This document shows, one piece after another, positions 1 through 64,000 of a DNA stretch of 64,000 bases; the stretch's first letter is position 1, and every line of letters begins with the position of its first letter. Under the pieces are notes generated by a model. The model saw only the letters and a list, made by a program, of their open reading frames with translations. It ran no database searches and was not told the origin of the DNA. Source of the stretch: Macrostomum lignano (lineage: Eukaryota); NCBI GenBank assembly GCA_002269645.1, contig NIVC01000619.1, positions 62,001 to 126,000 on the forward strand. Direction: 5' to 3'. The position numbers and the translations under genes were made by a program.

Positions 1-1259
1 AATTTAATAATAAACCAACCGCGTTAATAATATTAGTACAGCTAATTTTTATATAGTCAATTGAAAGAGACGGCTCAAGGCTAAGTTTGTTTTTGTCGAA
101 GTACACGGTGCACCGTGTGTTACATTAACAAGATGAAATATTTAATTTTTGCCATGACATGTCAATAAATATTAGCTAAATGTTACTTTAGGCGATATAA
201 GGTTTCGATGTCGTGTCGTCGCTCTCTTTTATGGGAATGCGAACAGAATCAAGCAGCATGACATGATTGGCGCTGAACGGTACAGTAGTTTGGAATTCAG
301 AATAACACAATCCAGAATAGATTAAATTAAATGAACCCGTGGAAACTTTTAGCTAACTAAAGTTGAATCAAAGCAGAGCACACGGAACAGACACCAAAAG
401 CTTGGTTAGCTTGGGGAAAAGCCATTGCACTCGTGCAATAAAAATAACATTTTGGTTCACCAAGCAGTTATTCTAATTCCCGCTTGAAAACTCTATAATA
501 TATCAACAGTAGCGCGTACAATTACAGACTGTCAGAAGTGTATTTGAAAAATCTAATGACAACCATTGGTATGAAAGCGACCTGTCAGTCGAAGTACATC
601 TTGATTTTGTTTTTGTGAGTAATCGAAAATTTAAACTCGTGCTTAAAAACGATATATTTTTTAAATAAAATGTTTTGAACAATTAGGCTATATTTGCGGG
701 TTTTGGCACGAATTTAAATTTTCTATTATTCAACAACGAAATAATCGTCTGCTAGACGAATATCGATAACTTTAATGAAGTAACTAAAGTACAGAAAATA
801 ATTTGGCTACAAATGAAAACACGATGGTCATTGTTAAATAACGCACGCATACTGTAAGATGAGTTTTTTGAAAGCCAATTGACTTGACAAGTACAACAAC
901 ACGGAAAAGAGTTATAACGCATTCGACCGCCGAACGTAGCTGTCAGCGAGGAGGAAACTATGAGGAAGTGCGAGCAACAAAGAAAATCGCTGGATGATGA
1001 TCATAAGTAGCATAGCATGATTTTCCTTATTATTTGTGTAGCAATGAATAAAAACTCGTAATAACTATATATATTTCACTACATATCGGCTCAACTCAAA
1101 ATAACTATTGATTAGAAATACTTAGTTAGATGCAAATGTTAAGCAACAAGAATAGTACCATTAGCAACAAAATAATCCCAGTCTGCTTCCCAAAATGATA
1201 CTTCAACAAAGGTGATATGCACCGCTGCATAATCGCGCGATTAGAGCAAATCCACCCGT

Positions 1260-3645
1260 TCAGCCGGCGCCACTGCCCTCCATCTGGTCCGTCACGCTCA
1301 GTCCATAGATTCGCTTCCGGAATGCCTCCCTGTGCTGCTCTTGTAAACTGCTCTTTGGCTTGCTCCGCTTCAGATTGCCGTCCCACTGCAGGTCAACCAG
1401 ACCGCCGCGGCCGGCAATTTGACGCTTCACCGATTGGCGAAGGCAACCTTAGTGGAATTTCATTTCGATACATATCGTCTGAACTTTTGTCAATTATGCT
1501 ACTGTAGCATCACTGTGCAAAGACTAAATTATGAGGCGAAATGGGGATATTTTGTTATGGGGAGGCTCTAGAGAGATTCTAAGGGATACCTGTGGGCGAT
1601 TCACATGGATACCTGTGGGAAGTTCTCAGGGATACCTGTGGGCGATTCTCAGGGATACCTGTGGGCAATTCTCAAGGATACCTGTGGGCAATTCTCATGG
1701 ATACCTGTGGGCAATTCTCAGGGATACCTGTGGGCAATTCTCATGGATACCTGTGGGCGATTCTCAGGGAGCCTGTAGGAAATTCTCAAAGAAATTTAAG
1801 AGCGAATTCCCAGGGACAATTAAGGGGCGATTGTCAGAAATTGTCAGACGATTCTCAAGAAGCTGAAGCTCGTGGGCGATTCTCGGCAATACAGTATTGA
1901 GAAAGCGACCAAACTCACGGAACTCTCGCCCTCCTGCTGAATCTGCGGCGGCAGATACCAGACGTCAGCAACAATGGCCCAGCTGGTCATCATCATGAAC
2001 AGGTAGGTGACCATGCCGCAGGCGGAGCTATTCCAGAAGCAGTCGGCAAATCTCGGATCGTATTTGATGGCCACCGGGTAGACAACGCCGCCAGCTTCGA
2101 AGCCGCCTTTACGGAACATCATCACGGAGGTGTTGTTGATGCAGGTGCCCTCGGGGAAGATCAGCACAGGCGGCAAGCCTGGTGTGGACACGTGCTCCTC
2201 AAGTTTGCGTTTGACAACGCTGGCATCGCTGGATTCCGAGCGTTCGAACCAGATATGCGGCGAGGTCCGGTGCAGGGTCTTCTGCATGAAGCCGGTGAAG
2301 CCGCCATGGCTCTGACCCACTATAGAGAACACCTGGACGGGCGAGCGGGCATCGATTTCAGGGCGATTCGAAATGCAGGTTGATCTACGATAACTACGTA
2401 GAACATGTGTAGGCAAACTACGGCCCGCTCAATGTTTGTCTCCTCTCAGCGTTATTATTCTCTCTAATCTCCTTTCTTCTCTTCTCCTCTCCTCTCGATC
2501 CTCTACTCTCTCCTCTCTTCTTCTCCTTTTCTCTTCTCTCTCCTCAGGCTGGCAAACTCCGGCCCCGCAAAGCCTCTCTATCCGGCCCTCGGGGTCGTTT
2601 ACCTCACAATAGCAATCCGGCCCGCTCAATGTGTGTCCCCTGGCAGCGCTATTCTCCCTAATCTCCTCTCCTCTCTTTTCTTCTCTCCTTTCCTCTCTTC
2701 TCTACCCTCTCCTCTCCCTTGATCCTCTACTTTCTTCTTTCCTTCTTCCTCTCTCCCTCTCTCCTCTCCTCTCGTCTCCTCTTATCTCGCCCCTCCTTTC
2801 TTCAATACTCCCTTCTATACTACAGGGCACAGGCGTGAGCAAAGCACAACAACAGCAATTGGCACCTGTCTGCAGCCCAGCACAACAACATCAATCGGTG
2901 AGGTGTGATTGGCCACGCAGATGCCGTTATTCCGCGGCATGTTCTCAACGTCGTGAAAGCGCAGCACGGCCGAGAACGCCCTGGCAAAGAGTCGGAAAGC
3001 TGTCGGGGTCAGGATTGAGTTGAGGTAGCGGCGCAGGCCGGGCCAGGGCAGCAGCGCGATGATCAGCGACCCAATGACCAGGTACAGCACGGCGGTGAGG
3101 GCCAGCAGCATCCGGAATGGGAACAGGATGCAGTAGCGCAGAATGCAGCCCAGCACCCAATAGCAGGTGAGGCGGCTGCTAATGAACTGATACTTATTAG
3201 TTCGGGTCAGCAGATTCCACGAGGCCAGGTCTTCCGCAGCGAACCGTTTCGTCACCTCATCCTCGATGATGGACTCGATGCCGCTCTGCACGAACACGCA
3301 CAGGTCGGACAGGTGGAATGGCCGCTTCTGACTCGATGTTGAAGCCTTCGATGGGTCGTCGCTGCTGGCGCAGTCGGCGTGCAGCAACTCGATGCCCTCG
3401 GTGGTGAGCTTGGCGTGCCGTTGAATCAGCCGATTGTCTCGGCTGAGATTGTCGCTGCTCTCCTTCCTAGACGGCGGCCTGCGCTTCTCAACGGCCTGCT
3501 CAAACAGGTGCAGCAGTATCCTGATGTACAGCCGGCGGATGCCGAAGGAGAAGTTGAATACGGCAAGCAGGGTGGCCACTAGCAGGACCAGACCGACTAA
3601 GCGGCCGATCAGCTGCACCGCCCAGTAGAATGCTTCCAGCGGCAT
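1260..3645 (-). CDS. GPAT4: ER glycerol-3-phosphate acyltransferase (GPAT3/GPAT4 = AGPAT9/6 family), 3 exons, ~460 aa
   Basis: Exons 3645-2866, 2332-1919, 1447-1260 with GT-AG junctions. Acyltransferase motifs NHTSPID and FPEGTCINN; YPVAIKYD; C-terminal LVDLQWDGNLKR matches GPAT3/4. Last exon needs +1 nt at 1430-1431 (CGG GTG read as CGGTG) to give FANRVK. GPAT3 vs GPAT4 orthology not resolvable. Confidence 0.93.
1583..1780. repeat. ~22-23 bp minisatellite (ggatacctgtgggcgattctca[g/t]) in GPAT last intron
   Basis: Direct tandem units visible; source of spurious ORFs 1531-1866 and 1592-1900. Confidence 0.9.
2412..2815 (-). mobile_element. hAT-Charlie-like MITE remnant with CT-rich interior (GPAT intron 1)
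   Basis: ggcaaactacggcccgc (2412-2428) and caggctggcaaactccggccc (2545) resemble Charlie/MER58-type ends; shares gggccggattgctattgtga...gagggccggatagagaggc block with copies at 4800-4889 and 21770-22150. Confidence 0.6.
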
Positions 3646-4229
3646 GAAGCGAAGCGAGTAGATTAGCAATCCGTTTTGTAGTGTTAGAATCGAGCTTTTT
3701 ATTGTATATGGCCCATATTAGAGAATTTGGGCTTTTTATCGTTTTCGTGAAATTCGAAGGAATATCATTTCAGTAAAGAAGTTTTTGTCTCAAAAAGCAA
3801 ATGTATGTATTCGATAGTCTATGGTACATAGGGATGTTGGATCGTATCGTACGCAGTCCAAAATGATTTAGAGTTCCCTCGCGTCGCGTTCAAGCAAAAA
3901 CTAATAAAGTTGAAGTTGATCGCAGATGAGCAAAGAGCAATACATGATATTCCTTCATCCATGTTTCACAGGGATGCAAGCCTTGACCATAGAAAAACAA
4001 GAGATTTCAACAGACAAAGATGGATATGGCAGTTGAAGTATTAATTTAGCAAGCAGAGCTTCACCCCGAACAGCTTAAACGGCGAAGATATTATCAGAAT
4101 ATAGATCGGTTTCGATTTCAACATGTACAGCCCCAATTTCCTAATCGGTTTCTCTATAGAACTATAGACCCTATTTTCAGCCTATAGACCCCAGGACCAG
4201 ATAAACAACCTATAGAACACGACTGTGAT

Positions 4230-4889
4230 CCGGAGGAAAGAAGAGATGAGAGAAGAGATGAATTAGGAGAGGGAGAGGAAGGAGAGGAGGAGAGGGGAGG
4301 AGAGGGGAGGAGAGAGTAGAGAATCGAGGAGAGAGGAGAGGAGAGAGAGGAGAGAGTAGATGATCGAGAGAAGAGAGGAGAGGAGAAGAGAGGGGAGGAG
4401 AGAGAAGAGGGAAGGAGAGAGGAGAGGAGAGAGTAGAGGAGAAGAGAGGAGAAGAGAGGAGAGGAGAGGAGAGAGAGAAGAGGGAAGGAGAGAGGAGAGG
4501 AGAGAGTAGAGGAGAGAGTAGAGGAGAAGAGAGGAGAAGAGAGGAGAAGAGAGGAGAAGAGGGAAGGAGAGAGGAGAGGAGAGAGTAGAGGAGAAGAGAG
4601 GAGAAGAGAGGAGAAGAGAGGAGAAGAGAGAAGAGAGGAGAAGAGAGGAGAAGAGGGAAGGAGAGAGGAGAGGAGAGAGTAGAAGAGAAGAGAGAAGAGA
4701 GGAGAAGAGAGGAGAAGAGAGGAGAAGAGAGGAGAAGAGGGAAGGAGAGAGTAGAGGAGATGAGAGGAGAAAGGAGAGGGGAGTGAGAAAACAGAATAGG
4801 GCCGGATTGCTATTGTGAGGCTTCAAAGGATCCCCAAAGACCGGACAGAGAGGATTTGAGGCCTGCGGTCCAGAGTTTTCCGACCCCTG
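4230..4889 (+). mobile_element. hAT-Charlie-like MITE copy with (GA)-rich microsatellite interior
   Basis: Ends ...agagttttccgacccctg (revcomp CAGGGGTCGGAAAACT, Charlie-type TIR); internal GAGAG/GAAGAG array 4235-4790; same subterminal block as other copies. Left end and TSD not identified. Confidence 0.6.
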
Positions 4890-5484
4890 CCATACGCAAT
4901 AAAAAGTTAGTCTTCAAGAGTTCGCTCCTCTCACTAAGGATTGCTTGCTCTTAGGCTCAGTTGGCTTGGAAAACCGCACAGCAAAAAGCACAGCAGACGC
5001 TTCACACAAACGCTGACAGGGCGCTGCAGTAGCTGCCCTAATAGATTACATTCACAAGACACTCGAGGCCAAAGGCCAAAATCACGGGGCAAAAGACGTG
5101 CGTGCCTAAAATCGGGCTGAGTAAACAGATAAGAGCCAAAGCTGATTTGTTGGTCCTAAGAGCCTCAACAAAGTAAAGCTTGACTGAGCAATTTAAATAC
5201 AATTTTAACGCTTGTCCTATTGACTAGGGTCAGTTTCCTCTAGGCTCAACGAAATGCTACACAGTGTAAGACTTAAAAGTACAAGTTAAGAATTAGGTAC
5301 AATGATAAAGTTTTGGCTTAGCTGACTTTCATAAGTTACCTGTAATGAAAACCTAATAATAAATTTACATTTCGCAAATAAATCACTCTAGTTTCTTATG
5401 AAACATTTTCAATACCAACATTGAGGGGTCTGTAGCATCAAGAATTTACTGTTTCAAAAAGTGAAACCCCTTATGAAGACAGTG

Positions 5485-5990
5485 TTAACCACCTTCGATA
5501 CAAAGCCGAGTTGAAAAAGGAACTTGAGCCGATTTTGACACGACAATAAGATGGACAAAATTAGAGACAGAAATACAGTCAAGTCTTACAACTGACATTT
5601 TAAGTTTGAAAATGACACAATTTTCATCATAAACAGACCAGAGAGCAGACTTGGATGCAGCTGCATCAATGGCAAACAGAGCTTTTAACTTGGCGACATC
5701 CAGATTCAAGTTCCATGTCTCTGCGAAGAGAAAAAATCCATCTTGCTGTATGTGTAAGTCAAGTGGATTCTTCTCAACAATGGAGACAATATTGCTAGTG
5801 CAAAGATCTCTCTACTCTTCAGTCTTCATTCTCCCACTGGCCAGCTATGAAAATTAAGTGGCATTGCATTGATACTGCACAAGTGTTATTGTCAATAAAA
5901 AGTCACCACAAAAGAAAGGCAGTAAATGTGCAATGCTGTCAACTGAGGATATTCTAGATACTGCCAGTAAAATTCCATCCACTGCCCAAA
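5485..5990 (-). pseudogene. Possible decayed Helentron/LINE-type endonuclease fragment
   Basis: Interrupted minus-strand frames give ...LAVSRISSVDSIAHL... then ...TSNIVSIVEKNPLDLHIQQDGFFLFAETWNL..., weakly resembling helicase-end ALSR and the EEP ETW motif; stops present. Confidence 0.25.
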
Positions 5991-6503
5991 GGAAAGAACT
6001 ATAGATGGGAAAAAATAAAAATGTTTTTAATTTTGGAGTCTATGTTTGGCTAATATACAAAGGTTTTGGAAATATTACCTAGATACCTAAATTACCTAAA
6101 TTGAAATATTACCTAAATATTATTGTTAATGCTATTTTTGATAGTAAAATATACATAGCTATATAGCTATATAGCCTATTTAATATTATATGAATTTCTT
6201 GCTTTTCAAAGCTGCCAAACTACAAGCTATGAGCTTATATTTTGATCAACTACTTTATAAAGACTATGAATCAATAGTTAAAATGACTGCAATTTTATTC
6301 ATCTTTAATGCAATGAAACATTGCATATAAGCATAACTATATTATATACTTAAAATTCCTATATAAAAATATAGGGTCAAACTTTGCATTATCTAAAAGA
6401 TAACAAAATTTTATACAACCTAACAAAAATTATCACTTTAAGTGCAACTAATTCAAAGTTAGGCCTTCAAATAATTTTACAATATTTATGAGTGTTATAT
6501 CCT

Positions 6504-6800
6504 CATACATGCGCAACCTCCAACATTCGGTCGGCCATGCGACTTAGTTTTAACAAAAATGCGACGTAGTTTTTGGCCAAAAATGCAACTTACATGTAAA
6601 AAAATTCTAAAGCAAAATTAACGCAACTCTGGGTAAACGGCAGGAGTAACTATGACTTTCTTATTAAGTCAAAATGTCTCATCAGCTACTTAGTACTACT
6701 ACTTTGGTATTTTTTGGGTGGGAATTTTTGCTACTTCCTTGATTGGCCGCCAAATCAGTTGGCCAGATCGGCCGACTTGGCCGACTGTTGCGCATGTATG
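6504..6800. mobile_element. 297-bp MITE with 14-bp TIRs and 8-bp TSD (hAT or P superfamily-like)
   Basis: CATACATGCGCAAC (6504-6517) and its exact revcomp GTTGCGCATGTATG (6787-6800); direct repeat TATATCCT at 6496-6503 and 6801-6808; subterminal gtcggcc / ggccgac motifs. Confidence 0.85.
6631..6694 (+). rRNA. Degenerate 28S rRNA fragment (conserved core around the R2 / I-PpoI site), inside the MITE; not a functional rRNA gene
   Basis: GGGTAAACGGCAGGAGTAACTATGACTTTCTTA...AAATGTCTCATCAGCTACTTAGT vs remembered eukaryotic LSU consensus GGGTAAACGGCGGGAGTAACTATGACTCTCTTAAGGTAGCCAAATGCCTCGTCATCTAATTAGT: 51/64 ungapped by hand. Confidence 0.75.
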
Positions 6801-7624
6801 TATATCCTGATATAATATAATAAGTATATACATAATATATATTTCTGGTTTTTGGCAATATTATATAAAAGTTATTTTTATCATTTTGATATATTTTACA
6901 TTTGATTCTTATATCTATAGCTAAGTGAACCAACCAGCCAGGTTTAACATGTATCTCTTACTGGATGGCTAGCAACTCAAATTTAGGACTTATGCATTTT
7001 AATGTAGAATTTTCTTATGCAACAAATAGGCTATTTTTATATAAAATTTCCTAATTTAGTTTGTAAAAAAGCAAATATATAAGCTTCTCTGGCCACTCCA
7101 CCTTTCTAGTAGAGATGTGGTAACATGTTTTTTAAAGGATAGAAAATAGATGGCTATAAATTTTAACTGCTACTATATATTAGAGAAAGGTTAGTACATT
7201 CAATGCTAACAAAACCCCATATGTTGTGGGTACCATTACATTTTAATTATTGTTTGTTAGAAAGAGGTTGAATGGCTATTTGAATATTTTAATTCAATTT
7301 TGTGCATTTTGTTGGATAGAGGGCATATCAGCTATGTTGGTATCTTGGCAGTAGAAAAGCTAGCAAATTGTGTGACCATTTTTAACTATGTGCTATTGCA
7401 TTAAGATTCATTTTGTTTTATTATCAATAGGTATATATATTAGCTAGGCAATGAAATTTAATGAATAAACTTATGTGCCTTATTGTAGCAAGCAGTGAAT
7501 ATACTTAATAGTCCAATGCTTTAAATCAAGAAATCAAATGCTATTTATCAAGTTTTTAACTTTGAGAGGAGGCACTTATATTGCTAAAAAGATCTTGCAA
7601 TGCTAGGTTTAGGGATATAAGTTG

Positions 7625-8100
7625 TTCCCTTTTGGAAAATTAAATGGAAAAATTAGAGAAAATAAAAAAAGAGATAGGAGAAAAGATTGGGGAGTTGAGA
7701 AAAAGGAAAAAGAAGAAGATAAAAGGAAAAGAAAGGAAAAAGAAAAGAGGAGACAAGAGATAGTAAAGGGGAGATAGGAAAGATAACAGATAATAAAGAA
7801 AAGAGTAAAAGATATAACAAATGAGATTAGAGAGAAGAGAAAAGAAAAGAGAGAAAGGACAAGGTAGAAAAGAGTCAATAGATAAGACTAAGAGAATATA
7901 GATGAGAGATGTGAGAGATGAAAAGAGATAAAAGAGAAGAAAGGAGAAGGAAACAAGAGGAAAAGGGAGAGATAAGAGAGATAAGAGAGTAAAGAAGAGA
8001 AATTAGAAAGCAGAAAAGAAAAGAGTAGAGAGGAGAACATAGAAAAGAAATATGAGAGATAAGAGATAATAGTTAAGAGAGTAAATATGAGAAGAGATTG
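7625..8100. repeat. Degenerate purine-rich (GA/AAAG) low-complexity tract
   Basis: Almost exclusively A/G on + strand. Confidence 0.8.
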
Positions 8101-11100
8101 TGCAGGGCCCCTCCCAATTTCTTTATAAAATAGTCACCATTTAGTCAATTTGAATTCACGCCAAAACTAAGAAACATATTTTGTTTTAATACTTGTATTT
8201 TCTATAATATTTTGCGCTAACGAATTTTTGTTTAAAACTGTAGCAAATTTTAGTATAAATAGAAGCGTTTTTGGCAGAGGAGAGACCAACCTCGCGCATT
8301 GCGGTTCAATAATAAAACAGTTGATAGCTAATAATAAGAGTTTCGAGAAAATCTAATTGAAGAGGTGTTTTCTGTGTTGATTCCTTTTTACAAAGTAAGA
8401 GCGAAATAGACTGAAGCGTATACAGTACATACTATTGAGAAGCAGCAGTAAGAGTAGTAAGAGAGTAGTAAGAGAATACAAAGTAGATCTGAAGTGATAT
8501 GTGAAAGAATAACCGGAGGCTGTGACCCTCTGATCTCGGTAATGCCCAAGGACTTGCAAAGTACATGAAATACATATACCAGTTTAGCCAATAGACCACT
8601 TAGGCCAAAAGTACAGTGAAAGCTACCAGAACAATAGTAAACGTTACCGGAATAACAGGAGAACGATAACAACTGCAAGGGCTAAATAATATTCTAAGAA
8701 CAAAATACTCAGACTAAATACTCAGAGTAAATTCTCAGACTAAATACTCAGACTAAATACTAAGATATATACTTAGATCAATTCTAAGAAACATTTCTCG
8801 GATTATTCTAAGATTGATAAACTCATAATTTATTAGTAGGATAATCCTGGTGGCAGCTACAAACTTAAAGACTAGTATAGAAAGTCTAGCCCTTTGACAT
8901 TCTCAGTGTACAAGAAACACCACTAGTACAGTTTGGTGTCAGCGGTTGAGATTATTCTAGAGAGAGCTGAAAGGCCTAGTACAACTTTGGTACCAGCTGT
9001 GGGATTGTTCATAAAGATTGAGGAATAACCCCTTTGACAACTTTAGTGACAGCTGTGGAATCATTTGTAGGGACAGAAGCTACCCCCTAGCACAAGATGA
9101 AAGTAGAGAGGAAAGCTTTGAGATAAAAAGAGCAAAGAAGAAATAGGAGACAGGAGAAAGTCTTAGTCTAGAGGATAACAATCAATTTTTGCAAACAGGG
9201 AAAACCCCTATTGCGTGTATTGGATTAAATATTGAAAACTCATAGATATACACTTTAGAATAAAGTCAAATTATTTTATTGCACTTTATTTCTTTGACCC
9301 TTATTATCAAAAGTATTATAGGCCTACTATTTTTCAATATATTTATCCTAATTGTACCTGTGTCTTTGGCCAGTCTATGCCTGCATCTACTTAGCTACCT
9401 ATGTATATGTATTTACTAGAAAAGTAGCTAGTAAGAAGGGCAACATACATACTACATTTTTAAAAAACAAAGTACACTAGATGCTATCTACAGTTTTATA
9501 ACTTTTTCCTATAAGAGGAAAACAAGATGATAGGGCCTATTTAGAAAGTTTTATAGAAGATTTGGAAATTAAATAAGATTTGGGTCATTGGATCATAGGC
9601 TCATTATTATAAATATAACAAACATCACTTTTTTTAATTCTTGCTATTTTTTCAATATTTGTTTAAGCCTTATAATTCTTAAAAACCATTATATGACCTT
9701 AAATAAAATAGAACCATTCTAGGCCTATCAAACTATTTATTTTATCTGTACATAAAATAGGGGCCTAGGCCTAGTTCTATATCTATGAGCATCTATAGGC
9801 TTATAGTAGAATAAGATAAACCAGGGATCTGCCCTGGCTACATACACAAGTTCTTAGTTCTAGTCCAAATTGAAATATTTTTTTGTAACCTTTTTATACT
9901 TCTAGCAGTCCTATTCTAGCTAGGTTTAGTTCAAAGTACTAGCTATAGTGATGTCGTTACTGCAATGCTGATTTACTGAAGTTTTGCCAGAAACAAAATT
10001 AACACAAATGCTGCAAAGCAAAATACAATTGCCAAGAAAGAATGATAAGTGAAGAAAACAGTGACTGCTGTTGCTATAATACTTTGTGCGTGACTAGAGT
10101 CGAGAAAGAAAGCTAATAGCTTGCGGAAGCGGCTGAGCCATCCAGGCCAAGCGCTCTTTAGTCACAGGGCTCGTAACTCGTGGAGTCGTGATGAGCCTAG
10201 GGACTATAAAAATAATCTTATTTCTTATTAGTAGTAGTAGTAGTAAGTAAGTTGGCTCAGGCAAGAAGCCTGTTTGGCCAGTATATTTCTGTGTATTTAA
10301 GTTATTTTAGCATTAGTTGTTTAATTACGATTAAGTTCAAAAGGTTAAATTTGTTCAAAAGGTTAAATTTTTACACCAGTTACGATGCGAGTTACGATAT
10401 TTGTAAAATTATTAAGGTATTTGAAAGAGCGTTTTTTGTAAAAAGATATAGTATTTTGCAAGCGCGCAATATTTCAAAGCGTGAAAAACGAACGAAAAAT
10501 GAACAAAAACGAACTTCGAAAGAACTTTACGTTAAACGAAAAACGACGATTTAAATAGGTATTAGATAGGAAACTAAATTAAATACATAATTTGAAACCA
10601 TTGAAACCATAAATCATGACATCGTATAGGACAAAGCCAATTAACCTTAAACGTTTGCTGAGGAGAGAAAAATTCACACGGCCGGCCGAGCCTGTTGAGC
10701 CCGGAGTACGCGCCAACTTGGACCAAAAATAGCTAAAAATAGCAACAAAATTGAGAAGTTTGCAATTAAGGGATGGGGAACAGGCCGATGAGGTTAAGCT
10801 GAGTGGTTTAAGATTTGAAAGGACAAATTTTTAAAGCGCCGAAATAAAAAAATCAAATTTTCAAAATTCCACACGTTCTACTGTACATCTTGTTGAATGG
10901 TTCAGCGTACCGATGATGTGCATATACGACTCTATAATAACAAATTTGCGAATGTGCAGCGTGCATAGTAAATCCATTCTATTTAGTTACGGTGGTCAGG
11001 TGCTCATTTAAATCAGTTCTGATCAGTTTAATTCGATCGCAATCGAAAAGAGCTCTAAAATAGATAAATAAATGAGAGCCAAAATCAGCATTCGAAGGGT

Positions 11101-11535
11101 AAAATAAATATTTAAAACTTTTCTTCCGGTGCATTTCTTCCAGTCTGGCAGCTGTCTGAGGGCTTAATTTATAATGGGACAGATTAACTAGCTACTTACG
11201 GCTTGCACCCCCCACGGCCCCAATGCTGGGAATAAATTTTTCCTCACACGGATGTTCAAGGCTGGACAAACTAAATGAACCAGTAAATAAAATAGAAATT
11301 TAACCTTCCGGGTGTTGATTTTGACATTTGACATTTATTTGACATTTGTATTTACTGCTATTCATCCAGCGAGCTGGATACGTACTTGAATTCTTTTTTG
11401 GTACAATAGTTCGATAAAATTGATAGGCTAAAATAAAATCAAAGCTCAGAAAAAAATGTATAATATGGTGCATATTTAACGTGGCGAACATATCCTATAC
11501 GCCAACAAATAGTTTTTATCGATTGCAGAAAACAT

Positions 11536-14500
11536 TCACCAGGCATTTCTGCCACCTCCAGGCTTCTTGGCGGTAGAGGTAGCCGCTGGTTTCGTCATTT
11601 TCATCTTCTTCTGCCACACTGTACCCACAGCGCCAGGCAAGGTGTTCGAGGATTCCGTGTCCGCGCTAATGCTGCTGCTCTCCACCGGACCCGAAGGCTG
11701 CTTCTGCTGCGACTCCGGCTGCTCCTTGCCCGCCGTTCCCGGGGCCAACTTGCTCACAACCGCCTTTAGTACAGTGTCTCGGCGTTTAATAAATCGCATC
11801 TTCCATTCCAGCCTCTCCACGTAGCCCTGTCGAGCCGAGCGAAGCTCCGAGAACAGGACGAATACGAGCTCGAACAGTTCGCAAACGGTGAGTAGCGACA
11901 TTCCTAGGTAGAGGCCCAGAATGCCGCCAATGTCGGAGAACAGATCAAAGAAACGATAGGATTCGAACTCCTCAACAACAGTGCTGAAGGCCTTGTTAGC
12001 GCCAAGAGTTACTTGGGCGAAGTTGCTAGCAAATTCGCGCTGCACTTTTTCTTCTGTAGTTAAATTGCGCAGGAAGTAGTAGAAGGTGTCTGGCACACTG
12101 AGATTTGCCTTCTCCAGCTGGCTGATATGGTATCCAAGGATTGTGTCCTTACAGTACACAGCCAGGCTATTCAGTGGCCACGAAGCCATGGACACGATTG
12201 GTGTGTAGATTTGTTCGCGACAGTTGGGCAGGCACTGTTGCATGCTGTTGAAAAGTGTACTCTCGCGCAGGATGAAATCGTGCTCGCACTGCGTCCTACG
12301 CAAAAATTCGGTGGCGTTGGTTGCTGGGGTGATGTGGTGGCACCGTGTAGCGTTGATGGACTCCGTGATGTTGTTGTATGGCGGCACAATGCGGCTGCAG
12401 AGGCAACCGCAGTTCTTCAAGATGGTGTCCAGAAGAGCTCGATACTGGCAGTCCTCCTTGTTCTTGCTGAACGCGATGCGATTCTGATCGGCGTCCTCAT
12501 AAAAAACAGATCGGTTCGCGGAAACGCACTGCTTCGCATTGCGGCTCACGTACCTGAAGTTGAGTAAAATGAGCGTTTTTCTTAGGCTAGTCAATTTACT
12601 CTCATGCAAGCTTCGGTCTGCTTTGAAACGGATGGAGCCTATAGCTTCATCCTGCATCCTTCATTTTATCGTTAGAAGCTTCCGATCAATCAGTCTAAGT
12701 TGTCGAGTTCAATCGCAAGAAAAGCTTTTTATTACTATTATAGTACTTTCAATAGTGATTGGAATATTCCTTGAGTCTTCTTGGCGCACTAGATTGAAGG
12801 CTAGATTAAGTTTAATGACATTTGCAGGTTAAAAATTTGTTAAATTGTGCACTATTTTAAGCAGGCCAATTGTCTCCACGCGACTTAAAAGTTCTTTTTG
12901 GACACACCCACCTTAGTCAGACAGCCAGTTGACGCCGGGTTGAACTGGAGATGTGTCAGATTGTGTATCCAATAGCAACAGGATTTGTTAAACTAAATCA
13001 AACAATGATTTTCGATAAGAAACCTGACCCAAAGTTTCTTCATTTTACTCCTTTGGTTGAGGCAAAGTGCAGCTGAATTGCATATGGACACATGACTTGA
13101 TCGACGCTAGTGACTTGCCAACTATATTGCTGATTAATATTACTGGATACTCAATTATTTACAACAATGAAGCCAATTTGCATTCAAAAGTTAAGAGATG
13201 ATGCACGAAAGCAGTCCATGCAGTCCCCATCGATTTTCACTCTCGCCGCTTTCGTTCGGCTAATTCAGAAAATGCAATTAAAACTTTTTAGCAAGCTTAA
13301 GTCTTTCCTTCCCAATTATATTTTAGTATAAGCGCTGCTCATTAATCGTCAATGAGATCCTTTGTCAGCTGACAGGAGTGTCTTGTGCGACTGTCCTCGA
13401 CTGTCATCTAACAATAGTTAGATGCTGCGGTAGAAAGCGTCTTGACGTGACTAATGACAACCATCACTCCAAAGTTATAATTAAATGGCCACTGTAGCTG
13501 TCAGAGCGCCAAATGTTTATTGAGGGACGCCAAAACTGCGCCCGTGGCGCCAAAACGAGTGTTGAAAGCGCCAATTAAAAATTTCATCACCAATCGGCTG
13601 TTATACGTACCTTTGCGCTTTGAAGATCACCATATTGAGCCCTTATACCGAGCCCTCAGTATATAAAGTTAGTTTAGAATCAAGTCATGAATTTGTACTA
13701 TCCTTGTTTCTATTAACTGAGATCAATAGCTTTGGTTTTATGTTCAACGCCAAGACTTGATTGATCGACGAATTAGCTGTCGTCTGGATCATTTTCATCC
13801 GAAATGCGTTATTTTGTTTTCGATTCTCAGAAAAGAAGGCTTTTTAGTAGCTTTTTTAATTAGCTACAGTTTGAAAATTCAAATTGCAGCTGATCGCTTA
13901 CCTGTACTCCACCATTTCAAAATTGACGTAAGAATGCACCCCCGGCGAGAGGTTGATGAAGTCCCTGGGGTAATGGTTTTTAGGGCCGTAGAATAGAATG
14001 GCGCCGCCAGATTTTGACACGTCATAGTCGCCCTCTCGTAGGTGATCCCGGCCGTCAGTCTTTCAAATATCACCATGCTTTTCGGGTTGGTCACTACTGG
14101 GTTGTTGTCCGTGAACAGTACCTGGCATGTGATATAAAATAAGGTTTGGATGGTGTTTTTAGAATCGTTTTTTACTTATAATTCTAAGCAAGTATACATG
14201 CGCGACGAACCAGTTCGAGCAGGAATTTCTCTATGAGCGCAGTCTGCTGGAGAACACTGTCCCTAGGCATAAACCGGAAACAGTTGCCGTACTTGCTGTC
14301 CCAGTAGTTCTGAAAGTCCAGATAAGAGCAATTGAACCCTTTGTACAGGCACCTGACTATGAAGACCTCGCGTCGCTGACCCAGATGCTGCAGCAGCATG
14401 GTGGGGCCGACCATGTCCTTGGCGATTTGCACAATCAGCTGATAATCAGTGCCGAGACCTTTCAAGTAGGCCAGACCAGCCACGAATCGGGACTCCGTGT

Positions 14501-14816
14501 ACAACTGGGCGTACAGGCTGGGATTCTTCGTGACCATTTCGTAGTAGTTGGTTGAGGATATCGGGCTCACCGAGCACACCGTGATGTCAGGCGTCTCGAA
14601 CTGGATCGCTCCCGGACTGATGCTTGTTGATATCGGGGTTGACAAGAAGTTGATGATTAGCTGCGCGATGTGATAGCTGAAGCCGGCCATGGCAGCCGCT
14701 AGGAACAGCATCCACAGCAGCTTCAGGGGCAGCGAGCGCCTGGCGTGGATTCGGCCGAATCCATGAGCGGTGGTTGTTGAGATAAAGTCCGAAATGGTGG
14801 GCACGCTTAGCTCCAT
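11536..14816 (-). CDS. DEG/ENaC (amiloride-sensitive Na+ channel/ASIC/FaNaC-like) subunit, 3 exons, ~614 aa
   Basis: Exons 14816-14211, 14121-13902, 12553-11536 (GT-AG). N-terminal TTAHG motif, TM1, Cys-rich ectodomain (YGNCF, CGC, CLPNC), TM2 DIGGILGLYLGMS with GxS filter. Exon 2 needs +1 nt at ccc 14031-14033 to read ...GDYDVSKSGGAILFYGPKNHYPRDFINLSPGVHSYVNFEMVEYR. Confidence 0.9.
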
Positions 14817-16019
14817 GCTGCACTGGATGAATCTGACAATTCACCCTTCAAGGATCAAACCTTATTAAGGATCAAAAGTTAACTTTTCTTGGAGATTCAG
14901 CCCTGCTATGGTTGCGTGGGTTTAATAAAAAATTAAGCCGATACGAATAGAACTAAAATATTGATTAGGAACACACCCTCTGCCGGGTAGGAGTCTCTGC
15001 ACCAATCAAGGAATTGCGGCGTCCTGAATGCAACCTTCAGAGCCCAATACCGTTAGCTTTCGTCAAGGTCATTCGGCAGCATCCTTTTTCTATAGTGTTT
15101 GATGTCAGTAGTACTTCCAGTACATGAACGTAATTTCATGTGTCAAACATAGACTAAACGGATATCAAGGAAGACTACCATGTCACGGACAGCTAAATTG
15201 GGATGCTACACCAAACTCTCATTATCTCCCTTTCCAGACTTCCGAATTCCCAATGAAGTTAAGCCTCGTTCGAGATGCACTCACAAGTTTAATCAAGTTT
15301 CAGTTTTCCTATCTCTTTAGTGTATTTTTATAGTCTATGGCAAACCCCCATTCAGAGCAGTGCAAAACAGCAAATCTGCGAAATCTGTGATAAAAAGCAC
15401 AACTGTATTTTGAAAGTTGTCGCTCTTCAATGATAACTTTTTCGAACTATCTCTCAACAAACTTGTGAAGTCACCTCGAACGAAACCGCTCACGGATGCT
15501 TGCTTTATTTGGAATTGGGAAGCAAAAACCATGCCTCTAGCAGCGTCCTAAATGTACTTTTAACTGTCCTTGCTGCATACTTAGAAAGTCCGAACAGGGC
15601 GGGCTGCAATAAAGTGCAGTTTGGGTCATAATTAAATGCACCTGTAAGAAGCCCAGCAGGATCACATGAAAAGTTTCAACTGCTGCATGTACATGTATTG
15701 TCCTGGAATTGGGGAAAAGCTATAAGCTGAATCGGCCATCTGTCACGGATCCCATGGAAAACAATTGTTTAAACAAGGCAAATCAGATCTTGTGCAGTTT
15801 GTTAGGCTAATTGCAGGGCATTTGCAATTCAAAGAAGCGAATCCACCGTTCACTCAATTCATTTGTTGATTCAGAAATTCTGAACAGCAAAATCAAACGC
15901 TCTGTAAATATGCAGGAGAAGCATCTAGAAAATTCTGAGTACGTGTGATTCTTACTCTTCGTAGTCTTAGTAGGAACGACCACGTTTTTTCAGTGCACCG
16001 ATTAATTATCCACAGATAG

Positions 16020-16420
16020 GGGCGCCAGTCAACATCTAGGAGACGAGAGGGCGCCAATCTACATGTAGGAGATATGTGGGGCGCCAATCTACATGTACAT
16101 GTAGGAGATGTATGGGGCGCCAATCTACATGTAGGAGATATGTGGGGCGCCAATCTACATGTAGGAGATGGGTGGGGTGCCAATCTACATGTAGGAGATG
16201 TATGGGGCGCCAATCTACATGTAGGAGATATGTGGGGCGCCAATCTACATGTACATGTAGGAGATATGTGGGGCGCCAATCTACATGTACATGTAGGAGA
16301 TATGTGGGGCGCCAATCTACATGTACATGTAGGAGATGTATGGGGCGCCAATCTACATGTTGGAGATATGTGGGGCGCCAATCTACATGTACATGTAGGA
16401 GATATGTGGGGCGCCAATCT
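16020..16420. repeat. 29/35-bp minisatellite (ggggcgccaatctacatgt[acatgt]aggagatatgt)
   Basis: Tandem units with optional acatgt duplication; explains four overlapping repetitive ORFs. Confidence 0.92.
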
Positions 16421-17248
16421 CTACATGTGTCACATTTCTGATCACAGGCCCGTTTTAATTGAGTCGGCGGCTCAAGGCAAATTATCAATCTATTAGTAGT
16501 CAGGCCGGGTATTTTTGTGATACATACTGTACATGCGTACAGTTGATTTGTCTATTGCAATTTAAAGAAAGCTTTTGATTACAACCACTTTATGTAACCA
16601 GAAGTTGCAAAATTCCAAATTTTTGCTGGCCTGGCTGACACGTAAACAATTGTTTGTTTGAAAATTCTGGCTATTGTATAATTGAGTCTCTGCTGAAACC
16701 TAGACCATCGCTGCAAAATTTCAGTCATAAATGTTTTCTCTAATGAATTGAGAAAACCAATATTCAAAATATGATTTTATTCATTATCATAAAACAATTT
16801 TTAGCACATATAGGATTTAATACAGTTCCTTGATACTTCCTTTGATACATGTACTTTGAGCCTCTTTATTTAACAATGAAAATTGTTAAATTAAATGCCC
16901 AAAAAACTCTAAAATAAGCAAATTTATACTTAAATTAACAGCGGAATGGAGGGCTCTGGAAGGCTCTGGAAGCCAGGCTCTGAAGGGTCGACCCAAGTAC
17001 AGAATCAACGTACTACATAAAAATGATACATTTAAGTCCAGAGTCCAGAGTCCAGAGTCTAAAGTCCAGCTAACCCTTTAGCGAGTTTGGACTTTCTCGG
17101 GTAAATAGAGAATTTAATTATTAACTGTCCGTAGGGTCCGAAGCTCAAATTAACTTAGATAAGAATATAGTAGATTGTTGAGAGGTGAAATCGACCTATA
17201 AGTGTCATATTGTGCATATTTTAGGAGGATTCCTTGATCAGCCAAATA

Positions 17249-18492
17249 CACCATTTTACCTCCTATTTTGAACAAAGTCTTGTTCAAAAGAAACAAGCAG
17301 AACTTCAATTCAAACACTTTAAGAAATACAAATTTACTTTAAGAATACTTTAAGAAATTCAATTCAAACAAAGTCCCTTTCTATTGAAACAGAAGAACTT
17401 CAATTCAGACTGTCTGTGGCCAAAATTGTCCTTGAGTGACGCGCATGCACAGATTTGAAATTCAAAAGAAACAAAGTCGCATTCTATTTCGACAGAGGGA
17501 TAAAACACAACAGCTGATCGACGAACATAAGAGTAAAATGAAAAACAGGAACAAGACAGTGTCAGTTGGCCAACTTGAGACACCTGACCATCAATTGCCT
17601 GTCCACCAACGCAGTGAGGTACGTAAGTAAACACATGGTTGAACCACTCAGTGCACTTGTCCACAGAGATGCAGCCAATGGTTCTGTCCACCATGTTGTA
17701 CAGAATGTCTCGCCGATAGGCCGCCATTGACTGATTCCCGTGCTGCTCAGCTATCGGAGCGATGAAATTTTGCTGGTCTGCTGCCAGTTTTCTCATCAGA
17801 TCGAGTGTCCTTCCAACAGGAGATTGAGTTCTCCACAGGAATCAAAAATGGACTGTATGGTGGAAGCCACTTGACCTGAATGGTGTCCTAAATCTCGTAG
17901 GCTGCTTTTCTGCTCTCCCTGACCTCACGATCATGTTCGCTGTTGACCTCTTGACTCCAAGTTGGCGCGCCAGTTCCACAAGTCATCCCCAACAATCAGC
18001 AGCCCTGATGATACGGTCTCTGTCACTGTTGCTTAAACAATAGTGCACTGCCAAGGCTGCTGTTCCATGATATCTTCATCGAATTCTGCTTCAAATTCAT
18101 CGATTCCATCTTCCAGCAATTCATCGTCTTCTTCAATCTGATCTTCAGCATTAATATCGTTTCTTGTTGCGCAACGATTGTACAGTTATGCAGTACAGGG
18201 ACAACAAAAAAGTTAGATTAATGTACTTAAATGTACTTGTACCCATGTGCGAAAATCTCTGTCGAAATAGAATGCGACTTTGTTTCTTTTGAATTTCAAG
18301 TTTGCGCATGCGCGTCACTCAAGGACAATTTTTGCCACAGACAGTCTGAATTGAAGTTCTTCTGTTTCAATAGAAAGGGACTTTGTTTGAATTGAATTTC
18401 CGCAAGTGCTGATATTTCTTAAATTGTTTGAATTGAAGTTCTGCTTGTTTCTTTTGAACAAGACTTTGTTCAAAATAGGAGGTAAAATGGTG
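17249..18492 (-). mobile_element. Internally deleted Tc1/IS630-family DNA transposon with ~240-bp TIRs and TA TSD
   Basis: TIRs 17249-17497 and 18257-18492 (CACCATTTTACCTCC...), flanked by TA at 17247-48 and 18493-94. Minus-strand relic: HTH-like DRIIRAA..LARQLGVKRSTANMIVR followed almost directly by KWLPPYSPFLIPVE (DDE C-terminal motif) and DKCTEWFNHVFTYVPHC; stops and frameshifts. Confidence 0.88.
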
Positions 18493-18699
18493 TAAAATAC
18501 AACACAACATATTATAATAAGCTGAAAAAATTAACAGAAATTGTCACAATGGATTCTGAGACGACAATACACCTTTTCACATTCAATTTTGATCAGGGTC
18601 TAGTTCTAGAAAAACTAGCGATAATTCAGACAATTCAGACTGGGGATAATTATGTCTATGGCTAAACATTGCTTCGGTGGCAGTATTTTTTAACTGGGG

Positions 18700-18812
18700 T
18701 TTGTTTCTATTGATTTTCCGCAAGCGTTGCCCCAGTTTGAATTGTCTGAATTGAATTTCTGCTTGTTTTTATAGAACTGGACTTTGATCAAAATTGAATG
18801 TGAAAAGGTGTA
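18700..18812. mobile_element. Solo, diverged TIR fragment related to the adjacent Tc1-like element
   Basis: tgaattgaatttctgcttgttt...ggactttgatcaaaattgaatgtgaaaaggtg-ta parallels the right TIR end ggaggtaaaatggtg-ta. Confidence 0.55.
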
Positions 18813-19116
18813 CCAATTGATCGTAATAGAATTATGAGCGAAATGACTTTCCTATTAAGATCCGTAAGAAATAATTTGGTTTGCTAAAACAAATTTTCTT
18901 AACAAAAAACTTAAAAAAACAGTAAATGTTTATGCTAAAATTTTTAGTTTGTGAAGAAAACTTAGCTCATCAGCCTAAGTCAACTAATTCTAGAGTTGGT
19001 TCTTACAACTTATTGCAGAGCAGCATTTTAAATTCACGGAATTACACGAAAATATCTGTCATCAATGTGAGTTCTGTACCGTTTGTTCGTCAGTCGTGCT
19101 TTTATGCTCTTCAATC

Positions 19117-20115
19117 ATGAGGCGGCAAAAAATAGCCAGAATTGTTGTTGTCATTCTTTTACTTATCTGCGGTCTGCTTGGACTTATAGCTATGCTAACG
19201 GACCAATGGGTCACAGGCACTTTTGAGAACATCGTCTTTAAGCAGGATATCTGGGGCTCTAAGTGGGTCTATGATCGTAAGTAAATTCTGATTTTGCAGA
19301 AATTTTTCTTTTAGTTTCATTATTTTCCATAATATCATTTCATGTCTTTTAAAATCTTTTTCTTTTTTTAGAGCGGATTTTGTGTGCCCGTGTATCCAGT
19401 GTAATGATGATCAGCAGTGCTGGTATCGCTCTTCTGGCCATCCCTGCAGAGGCCTGCCTAATGGAATGCAAAAACAGCACATTTTTGAAGATTGTGTCAA
19501 TCATAAGCACTGTTCTGGCTTGTAAGTTTTTGTTTAATGCTTCCAATTTTACTTGGTCATTCATTTAACAAAACATCAAAAGTATGCAAAATAGTTCCTC
19601 TAAGTCTAGTTATAAAATAAATACTTGATTTAATTTAAGTACTAGCCAGAAGAATAAAATTATTCAGATAAGCATAAACTTATATTTCAAATTTTCTAAA
19701 AATGTTATTAGATAAATGGCCCTAGGGCCTACATCTAAATATTTTGGTGTTTATATACTTATAGGATGTTATATATTAGATATTTTATATTTTTTGTTTT
19801 AAATTTACTGGAAATATTCTGTACCTAAATTTTATGCCAACAGTCATCACCAACATGAGCATGTGGTCCTGCATGCTAGACTACACACGCCACCTTGTGG
19901 AGGACACCCGTGGCACTAGCAATGTGCAGTTTGGCTATAGCCTAGCCTTGGCTATTATAGCGTGTCTGGGCTTCTTAGCTGCCGCTATCATTACAGGGCT
20001 GCTAGTCTGTATGAAGCTGATCAACAACGATGCAGAAGGCAAGCGAGCACTGCAGATGGGCCAGCAGCCTTATCCAGATGTGGCTGAGAGTGAATTTGAA
20101 AGTCCAAAATGGTAA
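19117..20115 (+). CDS. Claudin/PMP22-like four-TM membrane protein, 3 exons, 193 aa
   Basis: Exons 19117-19276, 19372-19521, 19844-20115 join in frame with GTAAGT donors and AG acceptors; four hydrophobic segments, W..(G/D)IW-like loop motif, FGYSLALA before TM4. Confidence 0.72.
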
Positions 20116-20764
20116 GGAAGACATTTTTGATATAGAAGCTGACTAATAATTGTAGAAAAGTGTGACATTAAAGTATACTTTGGCTCTGTTTTAGAAAAAT
20201 CCAGAAAGTTTTAAATTAAATTTATTCTTGTGTACAGTGCTCATATTGTAATTGTCAACAACAAATGGACTGTTTTTAATAAAAAAGCTATTGTTAACAA
20301 GCTGGGCCAACTATTCATCATTACTATTTTGAATTGTTACTTGTAACTATAAATTGAATGCTTTTTATTTGCAGTGTATGCAACAAAAGTGCATGCAATG
20401 CTTAATATTCTGCTTTAAACACATTCCATTTTTAACACTAGGGTTCTCCAATCTTGAAGAAATGGTTGATTTTCTCAAGATTATTTTATGTAATTTAATT
20501 TTCGTTGTATTTACAAATTACCTAATCAATAATAGTTCCAAATTAACATTCCTTTGAAGTTTTGTGACCCCTTTAACATTCATATAATAAATTATAAGTA
20601 GGTGCAAATTTTAATGCATATTAACTAAAAATGCAAACAGAAAATAAAATCGCATCAATGACATTCTAAATTTAGTTTTTCACGCAAAAACTGTTGTAAT
20701 TTGCTATGGGAGAAATATTAATCCTATTTATTTATCCAATACCTGCCGTTGTGATGGGACAGTG

Positions 20765-21040
20765 GTATGTCAGGTAAGGCAGTGGTGTGTCAGGTGAGGC
20801 AGTGGTATGTCAGGTAAGGCAGTGGTGTGTCAGGTGAGGCAGTGGTGTGTCAGGTAAGGCAGTGGTGTGTCAGGTGAGGCAGTGGTGTGTCAGGTAAGGC
20901 AGTGGTGTGTCAGGTAAGGCAGTGGTGTGTCAGGTAAGGCAGTGGTGTGTCCGGTGAGGCAGCAGTGTTTCAGGTAAGGCAGTGGTGTGTCAGGTGAGGC
21001 AGTGGTGTGTCAGGTAAGGCAGTGGTGTGTCAGCTAGGCA
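20765..21040. repeat. 20-bp minisatellite (gcagtggtgtgtcaggt[a/g]ag)
   Basis: ~13 near-identical tandem units. Confidence 0.92.
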
Positions 21041-21105
21041 ATAAACGCTAATAAATGTAAATTCCACCGGCAGAAGTGTACGCATGTAGAGATGTACAAC
21101 AGTAG

Positions 21106-21552
21106 TCAGGCACTTGCCGAAATGCTGCTAGGGATTCTGGCTGACCGGTGCGAAATCCGGCTGGCAGTCTGCGTGGAGCAGGCGGGGCACTTGGCGGTCA
21201 GCGGCATGGGCAGCTGGGTGCGGCTCAGGCAGGTGGACTGGTTGCGCTTCCGGCGCTGCACCAGGCAGTGGCGCAACAGCTGGCGGAACTGCCGCTGCCG
21301 GTCCGACACCCGGTAGTAGCAGCCTGTACAGCTGCGGCTGCGCCAGTCGACCCGGGGCAGCGCCAATGCCGCCGCGCGCGCCGGGTTCCGGCGACATAAA
21401 CCATTGGTGACGTCGGCATCGGCGGCATTTTTGCAGACTTTGACTTCGGTCGGCTCCGCCGTCAGCATGCGAACGAATGGCGCGATGGCAAAACCGCCCC
21501 ACATCAGAGAGAGAACTAGCAGGAAGAATACTGCGGGTTTCAGGGTGTGCAT
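21106..21552 (-). CDS. Uncharacterised single-exon secreted/type II Cys-rich protein, 148 aa
   Basis: ATG start, hydrophobic N-terminus, strongly GC3-biased codons in this frame, 8 Cys incl. CTGC and CPAC, RRKR site. No family recognised. Confidence 0.65.
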   Translation of the reverse strand: MHTLKPAVFFLLVLSLMWGGFAIAPFVRMLTAEPTEVKVCKNAADADVTNGLCRRNPARAAALALPRVDWRSRSCTGCYYRVSDRQRQFRQLLRHCLVQRRKRNQSTCLSRTQLPMPLTAKCPACSTQTASRISHRSARIPSSISASA

Positions 21553-21600
21553 GGTTCGATCTGGGTGTCCTGGGTGATCTCGTCAAATGTAGCCTTTAGG

Positions 21601-22150
21601 GCAGGGCTCGGCTAAAATTTTTACCTCAAGGGCCAGATCATGGGGAATGCAGCTCTTGTGTCTGCGGGCCAGATGAGAGTGGAAAGGAAAGGGAACGAAA
21701 GATGAGAGAAGAGAGGAGAGGGGGAAAGAAGAAGAGAAGAGATAGAGCTGAGCAGAGACAAATTGAGCGGGCCGGATTGCCATTGTGATCAGTTTCAAAG
21801 GACCCGAGGGCCGGATTGCCATTGTGATCAATTTCAAAAGACCCGATGGCCGGATTGCCATTGTGATCAGTTTCAAAGGACCCGAGGGCCGGATTGCCAT
21901 TGTGATCAGTTTCAAAGGACCCGATGGCCGGATTGCCATTGTGATCAGTTTCAAAGGACCCGAGGGCCGGATTGCCATTGTTATCAGTTTCAAAGGACCC
22001 GAGGGCCGGATTGCCATTGTGATCAGTTTCAAAGGACCCGAGGGCCGGATTGCCATTGTGATCAGTTTCAAAGGACCCGAGGGCCGGATTGCCATTGTGA
22101 TCAGTTTCAAAGGACCCGAGGGCCGGATAGAGAGGCTTCAAGGGCCGCGT
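21601..22150 (+). mobile_element. hAT-Charlie-like MITE copy with internal 39-bp tandem expansion
   Basis: Starts CAGGGCTCGGCTAAAATTTTTACCTCAAGGGCCAGAT, GA-rich segment, then ~9 copies of gggccggattgccattgtgatcagtttcaaaggacccga (21770-22130). Confidence 0.65.
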
Positions 22151-22169
22151 ATGGATTGCCACTGTAGGG

Positions 22170-22570
22170 TGATTGGGATGTCTGCAGATATCTGCAGATT
22201 GGGATGTCTTGGCGATTGGTATGTCAGATATTGGGTGATCGGGGTGTCAGATATTGGACGAGTGAAGTGTCAAGTATCAGTTGGGTGTGGTGTCAAATAT
22301 AGGGTGAGTGGTGTCTCAGATATTGGGTAAGTGGGGTGTCAGATGTAAGGTGAGTGGGGTGTCAGATGTAGGGTAAGTGGGGTGTCAGATGTAGGGTGTG
22401 GGGTGTCAGACGTAGGGTGAGTGGGGTGTCAGATGTAGGGTGGGTGGGGTGTCAGATGTAAGGTGAGTGGGGTGTCAGATGTAGGGTAAGTGGGGTGTCA
22501 GATGTAGGGTGTGGGGTGTCAGACGTAGGGTGAGTGGGGTGTCAGATGTAGGGTGGGTGGGGTGTCAGGT
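22170..22570. repeat. G-rich ~19-21 bp minisatellite (gtggggtgtcagatgtagggt[g/a]a)
   Basis: Degenerate on the left, homogeneous from ~22330. Confidence 0.88.
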
Positions 22571-23643
22571 ATTGCATCAATCAAGGCCTCGCTTACCGCA
22601 GACAATCTGAACAGTTTGTAACTCTTCATTGACAGCTTGGGTCGGAGTCATAATGACGCGCAGTCTTGTCAGACTATAGTATCTTGCTAATCGATTTACG
22701 ATGTCATTGCCTTTAAAAATAAACCACTAATCCCACACAGCTGATTTATCTGACATTCTATGGCCGAAGTTGCGAGACTAGCTATACAATACATGCTACT
22801 TGTTGCAAGTTGACTTCATAAGTAATATTATAAGCACCACGTGGAAATAATTCTAATGTCAGGAATAAAGTCTTATTATTTTTCAATACACTCGCATGTA
22901 GAATAAGCAACAGAAACGGCCAAAAATGTTTAATTATATTTGTCTTTGCTATACGAGTAGGTAGTCAGGTGAATCTCTGCAACAATCGTAGTTCGTAAGC
23001 CGAGAAATTAGTGGGCGCTATTAATCGATAAAGCCAATTGCTACATCTATAAGTACACTTACTCCTTGCTATATTTGAGTTCCACCATGCAAAATGAAAC
23101 ATTTTCGGTAACATTATTTCACGATTTTGTTGAGCTTTCAAAAACCGTTTATGGAGTGTCTTGACTTCTAAAAATAGTCTTGTCTGTTAGAAATTAACCT
23201 TAAGAACCTCATTCTGTATTTACCATTTTACGGATATTTTTGCAAGTCTACCTGTGTTCACAGTGCATCTGATCGCATGGACAACTTAAGCATGGGGACG
23301 CTACGCATGGCAACCAGTTCACTATAGTATCACGATCTCTAACACCACTGACATAGTGGTCAACTTAACGATATCTCAGGTTAGAAAGTTGGTAATGTCT
23401 TTGATTGAAGGTCGTGTTACAACTCAAACGGTAATATAGTTCTTGATAAAAATATCTCTGGGTCTCACTGCGAAAGTCTCCCTGTAGCGATGGGAAGAGC
23501 TTAATTAATGAAGCAATATTTATCAAATAATTCGAATCCTTTTCGGTATCTGCACAGTGAAGTACTTCATGGTCTGACTCTCTGATGAAGCTTTGATCAC
23601 ACAAGATAACACATGCTACTAGCAGTAGTGCGAGTTCAGGCTT

Positions 23644-27528
<3,885 letters not shown>

Positions 27529-27584
27529 GGGAGGCTGGCTGCTAAGAGTAACGAGAGTGGTAAAGTTCTGTGGAGTCTTCAGTC

Positions 27585-27960
27585 TAGGTCTAGTGTCCAC
27601 TGCCTAGGTCTAGTGTCCGCTGCCTAGGTCTAGTGTCCGCTGCCTAGGTCTAGTGTCCGCTGCCTAGATCTAGTGTCCGCTGCCTAGGTCTAGTGTCCGC
27701 TGCCTAGATCTAGTGTCCGCTGCCTAGATCTAGTGTCCGCTGCCTAGGTCTAGTGTCCACTGCCTAGATCTAGTGTCCGCTGCCTAGGTCTAGTGTCCGC
27801 TGCCTAGGTCTAGTGTCCGCTGCCTAGGTCTAGTGTCCATTGCCTAGGTCTAGTGTCCACTGCCTAGGTCTATTGTCCACTGCCTAGGTCTACTGTCCAC
27901 TGCCTAGGTCTATTGTCCACTGCCTAGATCTAGTGTCCACTGCCTAGGTCTAGTGTCCAC
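27585..27960. repeat. 20-bp minisatellite (ctaggtctagtgtccgctgc) upstream of SK
   Basis: ~18 tandem units. Confidence 0.95.
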
Positions 27961-28514
27961 AATCATACTCAGGGACTTCTCGATTGCTATGCTACGTATC
28001 GCTATTTATAGAATTCCATGGTCTAACTTATGCTTTTAACTGTCCTCTGTCTGCCCCTGACCAGCGACTTTGCACTGTTCATAATGATACATTGTAATCA
28101 CACAGTCTAATGCTACAGTACAGCACTCGTAGAGTATTGGATAATCTCAGGCAATATATTGAACTCTGGTTTGAAGGCACTTGTACCAGACGGGGACTCA
28201 ATAAAACTAGAATGCCCAACTCGGGATAACACCAAAAATAAAACTCACCCCACTACTCTCAAGACTTTTATCCGACAGCTGTGCCACAGAAAGCGAAAGT
28301 CTTCAAGCCTGAGTCAGAGTCTAAACCAATGTGCTTTTACTTCCCGGATGCTCAACGCTCTCAGACGGGGCCAGTTTATGAGTAATGCGGGACTATTTTA
28401 GTTGCCACCAGGTAAATCAAACTGCTTGGATTTGAAGAAAATGGTCTCAAAAAATCCAACCAAGTCATTAAATTTCACGCTTTATAATTTTATAAGTCGT
28501 CCAATAAAATTCGG

Positions 28515-29395
28515 CCATCAGATTAGCAGCATAATTCAAGGAAATGAGTCATCAGATTAGCAACATAATTCAAGGAAATGAGTCATCAGATTAGCAGAAT
28601 CATTCAAGGAAATGAGTCATCAGATTAGCAGAATCATTCAAGGAAATGAGTCATCAGATTAGCAGAATCATTCAAGGAAATGAGTCATCAGATTCAGATT
28701 AGCAGAAACATTCAAGGAAATGAGTCATCAGATTAGCAGAATCATTTAAGGAAATGAGTCATCAGATTCAGATTAGCAGAAACATTCAAGGAAATGAGTC
28801 ATCAGATTAGCAGAATCATTTAAGGAAATGAGTCATCAGATTCAGATTAGCAGAAACATTCAAGGAAATGAGTCATCAGATTCAGATTAGCAGAATCATC
28901 AAGGAAATGAGTCATCAGATTAGCAGAATCATTCAAGGAAATGAGTCATCAGATTAGCAGAATCATTCAAGGAAATGAGTCATCAGATTAGCAGAATCAT
29001 TCAAGGAAATGAGTCATCAGATTAGCAGAATCATTCAAGGAAATGAGTCATCAGATTAGCAGAATCATTCAAGGAAATGAGTCATCAGATTAGCAGAATC
29101 ATTCAAGGAAATGAGTCATCAGATTAGCAGAATCATTCAAGGAAATGAGTCATCAGATTAGCAGAATCATTCAAGGAAATGAGTCATCAGATTAGCAGAA
29201 TCATTCAAGGAAATGAGTCATCAGATTAGCAGAATCATTCAAGGAAATGAGTCATCAGATTAGCAGAATCATTCAAGGAAATGAGTCATCAGATTAGCAG
29301 AATCATTCAAGGAAATGAGTCATCAGATTAGCAGAATCATTCAAGGAAATGAGTCATCAGATTAGCAGAATCATTCAAGGAAATGAGTCATCAAT
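28515..29395. repeat. 34-bp satellite (catcagattagcagaatcattcaaggaaatgagt)
   Basis: ~25 units, some with an extra cagatt duplication. Confidence 0.95.
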
Positions 29396-29984
29396 TTATA
29401 TTAATCATTGAAAGCAAATACTAACTTATGGCAGTTAGCCATCAAAGGAACGATTTCTGCAACAGAGGTCAGAGCAAGGGCTCAAAAATCGATATTCTGC
29501 ATATGCATCGGCACATTAAGCACTATTATTATCGCTTCTAAATCTGCTTAAAGTGTGGCAGCTCGCTAGCTCAGCAACTGCTCTCCCAATTGTCTCGGTG
29601 GGATCATCCGAGGTCTCTAGGAAAATTCCAATCCAGTCAGCGGGAGGCTGCCTCCCGCCGCTGTATATTTATACTGCTTTTTCTGGTTCGGTCGGCCTCG
29701 CCATGATCTCTGCTGCAATGCCTCCGGCTGCCTCCTCCGTCCCTTGGGGTGCCAGAAAAGGGGTGCGACAGAATTTTTTATTTTTAAAATGGAACGAGGA
29801 GGGGGGGGCTTTTTGAACCGCCTCGGGGCGTCTGCTGACGAGCTTGTTAAAGTAAGGCATTGCCAGTTGTTAAAGTACATCGAATTAGGGCTGCGGTCCG
29901 TGTGAAACTCCAGTGCTCTCCTGTGAGCTCTAGCTTGAGTACTTCACTAATAACTAGTGCTCAAATCTCTAAATCCACGAATAT

Positions 29985-30415
29985 CAAGTCCCCATCACCC
30001 GATAATCAAATCTCACTCGATAATCAAATCTCATCCGATAATCAAATCTCACCCGATAATCAAATCTCACCCGATAATCAAATGTCACCCGATTATGAAA
30101 TCTCATCCGATATAATCAAATCTCACCCGAAAATCAAATCTCATCCGATAGTCGATTCTCACCCGATTTTTAAATCTCACCCGATAATGAAATATCACCC
30201 GATTTTCAAATCTCACCCGATAATCAAATCTCACCCGATAATCAAATCCCCGCCTACGATAATCAAATCTCGCCCCTTAATCAAATCTCATCCAAAAATC
30301 AAATCTCACCCGACTATCAAATCTCATCCGATATAATCAAATCTCACCCGATAATCAAATCTCATCTGATAGTCGATTCTCACCCGATAATAAAATCTCA
30401 CCCGATTTTCAAATC
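29985..30415. repeat. 18-bp minisatellite (aaatctcacccgataatc)
   Basis: Degenerate tandem units. Confidence 0.9.
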
Positions 30416-30814
30416 CCTAAAACCGTCCCGCCCCAGTCCGAGCCCGGGTCCTCACTCTCCTACCGCAGTATCGATTTATGTCTCCCAAAAAACCCAAAAA
30501 TCAATCTCCAAGTCCAGACAGACATCTAATCTCCCGAAAATCGGTTGTAGCCAAAGACGGATTAGCAACAACGATGGGGATGTAAGACTGAAGTAAGGCT
30601 GTGCTGCTATTTTAAACACGAGATTAGCAGCAAGTAGCGCTGGTCCATGGGGATGACAGATGTTCTCCGTACGAAGTATTCTAATGCTGAGATCTCACTA
30701 CTAATTGAGTCTATTTTCGACACCTAGCCTTCGCCGAGAGAAATTTCCTCTTTTTTCAGCACTCGATGTCTAGATGTCTAAAAACATTCTTCTTACATGT
30801 AGTTTTCTGTCGCT

Positions 30815-31140
30815 GAGTAGTCTATGCTTGAGTAGTCTGTCTTTGAGTAGTCTGTCTTTGAGTAGTCTGTCTTTGAGTAGTCTGTCTTTGAGTAGTCTGT
30901 CTTTGAGTAGTCTGTCTTTGAGTAGTCTGTCTTTGAGTAGTCTGTCTTTGAGTAGTCTGTCTTTGAGTAGTCTGTCTTTGAGTAGTCTGTCTTTGAGTAG
31001 TCTGTCTTTGAGTAGTCTGTCTTTGAGTAGTCTGTCTTTGAGTAGTCTGTCTTTGAGTAGTCTGTCTTTGAGTAGTCTGTCTTTGAGTAGTCTGTCTTTG
31101 AGTAGTCTGTCTTTGAGTAGTCTGTCTTTAAGTAGTCTAT
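30815..31140. repeat. 15-bp minisatellite (gagtagtctgtcttt)
   Basis: ~20 essentially perfect units. Confidence 0.97.
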
Positions 31141-31424
31141 CCTAGTCTATCTACACTAATAATGAGGTACAATTAATATGGAAAAACTGTTGTTTAAACG
31201 CTTCCATCAAAATTCATGAGGGAAATTCACCCAAGTTTTCAGTTTCCTTATAGAGCAAGACCGAATCCTACTGCTCAGCCATCTTTGAGGCCATAAAGGT
31301 GTCCACAGAATACAAGCAACAGTGCTTCCGATAATGGCTATGCTTTCACGCTAATGGATCCCAGTTCTGCGTCAATGGCGGCTTTCTGTCAGACGTCACA
31401 ATTTGATTTGCTTCCAACTCATTC

Positions 31425-32228
<804 letters not shown>

Positions 32229-32860
32229 CTCAGAGAAAGCCTTACCTCATCATCTCAGAGAAAGCCTTACCTCATCATCTCAGAGAAAGCCTTACCTCCC
32301 TGCGTCTCAGAAGGCTGTCGGAGCTCCCATTGAGTTGTCCTTCATAGTTCTCGCGATGCTTCAATCGGTCTCACGCCGTCTCCTGTCTCTTATTTCCTGT
32401 CTTAAAATCGAGCGAAGCCACCCTGGGAGAATCGCTACTAGTTAAGCCAGTCGCTCCCATCAGTGTGCGAGCTGCCCACCGCCCTCGCAGCTGATTCCCA
32501 TTGGCTGGTTGTTCCTGCCGTCTCACTCTGCCCCTCACACCGCCACATACCAAACACGAACCCTTCAAATCTCGGAAGTCAGTCTGTCCTGAACCAAGCC
32601 AACCATTATTGCTGTCAATCCTGATCTCTCATAACTCGTTAATTTCGTTGAAGCTTATCAGAAAGTTTGGACACATGAAGCACATTATCGCCCATTGTTT
32701 CAAGTTATTGTCTGTACATAGCTCTCGGCTTTTTCAATTCAGTTTTTGAAATAAATTCCAATAAAATTTGTGATTTTTAATAAAAACTTCTAACTGTCCT
32801 ACTCGCAGTAGTCACCTGTGAAAAAGTTGCGGTAACATTTTGAAAATCGTTTTTCGCGCA

Positions 32861-33210
32861 TTCAGAAGAGGTGATTCAGAAATCAGAAAAGATGATTTAG
32901 AAGAGAAGATTCAGAAAAGGTGATTCAGAAGAGGTGATTCAGAAAAGATGATTTACAAGAGATGATTCAGAAAAGGTGATTCAGAAGAGGTGATTCAGAA
33001 AAGATGATTTAGAAGAGAAGATTCAGAAAAGGTGATTCAGAAGAGGTGATTCAGAAAAGATGATTTAGAAGAGAAGATTCAGAAAAGGTGATTCAGAAGA
33101 GGTGATTCAGAAAAGATGATTTAGAAGAGAAGATTCAGAAAAGGTGATTCAGAAGAGGTGATTCAGAAAAGATGATTTAGAAGAGAAGATTCAGAAAAGG
33201 TGATTTATTG
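32861..33210. repeat. 56-bp higher-order repeat of four 14-bp monomers
   Basis: ttcagaagaggtga / ttcagaaaagatga / tttagaagagaaga / ttcagaaaaggtga cycling ~6 times. Confidence 0.9.
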
Positions 33211-33997
33211 TAGAAAAGGTGATAACTCTTCTCAATAATATTACAAAATTATACTTTTTATAACATACGATTGAGCAGAGATGATTCAGAATGAACCGCA
33301 AAGTAGTGAATTCAAAAATAGATTTTTCCGGTTTCGGGCAATGGGGCAAAGCGGTCTTGAACTGCACAGCAGGGAGCCTACTCAATTTTAAGAAGCGGCC
33401 TTCTAGAAGCAGAAAAAGACCGAGCTCGTAAAAAGCGCGGATTATTTCGCCCGAGTCTGTGACTGGACTTGAAAGACTCGCCAAGCGGGGGTGCTTTTTC
33501 GCCGAAAGCAAAACAGCTGCCAACGAGTGCAGGGCACTAGCTATCTACCTACGCGATGCTTTTTGCAGCCGGTCAAAGATGAAAACCCGAGGGGGCTGTG
33601 AGAGCCGGAGAAAATATAATGGCGCTCAGCATCAGCTGTGGATGATGCGAGCTCGTGAGAGACTTTCTTATAGGGTCAGCTGTGCGTGTTTGAGAATTCT
33701 AATACCCTTTGCCGTCTGTTGTAGCTGGCTGAAGTTTTTTTGTAAACTTGAGCCAGCAGGCAAGTGCATTGTTGGCTAAGTAGGGGGGGGGGGCTGCAGT
33801 GTCAGAGAGAGAGAGGGAGTCGGTTGAGTGGCCCCAAGCAGTGCAGCTGTCTTCTCATTGGTCCAGTTGGAATTTCGCTCTTGCGCATAAATTCCATCCA
33901 GCATTCGCCGAGACAGAAAGCCAGGCAAGGCACAGGTAGATACCCGGCCAGACAAATCTGTTTTCTACAGCTGCCCCCCCCCCGGCAGCAGCATCCG

Positions 33998-36900
33998 ATG
34001 CAGCGACATCAGTCGATGGCTCTGACGGACTCGCAGCTTCCTCTCGGCCTGATTGACAGCCTGCTGAGCTTCCTTGGCGAGGAGCTCGAAGGCGAGCGGC
34101 TGAGCCAGCCTGCCAGAGAGCGGCAGCGAAGCCTGCTCAGCCACCTTCGTCAGCAGGTCGGTCCGGGCAGCCGCGGCGGCAGCAACGAGGCGTCGCCGAG
34201 AATTGGTGAGCTGAGCAGCTTTTGGTGTCTTCTTGGAGTGACAAGTTTGATATATTAGTAGCGTGCGCAGGCGAGATAGGCACTCTGGGGTGAAACTCTT
34301 TTGTCTTTTTAGCGTCAAAATTGGTGTTTTCATGTGAGGCCAAAATTTGGGTGTGCCTGTGGCGCCAAAGTTCCTGTCTGTGGCGCGAAAGTTGATTTCT
34401 GTGGCGCCAAAGTTCTTGTCTGTGGCGTCAAAGTTCCTGTCTGTGGCGCCAAAGTATGTGTCTGTGGCGCCAAACGTCCTGTCTGTGGCGTCAAACGTCC
34501 TGTCTGTGGCGTCAAAGTTCCTGTCTGTGGCGCCAAAGTTCCTGTCTGTGGCGCCAAAGTTCCTGTCTGTGGCGCCAAAGTATGTGTCTGTGGCGCCAAA
34601 GTTTGTGTCTGTGGCGCCAAAGTTCTTGTCTGTGGCGCCAAAGTTCCTGTCTGTGGCGCCAAAGTTCCTGTCTGTGGCGCCAAAGTTCCTGTCTGTGGCG
34701 CCAAAGTTTGTGTCTGTGGCGCCAAAGTTCCTGTCTGTGGCGCCAAAGTTCCTATCTGTGGCGCCAAAGTTCCTGTCTGTGGCGCCAAACGTCCTGTCTG
34801 CAATACTAGCATTGTTTAATTCCTTGAGACAAAATTCGTGTGTGCCTTTGACGCCAAGCCCAGCAGGCCAGCATCTTCAAGTAGGTTGAGCTTCATTAAA
34901 AATAGTGTAAAAGATTTTGTTTCCCAAGAAAAAGTCTACATAGCACCGCTGGATATTGTTTAATTCTTAGAACAATGTCTGGCACGAGCTTGTGCTTTCT
35001 ATGTCAGGGCTTAGTTCGGCTAAATTCCGAATATGGGCTACTGCTAAGAGTTGAGCAATTGCGCAATAGAGCAGTACAAGCGCCTAGAATGACAACAACA
35101 AGCTGTGATAGACAAGGCAGAGGGGTTGACTCAAGAAAAAATTCGCTAAAAGATATTCTGCTCACCGGCGAGTGTTATTAAAAGAACTGCTTGCGCATCG
35201 CTTGCGCGCCTGTGGGCTGTCCAGAATGGAAGAAGAACTTGAAGAAGAAGCTTGAAGAACTGCGTAGCAAAAGAAAAAGCAAGAAAACCCTGCCCCCCCC
35301 AGCTAACTAAGTTAAGCTCTCTAACGATTGCAGGTGGGCCCAAGGCGAGGCTGTCTCTGCCGCCGCAACTGTATGATTCCAAGTGAGTTTACACTGCATG
35401 CAGCATTCAAGTTCGGAATGCAGTGAGACTCCAGCCATGGAGAGCTCGAAGTGCTGTCTGGAGTTACAATTTTGAGAAATCCTCAGGAAAATTGCCACAC
35501 AAATGGACAAGAGCTGTCACTGCAATCTCTGAATCTGAAAAATCAAGTGGACTATGGGGTATTTTCTTTCAGAAATGACTAACACAATAATACTTGACGA
35601 CATCATTCCCTTCTACAATTTGCAGTTTTAGCCAGGGCTCAGATGGCAGCGAGCAGTCTCTCGAAGGTAAGAGCCAGCAGTTGAATTATTAATGCTGACA
35701 TGCAATTCGATTTTAAAATACTATTGCTAATTCAAATTTTGTGTCATTCTTTGCAGACTACGAAATCCCCGGCGCGCTTGTTGCAGAATCCATTCCGTAA
35801 GTCGTTGACTTGCTGGCTTACTTCCTTCCTCTGGGCCGAGCTGGGCTCCGGAACTCGGTTATTAGTCCCCTCCCCAACACCCCCGATTCATGTGCCAGCA
35901 GTTGACCCAATTTCTGTCCCTGGCTTCCCGGCCGACCACACCTCCAGCGACTTGGCGGTGACGTAAATCCGGTCTGGGCAACAATTTCAGTCCTGTAATT
36001 TTTTCGACTCATCGCGTTGCGTGTTCAAAACTTCTTGTGAGAGTTGACTTTGTCCACTTCCCGTCAAACAGACAAACAAGCAGTGGACACACTGGTTGAA
36101 CTCATCAGACACAATGACCGTTGGCTCAACCAAGAAACCTTATTCTGTACGCCCAAAAAACAATCTTTACTTAAAAATCAAAAAAATATTTATACTCGTA
36201 TGCTAAAAACATCGACACAATATTCTAAAAAATGTCAGACCACACAAACTCCGCAGACACAACCGACACCAACTCCCCAGACACAACCGACACCAACTCC
36301 CCAGACGCAACCGACATCAACTCCCCAGACACAACCGACACCAACTCCCCAGACGCAACCGACACCAACTCCGCAGACACAACCGACACCAACTCCCCAG
36401 ACACAACCGACATCAACTCCCCAGACACAACCGACACCAACTCACGAGACATAACCGACACCAACTCACGAGACACAACCGACACCAACTCCCCAGACAC
36501 AACCGACACCAACTCCCCAGACACAACCGACACCAACTCCCCAGACACAACCGACACCAACTCCCCAGACACAACCGACATCAACTCCCCAGACACAACC
36601 GACACCAACTCCCCAGACACAACCGACACCAACTCCGCAGACACAACCGACACCAACTCCCCAGACACAACCGACACCAACTCACGAGACACAACCGACA
36701 CCAACTCCCCAGACACAACCGACACCAACTCCCCAGACACAACTGACACCAACTCCCCAGACACAACCGACACCAACTCCCCAGACACAACCGACACCAA
36801 CTCCCCAGACACAACCGACACCAACTCACGAGACACAACCGACACCAACTCCCCAGACACAACCGACACCAACTCCCCAGACACAACCGACACCAACTCC

Positions 36901-39900
36901 CCAGACACAACCGACACCAACTCCCCAGACACAACCGACACCAACTCCCCAGACACAACCGACACCAACTCCCCAGACACAACCGACACCAACTCCCCAG
37001 ACACAACCGACACCAACTCCCCAGACACAACCGACACCAACTCCCCAGACACAACCGACACCAACTCCCCAGACACAACCGACACCAACTCCCCAGACAC
37101 AACCGACACCAACTCCCCAGACACAACCGACACCAACTCCCCAGACACAACCGACACCAACTCCCCAGACACAACCGACACCAACTCCCCAGACACAACC
37201 GACACCAACTCCCCAGACACAACCGACACCAACTCCCCAGACACAACCGACACCAACTCCCCAGACACAACCGACACCAACTCAGGAGACACAACCGACA
37301 CCAACTCCCCAGACACAACCGACACCAACTCCCCAGACACAACCGATACCAACTCCCCAGACACAACCGACACCAACTCAGGAGACACAACCGACACCAA
37401 CTCCCCAGACACAACCGACACCAACTCCCCAGACACAACCGACATCAACTCCCCAGACACAACCGACACCAACTCCCCAGACACAACCGACACCAACTCC
37501 CCAGACACAACCGACACCAACTCCTCAGACATAACCGACACCAACTCCCCAGACACAACCGACACCAACTCACGAGACACAACCGACACCAACTCCCCAG
37601 ACACAACCGACACCAACTCCCCAGACACAACCGACACCAACCTCACCAGACACAATTAATACCCCTTACCAAATACGTACAAGGAACTTTCTAAACTCTT
37701 GCTACGAGTACAATGTATCAAATGAAGCATTCCCTGTTACGGTTTACAACTGTAGTTTATAACAGAAGTCTCTGTGGCTTATTTCGTTACAAGGGCCGCC
37801 AGTTGCTCTGTCATATGCAATTTTCAGACTGCCATCTCGTCGTCGGGTCAGCGCTGGAGCCCGTCGAATGTCGGCGCTGCCTGAACAGCAGCAGCACCAG
37901 CAGCAGCAATATCAGCAGCAAAAACAACAGCAGCAGCACCCAACTCATGGTGGAGTGAGCATCGTTGGTCCTTTGTGGCACAGACGCCGTTCCTGTCGCT
38001 GGCAGCGGCTCCCTTACTGCGCCCTGCACCCGACGGGTCTGCACTGTCACAAGAGTCGCAGCGCCGGATTTCAGCAGCAGCAGCCGACACTGTCGCTGGC
38101 CCTTGCAGGTTACACCGTGCTCTACGTGCAGCGGGAGTCACAGGTGAGTTCACTTTTCAGTACTGCAAAGCCATTTTTGGGTGCGACATGCGAATTGCCT
38201 GCAGATTATTTGGTGCTCACCACTTAATTGATAAAATAGTAGCTGAGTTTTGGACTCAGTAGCTGAGTTGGGGACTCAGTAGCTGAGTTGGGGACTCAGT
38301 AGCTGAGTTGGGGACTCAGTAGCTGAGTTGGGGACTCAGTAGCTGAGTTGGGGACTCAGTAGCTGAGTTGGGGACTCAGTAGCTGAGTTGGGGACTCAGT
38401 AGCTGAGTTGGGGACTCAGTAGCTGAGTTGGGGACTCAGTAGCTTAGTTGGGGACTCAGTAGCTGAGTTGGGGACTCAGTAGCTGAGTTGGGGACTCAGT
38501 AGCTGAGTTGGGGACTCAGTAGCTGAGTTGGGGACTCAGTAGCTGAGTTGGGGACTCAGTAGCTGAGTTGGGGACTCAGTAGCCCAAATACATGCCCAAT
38601 GCGTCATTTGAGTTACTGGTAGCTCGTAATTAGCAAAATGCTAAAACCTTAAAAACAAGTAACCAAAAAATCATTCTGCCGCAGGCGGATCACGTTATCA
38701 AGCTGGCCCACCCCAGCCTGCCAACGCACGCTCTGGCGGCGGACACTGAGGAGCAGGCCCGCACCTGGGTGCGCCATCTGGCGGCGCACGCGGCCGGCCT
38801 ACCAACGCCCGCCTTCTGCAGCTTCCTGGCGAGTCCGACGTTGAATTCTGGTCTGCCTGCGAAGAACACAACGATGACAGCTGCTCTGGCAGACATGGAG
38901 CCCACTGACAGCGGCTTCTCCGGGCCCGTGTCGTCCAGCTCGAATGACGACACCTGCGAGCCGCCACCGCATCAGCCGCAGCAGACTCAGTCGCAGTCTT
39001 CAAACTTCAACGGCGTCGATTTGCGTCGAAAATCGCTGGCAAAATCGGCGAGTTTTTCACCTGGAGTTGGTTAGTTTTTGCTATCTGTGAGATGTCTTGC
39101 ATTTACCTGGATTGTAGTTGGTGTTTGCTGTCTGTGAGATGTCTTGCATTTACCTGGATTGTAGTTGGTGTTTGGTGTCTGTGAGATGTCTTGCATTTAC
39201 CTGGATTGTAGTTGGTGTTTGGTGTCTGTGAGATGTCTTGCATTTACCTGGATTGTGGTTGGTGTTTGGTGTCTGTGAGATTTCTTGCATTTACCTGGAT
39301 TGTAGTTGGTGTTTAGTGTCCGTGAGATGTCTTGCATTTACCTGGATTGTGGTTGGTGTTTAGTGTCTGTGAGATTTCTTGCATTTACCTGGATTGTAGT
39401 TGGTGTTTGGTGTCTGTGAGATGTCTTGCATTTACCTGGATTGTGGTTGGTGTTTAGTGTCTGTGAGATGTCTTGCATTTACCTGGATTGTAGTTGGTGT
39501 TTAGTGTCTGTGAGATGTCTTGCATTTACCTGGATTGTGGTTGGTGTTTGGTGTCTGTGAGATGTCTTGCATTTACCTGGATTGTGGTTGGTGTTTAGTG
39601 TCCGTGAGATGTCTTGCATTTACCTGGAGTTTGGTTGGTGGATTCCAGCCGCTTATCGACCCCTGGCTCCACCAAACGCCGCCTTTATCCTCCCCAGAGC
39701 CGGGCCCGACCGCGTCTCTCCCTGCAGCCGCCAAAGCGTCTTCATCGACGACCGCTGGCGGGCTGCTCCGCCGCTTTCGCGAGTCCTTCAGCCTGGGTGC
39801 GGCGGTGATCGCCAGACGCCGGAAATCCAAGCTTGCGGACGACGAAGATTCAGCCGCGGCGGTGGCGGCAGCGGCAGCGACATCCAGCGCAAATCAGTGT

Positions 39901-40560
39901 CAGCGTTGGAATCCTGACGCTCTTCTTTCGGCGCAGACGGAAGTCAGACTGGGCCAAGAGACGGTCTGGCGTCGAAGGCAGCTGCAGCTGCGTGCTGACG
40001 GTCGGCTATACGTCTCCGAGCTCTTGTCCTCGTCGATGTCTTCGGCTGCCCAGCCTTCGACCTGCATTGAGCTGAATGGCCTGCTGTTGGCACCCGCGAC
40101 AGCGCCCGGAAACTGCGGCTTCCGCCTGGCCACGGCGACATCGCCGGAGTGGACGGCACTTGAGGCGCGCGGCCTCGGAAAGCTGGAGATCGGCGCCTGG
40201 CTCAAGCAGCTGGCCTTGGCCACTGGCCTCGCGTCCGCCTACGAGCCGCCAGCTGAGCTGCTCGACCTACCGAGCGCTCGGGCGGCCGCCCTCCGTCAGC
40301 GACTTATGGAGGACAACGGTGGCAGAGCCGCTGTAGGACGAAGAGCCTCAATGCCCTCGGCTGCGATGGCCGAGCAGCTCCAGCAGCTGCAGCAGCAGGT
40401 CGCGCAGCTTCCCATGATGATGATGATACAGCAGCAGCAGCAGCCGCCAGTACTGGAGCGGCAGCACTCGATGATGTGGCGGCCGCTGCCGCCGACGCCA
40501 GTTGAGGCGCAGAGGCGGGGCTCGCTTCTGTTGCCAGCTCAGTCCGCGAGCTACTGGTAG
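33998..40560 (+). CDS. AFAP1: AFAP1 (AFAP-110)/AFAP1L-like adaptor with two PH domains, 7 exons, ~648 aa
   Basis: Exons 33998-34205, 35334-35382, 35626-35666, 35757-35796, 37828-38143, 38685-39065, 39649-40560 close in frame (1947 nt). N-terminal LIDSLLSFLGEELEGERLSQPARERQRSLL resembles AFAP/SKAP helical domain; LYDSN..DYEIP Tyr motifs; PH1 GPLWHRRRSCRWQRLPYCAL..HKS..LSLALAGYTVLYV..HVIKL..ALAADTEEQARTWV; PH2 VWRRRQLQL..IELNG..FRL..LEA..IGAWL. Donor at 39066 (GTTGGT) is the in-frame choice. Confidence 0.8.
34350..34800. repeat. 21-bp minisatellite (tgtggcgccaaagttcctgtc) in AFAP1-like intron 1
   Basis: ~21 tandem units. Confidence 0.95.
36236..37650. repeat. 24-bp minisatellite (ccccagacacaaccgacaccaact), ~1.4 kb, intronic
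   Basis: ~58 units; stop-free in several frames, hence the 475/476-aa ORFs. Confidence 0.97.
38240..38582. repeat. 20-bp minisatellite (agtagctgagttggggactc), intronic
   Basis: ~17 near-perfect units. Confidence 0.97.
39085..39630. repeat. 47-bp minisatellite filling the last AFAP1-like intron
   Basis: Unit ctgtgagatgtcttgcatttacctggattgtagttggtgtttggtgt (starts 39085, 39132, ...), ~12 copies. Confidence 0.95.
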
Positions 40561-40689
40561 ACCAGTCTCAGCAGCAGTGAATCAAATAACCTGATAAACT
40601 AATCTGCTTCGCTGCTTCATCACTTGCAAAAGTCAACTTCCTGAAATTCCAGCCGCTATCTGTCCTGGCATTTGACGGCCTCACCCGAA

Positions 40690-41150
40690 ACCCACGACAT
40701 TACCTGGAACTTATGACGTCTTCACTGGGCCCACGACCTCCCCTGGAACCCACGATCTCCCCTGGAACCCACGACCTCCCCTGGAACCCACGACCTCCCC
40801 TGGAACCCACGACCTCCCCTGGAACCCACGATCTCCCCTGGAACCCACGACCTCTCCTGGAACCCACGACCTCCCCTGGAGCCCACGATCTCCCCTGGAA
40901 CCCACGACCTCCCCTGGAACCCACGACCTCCCCTGAAACCCACGACCTCCCCTGGAACCCACGATCTCCCCTGGAACCCACGACCTCCCTTGGAACCCAC
41001 GACCTACCCTGGAACCCACGACCTCCCCTGGAACCCACGATCTCCCCTGGAACCCACGACCTCCCTTGGAACCCACGACCTACCCTGGAACCCACGATCT
41101 CCCCTGGAACCCACGACCTCCCCTGGAACCCATGATCTTCTTTGGAACCC
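40690..41150. repeat. ~20-21 bp minisatellite (ccctggaacccacga[c/t]ctc)
   Basis: Tandem units downstream of the AFAP1-like stop. Confidence 0.93.
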
Positions 41151-41944
41151 AAATTCTACCCTCCAACAGGCCTCCCCAGATATTTCTTCTAGTTTCTATT
41201 TAATGTCAATGTCAATCTCAAACACGGATTTCAAGATTTTGTCAATAATCAATCGATCAATCGATCTTGACTAAAAGTGTAATGGTTCTCAACCTTATGT
41301 TAAATCTACAATCCAGTGTTTGAAAACAATTGTTATAATTATGAACTATATTTCAAACCCATGTTCACAGTCTGGAGTATGAATGTAATGCTTATAACTT
41401 CAAAACGAAATCAAATAATTTCGAAGCAATCCATACTACTGAAAATATTGTCATGAGTAGAGGGTAGTGCCCAAGCATAGTCTTATTATTTTTCACCTCT
41501 AATGAGTTTGTAGAAAGCTTATACTAATATTTAATTAGAGCAGACTCTTTATTATTTTATTTTCATTCATTTTTTCCTCACTCAAAGCGCCTCAACGTCA
41601 TTAACTGGAACTTCTTTCAAAGTGTTTAGTTAAAAAGTTTTTTGCAAAAGCATTGCTTTGAAAAGAAGACGCCAGGCCTTCGCAAGAAGATTTTTCTGTA
41701 AGTTTTGAACAGCACTGGTTCGCGACAGCCTTCCCCGTTTCTTTTTTTCACCTTTCGCAGCAGTGGGAGACCGCTGCACGTTCGCGTCCCTGTCGATTTC
41801 TTCGCATTATTCGAATAAATTTTCAGCAATACTCAATGCTGAAATTGTTTGTCAGAGTTAATTATTCATTTCTGCATCAATCCAAAACTTTGAAAGCATC
41901 GATTACACAACACAGATGCCTCTGAAGTTCGGTTGCAAATGTTA

Positions 41945-42435
41945 CCAGTAGTTAATAGCCATGCAGTTGCAAATGTAAGTTAATAGCCATGCAGTTGCAA
42001 ATTTCAGTTAACAGTCAGTTGCAAATTTTATAGTTAATAGTCAGTTTCGAATGTTAGTTAATACTCGTAGTATAGTCAGTTGCAAATGTTAGTTAACAGT
42101 CAGTTGCAAATGTTAGTTAATAGTCAGTTGCAAATGCTAGTTAATAGTCAGTTGCAAATGTTAGTTAATAGTCAGTTGCAAATGTTAGTTAATAGTCAGT
42201 TGCAAATGTTAGTTAATAGTCAGTTGCAAATGTTAGTTAATAGTCAGTTGCAAATTTTAGTTAATAGTCAGTTGCAAATGTTAGTTAATAGTCAGTTGCA
42301 AATGTTAGTTAATAGTCAGTTGCAAATGTTAGTTAATAGTCAGTTGCAAATGTTAGTTAATAGTCAGTTGCAAATTTTAGTTAATAGTCAGTTGCAAATG
42401 TTAGTTAACAGTCAGTTGCAAATGTTAGTTAATAG
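41945..42435. repeat. 24-bp minisatellite (gttaatagtcagttgcaaatgtta)
   Basis: Degenerate 5' units, homogeneous from ~42080. Confidence 0.95.
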
Positions 42436-42869
42436 TACACATTTACCTGAGCATTCCGCTGTCCGCTGGCTAATTTCGCTGTCAAGCCGTGTCTGCAAAA
42501 CAAATGCTTTTTCCCTCTCGACTTTCCACTCCACTGATTGATATCATTGGGCTCCGACGCCACCCGACGCCACTAACCCCCACAAATCCATTGGAAGGGG
42601 CGGCTTGCCTGTGCAAATATTAATGTCGTAGCATCTCTCTCACTCTCTCTCTCTCTCCGCGCTTGCGCGCTTGACTGAAGATCGCACTGGTTCGAATGCA
42701 TGCAGAATTCGGAAGGCAACCCGGGGATTCTGTCTGGACCGGAATTTAAAGTGCGCCCCATCCGGTCACGCACGGATTGCAGTGGTGCTGCGAAATACTT
42801 TTGCTGAAAATGTCATTGGGGGTGGGCGAGAGAGCGAACGTTTGAGAGACAGAGTGAGAATGCGCAAGA

Positions 42870-44128
42870 ATGTTTAAGAAAATGTGAGAGAACGTTTGAG
42901 ACTGTGAGAGAATGTGAGAGAATGTTTGAGAGAATGTGGAAGAATATTGAGAATGTGTGAGAACGTGTGAGAATATGTGAGAATGTGACAGAATGTAAGA
43001 GAATGTGTGAGAATATGTGAGAATGTGAGAATGTGTGAGAATGTGACAGAATTTGAGAGAATGTGAGAGAATGTGTTAGAATGTGAGAGAATGTGAGAGA
43101 ATGTGTGAGAATGTGACAGAATGTGAGAGAGTGTGTGAGAATGTGACAGAATGTGAGAGAGTGTGTGAGAATGTGACAGAATTTGAGAGAATGTGAGAGA
43201 ATGTGTGAGAATTTGTGAGAATGTGAGAGAGTGTGTGAGAATGTGACAGAATTTGAGAGAATGTGAGAGAATGTGTGAGAATGTGACAGAATTTGAGAGA
43301 ATGCGAGAGAATGTTAGAGAATGTAAGAGAACGTGTGAGAATATGTAAGAATGTGAGAGAATGTGAGAGAATGTAATAGAATGTGTGAGAATATGTGAGA
43401 ATGTGAGAGAATGTTAGAGAATGTGAGAGAATGTGTGAGAATGTGAGAGAATGTGAAAGATTGTGAGAGAATTTGTGAGAATGTGACAGAATGTGAGAGA
43501 ATGTGAGAGAATGTGAGAGAATGTGACAGAATGTGAGAGAATGTGAAAGATTGTGAGAGAATTTGTGAGAATGTGAGAGAATGTGAGAGAATGTGAGAGA
43601 ATGCGAGAGAATGTGTGAGAATGTGAGAGAATGTTAGAGAGTGTGTGAGAATGTGACAGAATTTGAGAGAATGTGAGAGAATGTGTGAGAATTTGTGAGA
43701 ATGTGAGAGAGTGTGTGAGAATGTGACAGAATTTGAGAGAATGTGAGAGAATGTGTGAGAATGTGACAGAATTTGAGAGAATGCGAGAGAATGTTAGAGA
43801 ATGTGAGAGAACGTGTGAGAATATGTGAGAATGTGAGAGAATGTAAGAGAATGTAATAGAATGTGTGAGAATATGTGAGAATGTGAGAGAATGTTAGAGA
43901 ATGTGAGAGAATGTGTGAGAATGTGAGAGAATGTGAAAGATTGTGAGAGAATTTGTGAGAATGTGACAGAATGTGAGAGAATGTGAGAGAATGTGAGAGA
44001 ATGTGACAGAATGTGAGAGAATGTGAAAGATTGTGAGAGAATTTGTGAGAATGTGAGAGAATGTGAGAGAATGTGAGAGAATGTGAGAGAATGTTAGAGA
44101 ATGTGAGAGAATGTGTGAGAATGTGAGG
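42870..44128. repeat. 10-bp-based (gtgagagaat) complex satellite with internal block duplication
   Basis: Variant monomers; the variant order at ~43250-43620 recurs at ~43730-44100. Confidence 0.93.
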
Positions 44129-45307
44129 TATAGAAATGTGATAAATTAGCCGTAATGAAGAACACAGCGCTCGTACAAAGCTGCGCACAGATTAACATTA
44201 TGAATGTAATTTCATGTACTTTTTCCTCGGCAGCTGGTAGTGGGCAGGATTTATTGCATTGGCTTTCTATGCCGCCCCTCGCCCAGCATAGCAACCGTCT
44301 GGTCACGCATCCTTAACGACTTGACTAAATACAAATGAGTGCCTGAAGCAGACAGGCACTGCAGTAGAAATCGATCACCTTGCTTCATCTTATCTGAATT
44401 CGAATGGCTTCGAAAATTGTCTCCATCAAGCTTTGATCACTTTGGACTCAATGCAACTTGCGAGATGTTTGCTAAGAGCCGTGGAATGCTAAAGTGCACT
44501 CGATACTCTTCAGACCTGTACTCTTACGTATTTTAAAGGCAGTTATGAAGCACCTACTAGGTTAACTCCAAACTTTCAGCTTCGCGCCTTCTCTCCCGAA
44601 GGTCACTTTTCTTCCCCTGAAGTTCACCCCTCTTCCCCTAAAGTTCACTTTCTTCCCCTGAAGCTCACATCTCTTACCCTGAAGCCCACCACATTTTCCC
44701 TGAAGCTCACCCCATTTTTTTCTGAAGCTCGCACCTCCTCCCCTTCACATTCTTCCTCGGACACTCATAAAAAACTCCACTGAGACTCCACACTTCAGAG
44801 AAGACCTCTTAGCGCTGAAGGCCGCGATTAGACTTCTCCCCGGCAGACTGGCTGCAAATATGCTAGATTAGCCTGTGCAGAACTCGGTGCAACTTCGGCA
44901 TCAGGAGGCCAGCATGCACTCGTGAGCCACCCAATCAGCTACATTCTTTCATTGTGTGCCCTCGCGGCAGCTTCCGGGAATTTTTATTGGGAGGGGGGGG
45001 AGAGGGAAACAGCTGACTGTCCAGAGTCTTCCTCCAAAAGCAGAAATCTGCAACGGTCAACAGAAGCAGCAGCAACAGGGCTCGCACAACTCGATCCTGG
45101 GGAAGTTAAAAAGTTCTTGTTTTCTCGTGTTCCCACTGGCCACCCAGTAGACGCCAGCAGCTCTTCTTACCAACGATTTATACATGCAGTTGCCCGGGGG
45201 GGGGGGGGCTGGGAGCAGAATTGATTTTCATTGATTTTGTCATGGAGTACAACATCTGAGATCTGGGGTGGAACTAGACTCGAGTCTGAAATACACTTTC
45301 CAACTAA

Positions 45308-46165
45308 CTTTGTAGCCAAAGGGGTTGTAGCCAAAGGGATTGTAGCCAAAGGGGTTGTAGCCAAAGGGGTTGTAGCCAAAGGGATTGTAGCCAAAGGGAT
45401 TGTAGCCAAAGGGGTTGTAGCCAAAGGGGTTGTAGCCAAAGGGATTGTAGCCAAAGGGGTTGTATCCAAAGGTGTTTTAGCCAAACGGGTTGTAGCCAAA
45501 GGGGTTGTAGCCAAAGGGATTGTAGCCAAAGGGGTTGTAGCCAAAGAGATTGTAGCCAAAGGGATTGTAGCCAAAGGGGTTGTAGCCAAAGGGATTGTAG
45601 CCAAAGGGGTTGTAGCCAAAGGGGTTGTAGCCAAAGGGGTTGTAGCCAAAGGGATTGTAGCCAAAGGGGTTGTAGCCAAAGGGGTTGTAGCCAAAGGGGT
45701 TGTAGCCAAAGTGAGTTGTATCTACAAAATGAGTTGTAGCCAAAGGGGTTGTAGCCAAAGGGGTTGTAGCCAAAGGGGTTGTAGCCAAAGGGGTTGTAGC
45801 CAAAGTGAGTTGTATCTACAAAATGAGTTGTAGCCAAAGGGGTTGTAGCCAAAGTGAGTTGTATCTACAAAATGAGTTGTAGCCAAAGGGGTTGTAGCCA
45901 AAGTGAGTTGTATCTACAAAATGAGTTGTAGCCAAAGGGGTTGTAGCCAAAGGGGTTGTAGCCAAAGGGGTTGTAGCCAAAGTGAGTTGTATCCACAAAA
46001 TGAGTTGTAGACAAAGGGGTTGTAGCCTAATGATTAGAGCGTCGGATTCTCGACTGAAAGGTCGGGGGTTCGATTCTCGACCCACTCGGAACAATTTGTG
46101 TCCTTGAGCCCAGTCCTTGGACTGAACAGCCGTATGCCCATTATGGCAGGTGTGATAAATATAAG
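45308..46165 (+). mobile_element. tRNA-derived SINE whose 5' end has expanded into a 15-bp minisatellite
   Basis: tRNA-like head 46016-46090 (A box GTAGCCTAATGATTAGAGC, B box GGTTCGATTC), short body, AT-rich tail; array (ttgtagccaaagggg)n 45310-46015; direct repeat CAACTAA at 45301-45307 and 46166-46172 as candidate TSD. Confidence 0.65.
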
Positions 46166-46850
46166 CAACTAATTGTTTTGAGGTTTGAGTGCAGCGTGTT
46201 CCTATTCCAGCATCGTCAAAGAAAATGAAGTAGCAGCTGATAATTCGCTCATTAGTTAAGTTTCTCTCCAGACAATTGATCTGGTACTCCATGATTGAGT
46301 ACTCAGCTCCATGCAGCCCTGCCTACGCCTATATGGGCGCCACAACAGCTAACTCAGCTATTGTGCGGCCTCAGCTCCGCAGAACTGATCGATCAATCAT
46401 TGATTGCAGCTCGGCCGGGGGTCGATCTGGCCCAGACCTGATGAGAGCTCACCAGTTGCTTGAGTAAGTGCCGGCGCGTGTTTTTTCCAAACTCCGACCA
46501 GCTCCGAAGATGAGGAAGCAGGATTTTCAAGGGGAAAGAAGGAAAAATTGAATCCCAAGTTCAGCAGACAGCATGGCCGGACAAATTGCCAATTAATAAT
46601 TCGCTCAATCACAGAAATCTTTATTGAGCATGAGGTCTCTAGTGAAATCTGTTTCTTTCACGGCGGAGACCATCGAAGCTGAAGAGCCGCTACCGCTCAG
46701 CCTCCGCTGTCGCTCTCTTTGGCCCGCTCGCATTGGTCAGCGTCGGAACTTGCGAGGATCGAATGGCCAAGCTGGCATATGTAAGGGGATTCCAAGATTC
46801 TATTGGGACTGCCGCCCAGCTTGACAGATTCTGCGTCACTCCTCGCCAGC

Positions 46851-47537
46851 ATGACAGGCACCGGCTATGATCAGCTCAACAGCAGCTTGGCGCCCAACAA
46901 GTCCGTGTTCGACTCCCAGCGCCTGGCCAGGCCGTCGGTCTACCGGCACTGCGGCCGAGCCAGCCTGGCCATCGGGGTCGTCTGCCTGCTGGCCGAGATC
47001 TCCGTGTTCGTGGTCAAACGCGGCCTGAGCAGCGCCGGGGTCGGCATCTGGACTGGGGCGCCGTTCGTCATCTTTGGCGCAGTGACCCTGGCGGTGCCGA
47101 GGACTCGAACGGTGTGCTCGGTGAACACCTGCTTCGCGCTGGGCCTGGTCTCCATGCTCATGTCGGCCGTCGGTGCGGCAGCCTGCGCTCGGCACATCGG
47201 CGAGCTGGCCGACATTCTGGACAGTCGTTCGACTCCGCAACCGAACTTTGAGCTGTCCTGCCGAGCGTGCGGGTACTACATCATACTGAAGGAAGTTGTG
47301 CAGATCGGCCTGCTGCTGCTACAGCTGGCGGTTTCAGCCGCACTGGCCTGCTTTGCCTACGCCGACTGTTTGTGCTGTCAGGCCACGGAGACCGAGGTCA
47401 TCCTAGGCGGCAACGGTGGCTGTGGCGATGGCGAAGGCGGAAGCGGCGGCGGTCGTGGTGCGTCGACAACTGTCATGGAGAATCAGAACACCTCTCCGGC
47501 GCCGCCGCCACTACCCAGACCAGCTTTACTGGCCCAG

Positions 47538-47569
<32 letters not shown>

Positions 47570-47996
47570 CCCCCTGGGATTTACTCCCAGCCTGCTGGGT
47601 AATCAGCAGGCCCTATCCGGCGCCGCGTCTTTGTCGCGGGGGGGAGGCAACGCCCGTTCTTCGGGCGGCGAAGAGCGCCGGGAATCGGTCACCGCTCCTG
47701 GCTCAGGGGCGGTGGATGTGGCTCGGTCCGGCCCTCTGTGCTCAGCCTTTGTCGCTGGCTCTGTCAGCGGTAGGGGTTTGGTACCTGGTCCGGTTATTCC
47801 GGGCTCGGTCCGCAGTCAACAACAACAACAACAACAACAGCAGCAGCATCAATATTCTGCGAACGCGGCTGGGGCTGCAGCCACTGCGTCATCGTCCGTG
47901 TCCTATGTTGGACAGCGTCAGGCGGGGGGCAGGTCCGCCGCACAACCGCATCCTGGCGGCAGTTTTGGCCCGCCACCGATGCTCTACGATTTGTGA
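46851..47996 (+). CDS. MS4A/CD20-like four-TM protein with long Gln/Gly/Pro-rich tail, single exon, 381 aa
   Basis: GVGIWTGAPFVIFG motif in TM2, four hydrophobic segments, CLCC after TM4, two polyQ runs. Confidence 0.75.
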
Positions 47997-48370
47997 TGAT
48001 GCTCTACGGTTTGTGATGATTCTCTACGGTTTGTGATGATACTCTACGGTTTGTGATGATGCTCTACGGTTTGTGATGATGCTCTACGGTTTGTGATGAT
48101 GCTCTACGGTTTGTGATGATGCTCTACGGTTTGTGATGATGCTCTACGGTTTGTGATGATGCTCTACGGTTTGTGATGATGCTCTACGGTTTGTGATGAT
48201 TCTCTATGGTTTGTGATGATGCTCTACGGTTTGTGATGATGCTCTACGGTTTGTGATGATGCTCTACGATTTGTGATGATGCTCTACGGTTTGTGATGAT
48301 GCTCTACGGTTTGTGATGATGCTCTACGGTTTGTGATGATGCTCTACGGTTTGTGATAATTCTCTATGGT
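47981..48370. repeat. 20-bp minisatellite (gctctacggtttgtgatgat) beginning in the last codons of the MS4A-like CDS
   Basis: First unit 47981-48000 contains the TGA stop; ~19 copies. Confidence 0.95.
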
Positions 48371-48629
48371 TTGTGATATAGTCAATTCTCTACAAATTTT
48401 ATCTGCGGTTTATCAACACTAATTACAAACTTATCCACCATTTTATACTTCGATGTACTGCATATGTTATTAAAAATGCTCTAAGATTGGCTGGACCGTC
48501 AGTATTGACTTGTTTTGGGTGACATACTTAGGTGAAAACCTGACTTAGAAAAGTTCCTAAAGTTTCTTTCTAAAAGAATTGATTACTAATAATCATATTT
48601 TTATATTGCTAAAACATTTTACAGTATGA

Positions 48630-48840
48630 ATGTCGTAGAGTGGGGTTGTTGGCGGAGTGGGGGTTGTTTGCGGAGTGGGGGTTGTTGGTGGAGTGGGGGT
48701 TGTTGGTGGAGTGGGGTTGTTTGCAGAGTGGAGTTTTTGGTAGAGGTTGTTTGTGGGTAGGGGTTGTTGGCTTAGTGAGGGTTTTTGGCTGAGTGGGGGT
48801 TGTTGGCGGAGTGGCGTTGTTGTCGGAGTTGGGTTGTTGA
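48630..48840. repeat. Degenerate G/T-rich repeat (gagtgggggttgtt...)
   Basis: Direct reading. Confidence 0.75.
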
Positions 48841-50346
48841 TGGAATTGAAAATTCCGCGTAAAGCAAAACATATTTCTCTTTTTTAAATTACTGAGCAAA
48901 CAATGAACAATCCTTTTGATATGTACTTTTTGTACATATACCTGCCTACTAAAAGTAAACGTTAGCGAATTTTCAAAGAAACGAACTTACTTAAGTCAAT
49001 AATCGTGCATATCTTACAGTTGAAATTTGATGTAAGCACAATTTCCATTTCGGTGCCTCCTTCGCCTTTTCGGAATTTGCAAACAATAAAAAACAAGAGG
49101 TCATTAGTAGCAGACTTGACATGGGAAAAATATTGATTTACTGACCGAGACAGAGTATAATATATTTACTTAAATATAGAAACAATCCACAGCTGAACTC
49201 GCGACCAAACTGTGCGTTCAAGCTTGGATCGCGCGTAAATAGACAGGACGCAGTGTACTAAAGAATAATGCCGAGATCGGTAGAGGTCAGTCAAGCAGGA
49301 GGCACGCGGTTTCCTGGGCCGCAGGTATCGAGGCTGTACAGATCAGCGTCTGTGGCGCAGAAACCAACCTAGAAAGTCGTTGATGAGGTCTTGCTCTGAT
49401 GAAGGGGGAACCATGCAGTGTTCATCAAAAATAGCATAAGTGCAGGCTAGCCGATGTTCGGTGAGTTAAAAAATAGAAGTGCAACGCTGTGACACAAAAG
49501 CAAGCAATCGGTCACAGAGAAGGTAAATAGCATGCGAAGGCAAAGCATTTCTATACGGTAATTTAGTGACGATTCATTCAGCATAATGCTTACGACAGTA
49601 GAATTTCCAACGCAATTATGAAGGAGTAGCTTTGTAATATAGGCTCAAAACATTCGACATCAATTGCGAGTGGAACTGCAAGTGAAAAGTTAGAAAATGA
49701 TGCCAAAAAATAACTGCGTCTTCAATCTTTGAGACTCCCATTGAGACTCGATAGAGTCTCGGTGTGTCTATCATCTGTCCGAACTTCAATAAATGCAACA
49801 CACTGGATGACATCATAAAATAGTTGGATGAACGTATAAAATTCATTAATTTGCAAACAGATAAAAAAGAAACTGATAATCACATGCATTGTTATATTTT
49901 CGCTATTGGAATGCTGGTCTCAGTTAGATGTGTAGCTTCCAAAACGATGTGGACGGACAGAGCAAGTACATGTAGTGTCGTGTGCGAGCGAGTAAGGGTG
50001 ACAGTTCTACAGTTTATCGAATTGTCCAACAATGCCTGTTGGATTTAAGCAAACTGCTTTATCGTGAAGAAACCGGTATTGGGGACTTTTGAAAAACTGA
50101 CTTCTTATAGTTTCTCAGAGACATCTCGGACTGCTGTCTGCGGATCAAGGATGTTGTCGAGAAGGGGAACTCTTTCGATGCGTGGCTTCGTGCATCAGGA
50201 ATTGACGGCCACGAGACTCTCGGGTCGGTTGATGCCCCTGCCCGGCCGGTTATTTGTGGACTCCCTGTTGCCCATCGGACTGTTCGCCGCCGCGGTGTCG
50301 ACACCGTTGGCGTCTGCAATGTCGCGAGTTGATTTTTTAGCTATGG

Positions 50347-51230
<884 letters not shown>

Positions 51231-51904
51231 ACAGCGTGAATCTGAAGATTCCGAACGGCAAGCTTTAATTTAATCACGATAAAATTAAAAGTATTGTTAA
51301 CAAACAGTACTCACTTGCAAAGTTGGTATTGTGAATAAGTATCCTTGGTTCACCAGCAGTGCTCAGTTGGTCAACGTGGTTTTCATCTGTCAAAGGTGTG
51401 TTCAGATTGTTTCATCATGCTTTTGAACGAAAATCACTTCAATATGATTTGTTAGTTTTTTGAGTCAATTGCACGGCAGACGGCACAAATATGTTGTAAT
51501 TAGTTGAACTGAATTCAAATATAAAATAAGTGCAAAATTCGTTGTTAAAACCGTTGCTCTGTTTCCAGAATCACATTTTTACGTCATTCTCAAACAATAC
51601 TCAGAACAAAACTAACTCCTTGTCTCAACTAAATATGACAAAATTACTGGGGTCAAAGACATCAACACAGCCACGTGGCAACAGGGTCTGTTAGAAACTC
51701 GTTAGTTTGAAGGTGCAACATCACTGAACTTCAAACTGTGAAGGTTCGTGGAGCAGTATTTTTAGTACTGAAGTCCCGAAAACTTCTAAATTGTAGTTTA
51801 TCCCTTCAATATTTTTCTTCAAAAGTCTTGCTAATTTTACAGATGTAATTACCTAATCTCACACATCTTTGATAACTATCCAATTGATTTGTAAGTTATC
51901 TAAT

Positions 51905-52650
51905 CGATGTGTTATCTAACTAACCGATCTGTGATCTAACTAACCGATCTGTTATCTAACCATCCTATCTGTTATCTAACTAACCGATCTGTTATCTAAC
52001 CATCCTATCTGTTATCTAACTAACCGATCTGTTATCTAACCATCCTATCTGTTATCTAACTAACCGATCTGTTATCTAACCATCCTATCTGTTATCTAAC
52101 TAACCGATCTGTTATCTAACCATCCTATCTGTTATCTAACTAACCGATCTGTTATCTAACCATCCTATCTGTTATCTAACTAACCGATCTGTTATCTAAC
52201 CATCCTATCTGTTATCTAACTAACCGATCTGTTATCTAACCATCCTATCTGTTATCTAACTAACCGATCTGTTATCTAACCATCCTATCTGTTATCTAAC
52301 TAACCGATCTGTTATCTAACCATCCTATCTGTTATCTAACTAACCGATCTGTTATCTAACCATCCTATCTGTTATATAACTATCCGATCTGTTATATAAC
52401 TATCCGATCTGTTATCTAACCATCCTATCTGTTATCTAACCATCCTATCTGTTGTCTAACCGTCCGATCTGTTATCTAGCTAATCGATCTGTTATCTAGC
52501 TAATCGATCTGTTATCTAGCTAATCGATCTGTTATCTAGCTAATCGATCTGTTATCTAGCTAATCGATCTGTTATCTAGCTAATCGATCTGTTATCTAGC
52601 TAATCGATCTGTTATCTAGCTAATCGATCTGTTATCTAGCTAATCGATCT
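51905..52650. repeat. 20-bp satellite with 40-bp dimeric higher-order structure grading into a second variant
   Basis: ctgttatctaactaaccgat alternates with ctgttatctaaccatcctat (51950-52370), then ctgttatctagctaatcgat (52490-52650). Confidence 0.95.
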
Positions 52651-52687
52651 ATTCTCTCAAATAGCCTTCTCCCTACTGCGCCAATCC

Positions 52688-54218
52688 CTATGAGCAGAGT
52701 CTCTCTAACATTGAGTCGGCACTGCCGGACTCCGCCAGAGAAGATGGTGGCGAATGTGGTGTCTCCTGGCAGGGCTTGGGCTGGGCCACTGGGGCCAGGG
52801 TTGGCGCCTGGTGGACTTGAATGACGGCGGGCCTGCGGCCCTGCTGATGCTGCGGCGGTGGCGGCAGCGGCTCATCCGGCTGCTGCTCTGTCTGATGCTC
52901 CATCACTGATTGGTTCTCAGCAGCCTCAGCTGAGTACCCGGACACAAGCAGCAGCGGCAAATTCTGCTCATCTTCATCACCAGTTATTCCTATACGCGTT
53001 TTTAAGTAGTATGTTCAGCATTTTGTTACATGTTTTCCTAGAAAGCGTGAAACCGTAGATTGATCGGAAATCGCCTTCCTTTCTTAGAAATCTTTGTCCA
53101 GCGAATGCAAATTGGATGTCCAGAGCCATCCCAGCCGTCCCTTCTGCCCCGTTCCTCTCTGAGAGCTCTTAGAGCGCAATTGGAGCGAAGTGGCCTATTC
53201 ATGCAGTAATAGAGAAGAATTTTTGAATATTTGCCTGGATTATGCACGCCTCGAGTAGCGGAACTGATGGTGAATAGGTGGCAGAATTAATGGAAATCTG
53301 CGCCTCTCCCACTGCTCACCTGTTGAGCTAATATGCGGGATATTTGGACAATAGGGGTGATTTCCCCATAAAACTTTGCCCCGGTCCTATTCTAAGCCAG
53401 AGACGTTCGCGAAAAGTACGTCTGCCAACACTGCCGGCTGCAGCACTTCACTGACCTTCGCGAAGGGCTAGCACCCTGAAGTTTTCATCGGACAGCCCTG
53501 CAAGTTTTGGGTGAGCAATTGCCTGTCTAATATTGGCTGGACTGGCATTGTTAGTTGGGCATCAGTAGAACGCGAGTTGAAACACACGAATTTTCATAAG
53601 CAGTGCGAATCTTACTAAGTGGACTCAGTGACGAGTGCAGAGTCTCAAAGCCTGCAGGTAACGGTTGGTTCACTCAAGTTGTTACATTCTTTAATTTTGG
53701 ATAAAGATTTCGGATTTTTGGACTTCGAGCAGCTCAAACCATGCCAACTGCTGACTCTTAGTGCAGCAACAAAGACTCCCCCGAACACTCGGCCGGCAAC
53801 TGCTCACCCAGCCTGTTGAGTTTCGCCTCCAGACCGCCGCCTCCGCCGCCGCCGCCGCCTCCGATGCCGCCACCACCGCCGCCACCGCCGTCGACTCCGC
53901 CAGCGCCGCCGGCGCCAGTCGCCGATCCCTTCAACATCGGGTTGACTCGCCTCGGATTCGAGCTCGGAGACTTTGGCGGGCCGCTGCCGTTGCCGCCTGG
54001 GCCGCCGGGGCCGCCGGGAGGCGCGGGAGCCACCACGCCACCGCCGCCGGGCTTCGGCCGGACAGCCTCCACAGGGAGAACTCGGCGCCGCTTCTTTGGC
54101 AGCTTGCTGCGTGCCTGCGTGTGCGAGTAGAACATCGAGAAGTTCGACACGATGACGGGCACCGGCAGGGCGATCGTCAGCACGCCAGTGAGTGCGCACA
54201 GGGCGCCGACGAGCATAC
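52688..54218 (-). CDS. Shaw: Shaw/Kv3 voltage-gated K+ channel, 3' exons (S6 and C-terminus); 5' exons not in window
   Basis: Exon 54218-53808: [51 protein letters not shown], characteristic of Shaw S6/PVP region. Probable last exon 52929-52688 joins in frame (phase 1, GTGAGC donor); alternatively reads through to the stop at 53758. Confidence 0.9.
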
Positions 54219-54244
54219 CTGCGGGAGACGGTGGCGTGTAAGTC

Positions 54245-54962
54245 GTATGGTCAGCGTCTGGTCACTTCTATGGTCAGCGTCTGGTCACTTCTATGGTCAG
54301 CGTCTGGTCACTTCTATGGTCAGCGTCTGGTCACTTCTATGGTCAGCGTCTGGTCACTTCTATGGTCAGCGTCTGGTCACTTCTATGGTCAGCGTCTGGT
54401 CACTTCTATGGTCAGCGTCTGGTCACTTCTATGGTCAGCGTCTGGTCACTTCTATGGTCAGCGTCTGGTCACTTCTATGGTCAGCGTCTGGTCACTTCTA
54501 TGGTCAGCGTCTGGTCACTTCTATGGTCAGCGTCTGGTCACTTCTATGGTCAGCGTCTGGTCACTTCTATGGTCAGCGTCTGGTCACTTCTATGGTCAGC
54601 GTCTGGTCACTTCTATGGTCAGCGTCTGGTCACTTCTATGGTCAGCGTCTGGTCACTTCTATGGTCAGCGTCTGGTCACTTCTATGGTCAGCATCTGGTC
54701 ACTCTATAGTCAGCGTCTGGTCACTTCTATGGTCAGCATCTGGTCACTTCTATGGTCAGCGTCTGGTCACTTCTATGGTCAGCATCTGGTCACTCTATAG
54801 TCAGCGTCTGGTCACTTCTATGGTCAGTGTCTGGTCACTTCTATGGTCAGCGTCTGGTCACTTCTATGGTCAGCGTCTGGTCACTTCTATGGTCAGCATC
54901 TGGTCACTTCTATGGTCAGCGTCTGGTCACTTCTATGGTCAGCATCTGGTCACTCTATAGTC
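54245..54962. repeat. 23-bp minisatellite (atggtcagcgtctggtcacttct) abutting the Shaw acceptor
   Basis: ~30 units starting ~25 nt from the AG acceptor. Confidence 0.97.
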
Positions 54963-55188
54963 AGTAGTAATATACCATACAAAATTGCCAGCAAACCGTT
55001 CTCAAAATTCAATCAATTTAACTCTTTATCAGTGTAAAACGGCTCATTTTCCCTTCATTATCGCTCGTCTTCACTCTGCTCAACTCGCTCCGCTCATCCT
55101 CGCTTCATTTCGGTCAATTGCACCATTTCACACTTTCACCTTGGCAGGCGCCAAGGGTCTAAATTTATGTTACTAAAAATAGACATAA

Positions 55189-55600
55189 ATGACACATGTT
55201 ACACATATACAAAATCTGAATGAAATACAAATTGGAGACCCCGTAGAATACCGAGGATGAGGGTCTTTTTGATGTGGTTGGTACAGCAGCAAATTTTGTA
55301 AAAGACAATATGGGTCTTATAGGACAAGCGGGCTCTGCAGCAGGCTCTATAACAAACGCTGTAAAGGGCGGAATCGAAGCAGCGAGGGCAGTAGAAGAAC
55401 TAAAGAAATTGAAAGAACTTAACGACACCCTCTGACAAATAAAAGCAATAAAAGATTTGAAACTGGCACAGGAAGCAACTCAAGCCGCACAACCAACAGA
55501 AACCCCCACGAAAAGCGCGCCAATAAGTAATAAAGATATTCAGGATTTTAATAAAATGTTAACCACAATTAAAGGTGGGAAAGGATTAAAGAAATTTTAA
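55189..55600 (+). pseudogene. Polinton-like small core/virion protein, disrupted
   Basis: Reconstructs to MTHVTHIQNLNEIQIGDPVEYRG[fs]EGLFDVVGTAANFVKDNMGLIGQAGSAAGSITNAVKGG...TL*QIK...IKGGKGLKKF with a +1 frameshift near 55257 and TGA at 55433-55435 (likely CGA>TGA). Confidence 0.55.
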
Positions 55601-55610
55601 CAATATAAAA

Positions 55611-56455
55611 ATGGACTCAGTTAATAACGAAAATCGGCTATATTTTATAGCAGAGGTTGTAGACACTCTAGGTTTAGATGATAATAAACATAGTCACACA
55701 ATGTTAAAAAGATTGGATCGCTTAGGCAAAAAACTTGACTACGACATCAATACATTTAAACTTGCTTCAAAATATGCACAAGAAGGAAGGCCATATCCTT
55801 TAAGAACCGTGGTAAAAATTATCGGCTAACAGATTCTGATGTGAAATTTTTATTGAAGACTCACACTAAAAAGGACGGTGGATTGCGTGTATTACCCCTT
55901 GCAACTTTGCTCCCAATAATTTTTGGAGGAATTGCCGCAGCCGGAGGAGTTGCTGGTGGAGCGGCAGGAGTTGCAAAAGCAGCAAATGACAAAAAAGCTG
56001 CGGATGAAAAAGCTAAAAGAGATGCCGAATTTCAAAGACAGCAAATAACGCAGGATGCTCAATTCAAACAGAAACTCATAGACACCATTAATAGTAGTTC
56101 AGCAACAGCAGAGCAAAAAAGAAATGCAGAAGCTAGGTTAGCAGCCGGAGAAGGTTTAATTTTAAAAGGAACGACCCAAGGAAGCGGAGTTGTCGCGGAT
56201 AAACTACATGAGTTTGGGCGAACTTTAGAAAAAACGGGTGAGAAAGCTAAAGGATTTTTTGACAATATTGGAGCTAATTGTAGACCGGCTGTTCAGAAGA
56301 TTTTTAATGAATTGGGAAAAGATTTTAACATCATTGAAAAACATGACGGAAGCGGATTATATCTCGAAATGCGACCAAAAGCAGGTTCAGGAATCTTCTT
56401 AAATTCAAACGTTATGGGCAGCGGATTACTGTTACCAAAAGCGGATCTCGAATAA
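55611..56455 (+). CDS. Polinton/adintovirus pX-like (putative membrane-active, protease-processed virion) protein; ORFs 55611-55829 and 55841-56455 probably one gene
   Basis: Adding one T at 55799-55801 fuses the ORFs (EGRPYPFKNRGKNYRLTDSDVKFLLK). KDGGLRVLPLATLLPIIFGGIAAAGG resembles adenovirus pX RGGILPLLIPLIAAAIG; C-terminal repeats GEGLIL, GSGVV, GSGLYL, GSGIFL, GSGLLL. Confidence 0.7.
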
Positions 56456-56489
56456 ATACGAGCGTATTATATAAATTTTATTCTATAAA

Positions 56490-56711
56490 ATGGAACAAAG
56501 ACTGACCCCAGATCAAATTCGACAACTTCTTGCAAACGAGCGCGAACAGTTCAATCGATTACAAAGACAGGTTGAACAAATTAAACAGCGCCAAAGACAA
56601 AGACAAAGACAGAGAGCAATAGAAAGACAGAGAGCGAGAGAAAGAGAAAGAAAAAGACAAAAAGAAAGACAAATAGAAGATCAGCAAATAAAAGAATTAG
56701 CAAATAACTAG
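56490..56711 (+). CDS. Coiled-coil (R/Q/E-rich) viral-type ORF, 3'-truncated by the Helitron-like insertion
   Basis: Starts after ttctataaaATG; its TAG stop is supplied by the ACTAG terminus of the next element. Confidence 0.5.
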   Translation: MEQRLTPDQIRQLLANEREQFNRLQRQVEQIKQRQRQRQRQRAIERQRARERERKRQKERQIEDQQIKELANN

Positions 56712-57008
56712 CAATCTACGCCCCCCGTTGGGGAGCCAAAGAAATGCAATACACGTTTTTTTAATAAGCTACATGTATCCTTAAAATCTTAAAAAATCTC
56801 CTGTCAAACCTTGTAAGCCTTGACATGTCAGTTATCCCCCCCACAAGCTTTAACATATCAACTTCCCCCCTTGACATCTCAGCAATGCCCCCAATAAGCC
56901 TTGGAAATCTAAAAATATCTGTCAACCTTCTAACCCTAACCCTAACCCTAAAGCATTGAAATTTCAGTAATTCTCTCTAAGAGTCATTATAGCACTACTA
57001 CAGCATTA

Positions 57009-57344
57009 CAGGGGCGTAACCAGAGGGGGGCAAGGGGGGCCGTGGCCCCCCCATAATCACCAACTCTGGCCTTGGCGCCCCCCCCCTAAAAGAAACTGGC
57101 GCCCCCCTTAAAGAAACTGGCGCCCCCCTCCTAAAAGAAACTGGCGCCCCCTATAAGAAACTGGCGCCCGCCCTAAAATAAACTGGCGCCCCCCTAAAAG
57201 AAACTGGCGCCCCCTAAAAGAAACTGGCGCCCCCCTAAAAGAAACTGGCGCCCCCCTACAAGAAACTGGCGCCCCCCCCCTATAAGAAGCTGGCGCCCCC
57301 TAACTCAAGGCCCCCCCCAAACAAAATTCCTGGCTACGCCCCTG
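57009..57344. mobile_element. 336-bp hAT MITE with 15-bp TIR and 8-bp TSD
   Basis: CAGGGGCGTAACCAG ... CTGGCTACGCCCCTG (1 mismatch); TSD CAGCATTA at 57001-57008 and 57345-57352; internal ~20-bp ctggcgccccctaaaagaaa repeats. Confidence 0.93.
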
Positions 57345-58199
57345 CAGCATTATAGCGATTCCTTGCAAGCCTCAACATCGTAGGGATTCCCAAATGAATC
57401 TCTTAACTTCGACATGAAGCTTCTTTTATTTTTTACATTACGCTTTTTTATCAGCGATCCCTCCCCTGAGGAGGCATCAAATAATGTAATAAAAAGTTTT
57501 CAATAAACTACATGTAGCTTCTGACTTTAGCCTTGATATCTCATTTATACCCCCGTGAGCCTTGACATCTCAGCTATTCCCCCCGTAAGCCTTGACATGT
57601 CAGCAATGGCCCCCATAAACCTTCAAATCTAAAAAAATCCCCTGTTAACCTTGAAATCCGATAAAATATAACCCTCAACCCACACCTGACCTAAACCTAA
57701 CTTTAACCGAACCTAAAGCCTTGAAATCTCAGCAATTCTTCTCCCCTAAGCCTTGACATTTTAGTGATTCCTTCTTTAAGAATCACAGCACTATAACGAT
57801 TTCCACCAAGCTTTGACATCGTAGCAATTCCCAAATGAATCTTTTAACTTCGACATGACTTTTCTTTATGTATACATAGTGCTACTTTTATTTTTTACAT
57901 GACTTTTCTTCTATCAGCGCCCCCGTGACGAGCCAACAAAGAATGCAATAAAAAAATGGAGTAAAGTACATGAACTTTGAAGTAGCTTCTGACTTTTGCT
58001 TTGACATCTCAGAAACCCCCCCCCCCGTAATCTCAGTTATTCTCTGAGAGCCTTTACGTCTCAGTTTTTCTCCCCAGCACAGCATTATAGTTGCATTTAA
58101 TTTTTACATGAACCCTTCATGTCTGACATGACGTTTCTTTTATTCTACCGTGACGCTTCTTAATTTTTTAAATGACACTTTCATTAGTTTTAAATGAGG

Positions 58200-59415
58200 C
58201 TTCTATGATTTTTTCTTGACGCTTCTATGATTTTTACATGACGCTTGTATGATTGTTTACATGACGCTTCTATGATTGTTTACATGACGCTTCTATGATT
58301 GTTTACATGACGCTTCTATGATTGTTTACATGACGCTTCTATGATTGTTTACATGACGCTTCTATGATTTTTACATGACGCTTCTATGATTGTTTACATG
58401 ACGCTTCTATGATTTTTACATGACGCTTCTATGATTGTTTAAATGACGCTTCTATGATTGTTTACATGACGCTTCTATGATTTTTTAAATGATGCTTCTA
58501 TGATTTTTAACATAACGCTTCTATGATTTTTTACATGGCATTTCTATGATTTTTTACATGACGCTTCTATGATTGTTTACATGACGCTTCTATGATTTTT
58601 TACATGACGCTTCTATGATTTTTTAAATGACGCTTCTATGATTTTTTAAATGACGCTTCTATGATTGTTTACATGACGCTTCTATGATTGTTTACATGAC
58701 GCTTCTATGATTTTTTAAATGACGCTTCTATGATTTTTTAAATGACGCTTCTATGATTGTTTACATGACGCTTCTATGATTGTTTACATGACGCTTCTAT
58801 GATTTTTTACATGACGCTTCTACGATTTTTTACATGACGCTTCTATGATTGTTTACATGACGCTTCTACGATTTTTATATGACGCTTCTATGATTGTTTA
58901 CATGACGCTTCTATGATTGTTTACATGACGCTTCTATGATTGTTTACATGACGCTTCTACGATTTTTTAAAAGACGCTTCTATGATTTTTTAATGACGCT
59001 TCTATGATTTTTTACATGACGCTTCTATGATTTTTTACATGACGCTTCTATGATTGTTTACATGACGCTTCTATGATTGTTTACATGACGCTTCTATGAT
59101 TGTTTACATGACGCTTCTATGATTGTTTACATGACGCTTCTATGATTGTTTACATGACGCTTCTATGATTGTTTACATGACGCTTCTATGATTGTTTACA
59201 TGACGCTTCTATGATTTTTTAAATGATGCTTCTATGATTTTTAACATGACGCTTCTATGATTTTTTACATGACGCTTCTATGATTTTTTAAATGACGCTT
59301 CTATGATTTTTTAAATGACGCTTCTATGATTGTTTACATGACGCTTCTATGATTTTTTAAATGATGCTTCTATGATTTTGTAAATGACGCTTCTATGATT
59401 TTTACATGACGCTTC
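58200..59415. repeat. 23-24 bp satellite (tacatgacgcttctatgatt[g/t]tt) inside Helitron-like copy 1
   Basis: ~50 units; same family at 61615-62155. Confidence 0.96.
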
Positions 59416-59979
59416 TTTTTAAAAAGTCTTTTAGTTTTCCTGACGTTGAAAAGCTTTAATTAAAAAAATTATACTCTATGAAAATTCAAACCATCGTCAC
59501 TGCATTTAGCAGTTCAATTTGTTCACCTTTAGGCTAGCTCTCATCGTTTTGATAACATCAACTTTTGCACTTATATAACTCAACACTTTTAAATCCAAGC
59601 ATAGAGTAAATCACACGAAGCAGTTATGACATAATCAGTTTCTCAGTCAGTCAGTATCAGTTAACAATATGGTTACGCAATTTCCACACTTCCACACTGC
59701 ATTTTCAATTCAAGTCGGAGTTACAATTCAGTTATGATGCAATCTATTTCAGAGTCAGAATTCAACCAGTCATTTTTTTCTCTAGCATTCTTACAATGCA
59801 TTTTTCAAGTCAAAAAGTTTGCTTGACCTTTGCAAAAAAGCATGTTTTTCGAATATTTAATGCCTTTAGCATCGAGCAATTTCTTAGCCACGATGCATGT
59901 ACCGTCACGGGAAAATTTCTGATCGAACAGTGCAAGTTCGAACAAAATCGGTCCAGCCATTTTTTCTCTAATCGATCAC

Positions 59980-60016
<37 letters not shown>

Positions 60017-60044
60017 CACAGACAGACCATTTTTAGTATATAGG

Positions 60045-62778
60045 ACTAGCAATCTACGCCCCCCGTTGGGGAGCTAAAGAAATGAAATACACGTTTTTTT
60101 AATAAGCTACATGTAGCCTTGAAATCTTAAAAAATCTCCTGTCAAACTTCTAATAGCTTTATAACCCTTACCCTAAACATAACCCTAATTTAATATTTTG
60201 TCCATGAGTTTTTGCATGATGCTTCTATGATTTTTTGCATGACGCTTACATGATTTTTCACATGACGCTTCCAATATTTTTGCATGACGCTTCTATGATA
60301 AACATTTTTAATAAGCTACATGAGCTAAGTTATAAGCTACCCTAACCCTAGCACAAACCCGAATCTTAACGCTATAACCCTAACCCTAACCCTATACCCT
60401 AACACCAACGCTAACACTAACCCTACAGCCTGACATCTGCATAAGTTTGTGAAGCGCTAGTAGTATTTTTTAGCTTAGTATCTTAGCGTTTGGGAGCCAA
60501 AAAATGGAGTACAAGTTTTGTAATAAGCTACATGTAGCATCTCTTTGCAATAATATACTGCTTTGAAAGCAGTCCCTTGTGAGCATTGACATGTCAGTAA
60601 TTCCCCCCCCCCACAAGCTTCAACATATCAACTTCCCCCTTGACATCTCAGCGATGCTCCCCATAAGCCATGAAATCTAAAAAAATCTGTCAACTTTCTA
60701 ACCCTAACCCTAGCCCTAACCCTAACCCTAACCCTAACCCTAACCTAAATAACCCTAACCTAACCCTAAAACATTGACATTTCAGTAATTCTCTCTAAGA
60801 GTCATTATAGCACTCTTGGAGAGAATAGCGATAGCGATTCCCCGCAAGCCTCGACATCCAAATGAATCTCTTAACTTCGACATGAAGCTTCTTTTATTTT
60901 TTACATTACGCTTTTTCTATCAGTGATCCCTCCTGTGAGGAGCCAACAAATAATGAAAAAATGTTGTCAATAAACTACATGTAGCTTCTGATTTTAGCCT
61001 TGACATCTCATTTATTCCCCCATGAGCCTTGACATCTCAGCTATTCCCCCCGTAAGCCTTGACATGTCAGCGATGCCCCCCATAAACCTTGATATCTGAA
61101 AAATCCCCTGTTAACCTTGAAACACGTAAAACCCGTAGAATCCCCTGTAAAATCTAACCCTCAACCCAAACCTAACCTAAACCTAACTTTAAACCAACCT
61201 AAAGCCTTGAAATCTCAGCAATTCTTCTCCCCTAAGCCTTGACAATTTAGTGATTCTTTCTTTAAGAATCACGTACAGCACTATAGCGATTCCCTCCAAG
61301 CCTTGACATCGTAGCAGTTCCTAAATGAATCTTTTAACTTCAACATGACTCTTCTTTTATGTATACGTAGTGCTTCTTTTCTTTTTTACATGACTCTTCT
61401 TCTATCAGCGCCCCCCATGGCAAGCCAACAAATAATGTAATAAAAAATTGAGTAAACTACATGTACTTTGAAGTAGCTTCTGACTTTTGCTTTGACATCT
61501 CAGAAACCCTCCCTGTAATCTCAGTTATTCTCCGTGAGCCTTGACATCTCAGTAATTCTCCCCAGCACAGCACAATAGCTTCATTTAATTTTTACATGAC
61601 ACTTCTTTCATATCTGACATGACGCTTCTTTTGATTTTTACATGACGCTTCTTTTATTCTTCCATGACGCTTCTATGATTTCTTAAATGACACTTCCATT
61701 AGTTTTTATATAAGGCTTCTATGATTTTTACATGACGCTTCTATGATTTTTTACATGACGCTTCTATGATTTTTTACATTACGCTTCTATGATTTTTTAC
61801 ATGACGCTTCTATGATTGTTTACATGACGCTCCTATGATTTTTTACATGACGCTTCTATGATTTTTTACATGACGCTTCTATGATTGTTTACATGACGCT
61901 TCTATGATTGTTTACATGACGCTTCTATGATTGTTTACATGACGCTTCTATGATTGTTTACATGACGCTTCTATGATTTTTTACATGATGCTTCTATGAT
62001 TTTTTAAATGACGCTTCTACGATTTTTTACATGACGCTCCTATGATTTTTTACATGACGCTTCTATGATTGTTTACATGACGCTTCTATGATTGTTTACA
62101 TGGCGCTTCTATGATTGTTTACATGACGCTTGTATGATTTTTACATGACGCTTCTTTTTAAAAAGTCTTTTAGTTTTCCTGACGTTGAAAAGCTTTAATT
62201 AAAAAAATTATACTCTATGAAAATTCGAACCAAACTGCATTTAGCAGTTCAGTTTGTTCACCTCTAGGCTAGCTCTCATCGTTTTGATAACATCAAATTT
62301 TGCACTTATATAATTCAACACTTGAAAATCCAAGCATAGAGTAAATCACACGAAGCAGTTATGACATAATCTGTTTCTCAGTCAGTCAGTATCAGTTAAC
62401 AATTTGGTTACGCAATTTAAATCAAGTCTGGTGCTACACTTCCACACTGCATTTTCAATTCAAGTCGGAGTTACAATTCAGTTATGATGCAATCTATTTC
62501 AGAATCAGAATTCAACCAGTCAGTTTTTTCTCTAGCATTCTTACAATGCATTTCAAGTCGAAAAGTTTGCTTGACCTTTGCAAAAAAGCATGTTTTTCGA
62601 ATATTTAATCCCTTTAACATGAAGCAATTTCTTAGTCAAGATGCATGTACCGTCACGGGAAAATTTCTGATCGAACAGTGCAAGTCTCATGAAAATCGGT
62701 TAAGCCATTTTTTCTCTAATCGATTACAAGCAAGCAAGCAAGCAAGAGTTTCATTTCTCATGATTTCATGGATAGAAT
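60045..62778 (+). mobile_element. Non-autonomous Helitron-like element, copy 2 (head-to-tail with copy 1)
   Basis: Same ACTAGCAATCTACGCC start at 60045; same module order; lacks the hAT MITE; ends aaaatcggttaagcc...(gcaa)n...catggatagaat; (CCCTAA)n at ~60370-60420 and 60700-60768; satellite 61615-62155. Confidence 0.7.
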
Positions 62779-62879
62779 CTCTGCTCTCTACAAGTAACAA
62801 AAAGACACCCAAATAAAGCCTTCACAAAGATGACAGACAAACTGCTCAAATAAAGTGTAATACAAAAAGAAATCATCCC

Positions 62880-63130
62880 AAGACAGCAAGCATTCCCCAG
62901 ATAGCAAGCATCCCCCAGATTGCAAGCATCCCCCAGATAGCAAGCATCCCCCAGATTGCAAGCATCCCCCAGATAGCAAGCATCCCCCAGATTGCAAGCA
63001 TCACCCAGATAGCAAGCATCCCCCAGATTGCAAGCATCCCTTAGATAGCAAGCATCCCCCAGATAGGAAGCATCCCCCCTCCCGGATAGCAAGCATCCCC
63101 CAGATAGCAAGCATCTCCAAATAGTAAGCA
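62880..63130. repeat. 20-bp minisatellite (gcaagcatcccccagat[a/t])
   Basis: Tandem units. Confidence 0.92.
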
Positions 63131-63234
63131 TCCACCATACAATAAGTAGCTAGTGCTACAATTTCCTTAGCTCTATAGTGGCTCCTTTAAAATTAGCATG
63201 ACGCTTACTTTTACGTTTGAAATTGTGTAAATTT

Positions 63235-63910
63235 TATGTTTGACATGGTGGCTCTTTAATGATTGACATGGTGGCTCTTTTATGTTTGACATGGTGGCTC
63301 TTTTATGTTTGACATGATGGCACTTTTATGTTTGACATGGAGTCACATATATGTTAGACATGGTGGCTCTTTAATGTTTGACATGATGGCTCTTTTATGT
63401 TTCACATGGTGGCTCTTTAATGTTTTGACATGGTGGCTCTTTAAATGTTTGACATGGTGGCTGTTTTATGTTTGACATGGTGGCTCTTTTATGTTTGACA
63501 TGGTGGCTCTTTAATGTTAGACATGGTGGCTCTTTATTGTTTGACCTGGTGGCACCTTAATGTAATGATGGCTCTTTAATGTTTGAAATTGTGGCTCTTT
63601 AATGTTGGACGTGGTGGCTCTATAATGTTCGACATGGTGGCTCTTTAATTTTTGACATGGTGGCTCTTTAATGTTCGACATGGTGGCTCTTTAATGATAG
63701 ACATGGTGGCTCTTTAATGTTCGACATGGTGGCTCTTTAATGTTAGACATGGGGGCTCTTTAATGTTAGACATGATGGCTTTTTAATGTTCGACATGGTG
63801 GCTCTTTAATGTTTGACATGATGGCTCTTTTATGTTTGACATGGAGTCACATATATGTTTGATATGGTGGCTCTTTAATGTTAGACATTGCGGCTCTTTA
63901 ATGTTTGACA
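63235..63910. repeat. ~23-bp minisatellite (gacatggtggctctttaatgttt)
   Basis: ~28 degenerate units. Confidence 0.93.
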
Positions 63911-63961
63911 GTGTGCTTTTTTGTGTTTAGCATTTTGTGTTTTTAAGGTTTTTGAATAAAA

Positions 63962-64000
63962 AAATCTTTTTGCACTACTAAGATTCGAACCCAGGTCGCT
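63962..64000 (-). other. tRNA/SINE-like 3' half (B box), cut by window edge
   Basis: Revcomp AGCGACCTGGGTTCGAATCTTAGTAGTGC contains GGTTCGAATC. Confidence 0.35.

Follow-up and report, generated by a model that had tools for sequence, protein, structure and literature searches.

A probable remnant of a Polinton/adintovirus-like virus near a potassium channel exon of Macrostomum lignano

Three short reading frames lie close together on the forward strand of a 64,000-nucleotide stretch of Macrostomum lignano DNA (contig NIVC01000619.1, positions 62,001 to 126,000; hereafter the window), and the question that they raise is where they came from. An earlier note read them as the remnant of a virus-like Maverick, a reading that is now supported by the homology of the genes, the synteny of their homologues, the linkage of these homologues to viral hallmark genes and a likeness to adenovirus pX. 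The stretch is very probably a truncated piece, integrated into the germline and now decaying, of a Polinton/adintovirus-like (‘MELD’) dsDNA virus. The features discussed below are as follows, in positions of the window.

53758..54219, reverse strand: Shaw/Kv3-type K+ channel exon with the S6 helix and C-terminal tail (best PDB match KCNC1, E = 1.3e-16)
54246..54964, no strand: host minisatellite, a 23-base unit repeated 31 times, some 200 bases before the fragment (Tandem Repeats Finder)
55150..56705, forward strand: the whole fragment, very probably virus-derived, about 1.55 kb (from AT skew, contig homology and the host-repeat limit)
55189..55600, forward strand: gene 1, for a putative small virion-core-type protein (homologues lie upstream of gene-2 homologues)
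55611..56455, forward strand: gene 2, for a putative modular X-domain membrane-active capsid-core (Macc-type) precursor (homology and alignments)
55877..55990, forward strand: pX-like module of gene 2 (Pfam and PDB matches of family members)
56348..56434, forward strand: three GxG-(L/I)-(Y/F/L)-L motifs in a row towards the C-terminal end of gene 2 (shuffles and alignment)
56490..56711, forward strand: gene 3, an open frame of 73 codons (start context common to genes 1 and 2)
56706..56950, no strand: dispersed host repeat that ends the fragment (copies elsewhere in the window)

Limits of the fragment and its host surroundings

The locus had been described as three packed, co-oriented, AT-rich genes. 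The three forward-strand frames within 55189-56711, their close spacing (gaps of 10 and 34 bases in the list of open reading frames) and their common start context were all seen, the exception to the description being gene 3, which is probably incomplete. The start codons of genes 1 to 3 stand in the contexts ...cataaATG, ...tataaaaATG and ...tctataaaATG; AAA before ATG was counted at all three starts of the fragment versus 1 of the 22 other ATGs of the region, and in six related contigs AAAA-ATG was found at 16 of 18 gene starts versus 14 of 311 other ATGs. The three-gene stretch has a G+C content of 0.38. Only between about 55150 and about 56750 is the AT skew positive, and 55283-56446 is covered by homology to six metagenome contigs (L001, L002, L009, L012, L016 and L017). 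The fragment is truncated at both ends: its 3' limit is the dispersed host repeat, and the 220 bases before it are a unique sequence with no resemblance to the upstream regions of its relatives. The frames are broken three times, twice in gene 1 (one frameshift and one in-frame stop, the decay that had been read there before), once in gene 2 and not at all in gene 3, and with three such breaks the fragment therefore does nothing as a virus.

The gene set and termini by which Polintons/Mavericks are defined (pPolB and rve; DJR capsid, ATPase and protease; TIR/TSD) are not found within the window. Searches of it with the hallmark proteins of related loci returned no polymerase, integrase, ATPase, protease or capsid gene, and terminal inverted repeats and a target-site duplication are absent from it. 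When the open pieces of the window were compared directly with Pfam, PHROGs and PDB sequences, nothing above noise appeared. Nothing above shuffles was obtained in a scan for sigma-70 promoters and terminators, a result that is irrelevant because the virus is a eukaryotic one.

The fragment is antisense to the channel gene and about 970 bases away from the Kv3 exon, on its 5' side. An acceptor, tctcccgcag, precedes the exon, and a motif scan for further channel exons revealed no pore or S4 motif in 54217-64000. As the window holds only the channel exon that lies downstream of the fragment (in channel orientation), the position of the fragment within a K+ channel intron is one that we infer. 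The animal ion-channel exons of the window comprise Kv3/Shaw, ASC/ENaC (relatives of PF00858) and an SK-type pore exon, and the 372-residue ASC/ENaC exon has homologues at 23-31% identity in the protein collection. Rfam reported only a K-channel element on the window. The dispersed repeat that ends the fragment is built of 30-base units with (CCCTAA)3 at its end, and further copies lie at about 60033-60147 (93% identity), 60487-60669 and 60996-61088.

Relatives, gene order and hallmark genes

The open piece of gene 2 matches its closest intact relative (P0001) at E = 3.6e-66 with 59% identity, and two other relatives (P0002 and P0003) at E = 1.4e-46 and 2.6e-36. A family profile search found 313 proteins, and a search of cluster representatives gave 1044, 424 and 42 of them at E <= 1e-3, 1e-10 and 1e-30, respectively; a four-sequence alignment search of IMG/VR and the JGI metagenomes gave no confirmed related locus. 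Gene 1 has homologues at 30-38% identity across 95-100 residues (tblastn), and the adjacency and order of gene 1 and gene 2 are kept in seven loci on six distinct contigs (L001, L002, L009, L012/L013, L016 and L017); gene 1 is the constant upstream partner of gene 2.

The homologues were expected from the earlier note to be linked to Polinton hallmark genes, and such linkage is present. In L012, a 1168-residue protein-primed DNA polymerase B (PF03175) lies directly downstream of the gene-2 homologue, and the PolB genes of L002, L012 and L016 have the motif D-E-N-C-F-Y-K-C upstream of the polymerase domain (DENCFYKCI, OTU-type); the Pfam families OTU and Peptidase_C5 were silent on the neighbours of the relatives. 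An adenain-like gene adjoins in L001, L010 and L016, with GxHW, FDS and Q-x6-CG motifs conserved, and the only PDB matches of its profile, weak at E = 0.12-1.2, are the clan CE proteases SENP8 and adenovirus protease. Amongst more distant members, the PLA2-fused protein P0006 of Diabrotica (L003) is surrounded by rve (PF00665, 1.8e-14), Pox_A32 (2.8e-9) and DJR-like_dom (2.6e-66), and P0018 and P0012 of the wider family (L014, L015) by rve, DJR (PF21738) and A32. A weak Chromo match (E = 0.0065) was also recorded in the Diabrotica locus, besides rve.

Gene 3 probably represents the 5' part of the gene that came next in the element, cut short by the host repeat. Its stop codon lies within that repeat, which begins near 56706, and around half of the frame is a (CAAAGA)n tandem repeat at 56592-56673. 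In the relatives, the gene that follows gene 2 is the OTU-motif/PolB gene (L002, L012/L013 and L016) or the adenain-like gene (L001), and the similarity of gene 3 to the N-termini of these downstream genes is marginal, with p of about 0.03-0.1; shuffle p values in the comparisons ran from 0.03 to 0.24.

In the closest clade only PolB, the adenain-like gene and a fibre-like gene were seen, and no rve integrase or capsid gene was found among its short metagenome contigs, because these are at most 5.9 kb long. The term ‘integrating Polinton/adintovirus’ therefore rests, for this clade, on distant members. The fragment could instead stem from an integrase-free virus, adenovirus-like or another MELD virus of the pX-bearing consortium, that entered by accidental non-homologous insertion, and it would therefore not be a Polinton/Maverick or adintovirus in the strict sense. 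The gene content seen in the closest clade agrees with such an origin, as do published genomes in which adintovirus-class virion genes are paired with other replication/integration modules (PMC11071296). It is nevertheless improbable, since the relatives' PolB carries the OTU-type motif by which adintovirus PolB is defined, and rve is present on every longer contig of the wider family. The published adintovirus definition includes a hexon recognized by BLASTP to reference hexons, an rve integrase with a C-terminal chromodomain and an association with animals (PMC11071296); the last of these is seen here in the ion-channel exons of the window.

Architecture of the gene 1 and gene 2 products

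The product of gene 2 begins with a helical domain, which is followed by a pX-like hydrophobic module and then by a long helical region, and GxG-hydrophobic repeats make up its C-terminal part. The AlphaFold model of its closest intact relative (P0001) has a mean pLDDT of 65.8: the N-terminal domain of about 85 residues is predicted as helix-helix-helix-hairpin-helix with pLDDT 80-96, and the pX-like module falls below 50, as is expected of a membrane or disordered segment. A model of the N-terminal open piece of gene 2 itself, of mediocre confidence (pLDDT 68.5), is a three-helix unit. Foldseek returned nothing at E <= 0.001 for the P0001 model against BFVD and PDB. Fowl adenovirus PX stood at rank 27 of that comparison with a meaningless E of 2.8. 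A winged-helix reading of the N-terminal domain, with topology alone behind it, is not claimed. Relatives of gene 2 usually carry two X modules, with long helices of about 100 residues in all between these and the repeats, and gene 2 has one X module versus two in its closest relatives. It had been suggested that gene 2 is intact apart from one error; the single frameshift in about 280 codons, with no extra stop, agrees with this, and the missing X module does not.

In the pX-like module, an invariant Gly-Gly precedes a hydrophobic segment that is rich first in Leu/Pro and then in Gly/Ala. Several members of the family have a precomputed match to Adeno_PX (PF05829), for which the Pfam gathering score that sets membership is 25 bits: P0018 passes with 25.9 bits, P0003 scores 22.7 bits, and P0001, P0004 and P0005 score 9-12 bits. 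The best PDB match of the family profile is adenovirus PX (chain 9lr9_E, E = 0.02). These matches bear out the pX likeness proposed for the locus, and because Pfam finds no match to Adeno_PX, even at E <= 1, in the open piece of gene 2 itself, the membership of the window copy would be transitive, at the level of the family only.

Five GxG[LIV] motifs, the number previously reported, were counted in the 204-codon open piece of gene 2; 2000 shuffles gave 0.20 on average and never more than 3. Their glycines are invariant columns in an alignment of 30 family sequences, and the same tail occurs in the PLA2-fused proteins P0006 and P0114. The other strings quoted before were also all found, with YRG/EGLFD and IKGGKGLKKF in gene 1 and GG-LRVLPLATLLPIIFGGIAAAGGVAGGAAGVAKAAND in gene 2. 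The GxG run is a candidate for protease sites or for membrane/capsid-binding repeats. The canonical consensus of adenain has Met, Leu or Ile at P4, and these residues are mostly missing at the conserved GG and GxG sites, so that adenain cleavage at these sites is proposed here as a hypothesis. The idea that the GxG sites are canonical adenain sites was rejected on the same residue, which at P4 is usually not Met/Leu/Ile.

Relatives of gene 1 are about 115-130 residues long; they have a Gly-Gly site close to the N-terminus, their central part is predicted to be helical and amphipathic, and the conserved sequence at their C-terminus is K(S/G)GKGLK(K/R)F. Adenovirus pVI is a small internal precursor with a Gly-Gly near its N-terminus, an amphipathic stretch and a short conserved C-terminal peptide. 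The layout of gene 1 is reminiscent of this by analogy only, in that the Gly-Gly on the N-terminal side is followed by a predicted amphipathic stretch in what may likewise be a small internal precursor, and a short conserved C-terminal peptide follows a glycine-rich site. In Pfam scans gene 1 resembled no pVI family, either in sequence or by profile, and it has no family match in Pfam or PHROG.

Across the gene-2 family, the pX-like segment is fused to variable modules, which in other lineages are a parvovirus-type PLA2 or a gasdermin-like module. Such adintovirus X-domain proteins have been named PLA2X and GasderminX, and were described together with the OTU-PolB (Starrett et al. 2021, PMC8502044, section 3.2); adenovirus VI and X are the canonical members of the Macc class (PMC11071296). 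Gene 2 shares with PLA2X and GasderminX the pX-like module preceded by Gly-Gly and the G-x-G-L-Y-L tail, and it differs from them, as do its close relatives, in having the N-terminal domain of about 85 residues in place of PLA2 or gasdermin. PF08398 is present in P0006, P0114, P0115 and P0119, the first two of which were found by the family profile, carry the gene-2-type tail and belong to elements that also encode PolB, rve, A32 ATPase and a DJR capsid protein. The gene-2 homologue of the closest clade, in contrast, lies directly upstream of PolB and not beside a capsid gene. By Pfam, PF08398 is absent from gene 2 and P0001-P0005, which sets them apart from PLA2X; no gasdermin family appeared in Pfam scans and no gasdermin match in Foldseek, and the X module, which is near the C-terminus in GasderminX, is central in gene 2.

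Adenovirus precursor protein X (pX) is a substrate of adenain and has about 80 residues, with the arginine-rich, DNA-condensing Mu peptide among them. Both pX (pre-Mu; PF05829; 9lr9 chain E) and the gene-2 family have a Gly-Gly followed by (F/I)LPLL... and a Gly/Ala-rich hydrophobic segment, a similarity that spans about 30 residues and is below the Pfam threshold in the window copy. The family proteins differ in their length of 150-320 residues, their extra modules and their lack of the basic Mu part.

A quite different fate for gene 2 would be domestication, with the frameshift an assembly error and the captured membrane-active X-domain protein expressed by the host. The single break in the gene and the high identity of its conserved motifs fit this idea, and it has been speculated that venom genes of PLA2/melittin type came from captured PLA2X-like genes (PMC8502044). 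If true, gene 2 would be an independent case of a viral X-domain becoming a host toxin or antimicrobial, which in PMC8502044 is only speculated, and would derive from an unnamed X-domain subfamily with a helical N-domain, a double X module and GxG-hydrophobic repeats. It is very unlikely, however, given the two breaks in the neighbouring gene 1, the loss from gene 2 of a module that all close relatives have, the lack of splice signals or a host-type promoter at gene 2 and its antisense position in an intron-like stretch between repeats.

Origin and meaning of the fragment

Repeats are classic places for chimeric joins; they bound the fragment on both sides, its relatives all come from metagenomes, and free-virus or contaminant DNA might thus have been joined to the host by mis-assembly in repeat-rich DNA. 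The chance of this is also very small: a free virus would not be expected to have three frame breaks in 1.5 kb or a gene that stops precisely where a host repeat family ends, and the fragment differs little in G+C content from the intronic DNA around it. Integration is supported by the host repeats that flank the fragment on both sides, the downstream one of which recurs three more times within the window. An ordinary host gene or a prokaryotic contaminant, be it cellular, bacterial or phage, can be dismissed, as nothing beyond weak sub-threshold Pfam/PHROG noise favours it, no curated family was matched and the informative neighbours of the homologues are all eukaryotic-virus hallmark genes. 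Best matches to cellular or phage proteins, or a lack of hallmark linkage, would have told against a viral origin; no such families were found, and linkage to pPolB (PF03175) and an adenain-like gene was.

For the preferred reading, a Polinton/adintovirus-like virus, we infer a virion location, proteolytic processing and membrane activity for the gene products, and integration by the element's own integrase. The products of gene 1 and gene 2 would have been packaged inside the capsid, where the adenain-like cysteine protease of the element may have cut both at the conserved GG/GxG sites during maturation; the hydrophobic or amphipathic peptides so released would then disrupt the endosomal membrane upon entry. 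At this locus the element would have integrated, and all but about 1.55 kb would since have been lost by deletion and host-repeat insertion. Degraded adintovirus sequences have been found endogenized in a wide range of animals (PMC8502044). Like these and like endogenous Polintons/Mavericks, the fragment is virus-derived DNA that became fixed in the genome of an animal and is decaying through frameshifts and stops, and as with the latter its relatives have pPolB and rve; it differs from endogenous Polintons in that only about 1.55 kb is left, with neither the defining genes nor terminal repeats nor a target-site duplication.

Viral fossils of this kind are already known and the fragment itself is ordinary. 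It adds one more, apparently poorly sampled, animal lineage to the hosts of adintovirus/Polinton-like viruses, and for the host genome it is a neutral fossil, at most a marker for dating the insertion or a possible source of small RNAs. The useful lead for the annotation of virion modules is not the dead fragment: it is the sizeable pX-like capsid-core subfamily to which gene 2 belongs, whose roughly 1000 cluster representatives all lack a curated family and whose invariant GG and GxG-hydrophobic motifs mark its members as likely substrates of the adenain-like protease.

Reading frames and boundaries of the viral fragment

A stretch of approximately 1.55 kb of the M. lignano window, with + strand reading frames at 55189-56711, is supported as what is left of an endogenous Polinton/adintovirus-like virus, truncated and decaying, with virion core genes of the Macc type (membrane-active capsid core proteins). 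This reading, which was proposed in the earlier note, is upheld by homology, by synteny and by the linkage of relatives to hallmark genes. Three co-oriented frames were found as described, separated by spacers of 10 and 34 bases and each beginning in the context TAAA(A)ATG, and every sequence string that had been quoted was recovered from the window.

Features of the fragment and its 3' boundary
55189-55600, +: gene 1; one frameshift and one in-frame stop relative to intact relatives
55611-56455, +: gene 2; one frameshift and no extra stop relative to intact relatives
55877-55990, +: hydrophobic segment (X module) of gene 2, adenovirus-pX-like at family level
56490-56711, +: gene 3; frame open
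55568-55615 (54-102 in contig L009, 682-726 in contig L001): conserved gene 1/gene 2 junction
56706-56950, 60033-60147, 60487-60769, 60996-61203: copies of a host dispersed repeat

Breaks were counted in the frames of the assembly as they stand, by comparison with intact relatives, and homology searches used either unmended open pieces or intact database proteins, with no frames joined; any of the breaks may be an assembly error. Gene 2 contains five GxG-hydrophobic motifs (0.2 expected from shuffles) and a single X module, that is, an adenovirus-pX-like hydrophobic Gly/Ala segment after Gly-Gly, whereas its eight closest relatives have two. Among the relatives, AAAA-ATG is found at 16 of 18 gene starts compared with 14 of 311 other ATGs.

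At the junction of genes 1 and 2 (the ...GKGLKKF end, the stop codon and TATAAAAATG), DNA identity between the window and relatives from metagenomes is 84%, well above the 66-74% of the alignable adjacent coding regions. Judged by this conservation, the junction may harbour a regulatory or start element.

A tandem repeat, (CAAAGA)n, makes up around half of gene 3, whose stop codon falls at the very beginning of a dispersed repeat of the host (start near 56706). This repeat opens with ACTAGCAATCTACGCCCCCCGTTGGGGAGCC, followed by units of 30 bases (AGCCTTGACATCTCAGC...) and, at its end, by telomere-like (CCCTAA)n with n from 3 to approximately 14; the copy at 56706 abuts and truncates the viral fragment. 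Because it shares the start context, gene 3 is tentatively read as a genuine gene start that was broken off within a few dozen codons. In the relatives, the gene that follows gene 2 encodes an OTU-motif/PolB protein in three contigs (L002, L012/L013 and L016) and an adenain-like protein in L001, and two further contigs show no more than a short stub. Gene 3 resembles the N-termini of these downstream genes only marginally; its tentative assignment is, most likely, the 5' end of the polymerase gene. The hallmark proteins of all related loci had no match elsewhere in the window, and the stretch is therefore a fragment of approximately 1.55 kb and not an element.

Relatives, hallmark genes and the likeness to adenovirus pX and pVI

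Curated libraries gave no family match for the open pieces of the window. In a large protein collection, gene 2 matched the relatives P0001, P0002 and P0003 (272-319 residues) at 48-59% identity (E = 3.6e-66 to 2.6e-36), a search with the gene-2 family profile returned 313 proteins, and an exhaustive search of 1.84 billion cluster representatives found 1044, 424 and 42 members at E <= 1e-3, 1e-10 and 1e-30, respectively. All contigs of the closest clade (L001, L002, L009, L012/L013, L016 and L017) have a gene-1 homologue directly upstream of the gene-2 homologue.

The earlier note had made linkage of homologues to Polinton hallmark genes the decisive question, and such linkage was found. Downstream of the pair in L012 lies a protein-primed family B polymerase of 1168 residues (PF03175, E = 1.1e-15), and L002 and L016 have the same gene, in which the polymerase domain is preceded by the OTU-type motif D-E-N-C-F-Y-K-C. 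In L001, L010 and L016 the pair is adjoined by a gene whose product (120-153 residues) contains conserved G-x-H-W, F-D-S and Q-x6-C-G motifs. Pfam did not detect this neighbour, and its profile matched only clan CE cysteine proteases in the PDB, all aligned across the catalytic His and Asp: with two sequences adenain was the sole match (E = 0.85), and with three SENP8 (E = 0.12) and the adenovirus protease (E = 1.2) were found. Its identification as an adenain-like protease is plausible but weak. Farther out in the gene-2 family are members that unmistakably reside in elements of Polinton/adintovirus type. P0006 of Diabrotica virgifera combines a PLA2 domain (PF08398) with the same X module and a G-x-G-L-Y-L tail, and its multi-copy element encodes an rve integrase (E = 1.8e-14), a Pox_A32 ATPase (2.8e-9) and a double jelly-roll (DJR) capsid protein (PF21738, 2.6e-66). 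On a contig of 21 kb, P0018 comes immediately after a DJR capsid gene; rve and A32 genes are there too and, at one end, a host actin gene. P0012 has a DJR gene on one side and an A32 ATPase on the other, and adjoins rve.

Two further accessory proteins are encoded in related loci: one that follows the adenain-like gene (L001 2019-2534) is fibre-like and weakly matches a YadA stalk, and one that follows the pX-like gene (L014 10502-11059) has weak SLATT and zeta-toxin matches.

By sequence comparison the hydrophobic segment of gene 2 is adenovirus-pX-like at the level of the family only, because the gene-2 piece of the window falls below the Pfam Adeno_PX model. P0018 reaches 25.9 bits with this model (cut-off 25), P0003 reaches 22.7 bits, and three more members match weakly. 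Of 177,635 PDB sequences, the adenovirus 'PX' chain 9lr9_E was the best for the family profile (E = 0.02), with an alignment that covers GG-(F/I)LPLL and the Gly/Ala-rich stretch. The model of P0001, the closest intact relative, has an N-terminal domain of around 85 residues (helix-helix-helix-hairpin-helix, pLDDT 80-96); fold searches with this model returned nothing significant. In this class the domain is followed by one or two X modules (pLDDT < 50), then by long helices over approximately 100 residues and finally by the GxG-hydrophobic repeats. The adintovirus accessory virion proteins PLA2X and GasderminX are membrane-active and have a pX-like domain at their end (PMC8502044, section 3.2). 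In contrast, Pfam scans found neither PLA2 nor gasdermin domains in gene 2 and its close relatives, which form a different fusion class. Adintoviruses are defined by OTU-PolB, hexon and rve with a chromodomain, and the term Macc covers adenovirus VI and X and their analogues (PMC11071296). For gene 1 no family was detectable; its layout resembles that of pVI, with GG close to the N-terminus, helices in the middle and, after a Gly-rich site, a short conserved C-terminal peptide, a likeness by analogy only.

Position in the host genome

The DNA is animal nuclear and very rich in minisatellites.

Host features
53758-54219, -: Kv3/Shaw-type K+ channel exon (S6 helix and cytoplasmic tail; PDB match)
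54246-54964: 23-base minisatellite between this exon and the fragment
58151-59416, 61578-62157, 63232-63910: further 23-base minisatellite arrays
1844-3669 (-), 11536-14816 (-), 23644-26747 (-), 46803-47996 (+): other host genes

In the PDB the Kv3-type exon is matched best by KCNC1 (E = 1.3e-16). A good splice acceptor precedes this exon, which lies approximately 970 bases 3' of the fragment in channel orientation, the fragment being antisense to the channel; around 200 unique bases separate the minisatellite from the fragment start. AT skew turns positive at ~55150 and stays so until ~56750. A motif scan up to 64000 found no pore or voltage-sensor motifs. We infer only that the fragment is intronic, since the upstream exons of the channel must lie outside the window.

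At 54142-54254 (-), across the splice acceptor and the S6-coding portion of this exon, Rfam K_chan_RES (RF00485, potassium channel RNA editing signal) scored 54.6 bits (gathering score 51). Its outer helix contains many non-canonical pairs, the score seems mostly due to conserved S6 coding sequence, and a real RNA-editing hairpin is doubtful. The four distinct 23-base arrays, all within 10 kb of the fragment, have 25-55 copies each; many further arrays occur throughout the window, and the recurring 23-base period is striking. The other host genes comprise acyltransferase-like exons, ASC/ENaC-type channel exons (PF00858 relatives, only ~30% identity), SK-type K+ channel exons with a TVGYGD pore and an exon of a Gln/Gly-rich membrane protein, all encoding proteins very distant from any collection entry. 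For an ASC/ENaC exon, identity to any of 5.8 billion proteins does not exceed 31%, which would fit a poorly sampled host lineage but has no bearing on the flatworm origin suggested in the earlier note. A 145-codon open frame at 17359-17796 (-) aligned weakly with the L014 rve integrase (E = 0.023, 21% identity, 81 residues) and had no Pfam match; it may be a DDE-type transposase remnant that is unrelated to the fragment.

Proposed role of the conserved glycine sites

Adenovirus pX and pVI are substrates of adenain, which cuts them at GG-X or GX-G sites. In an alignment of 30 gene-2 family sequences, the invariant columns are almost exclusively glycines, namely the GG ahead of each X module, a mid-protein GSG and the GxG before L-Y-L. 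By analogy, the products of genes 1 and 2 would be internal virion precursors that are cleaved at these sites during maturation, adjacent genes encoding the adenain-like protease, and the hydrophobic or amphipathic peptides released would act on the endosomal membrane at entry; we consider the chances of this scheme to be evenly balanced. The PLA2-fused variants imply the same entry role. The canonical P4 Met/Leu/Ile of adenain is mostly absent at the conserved glycines, and site specificity would therefore differ from that of adenain. Remains of endogenous adintoviruses have already been described from animal genomes, as has the pX-like module, and the more useful by-product is a large unannotated X-domain subfamily with conserved glycine sites.
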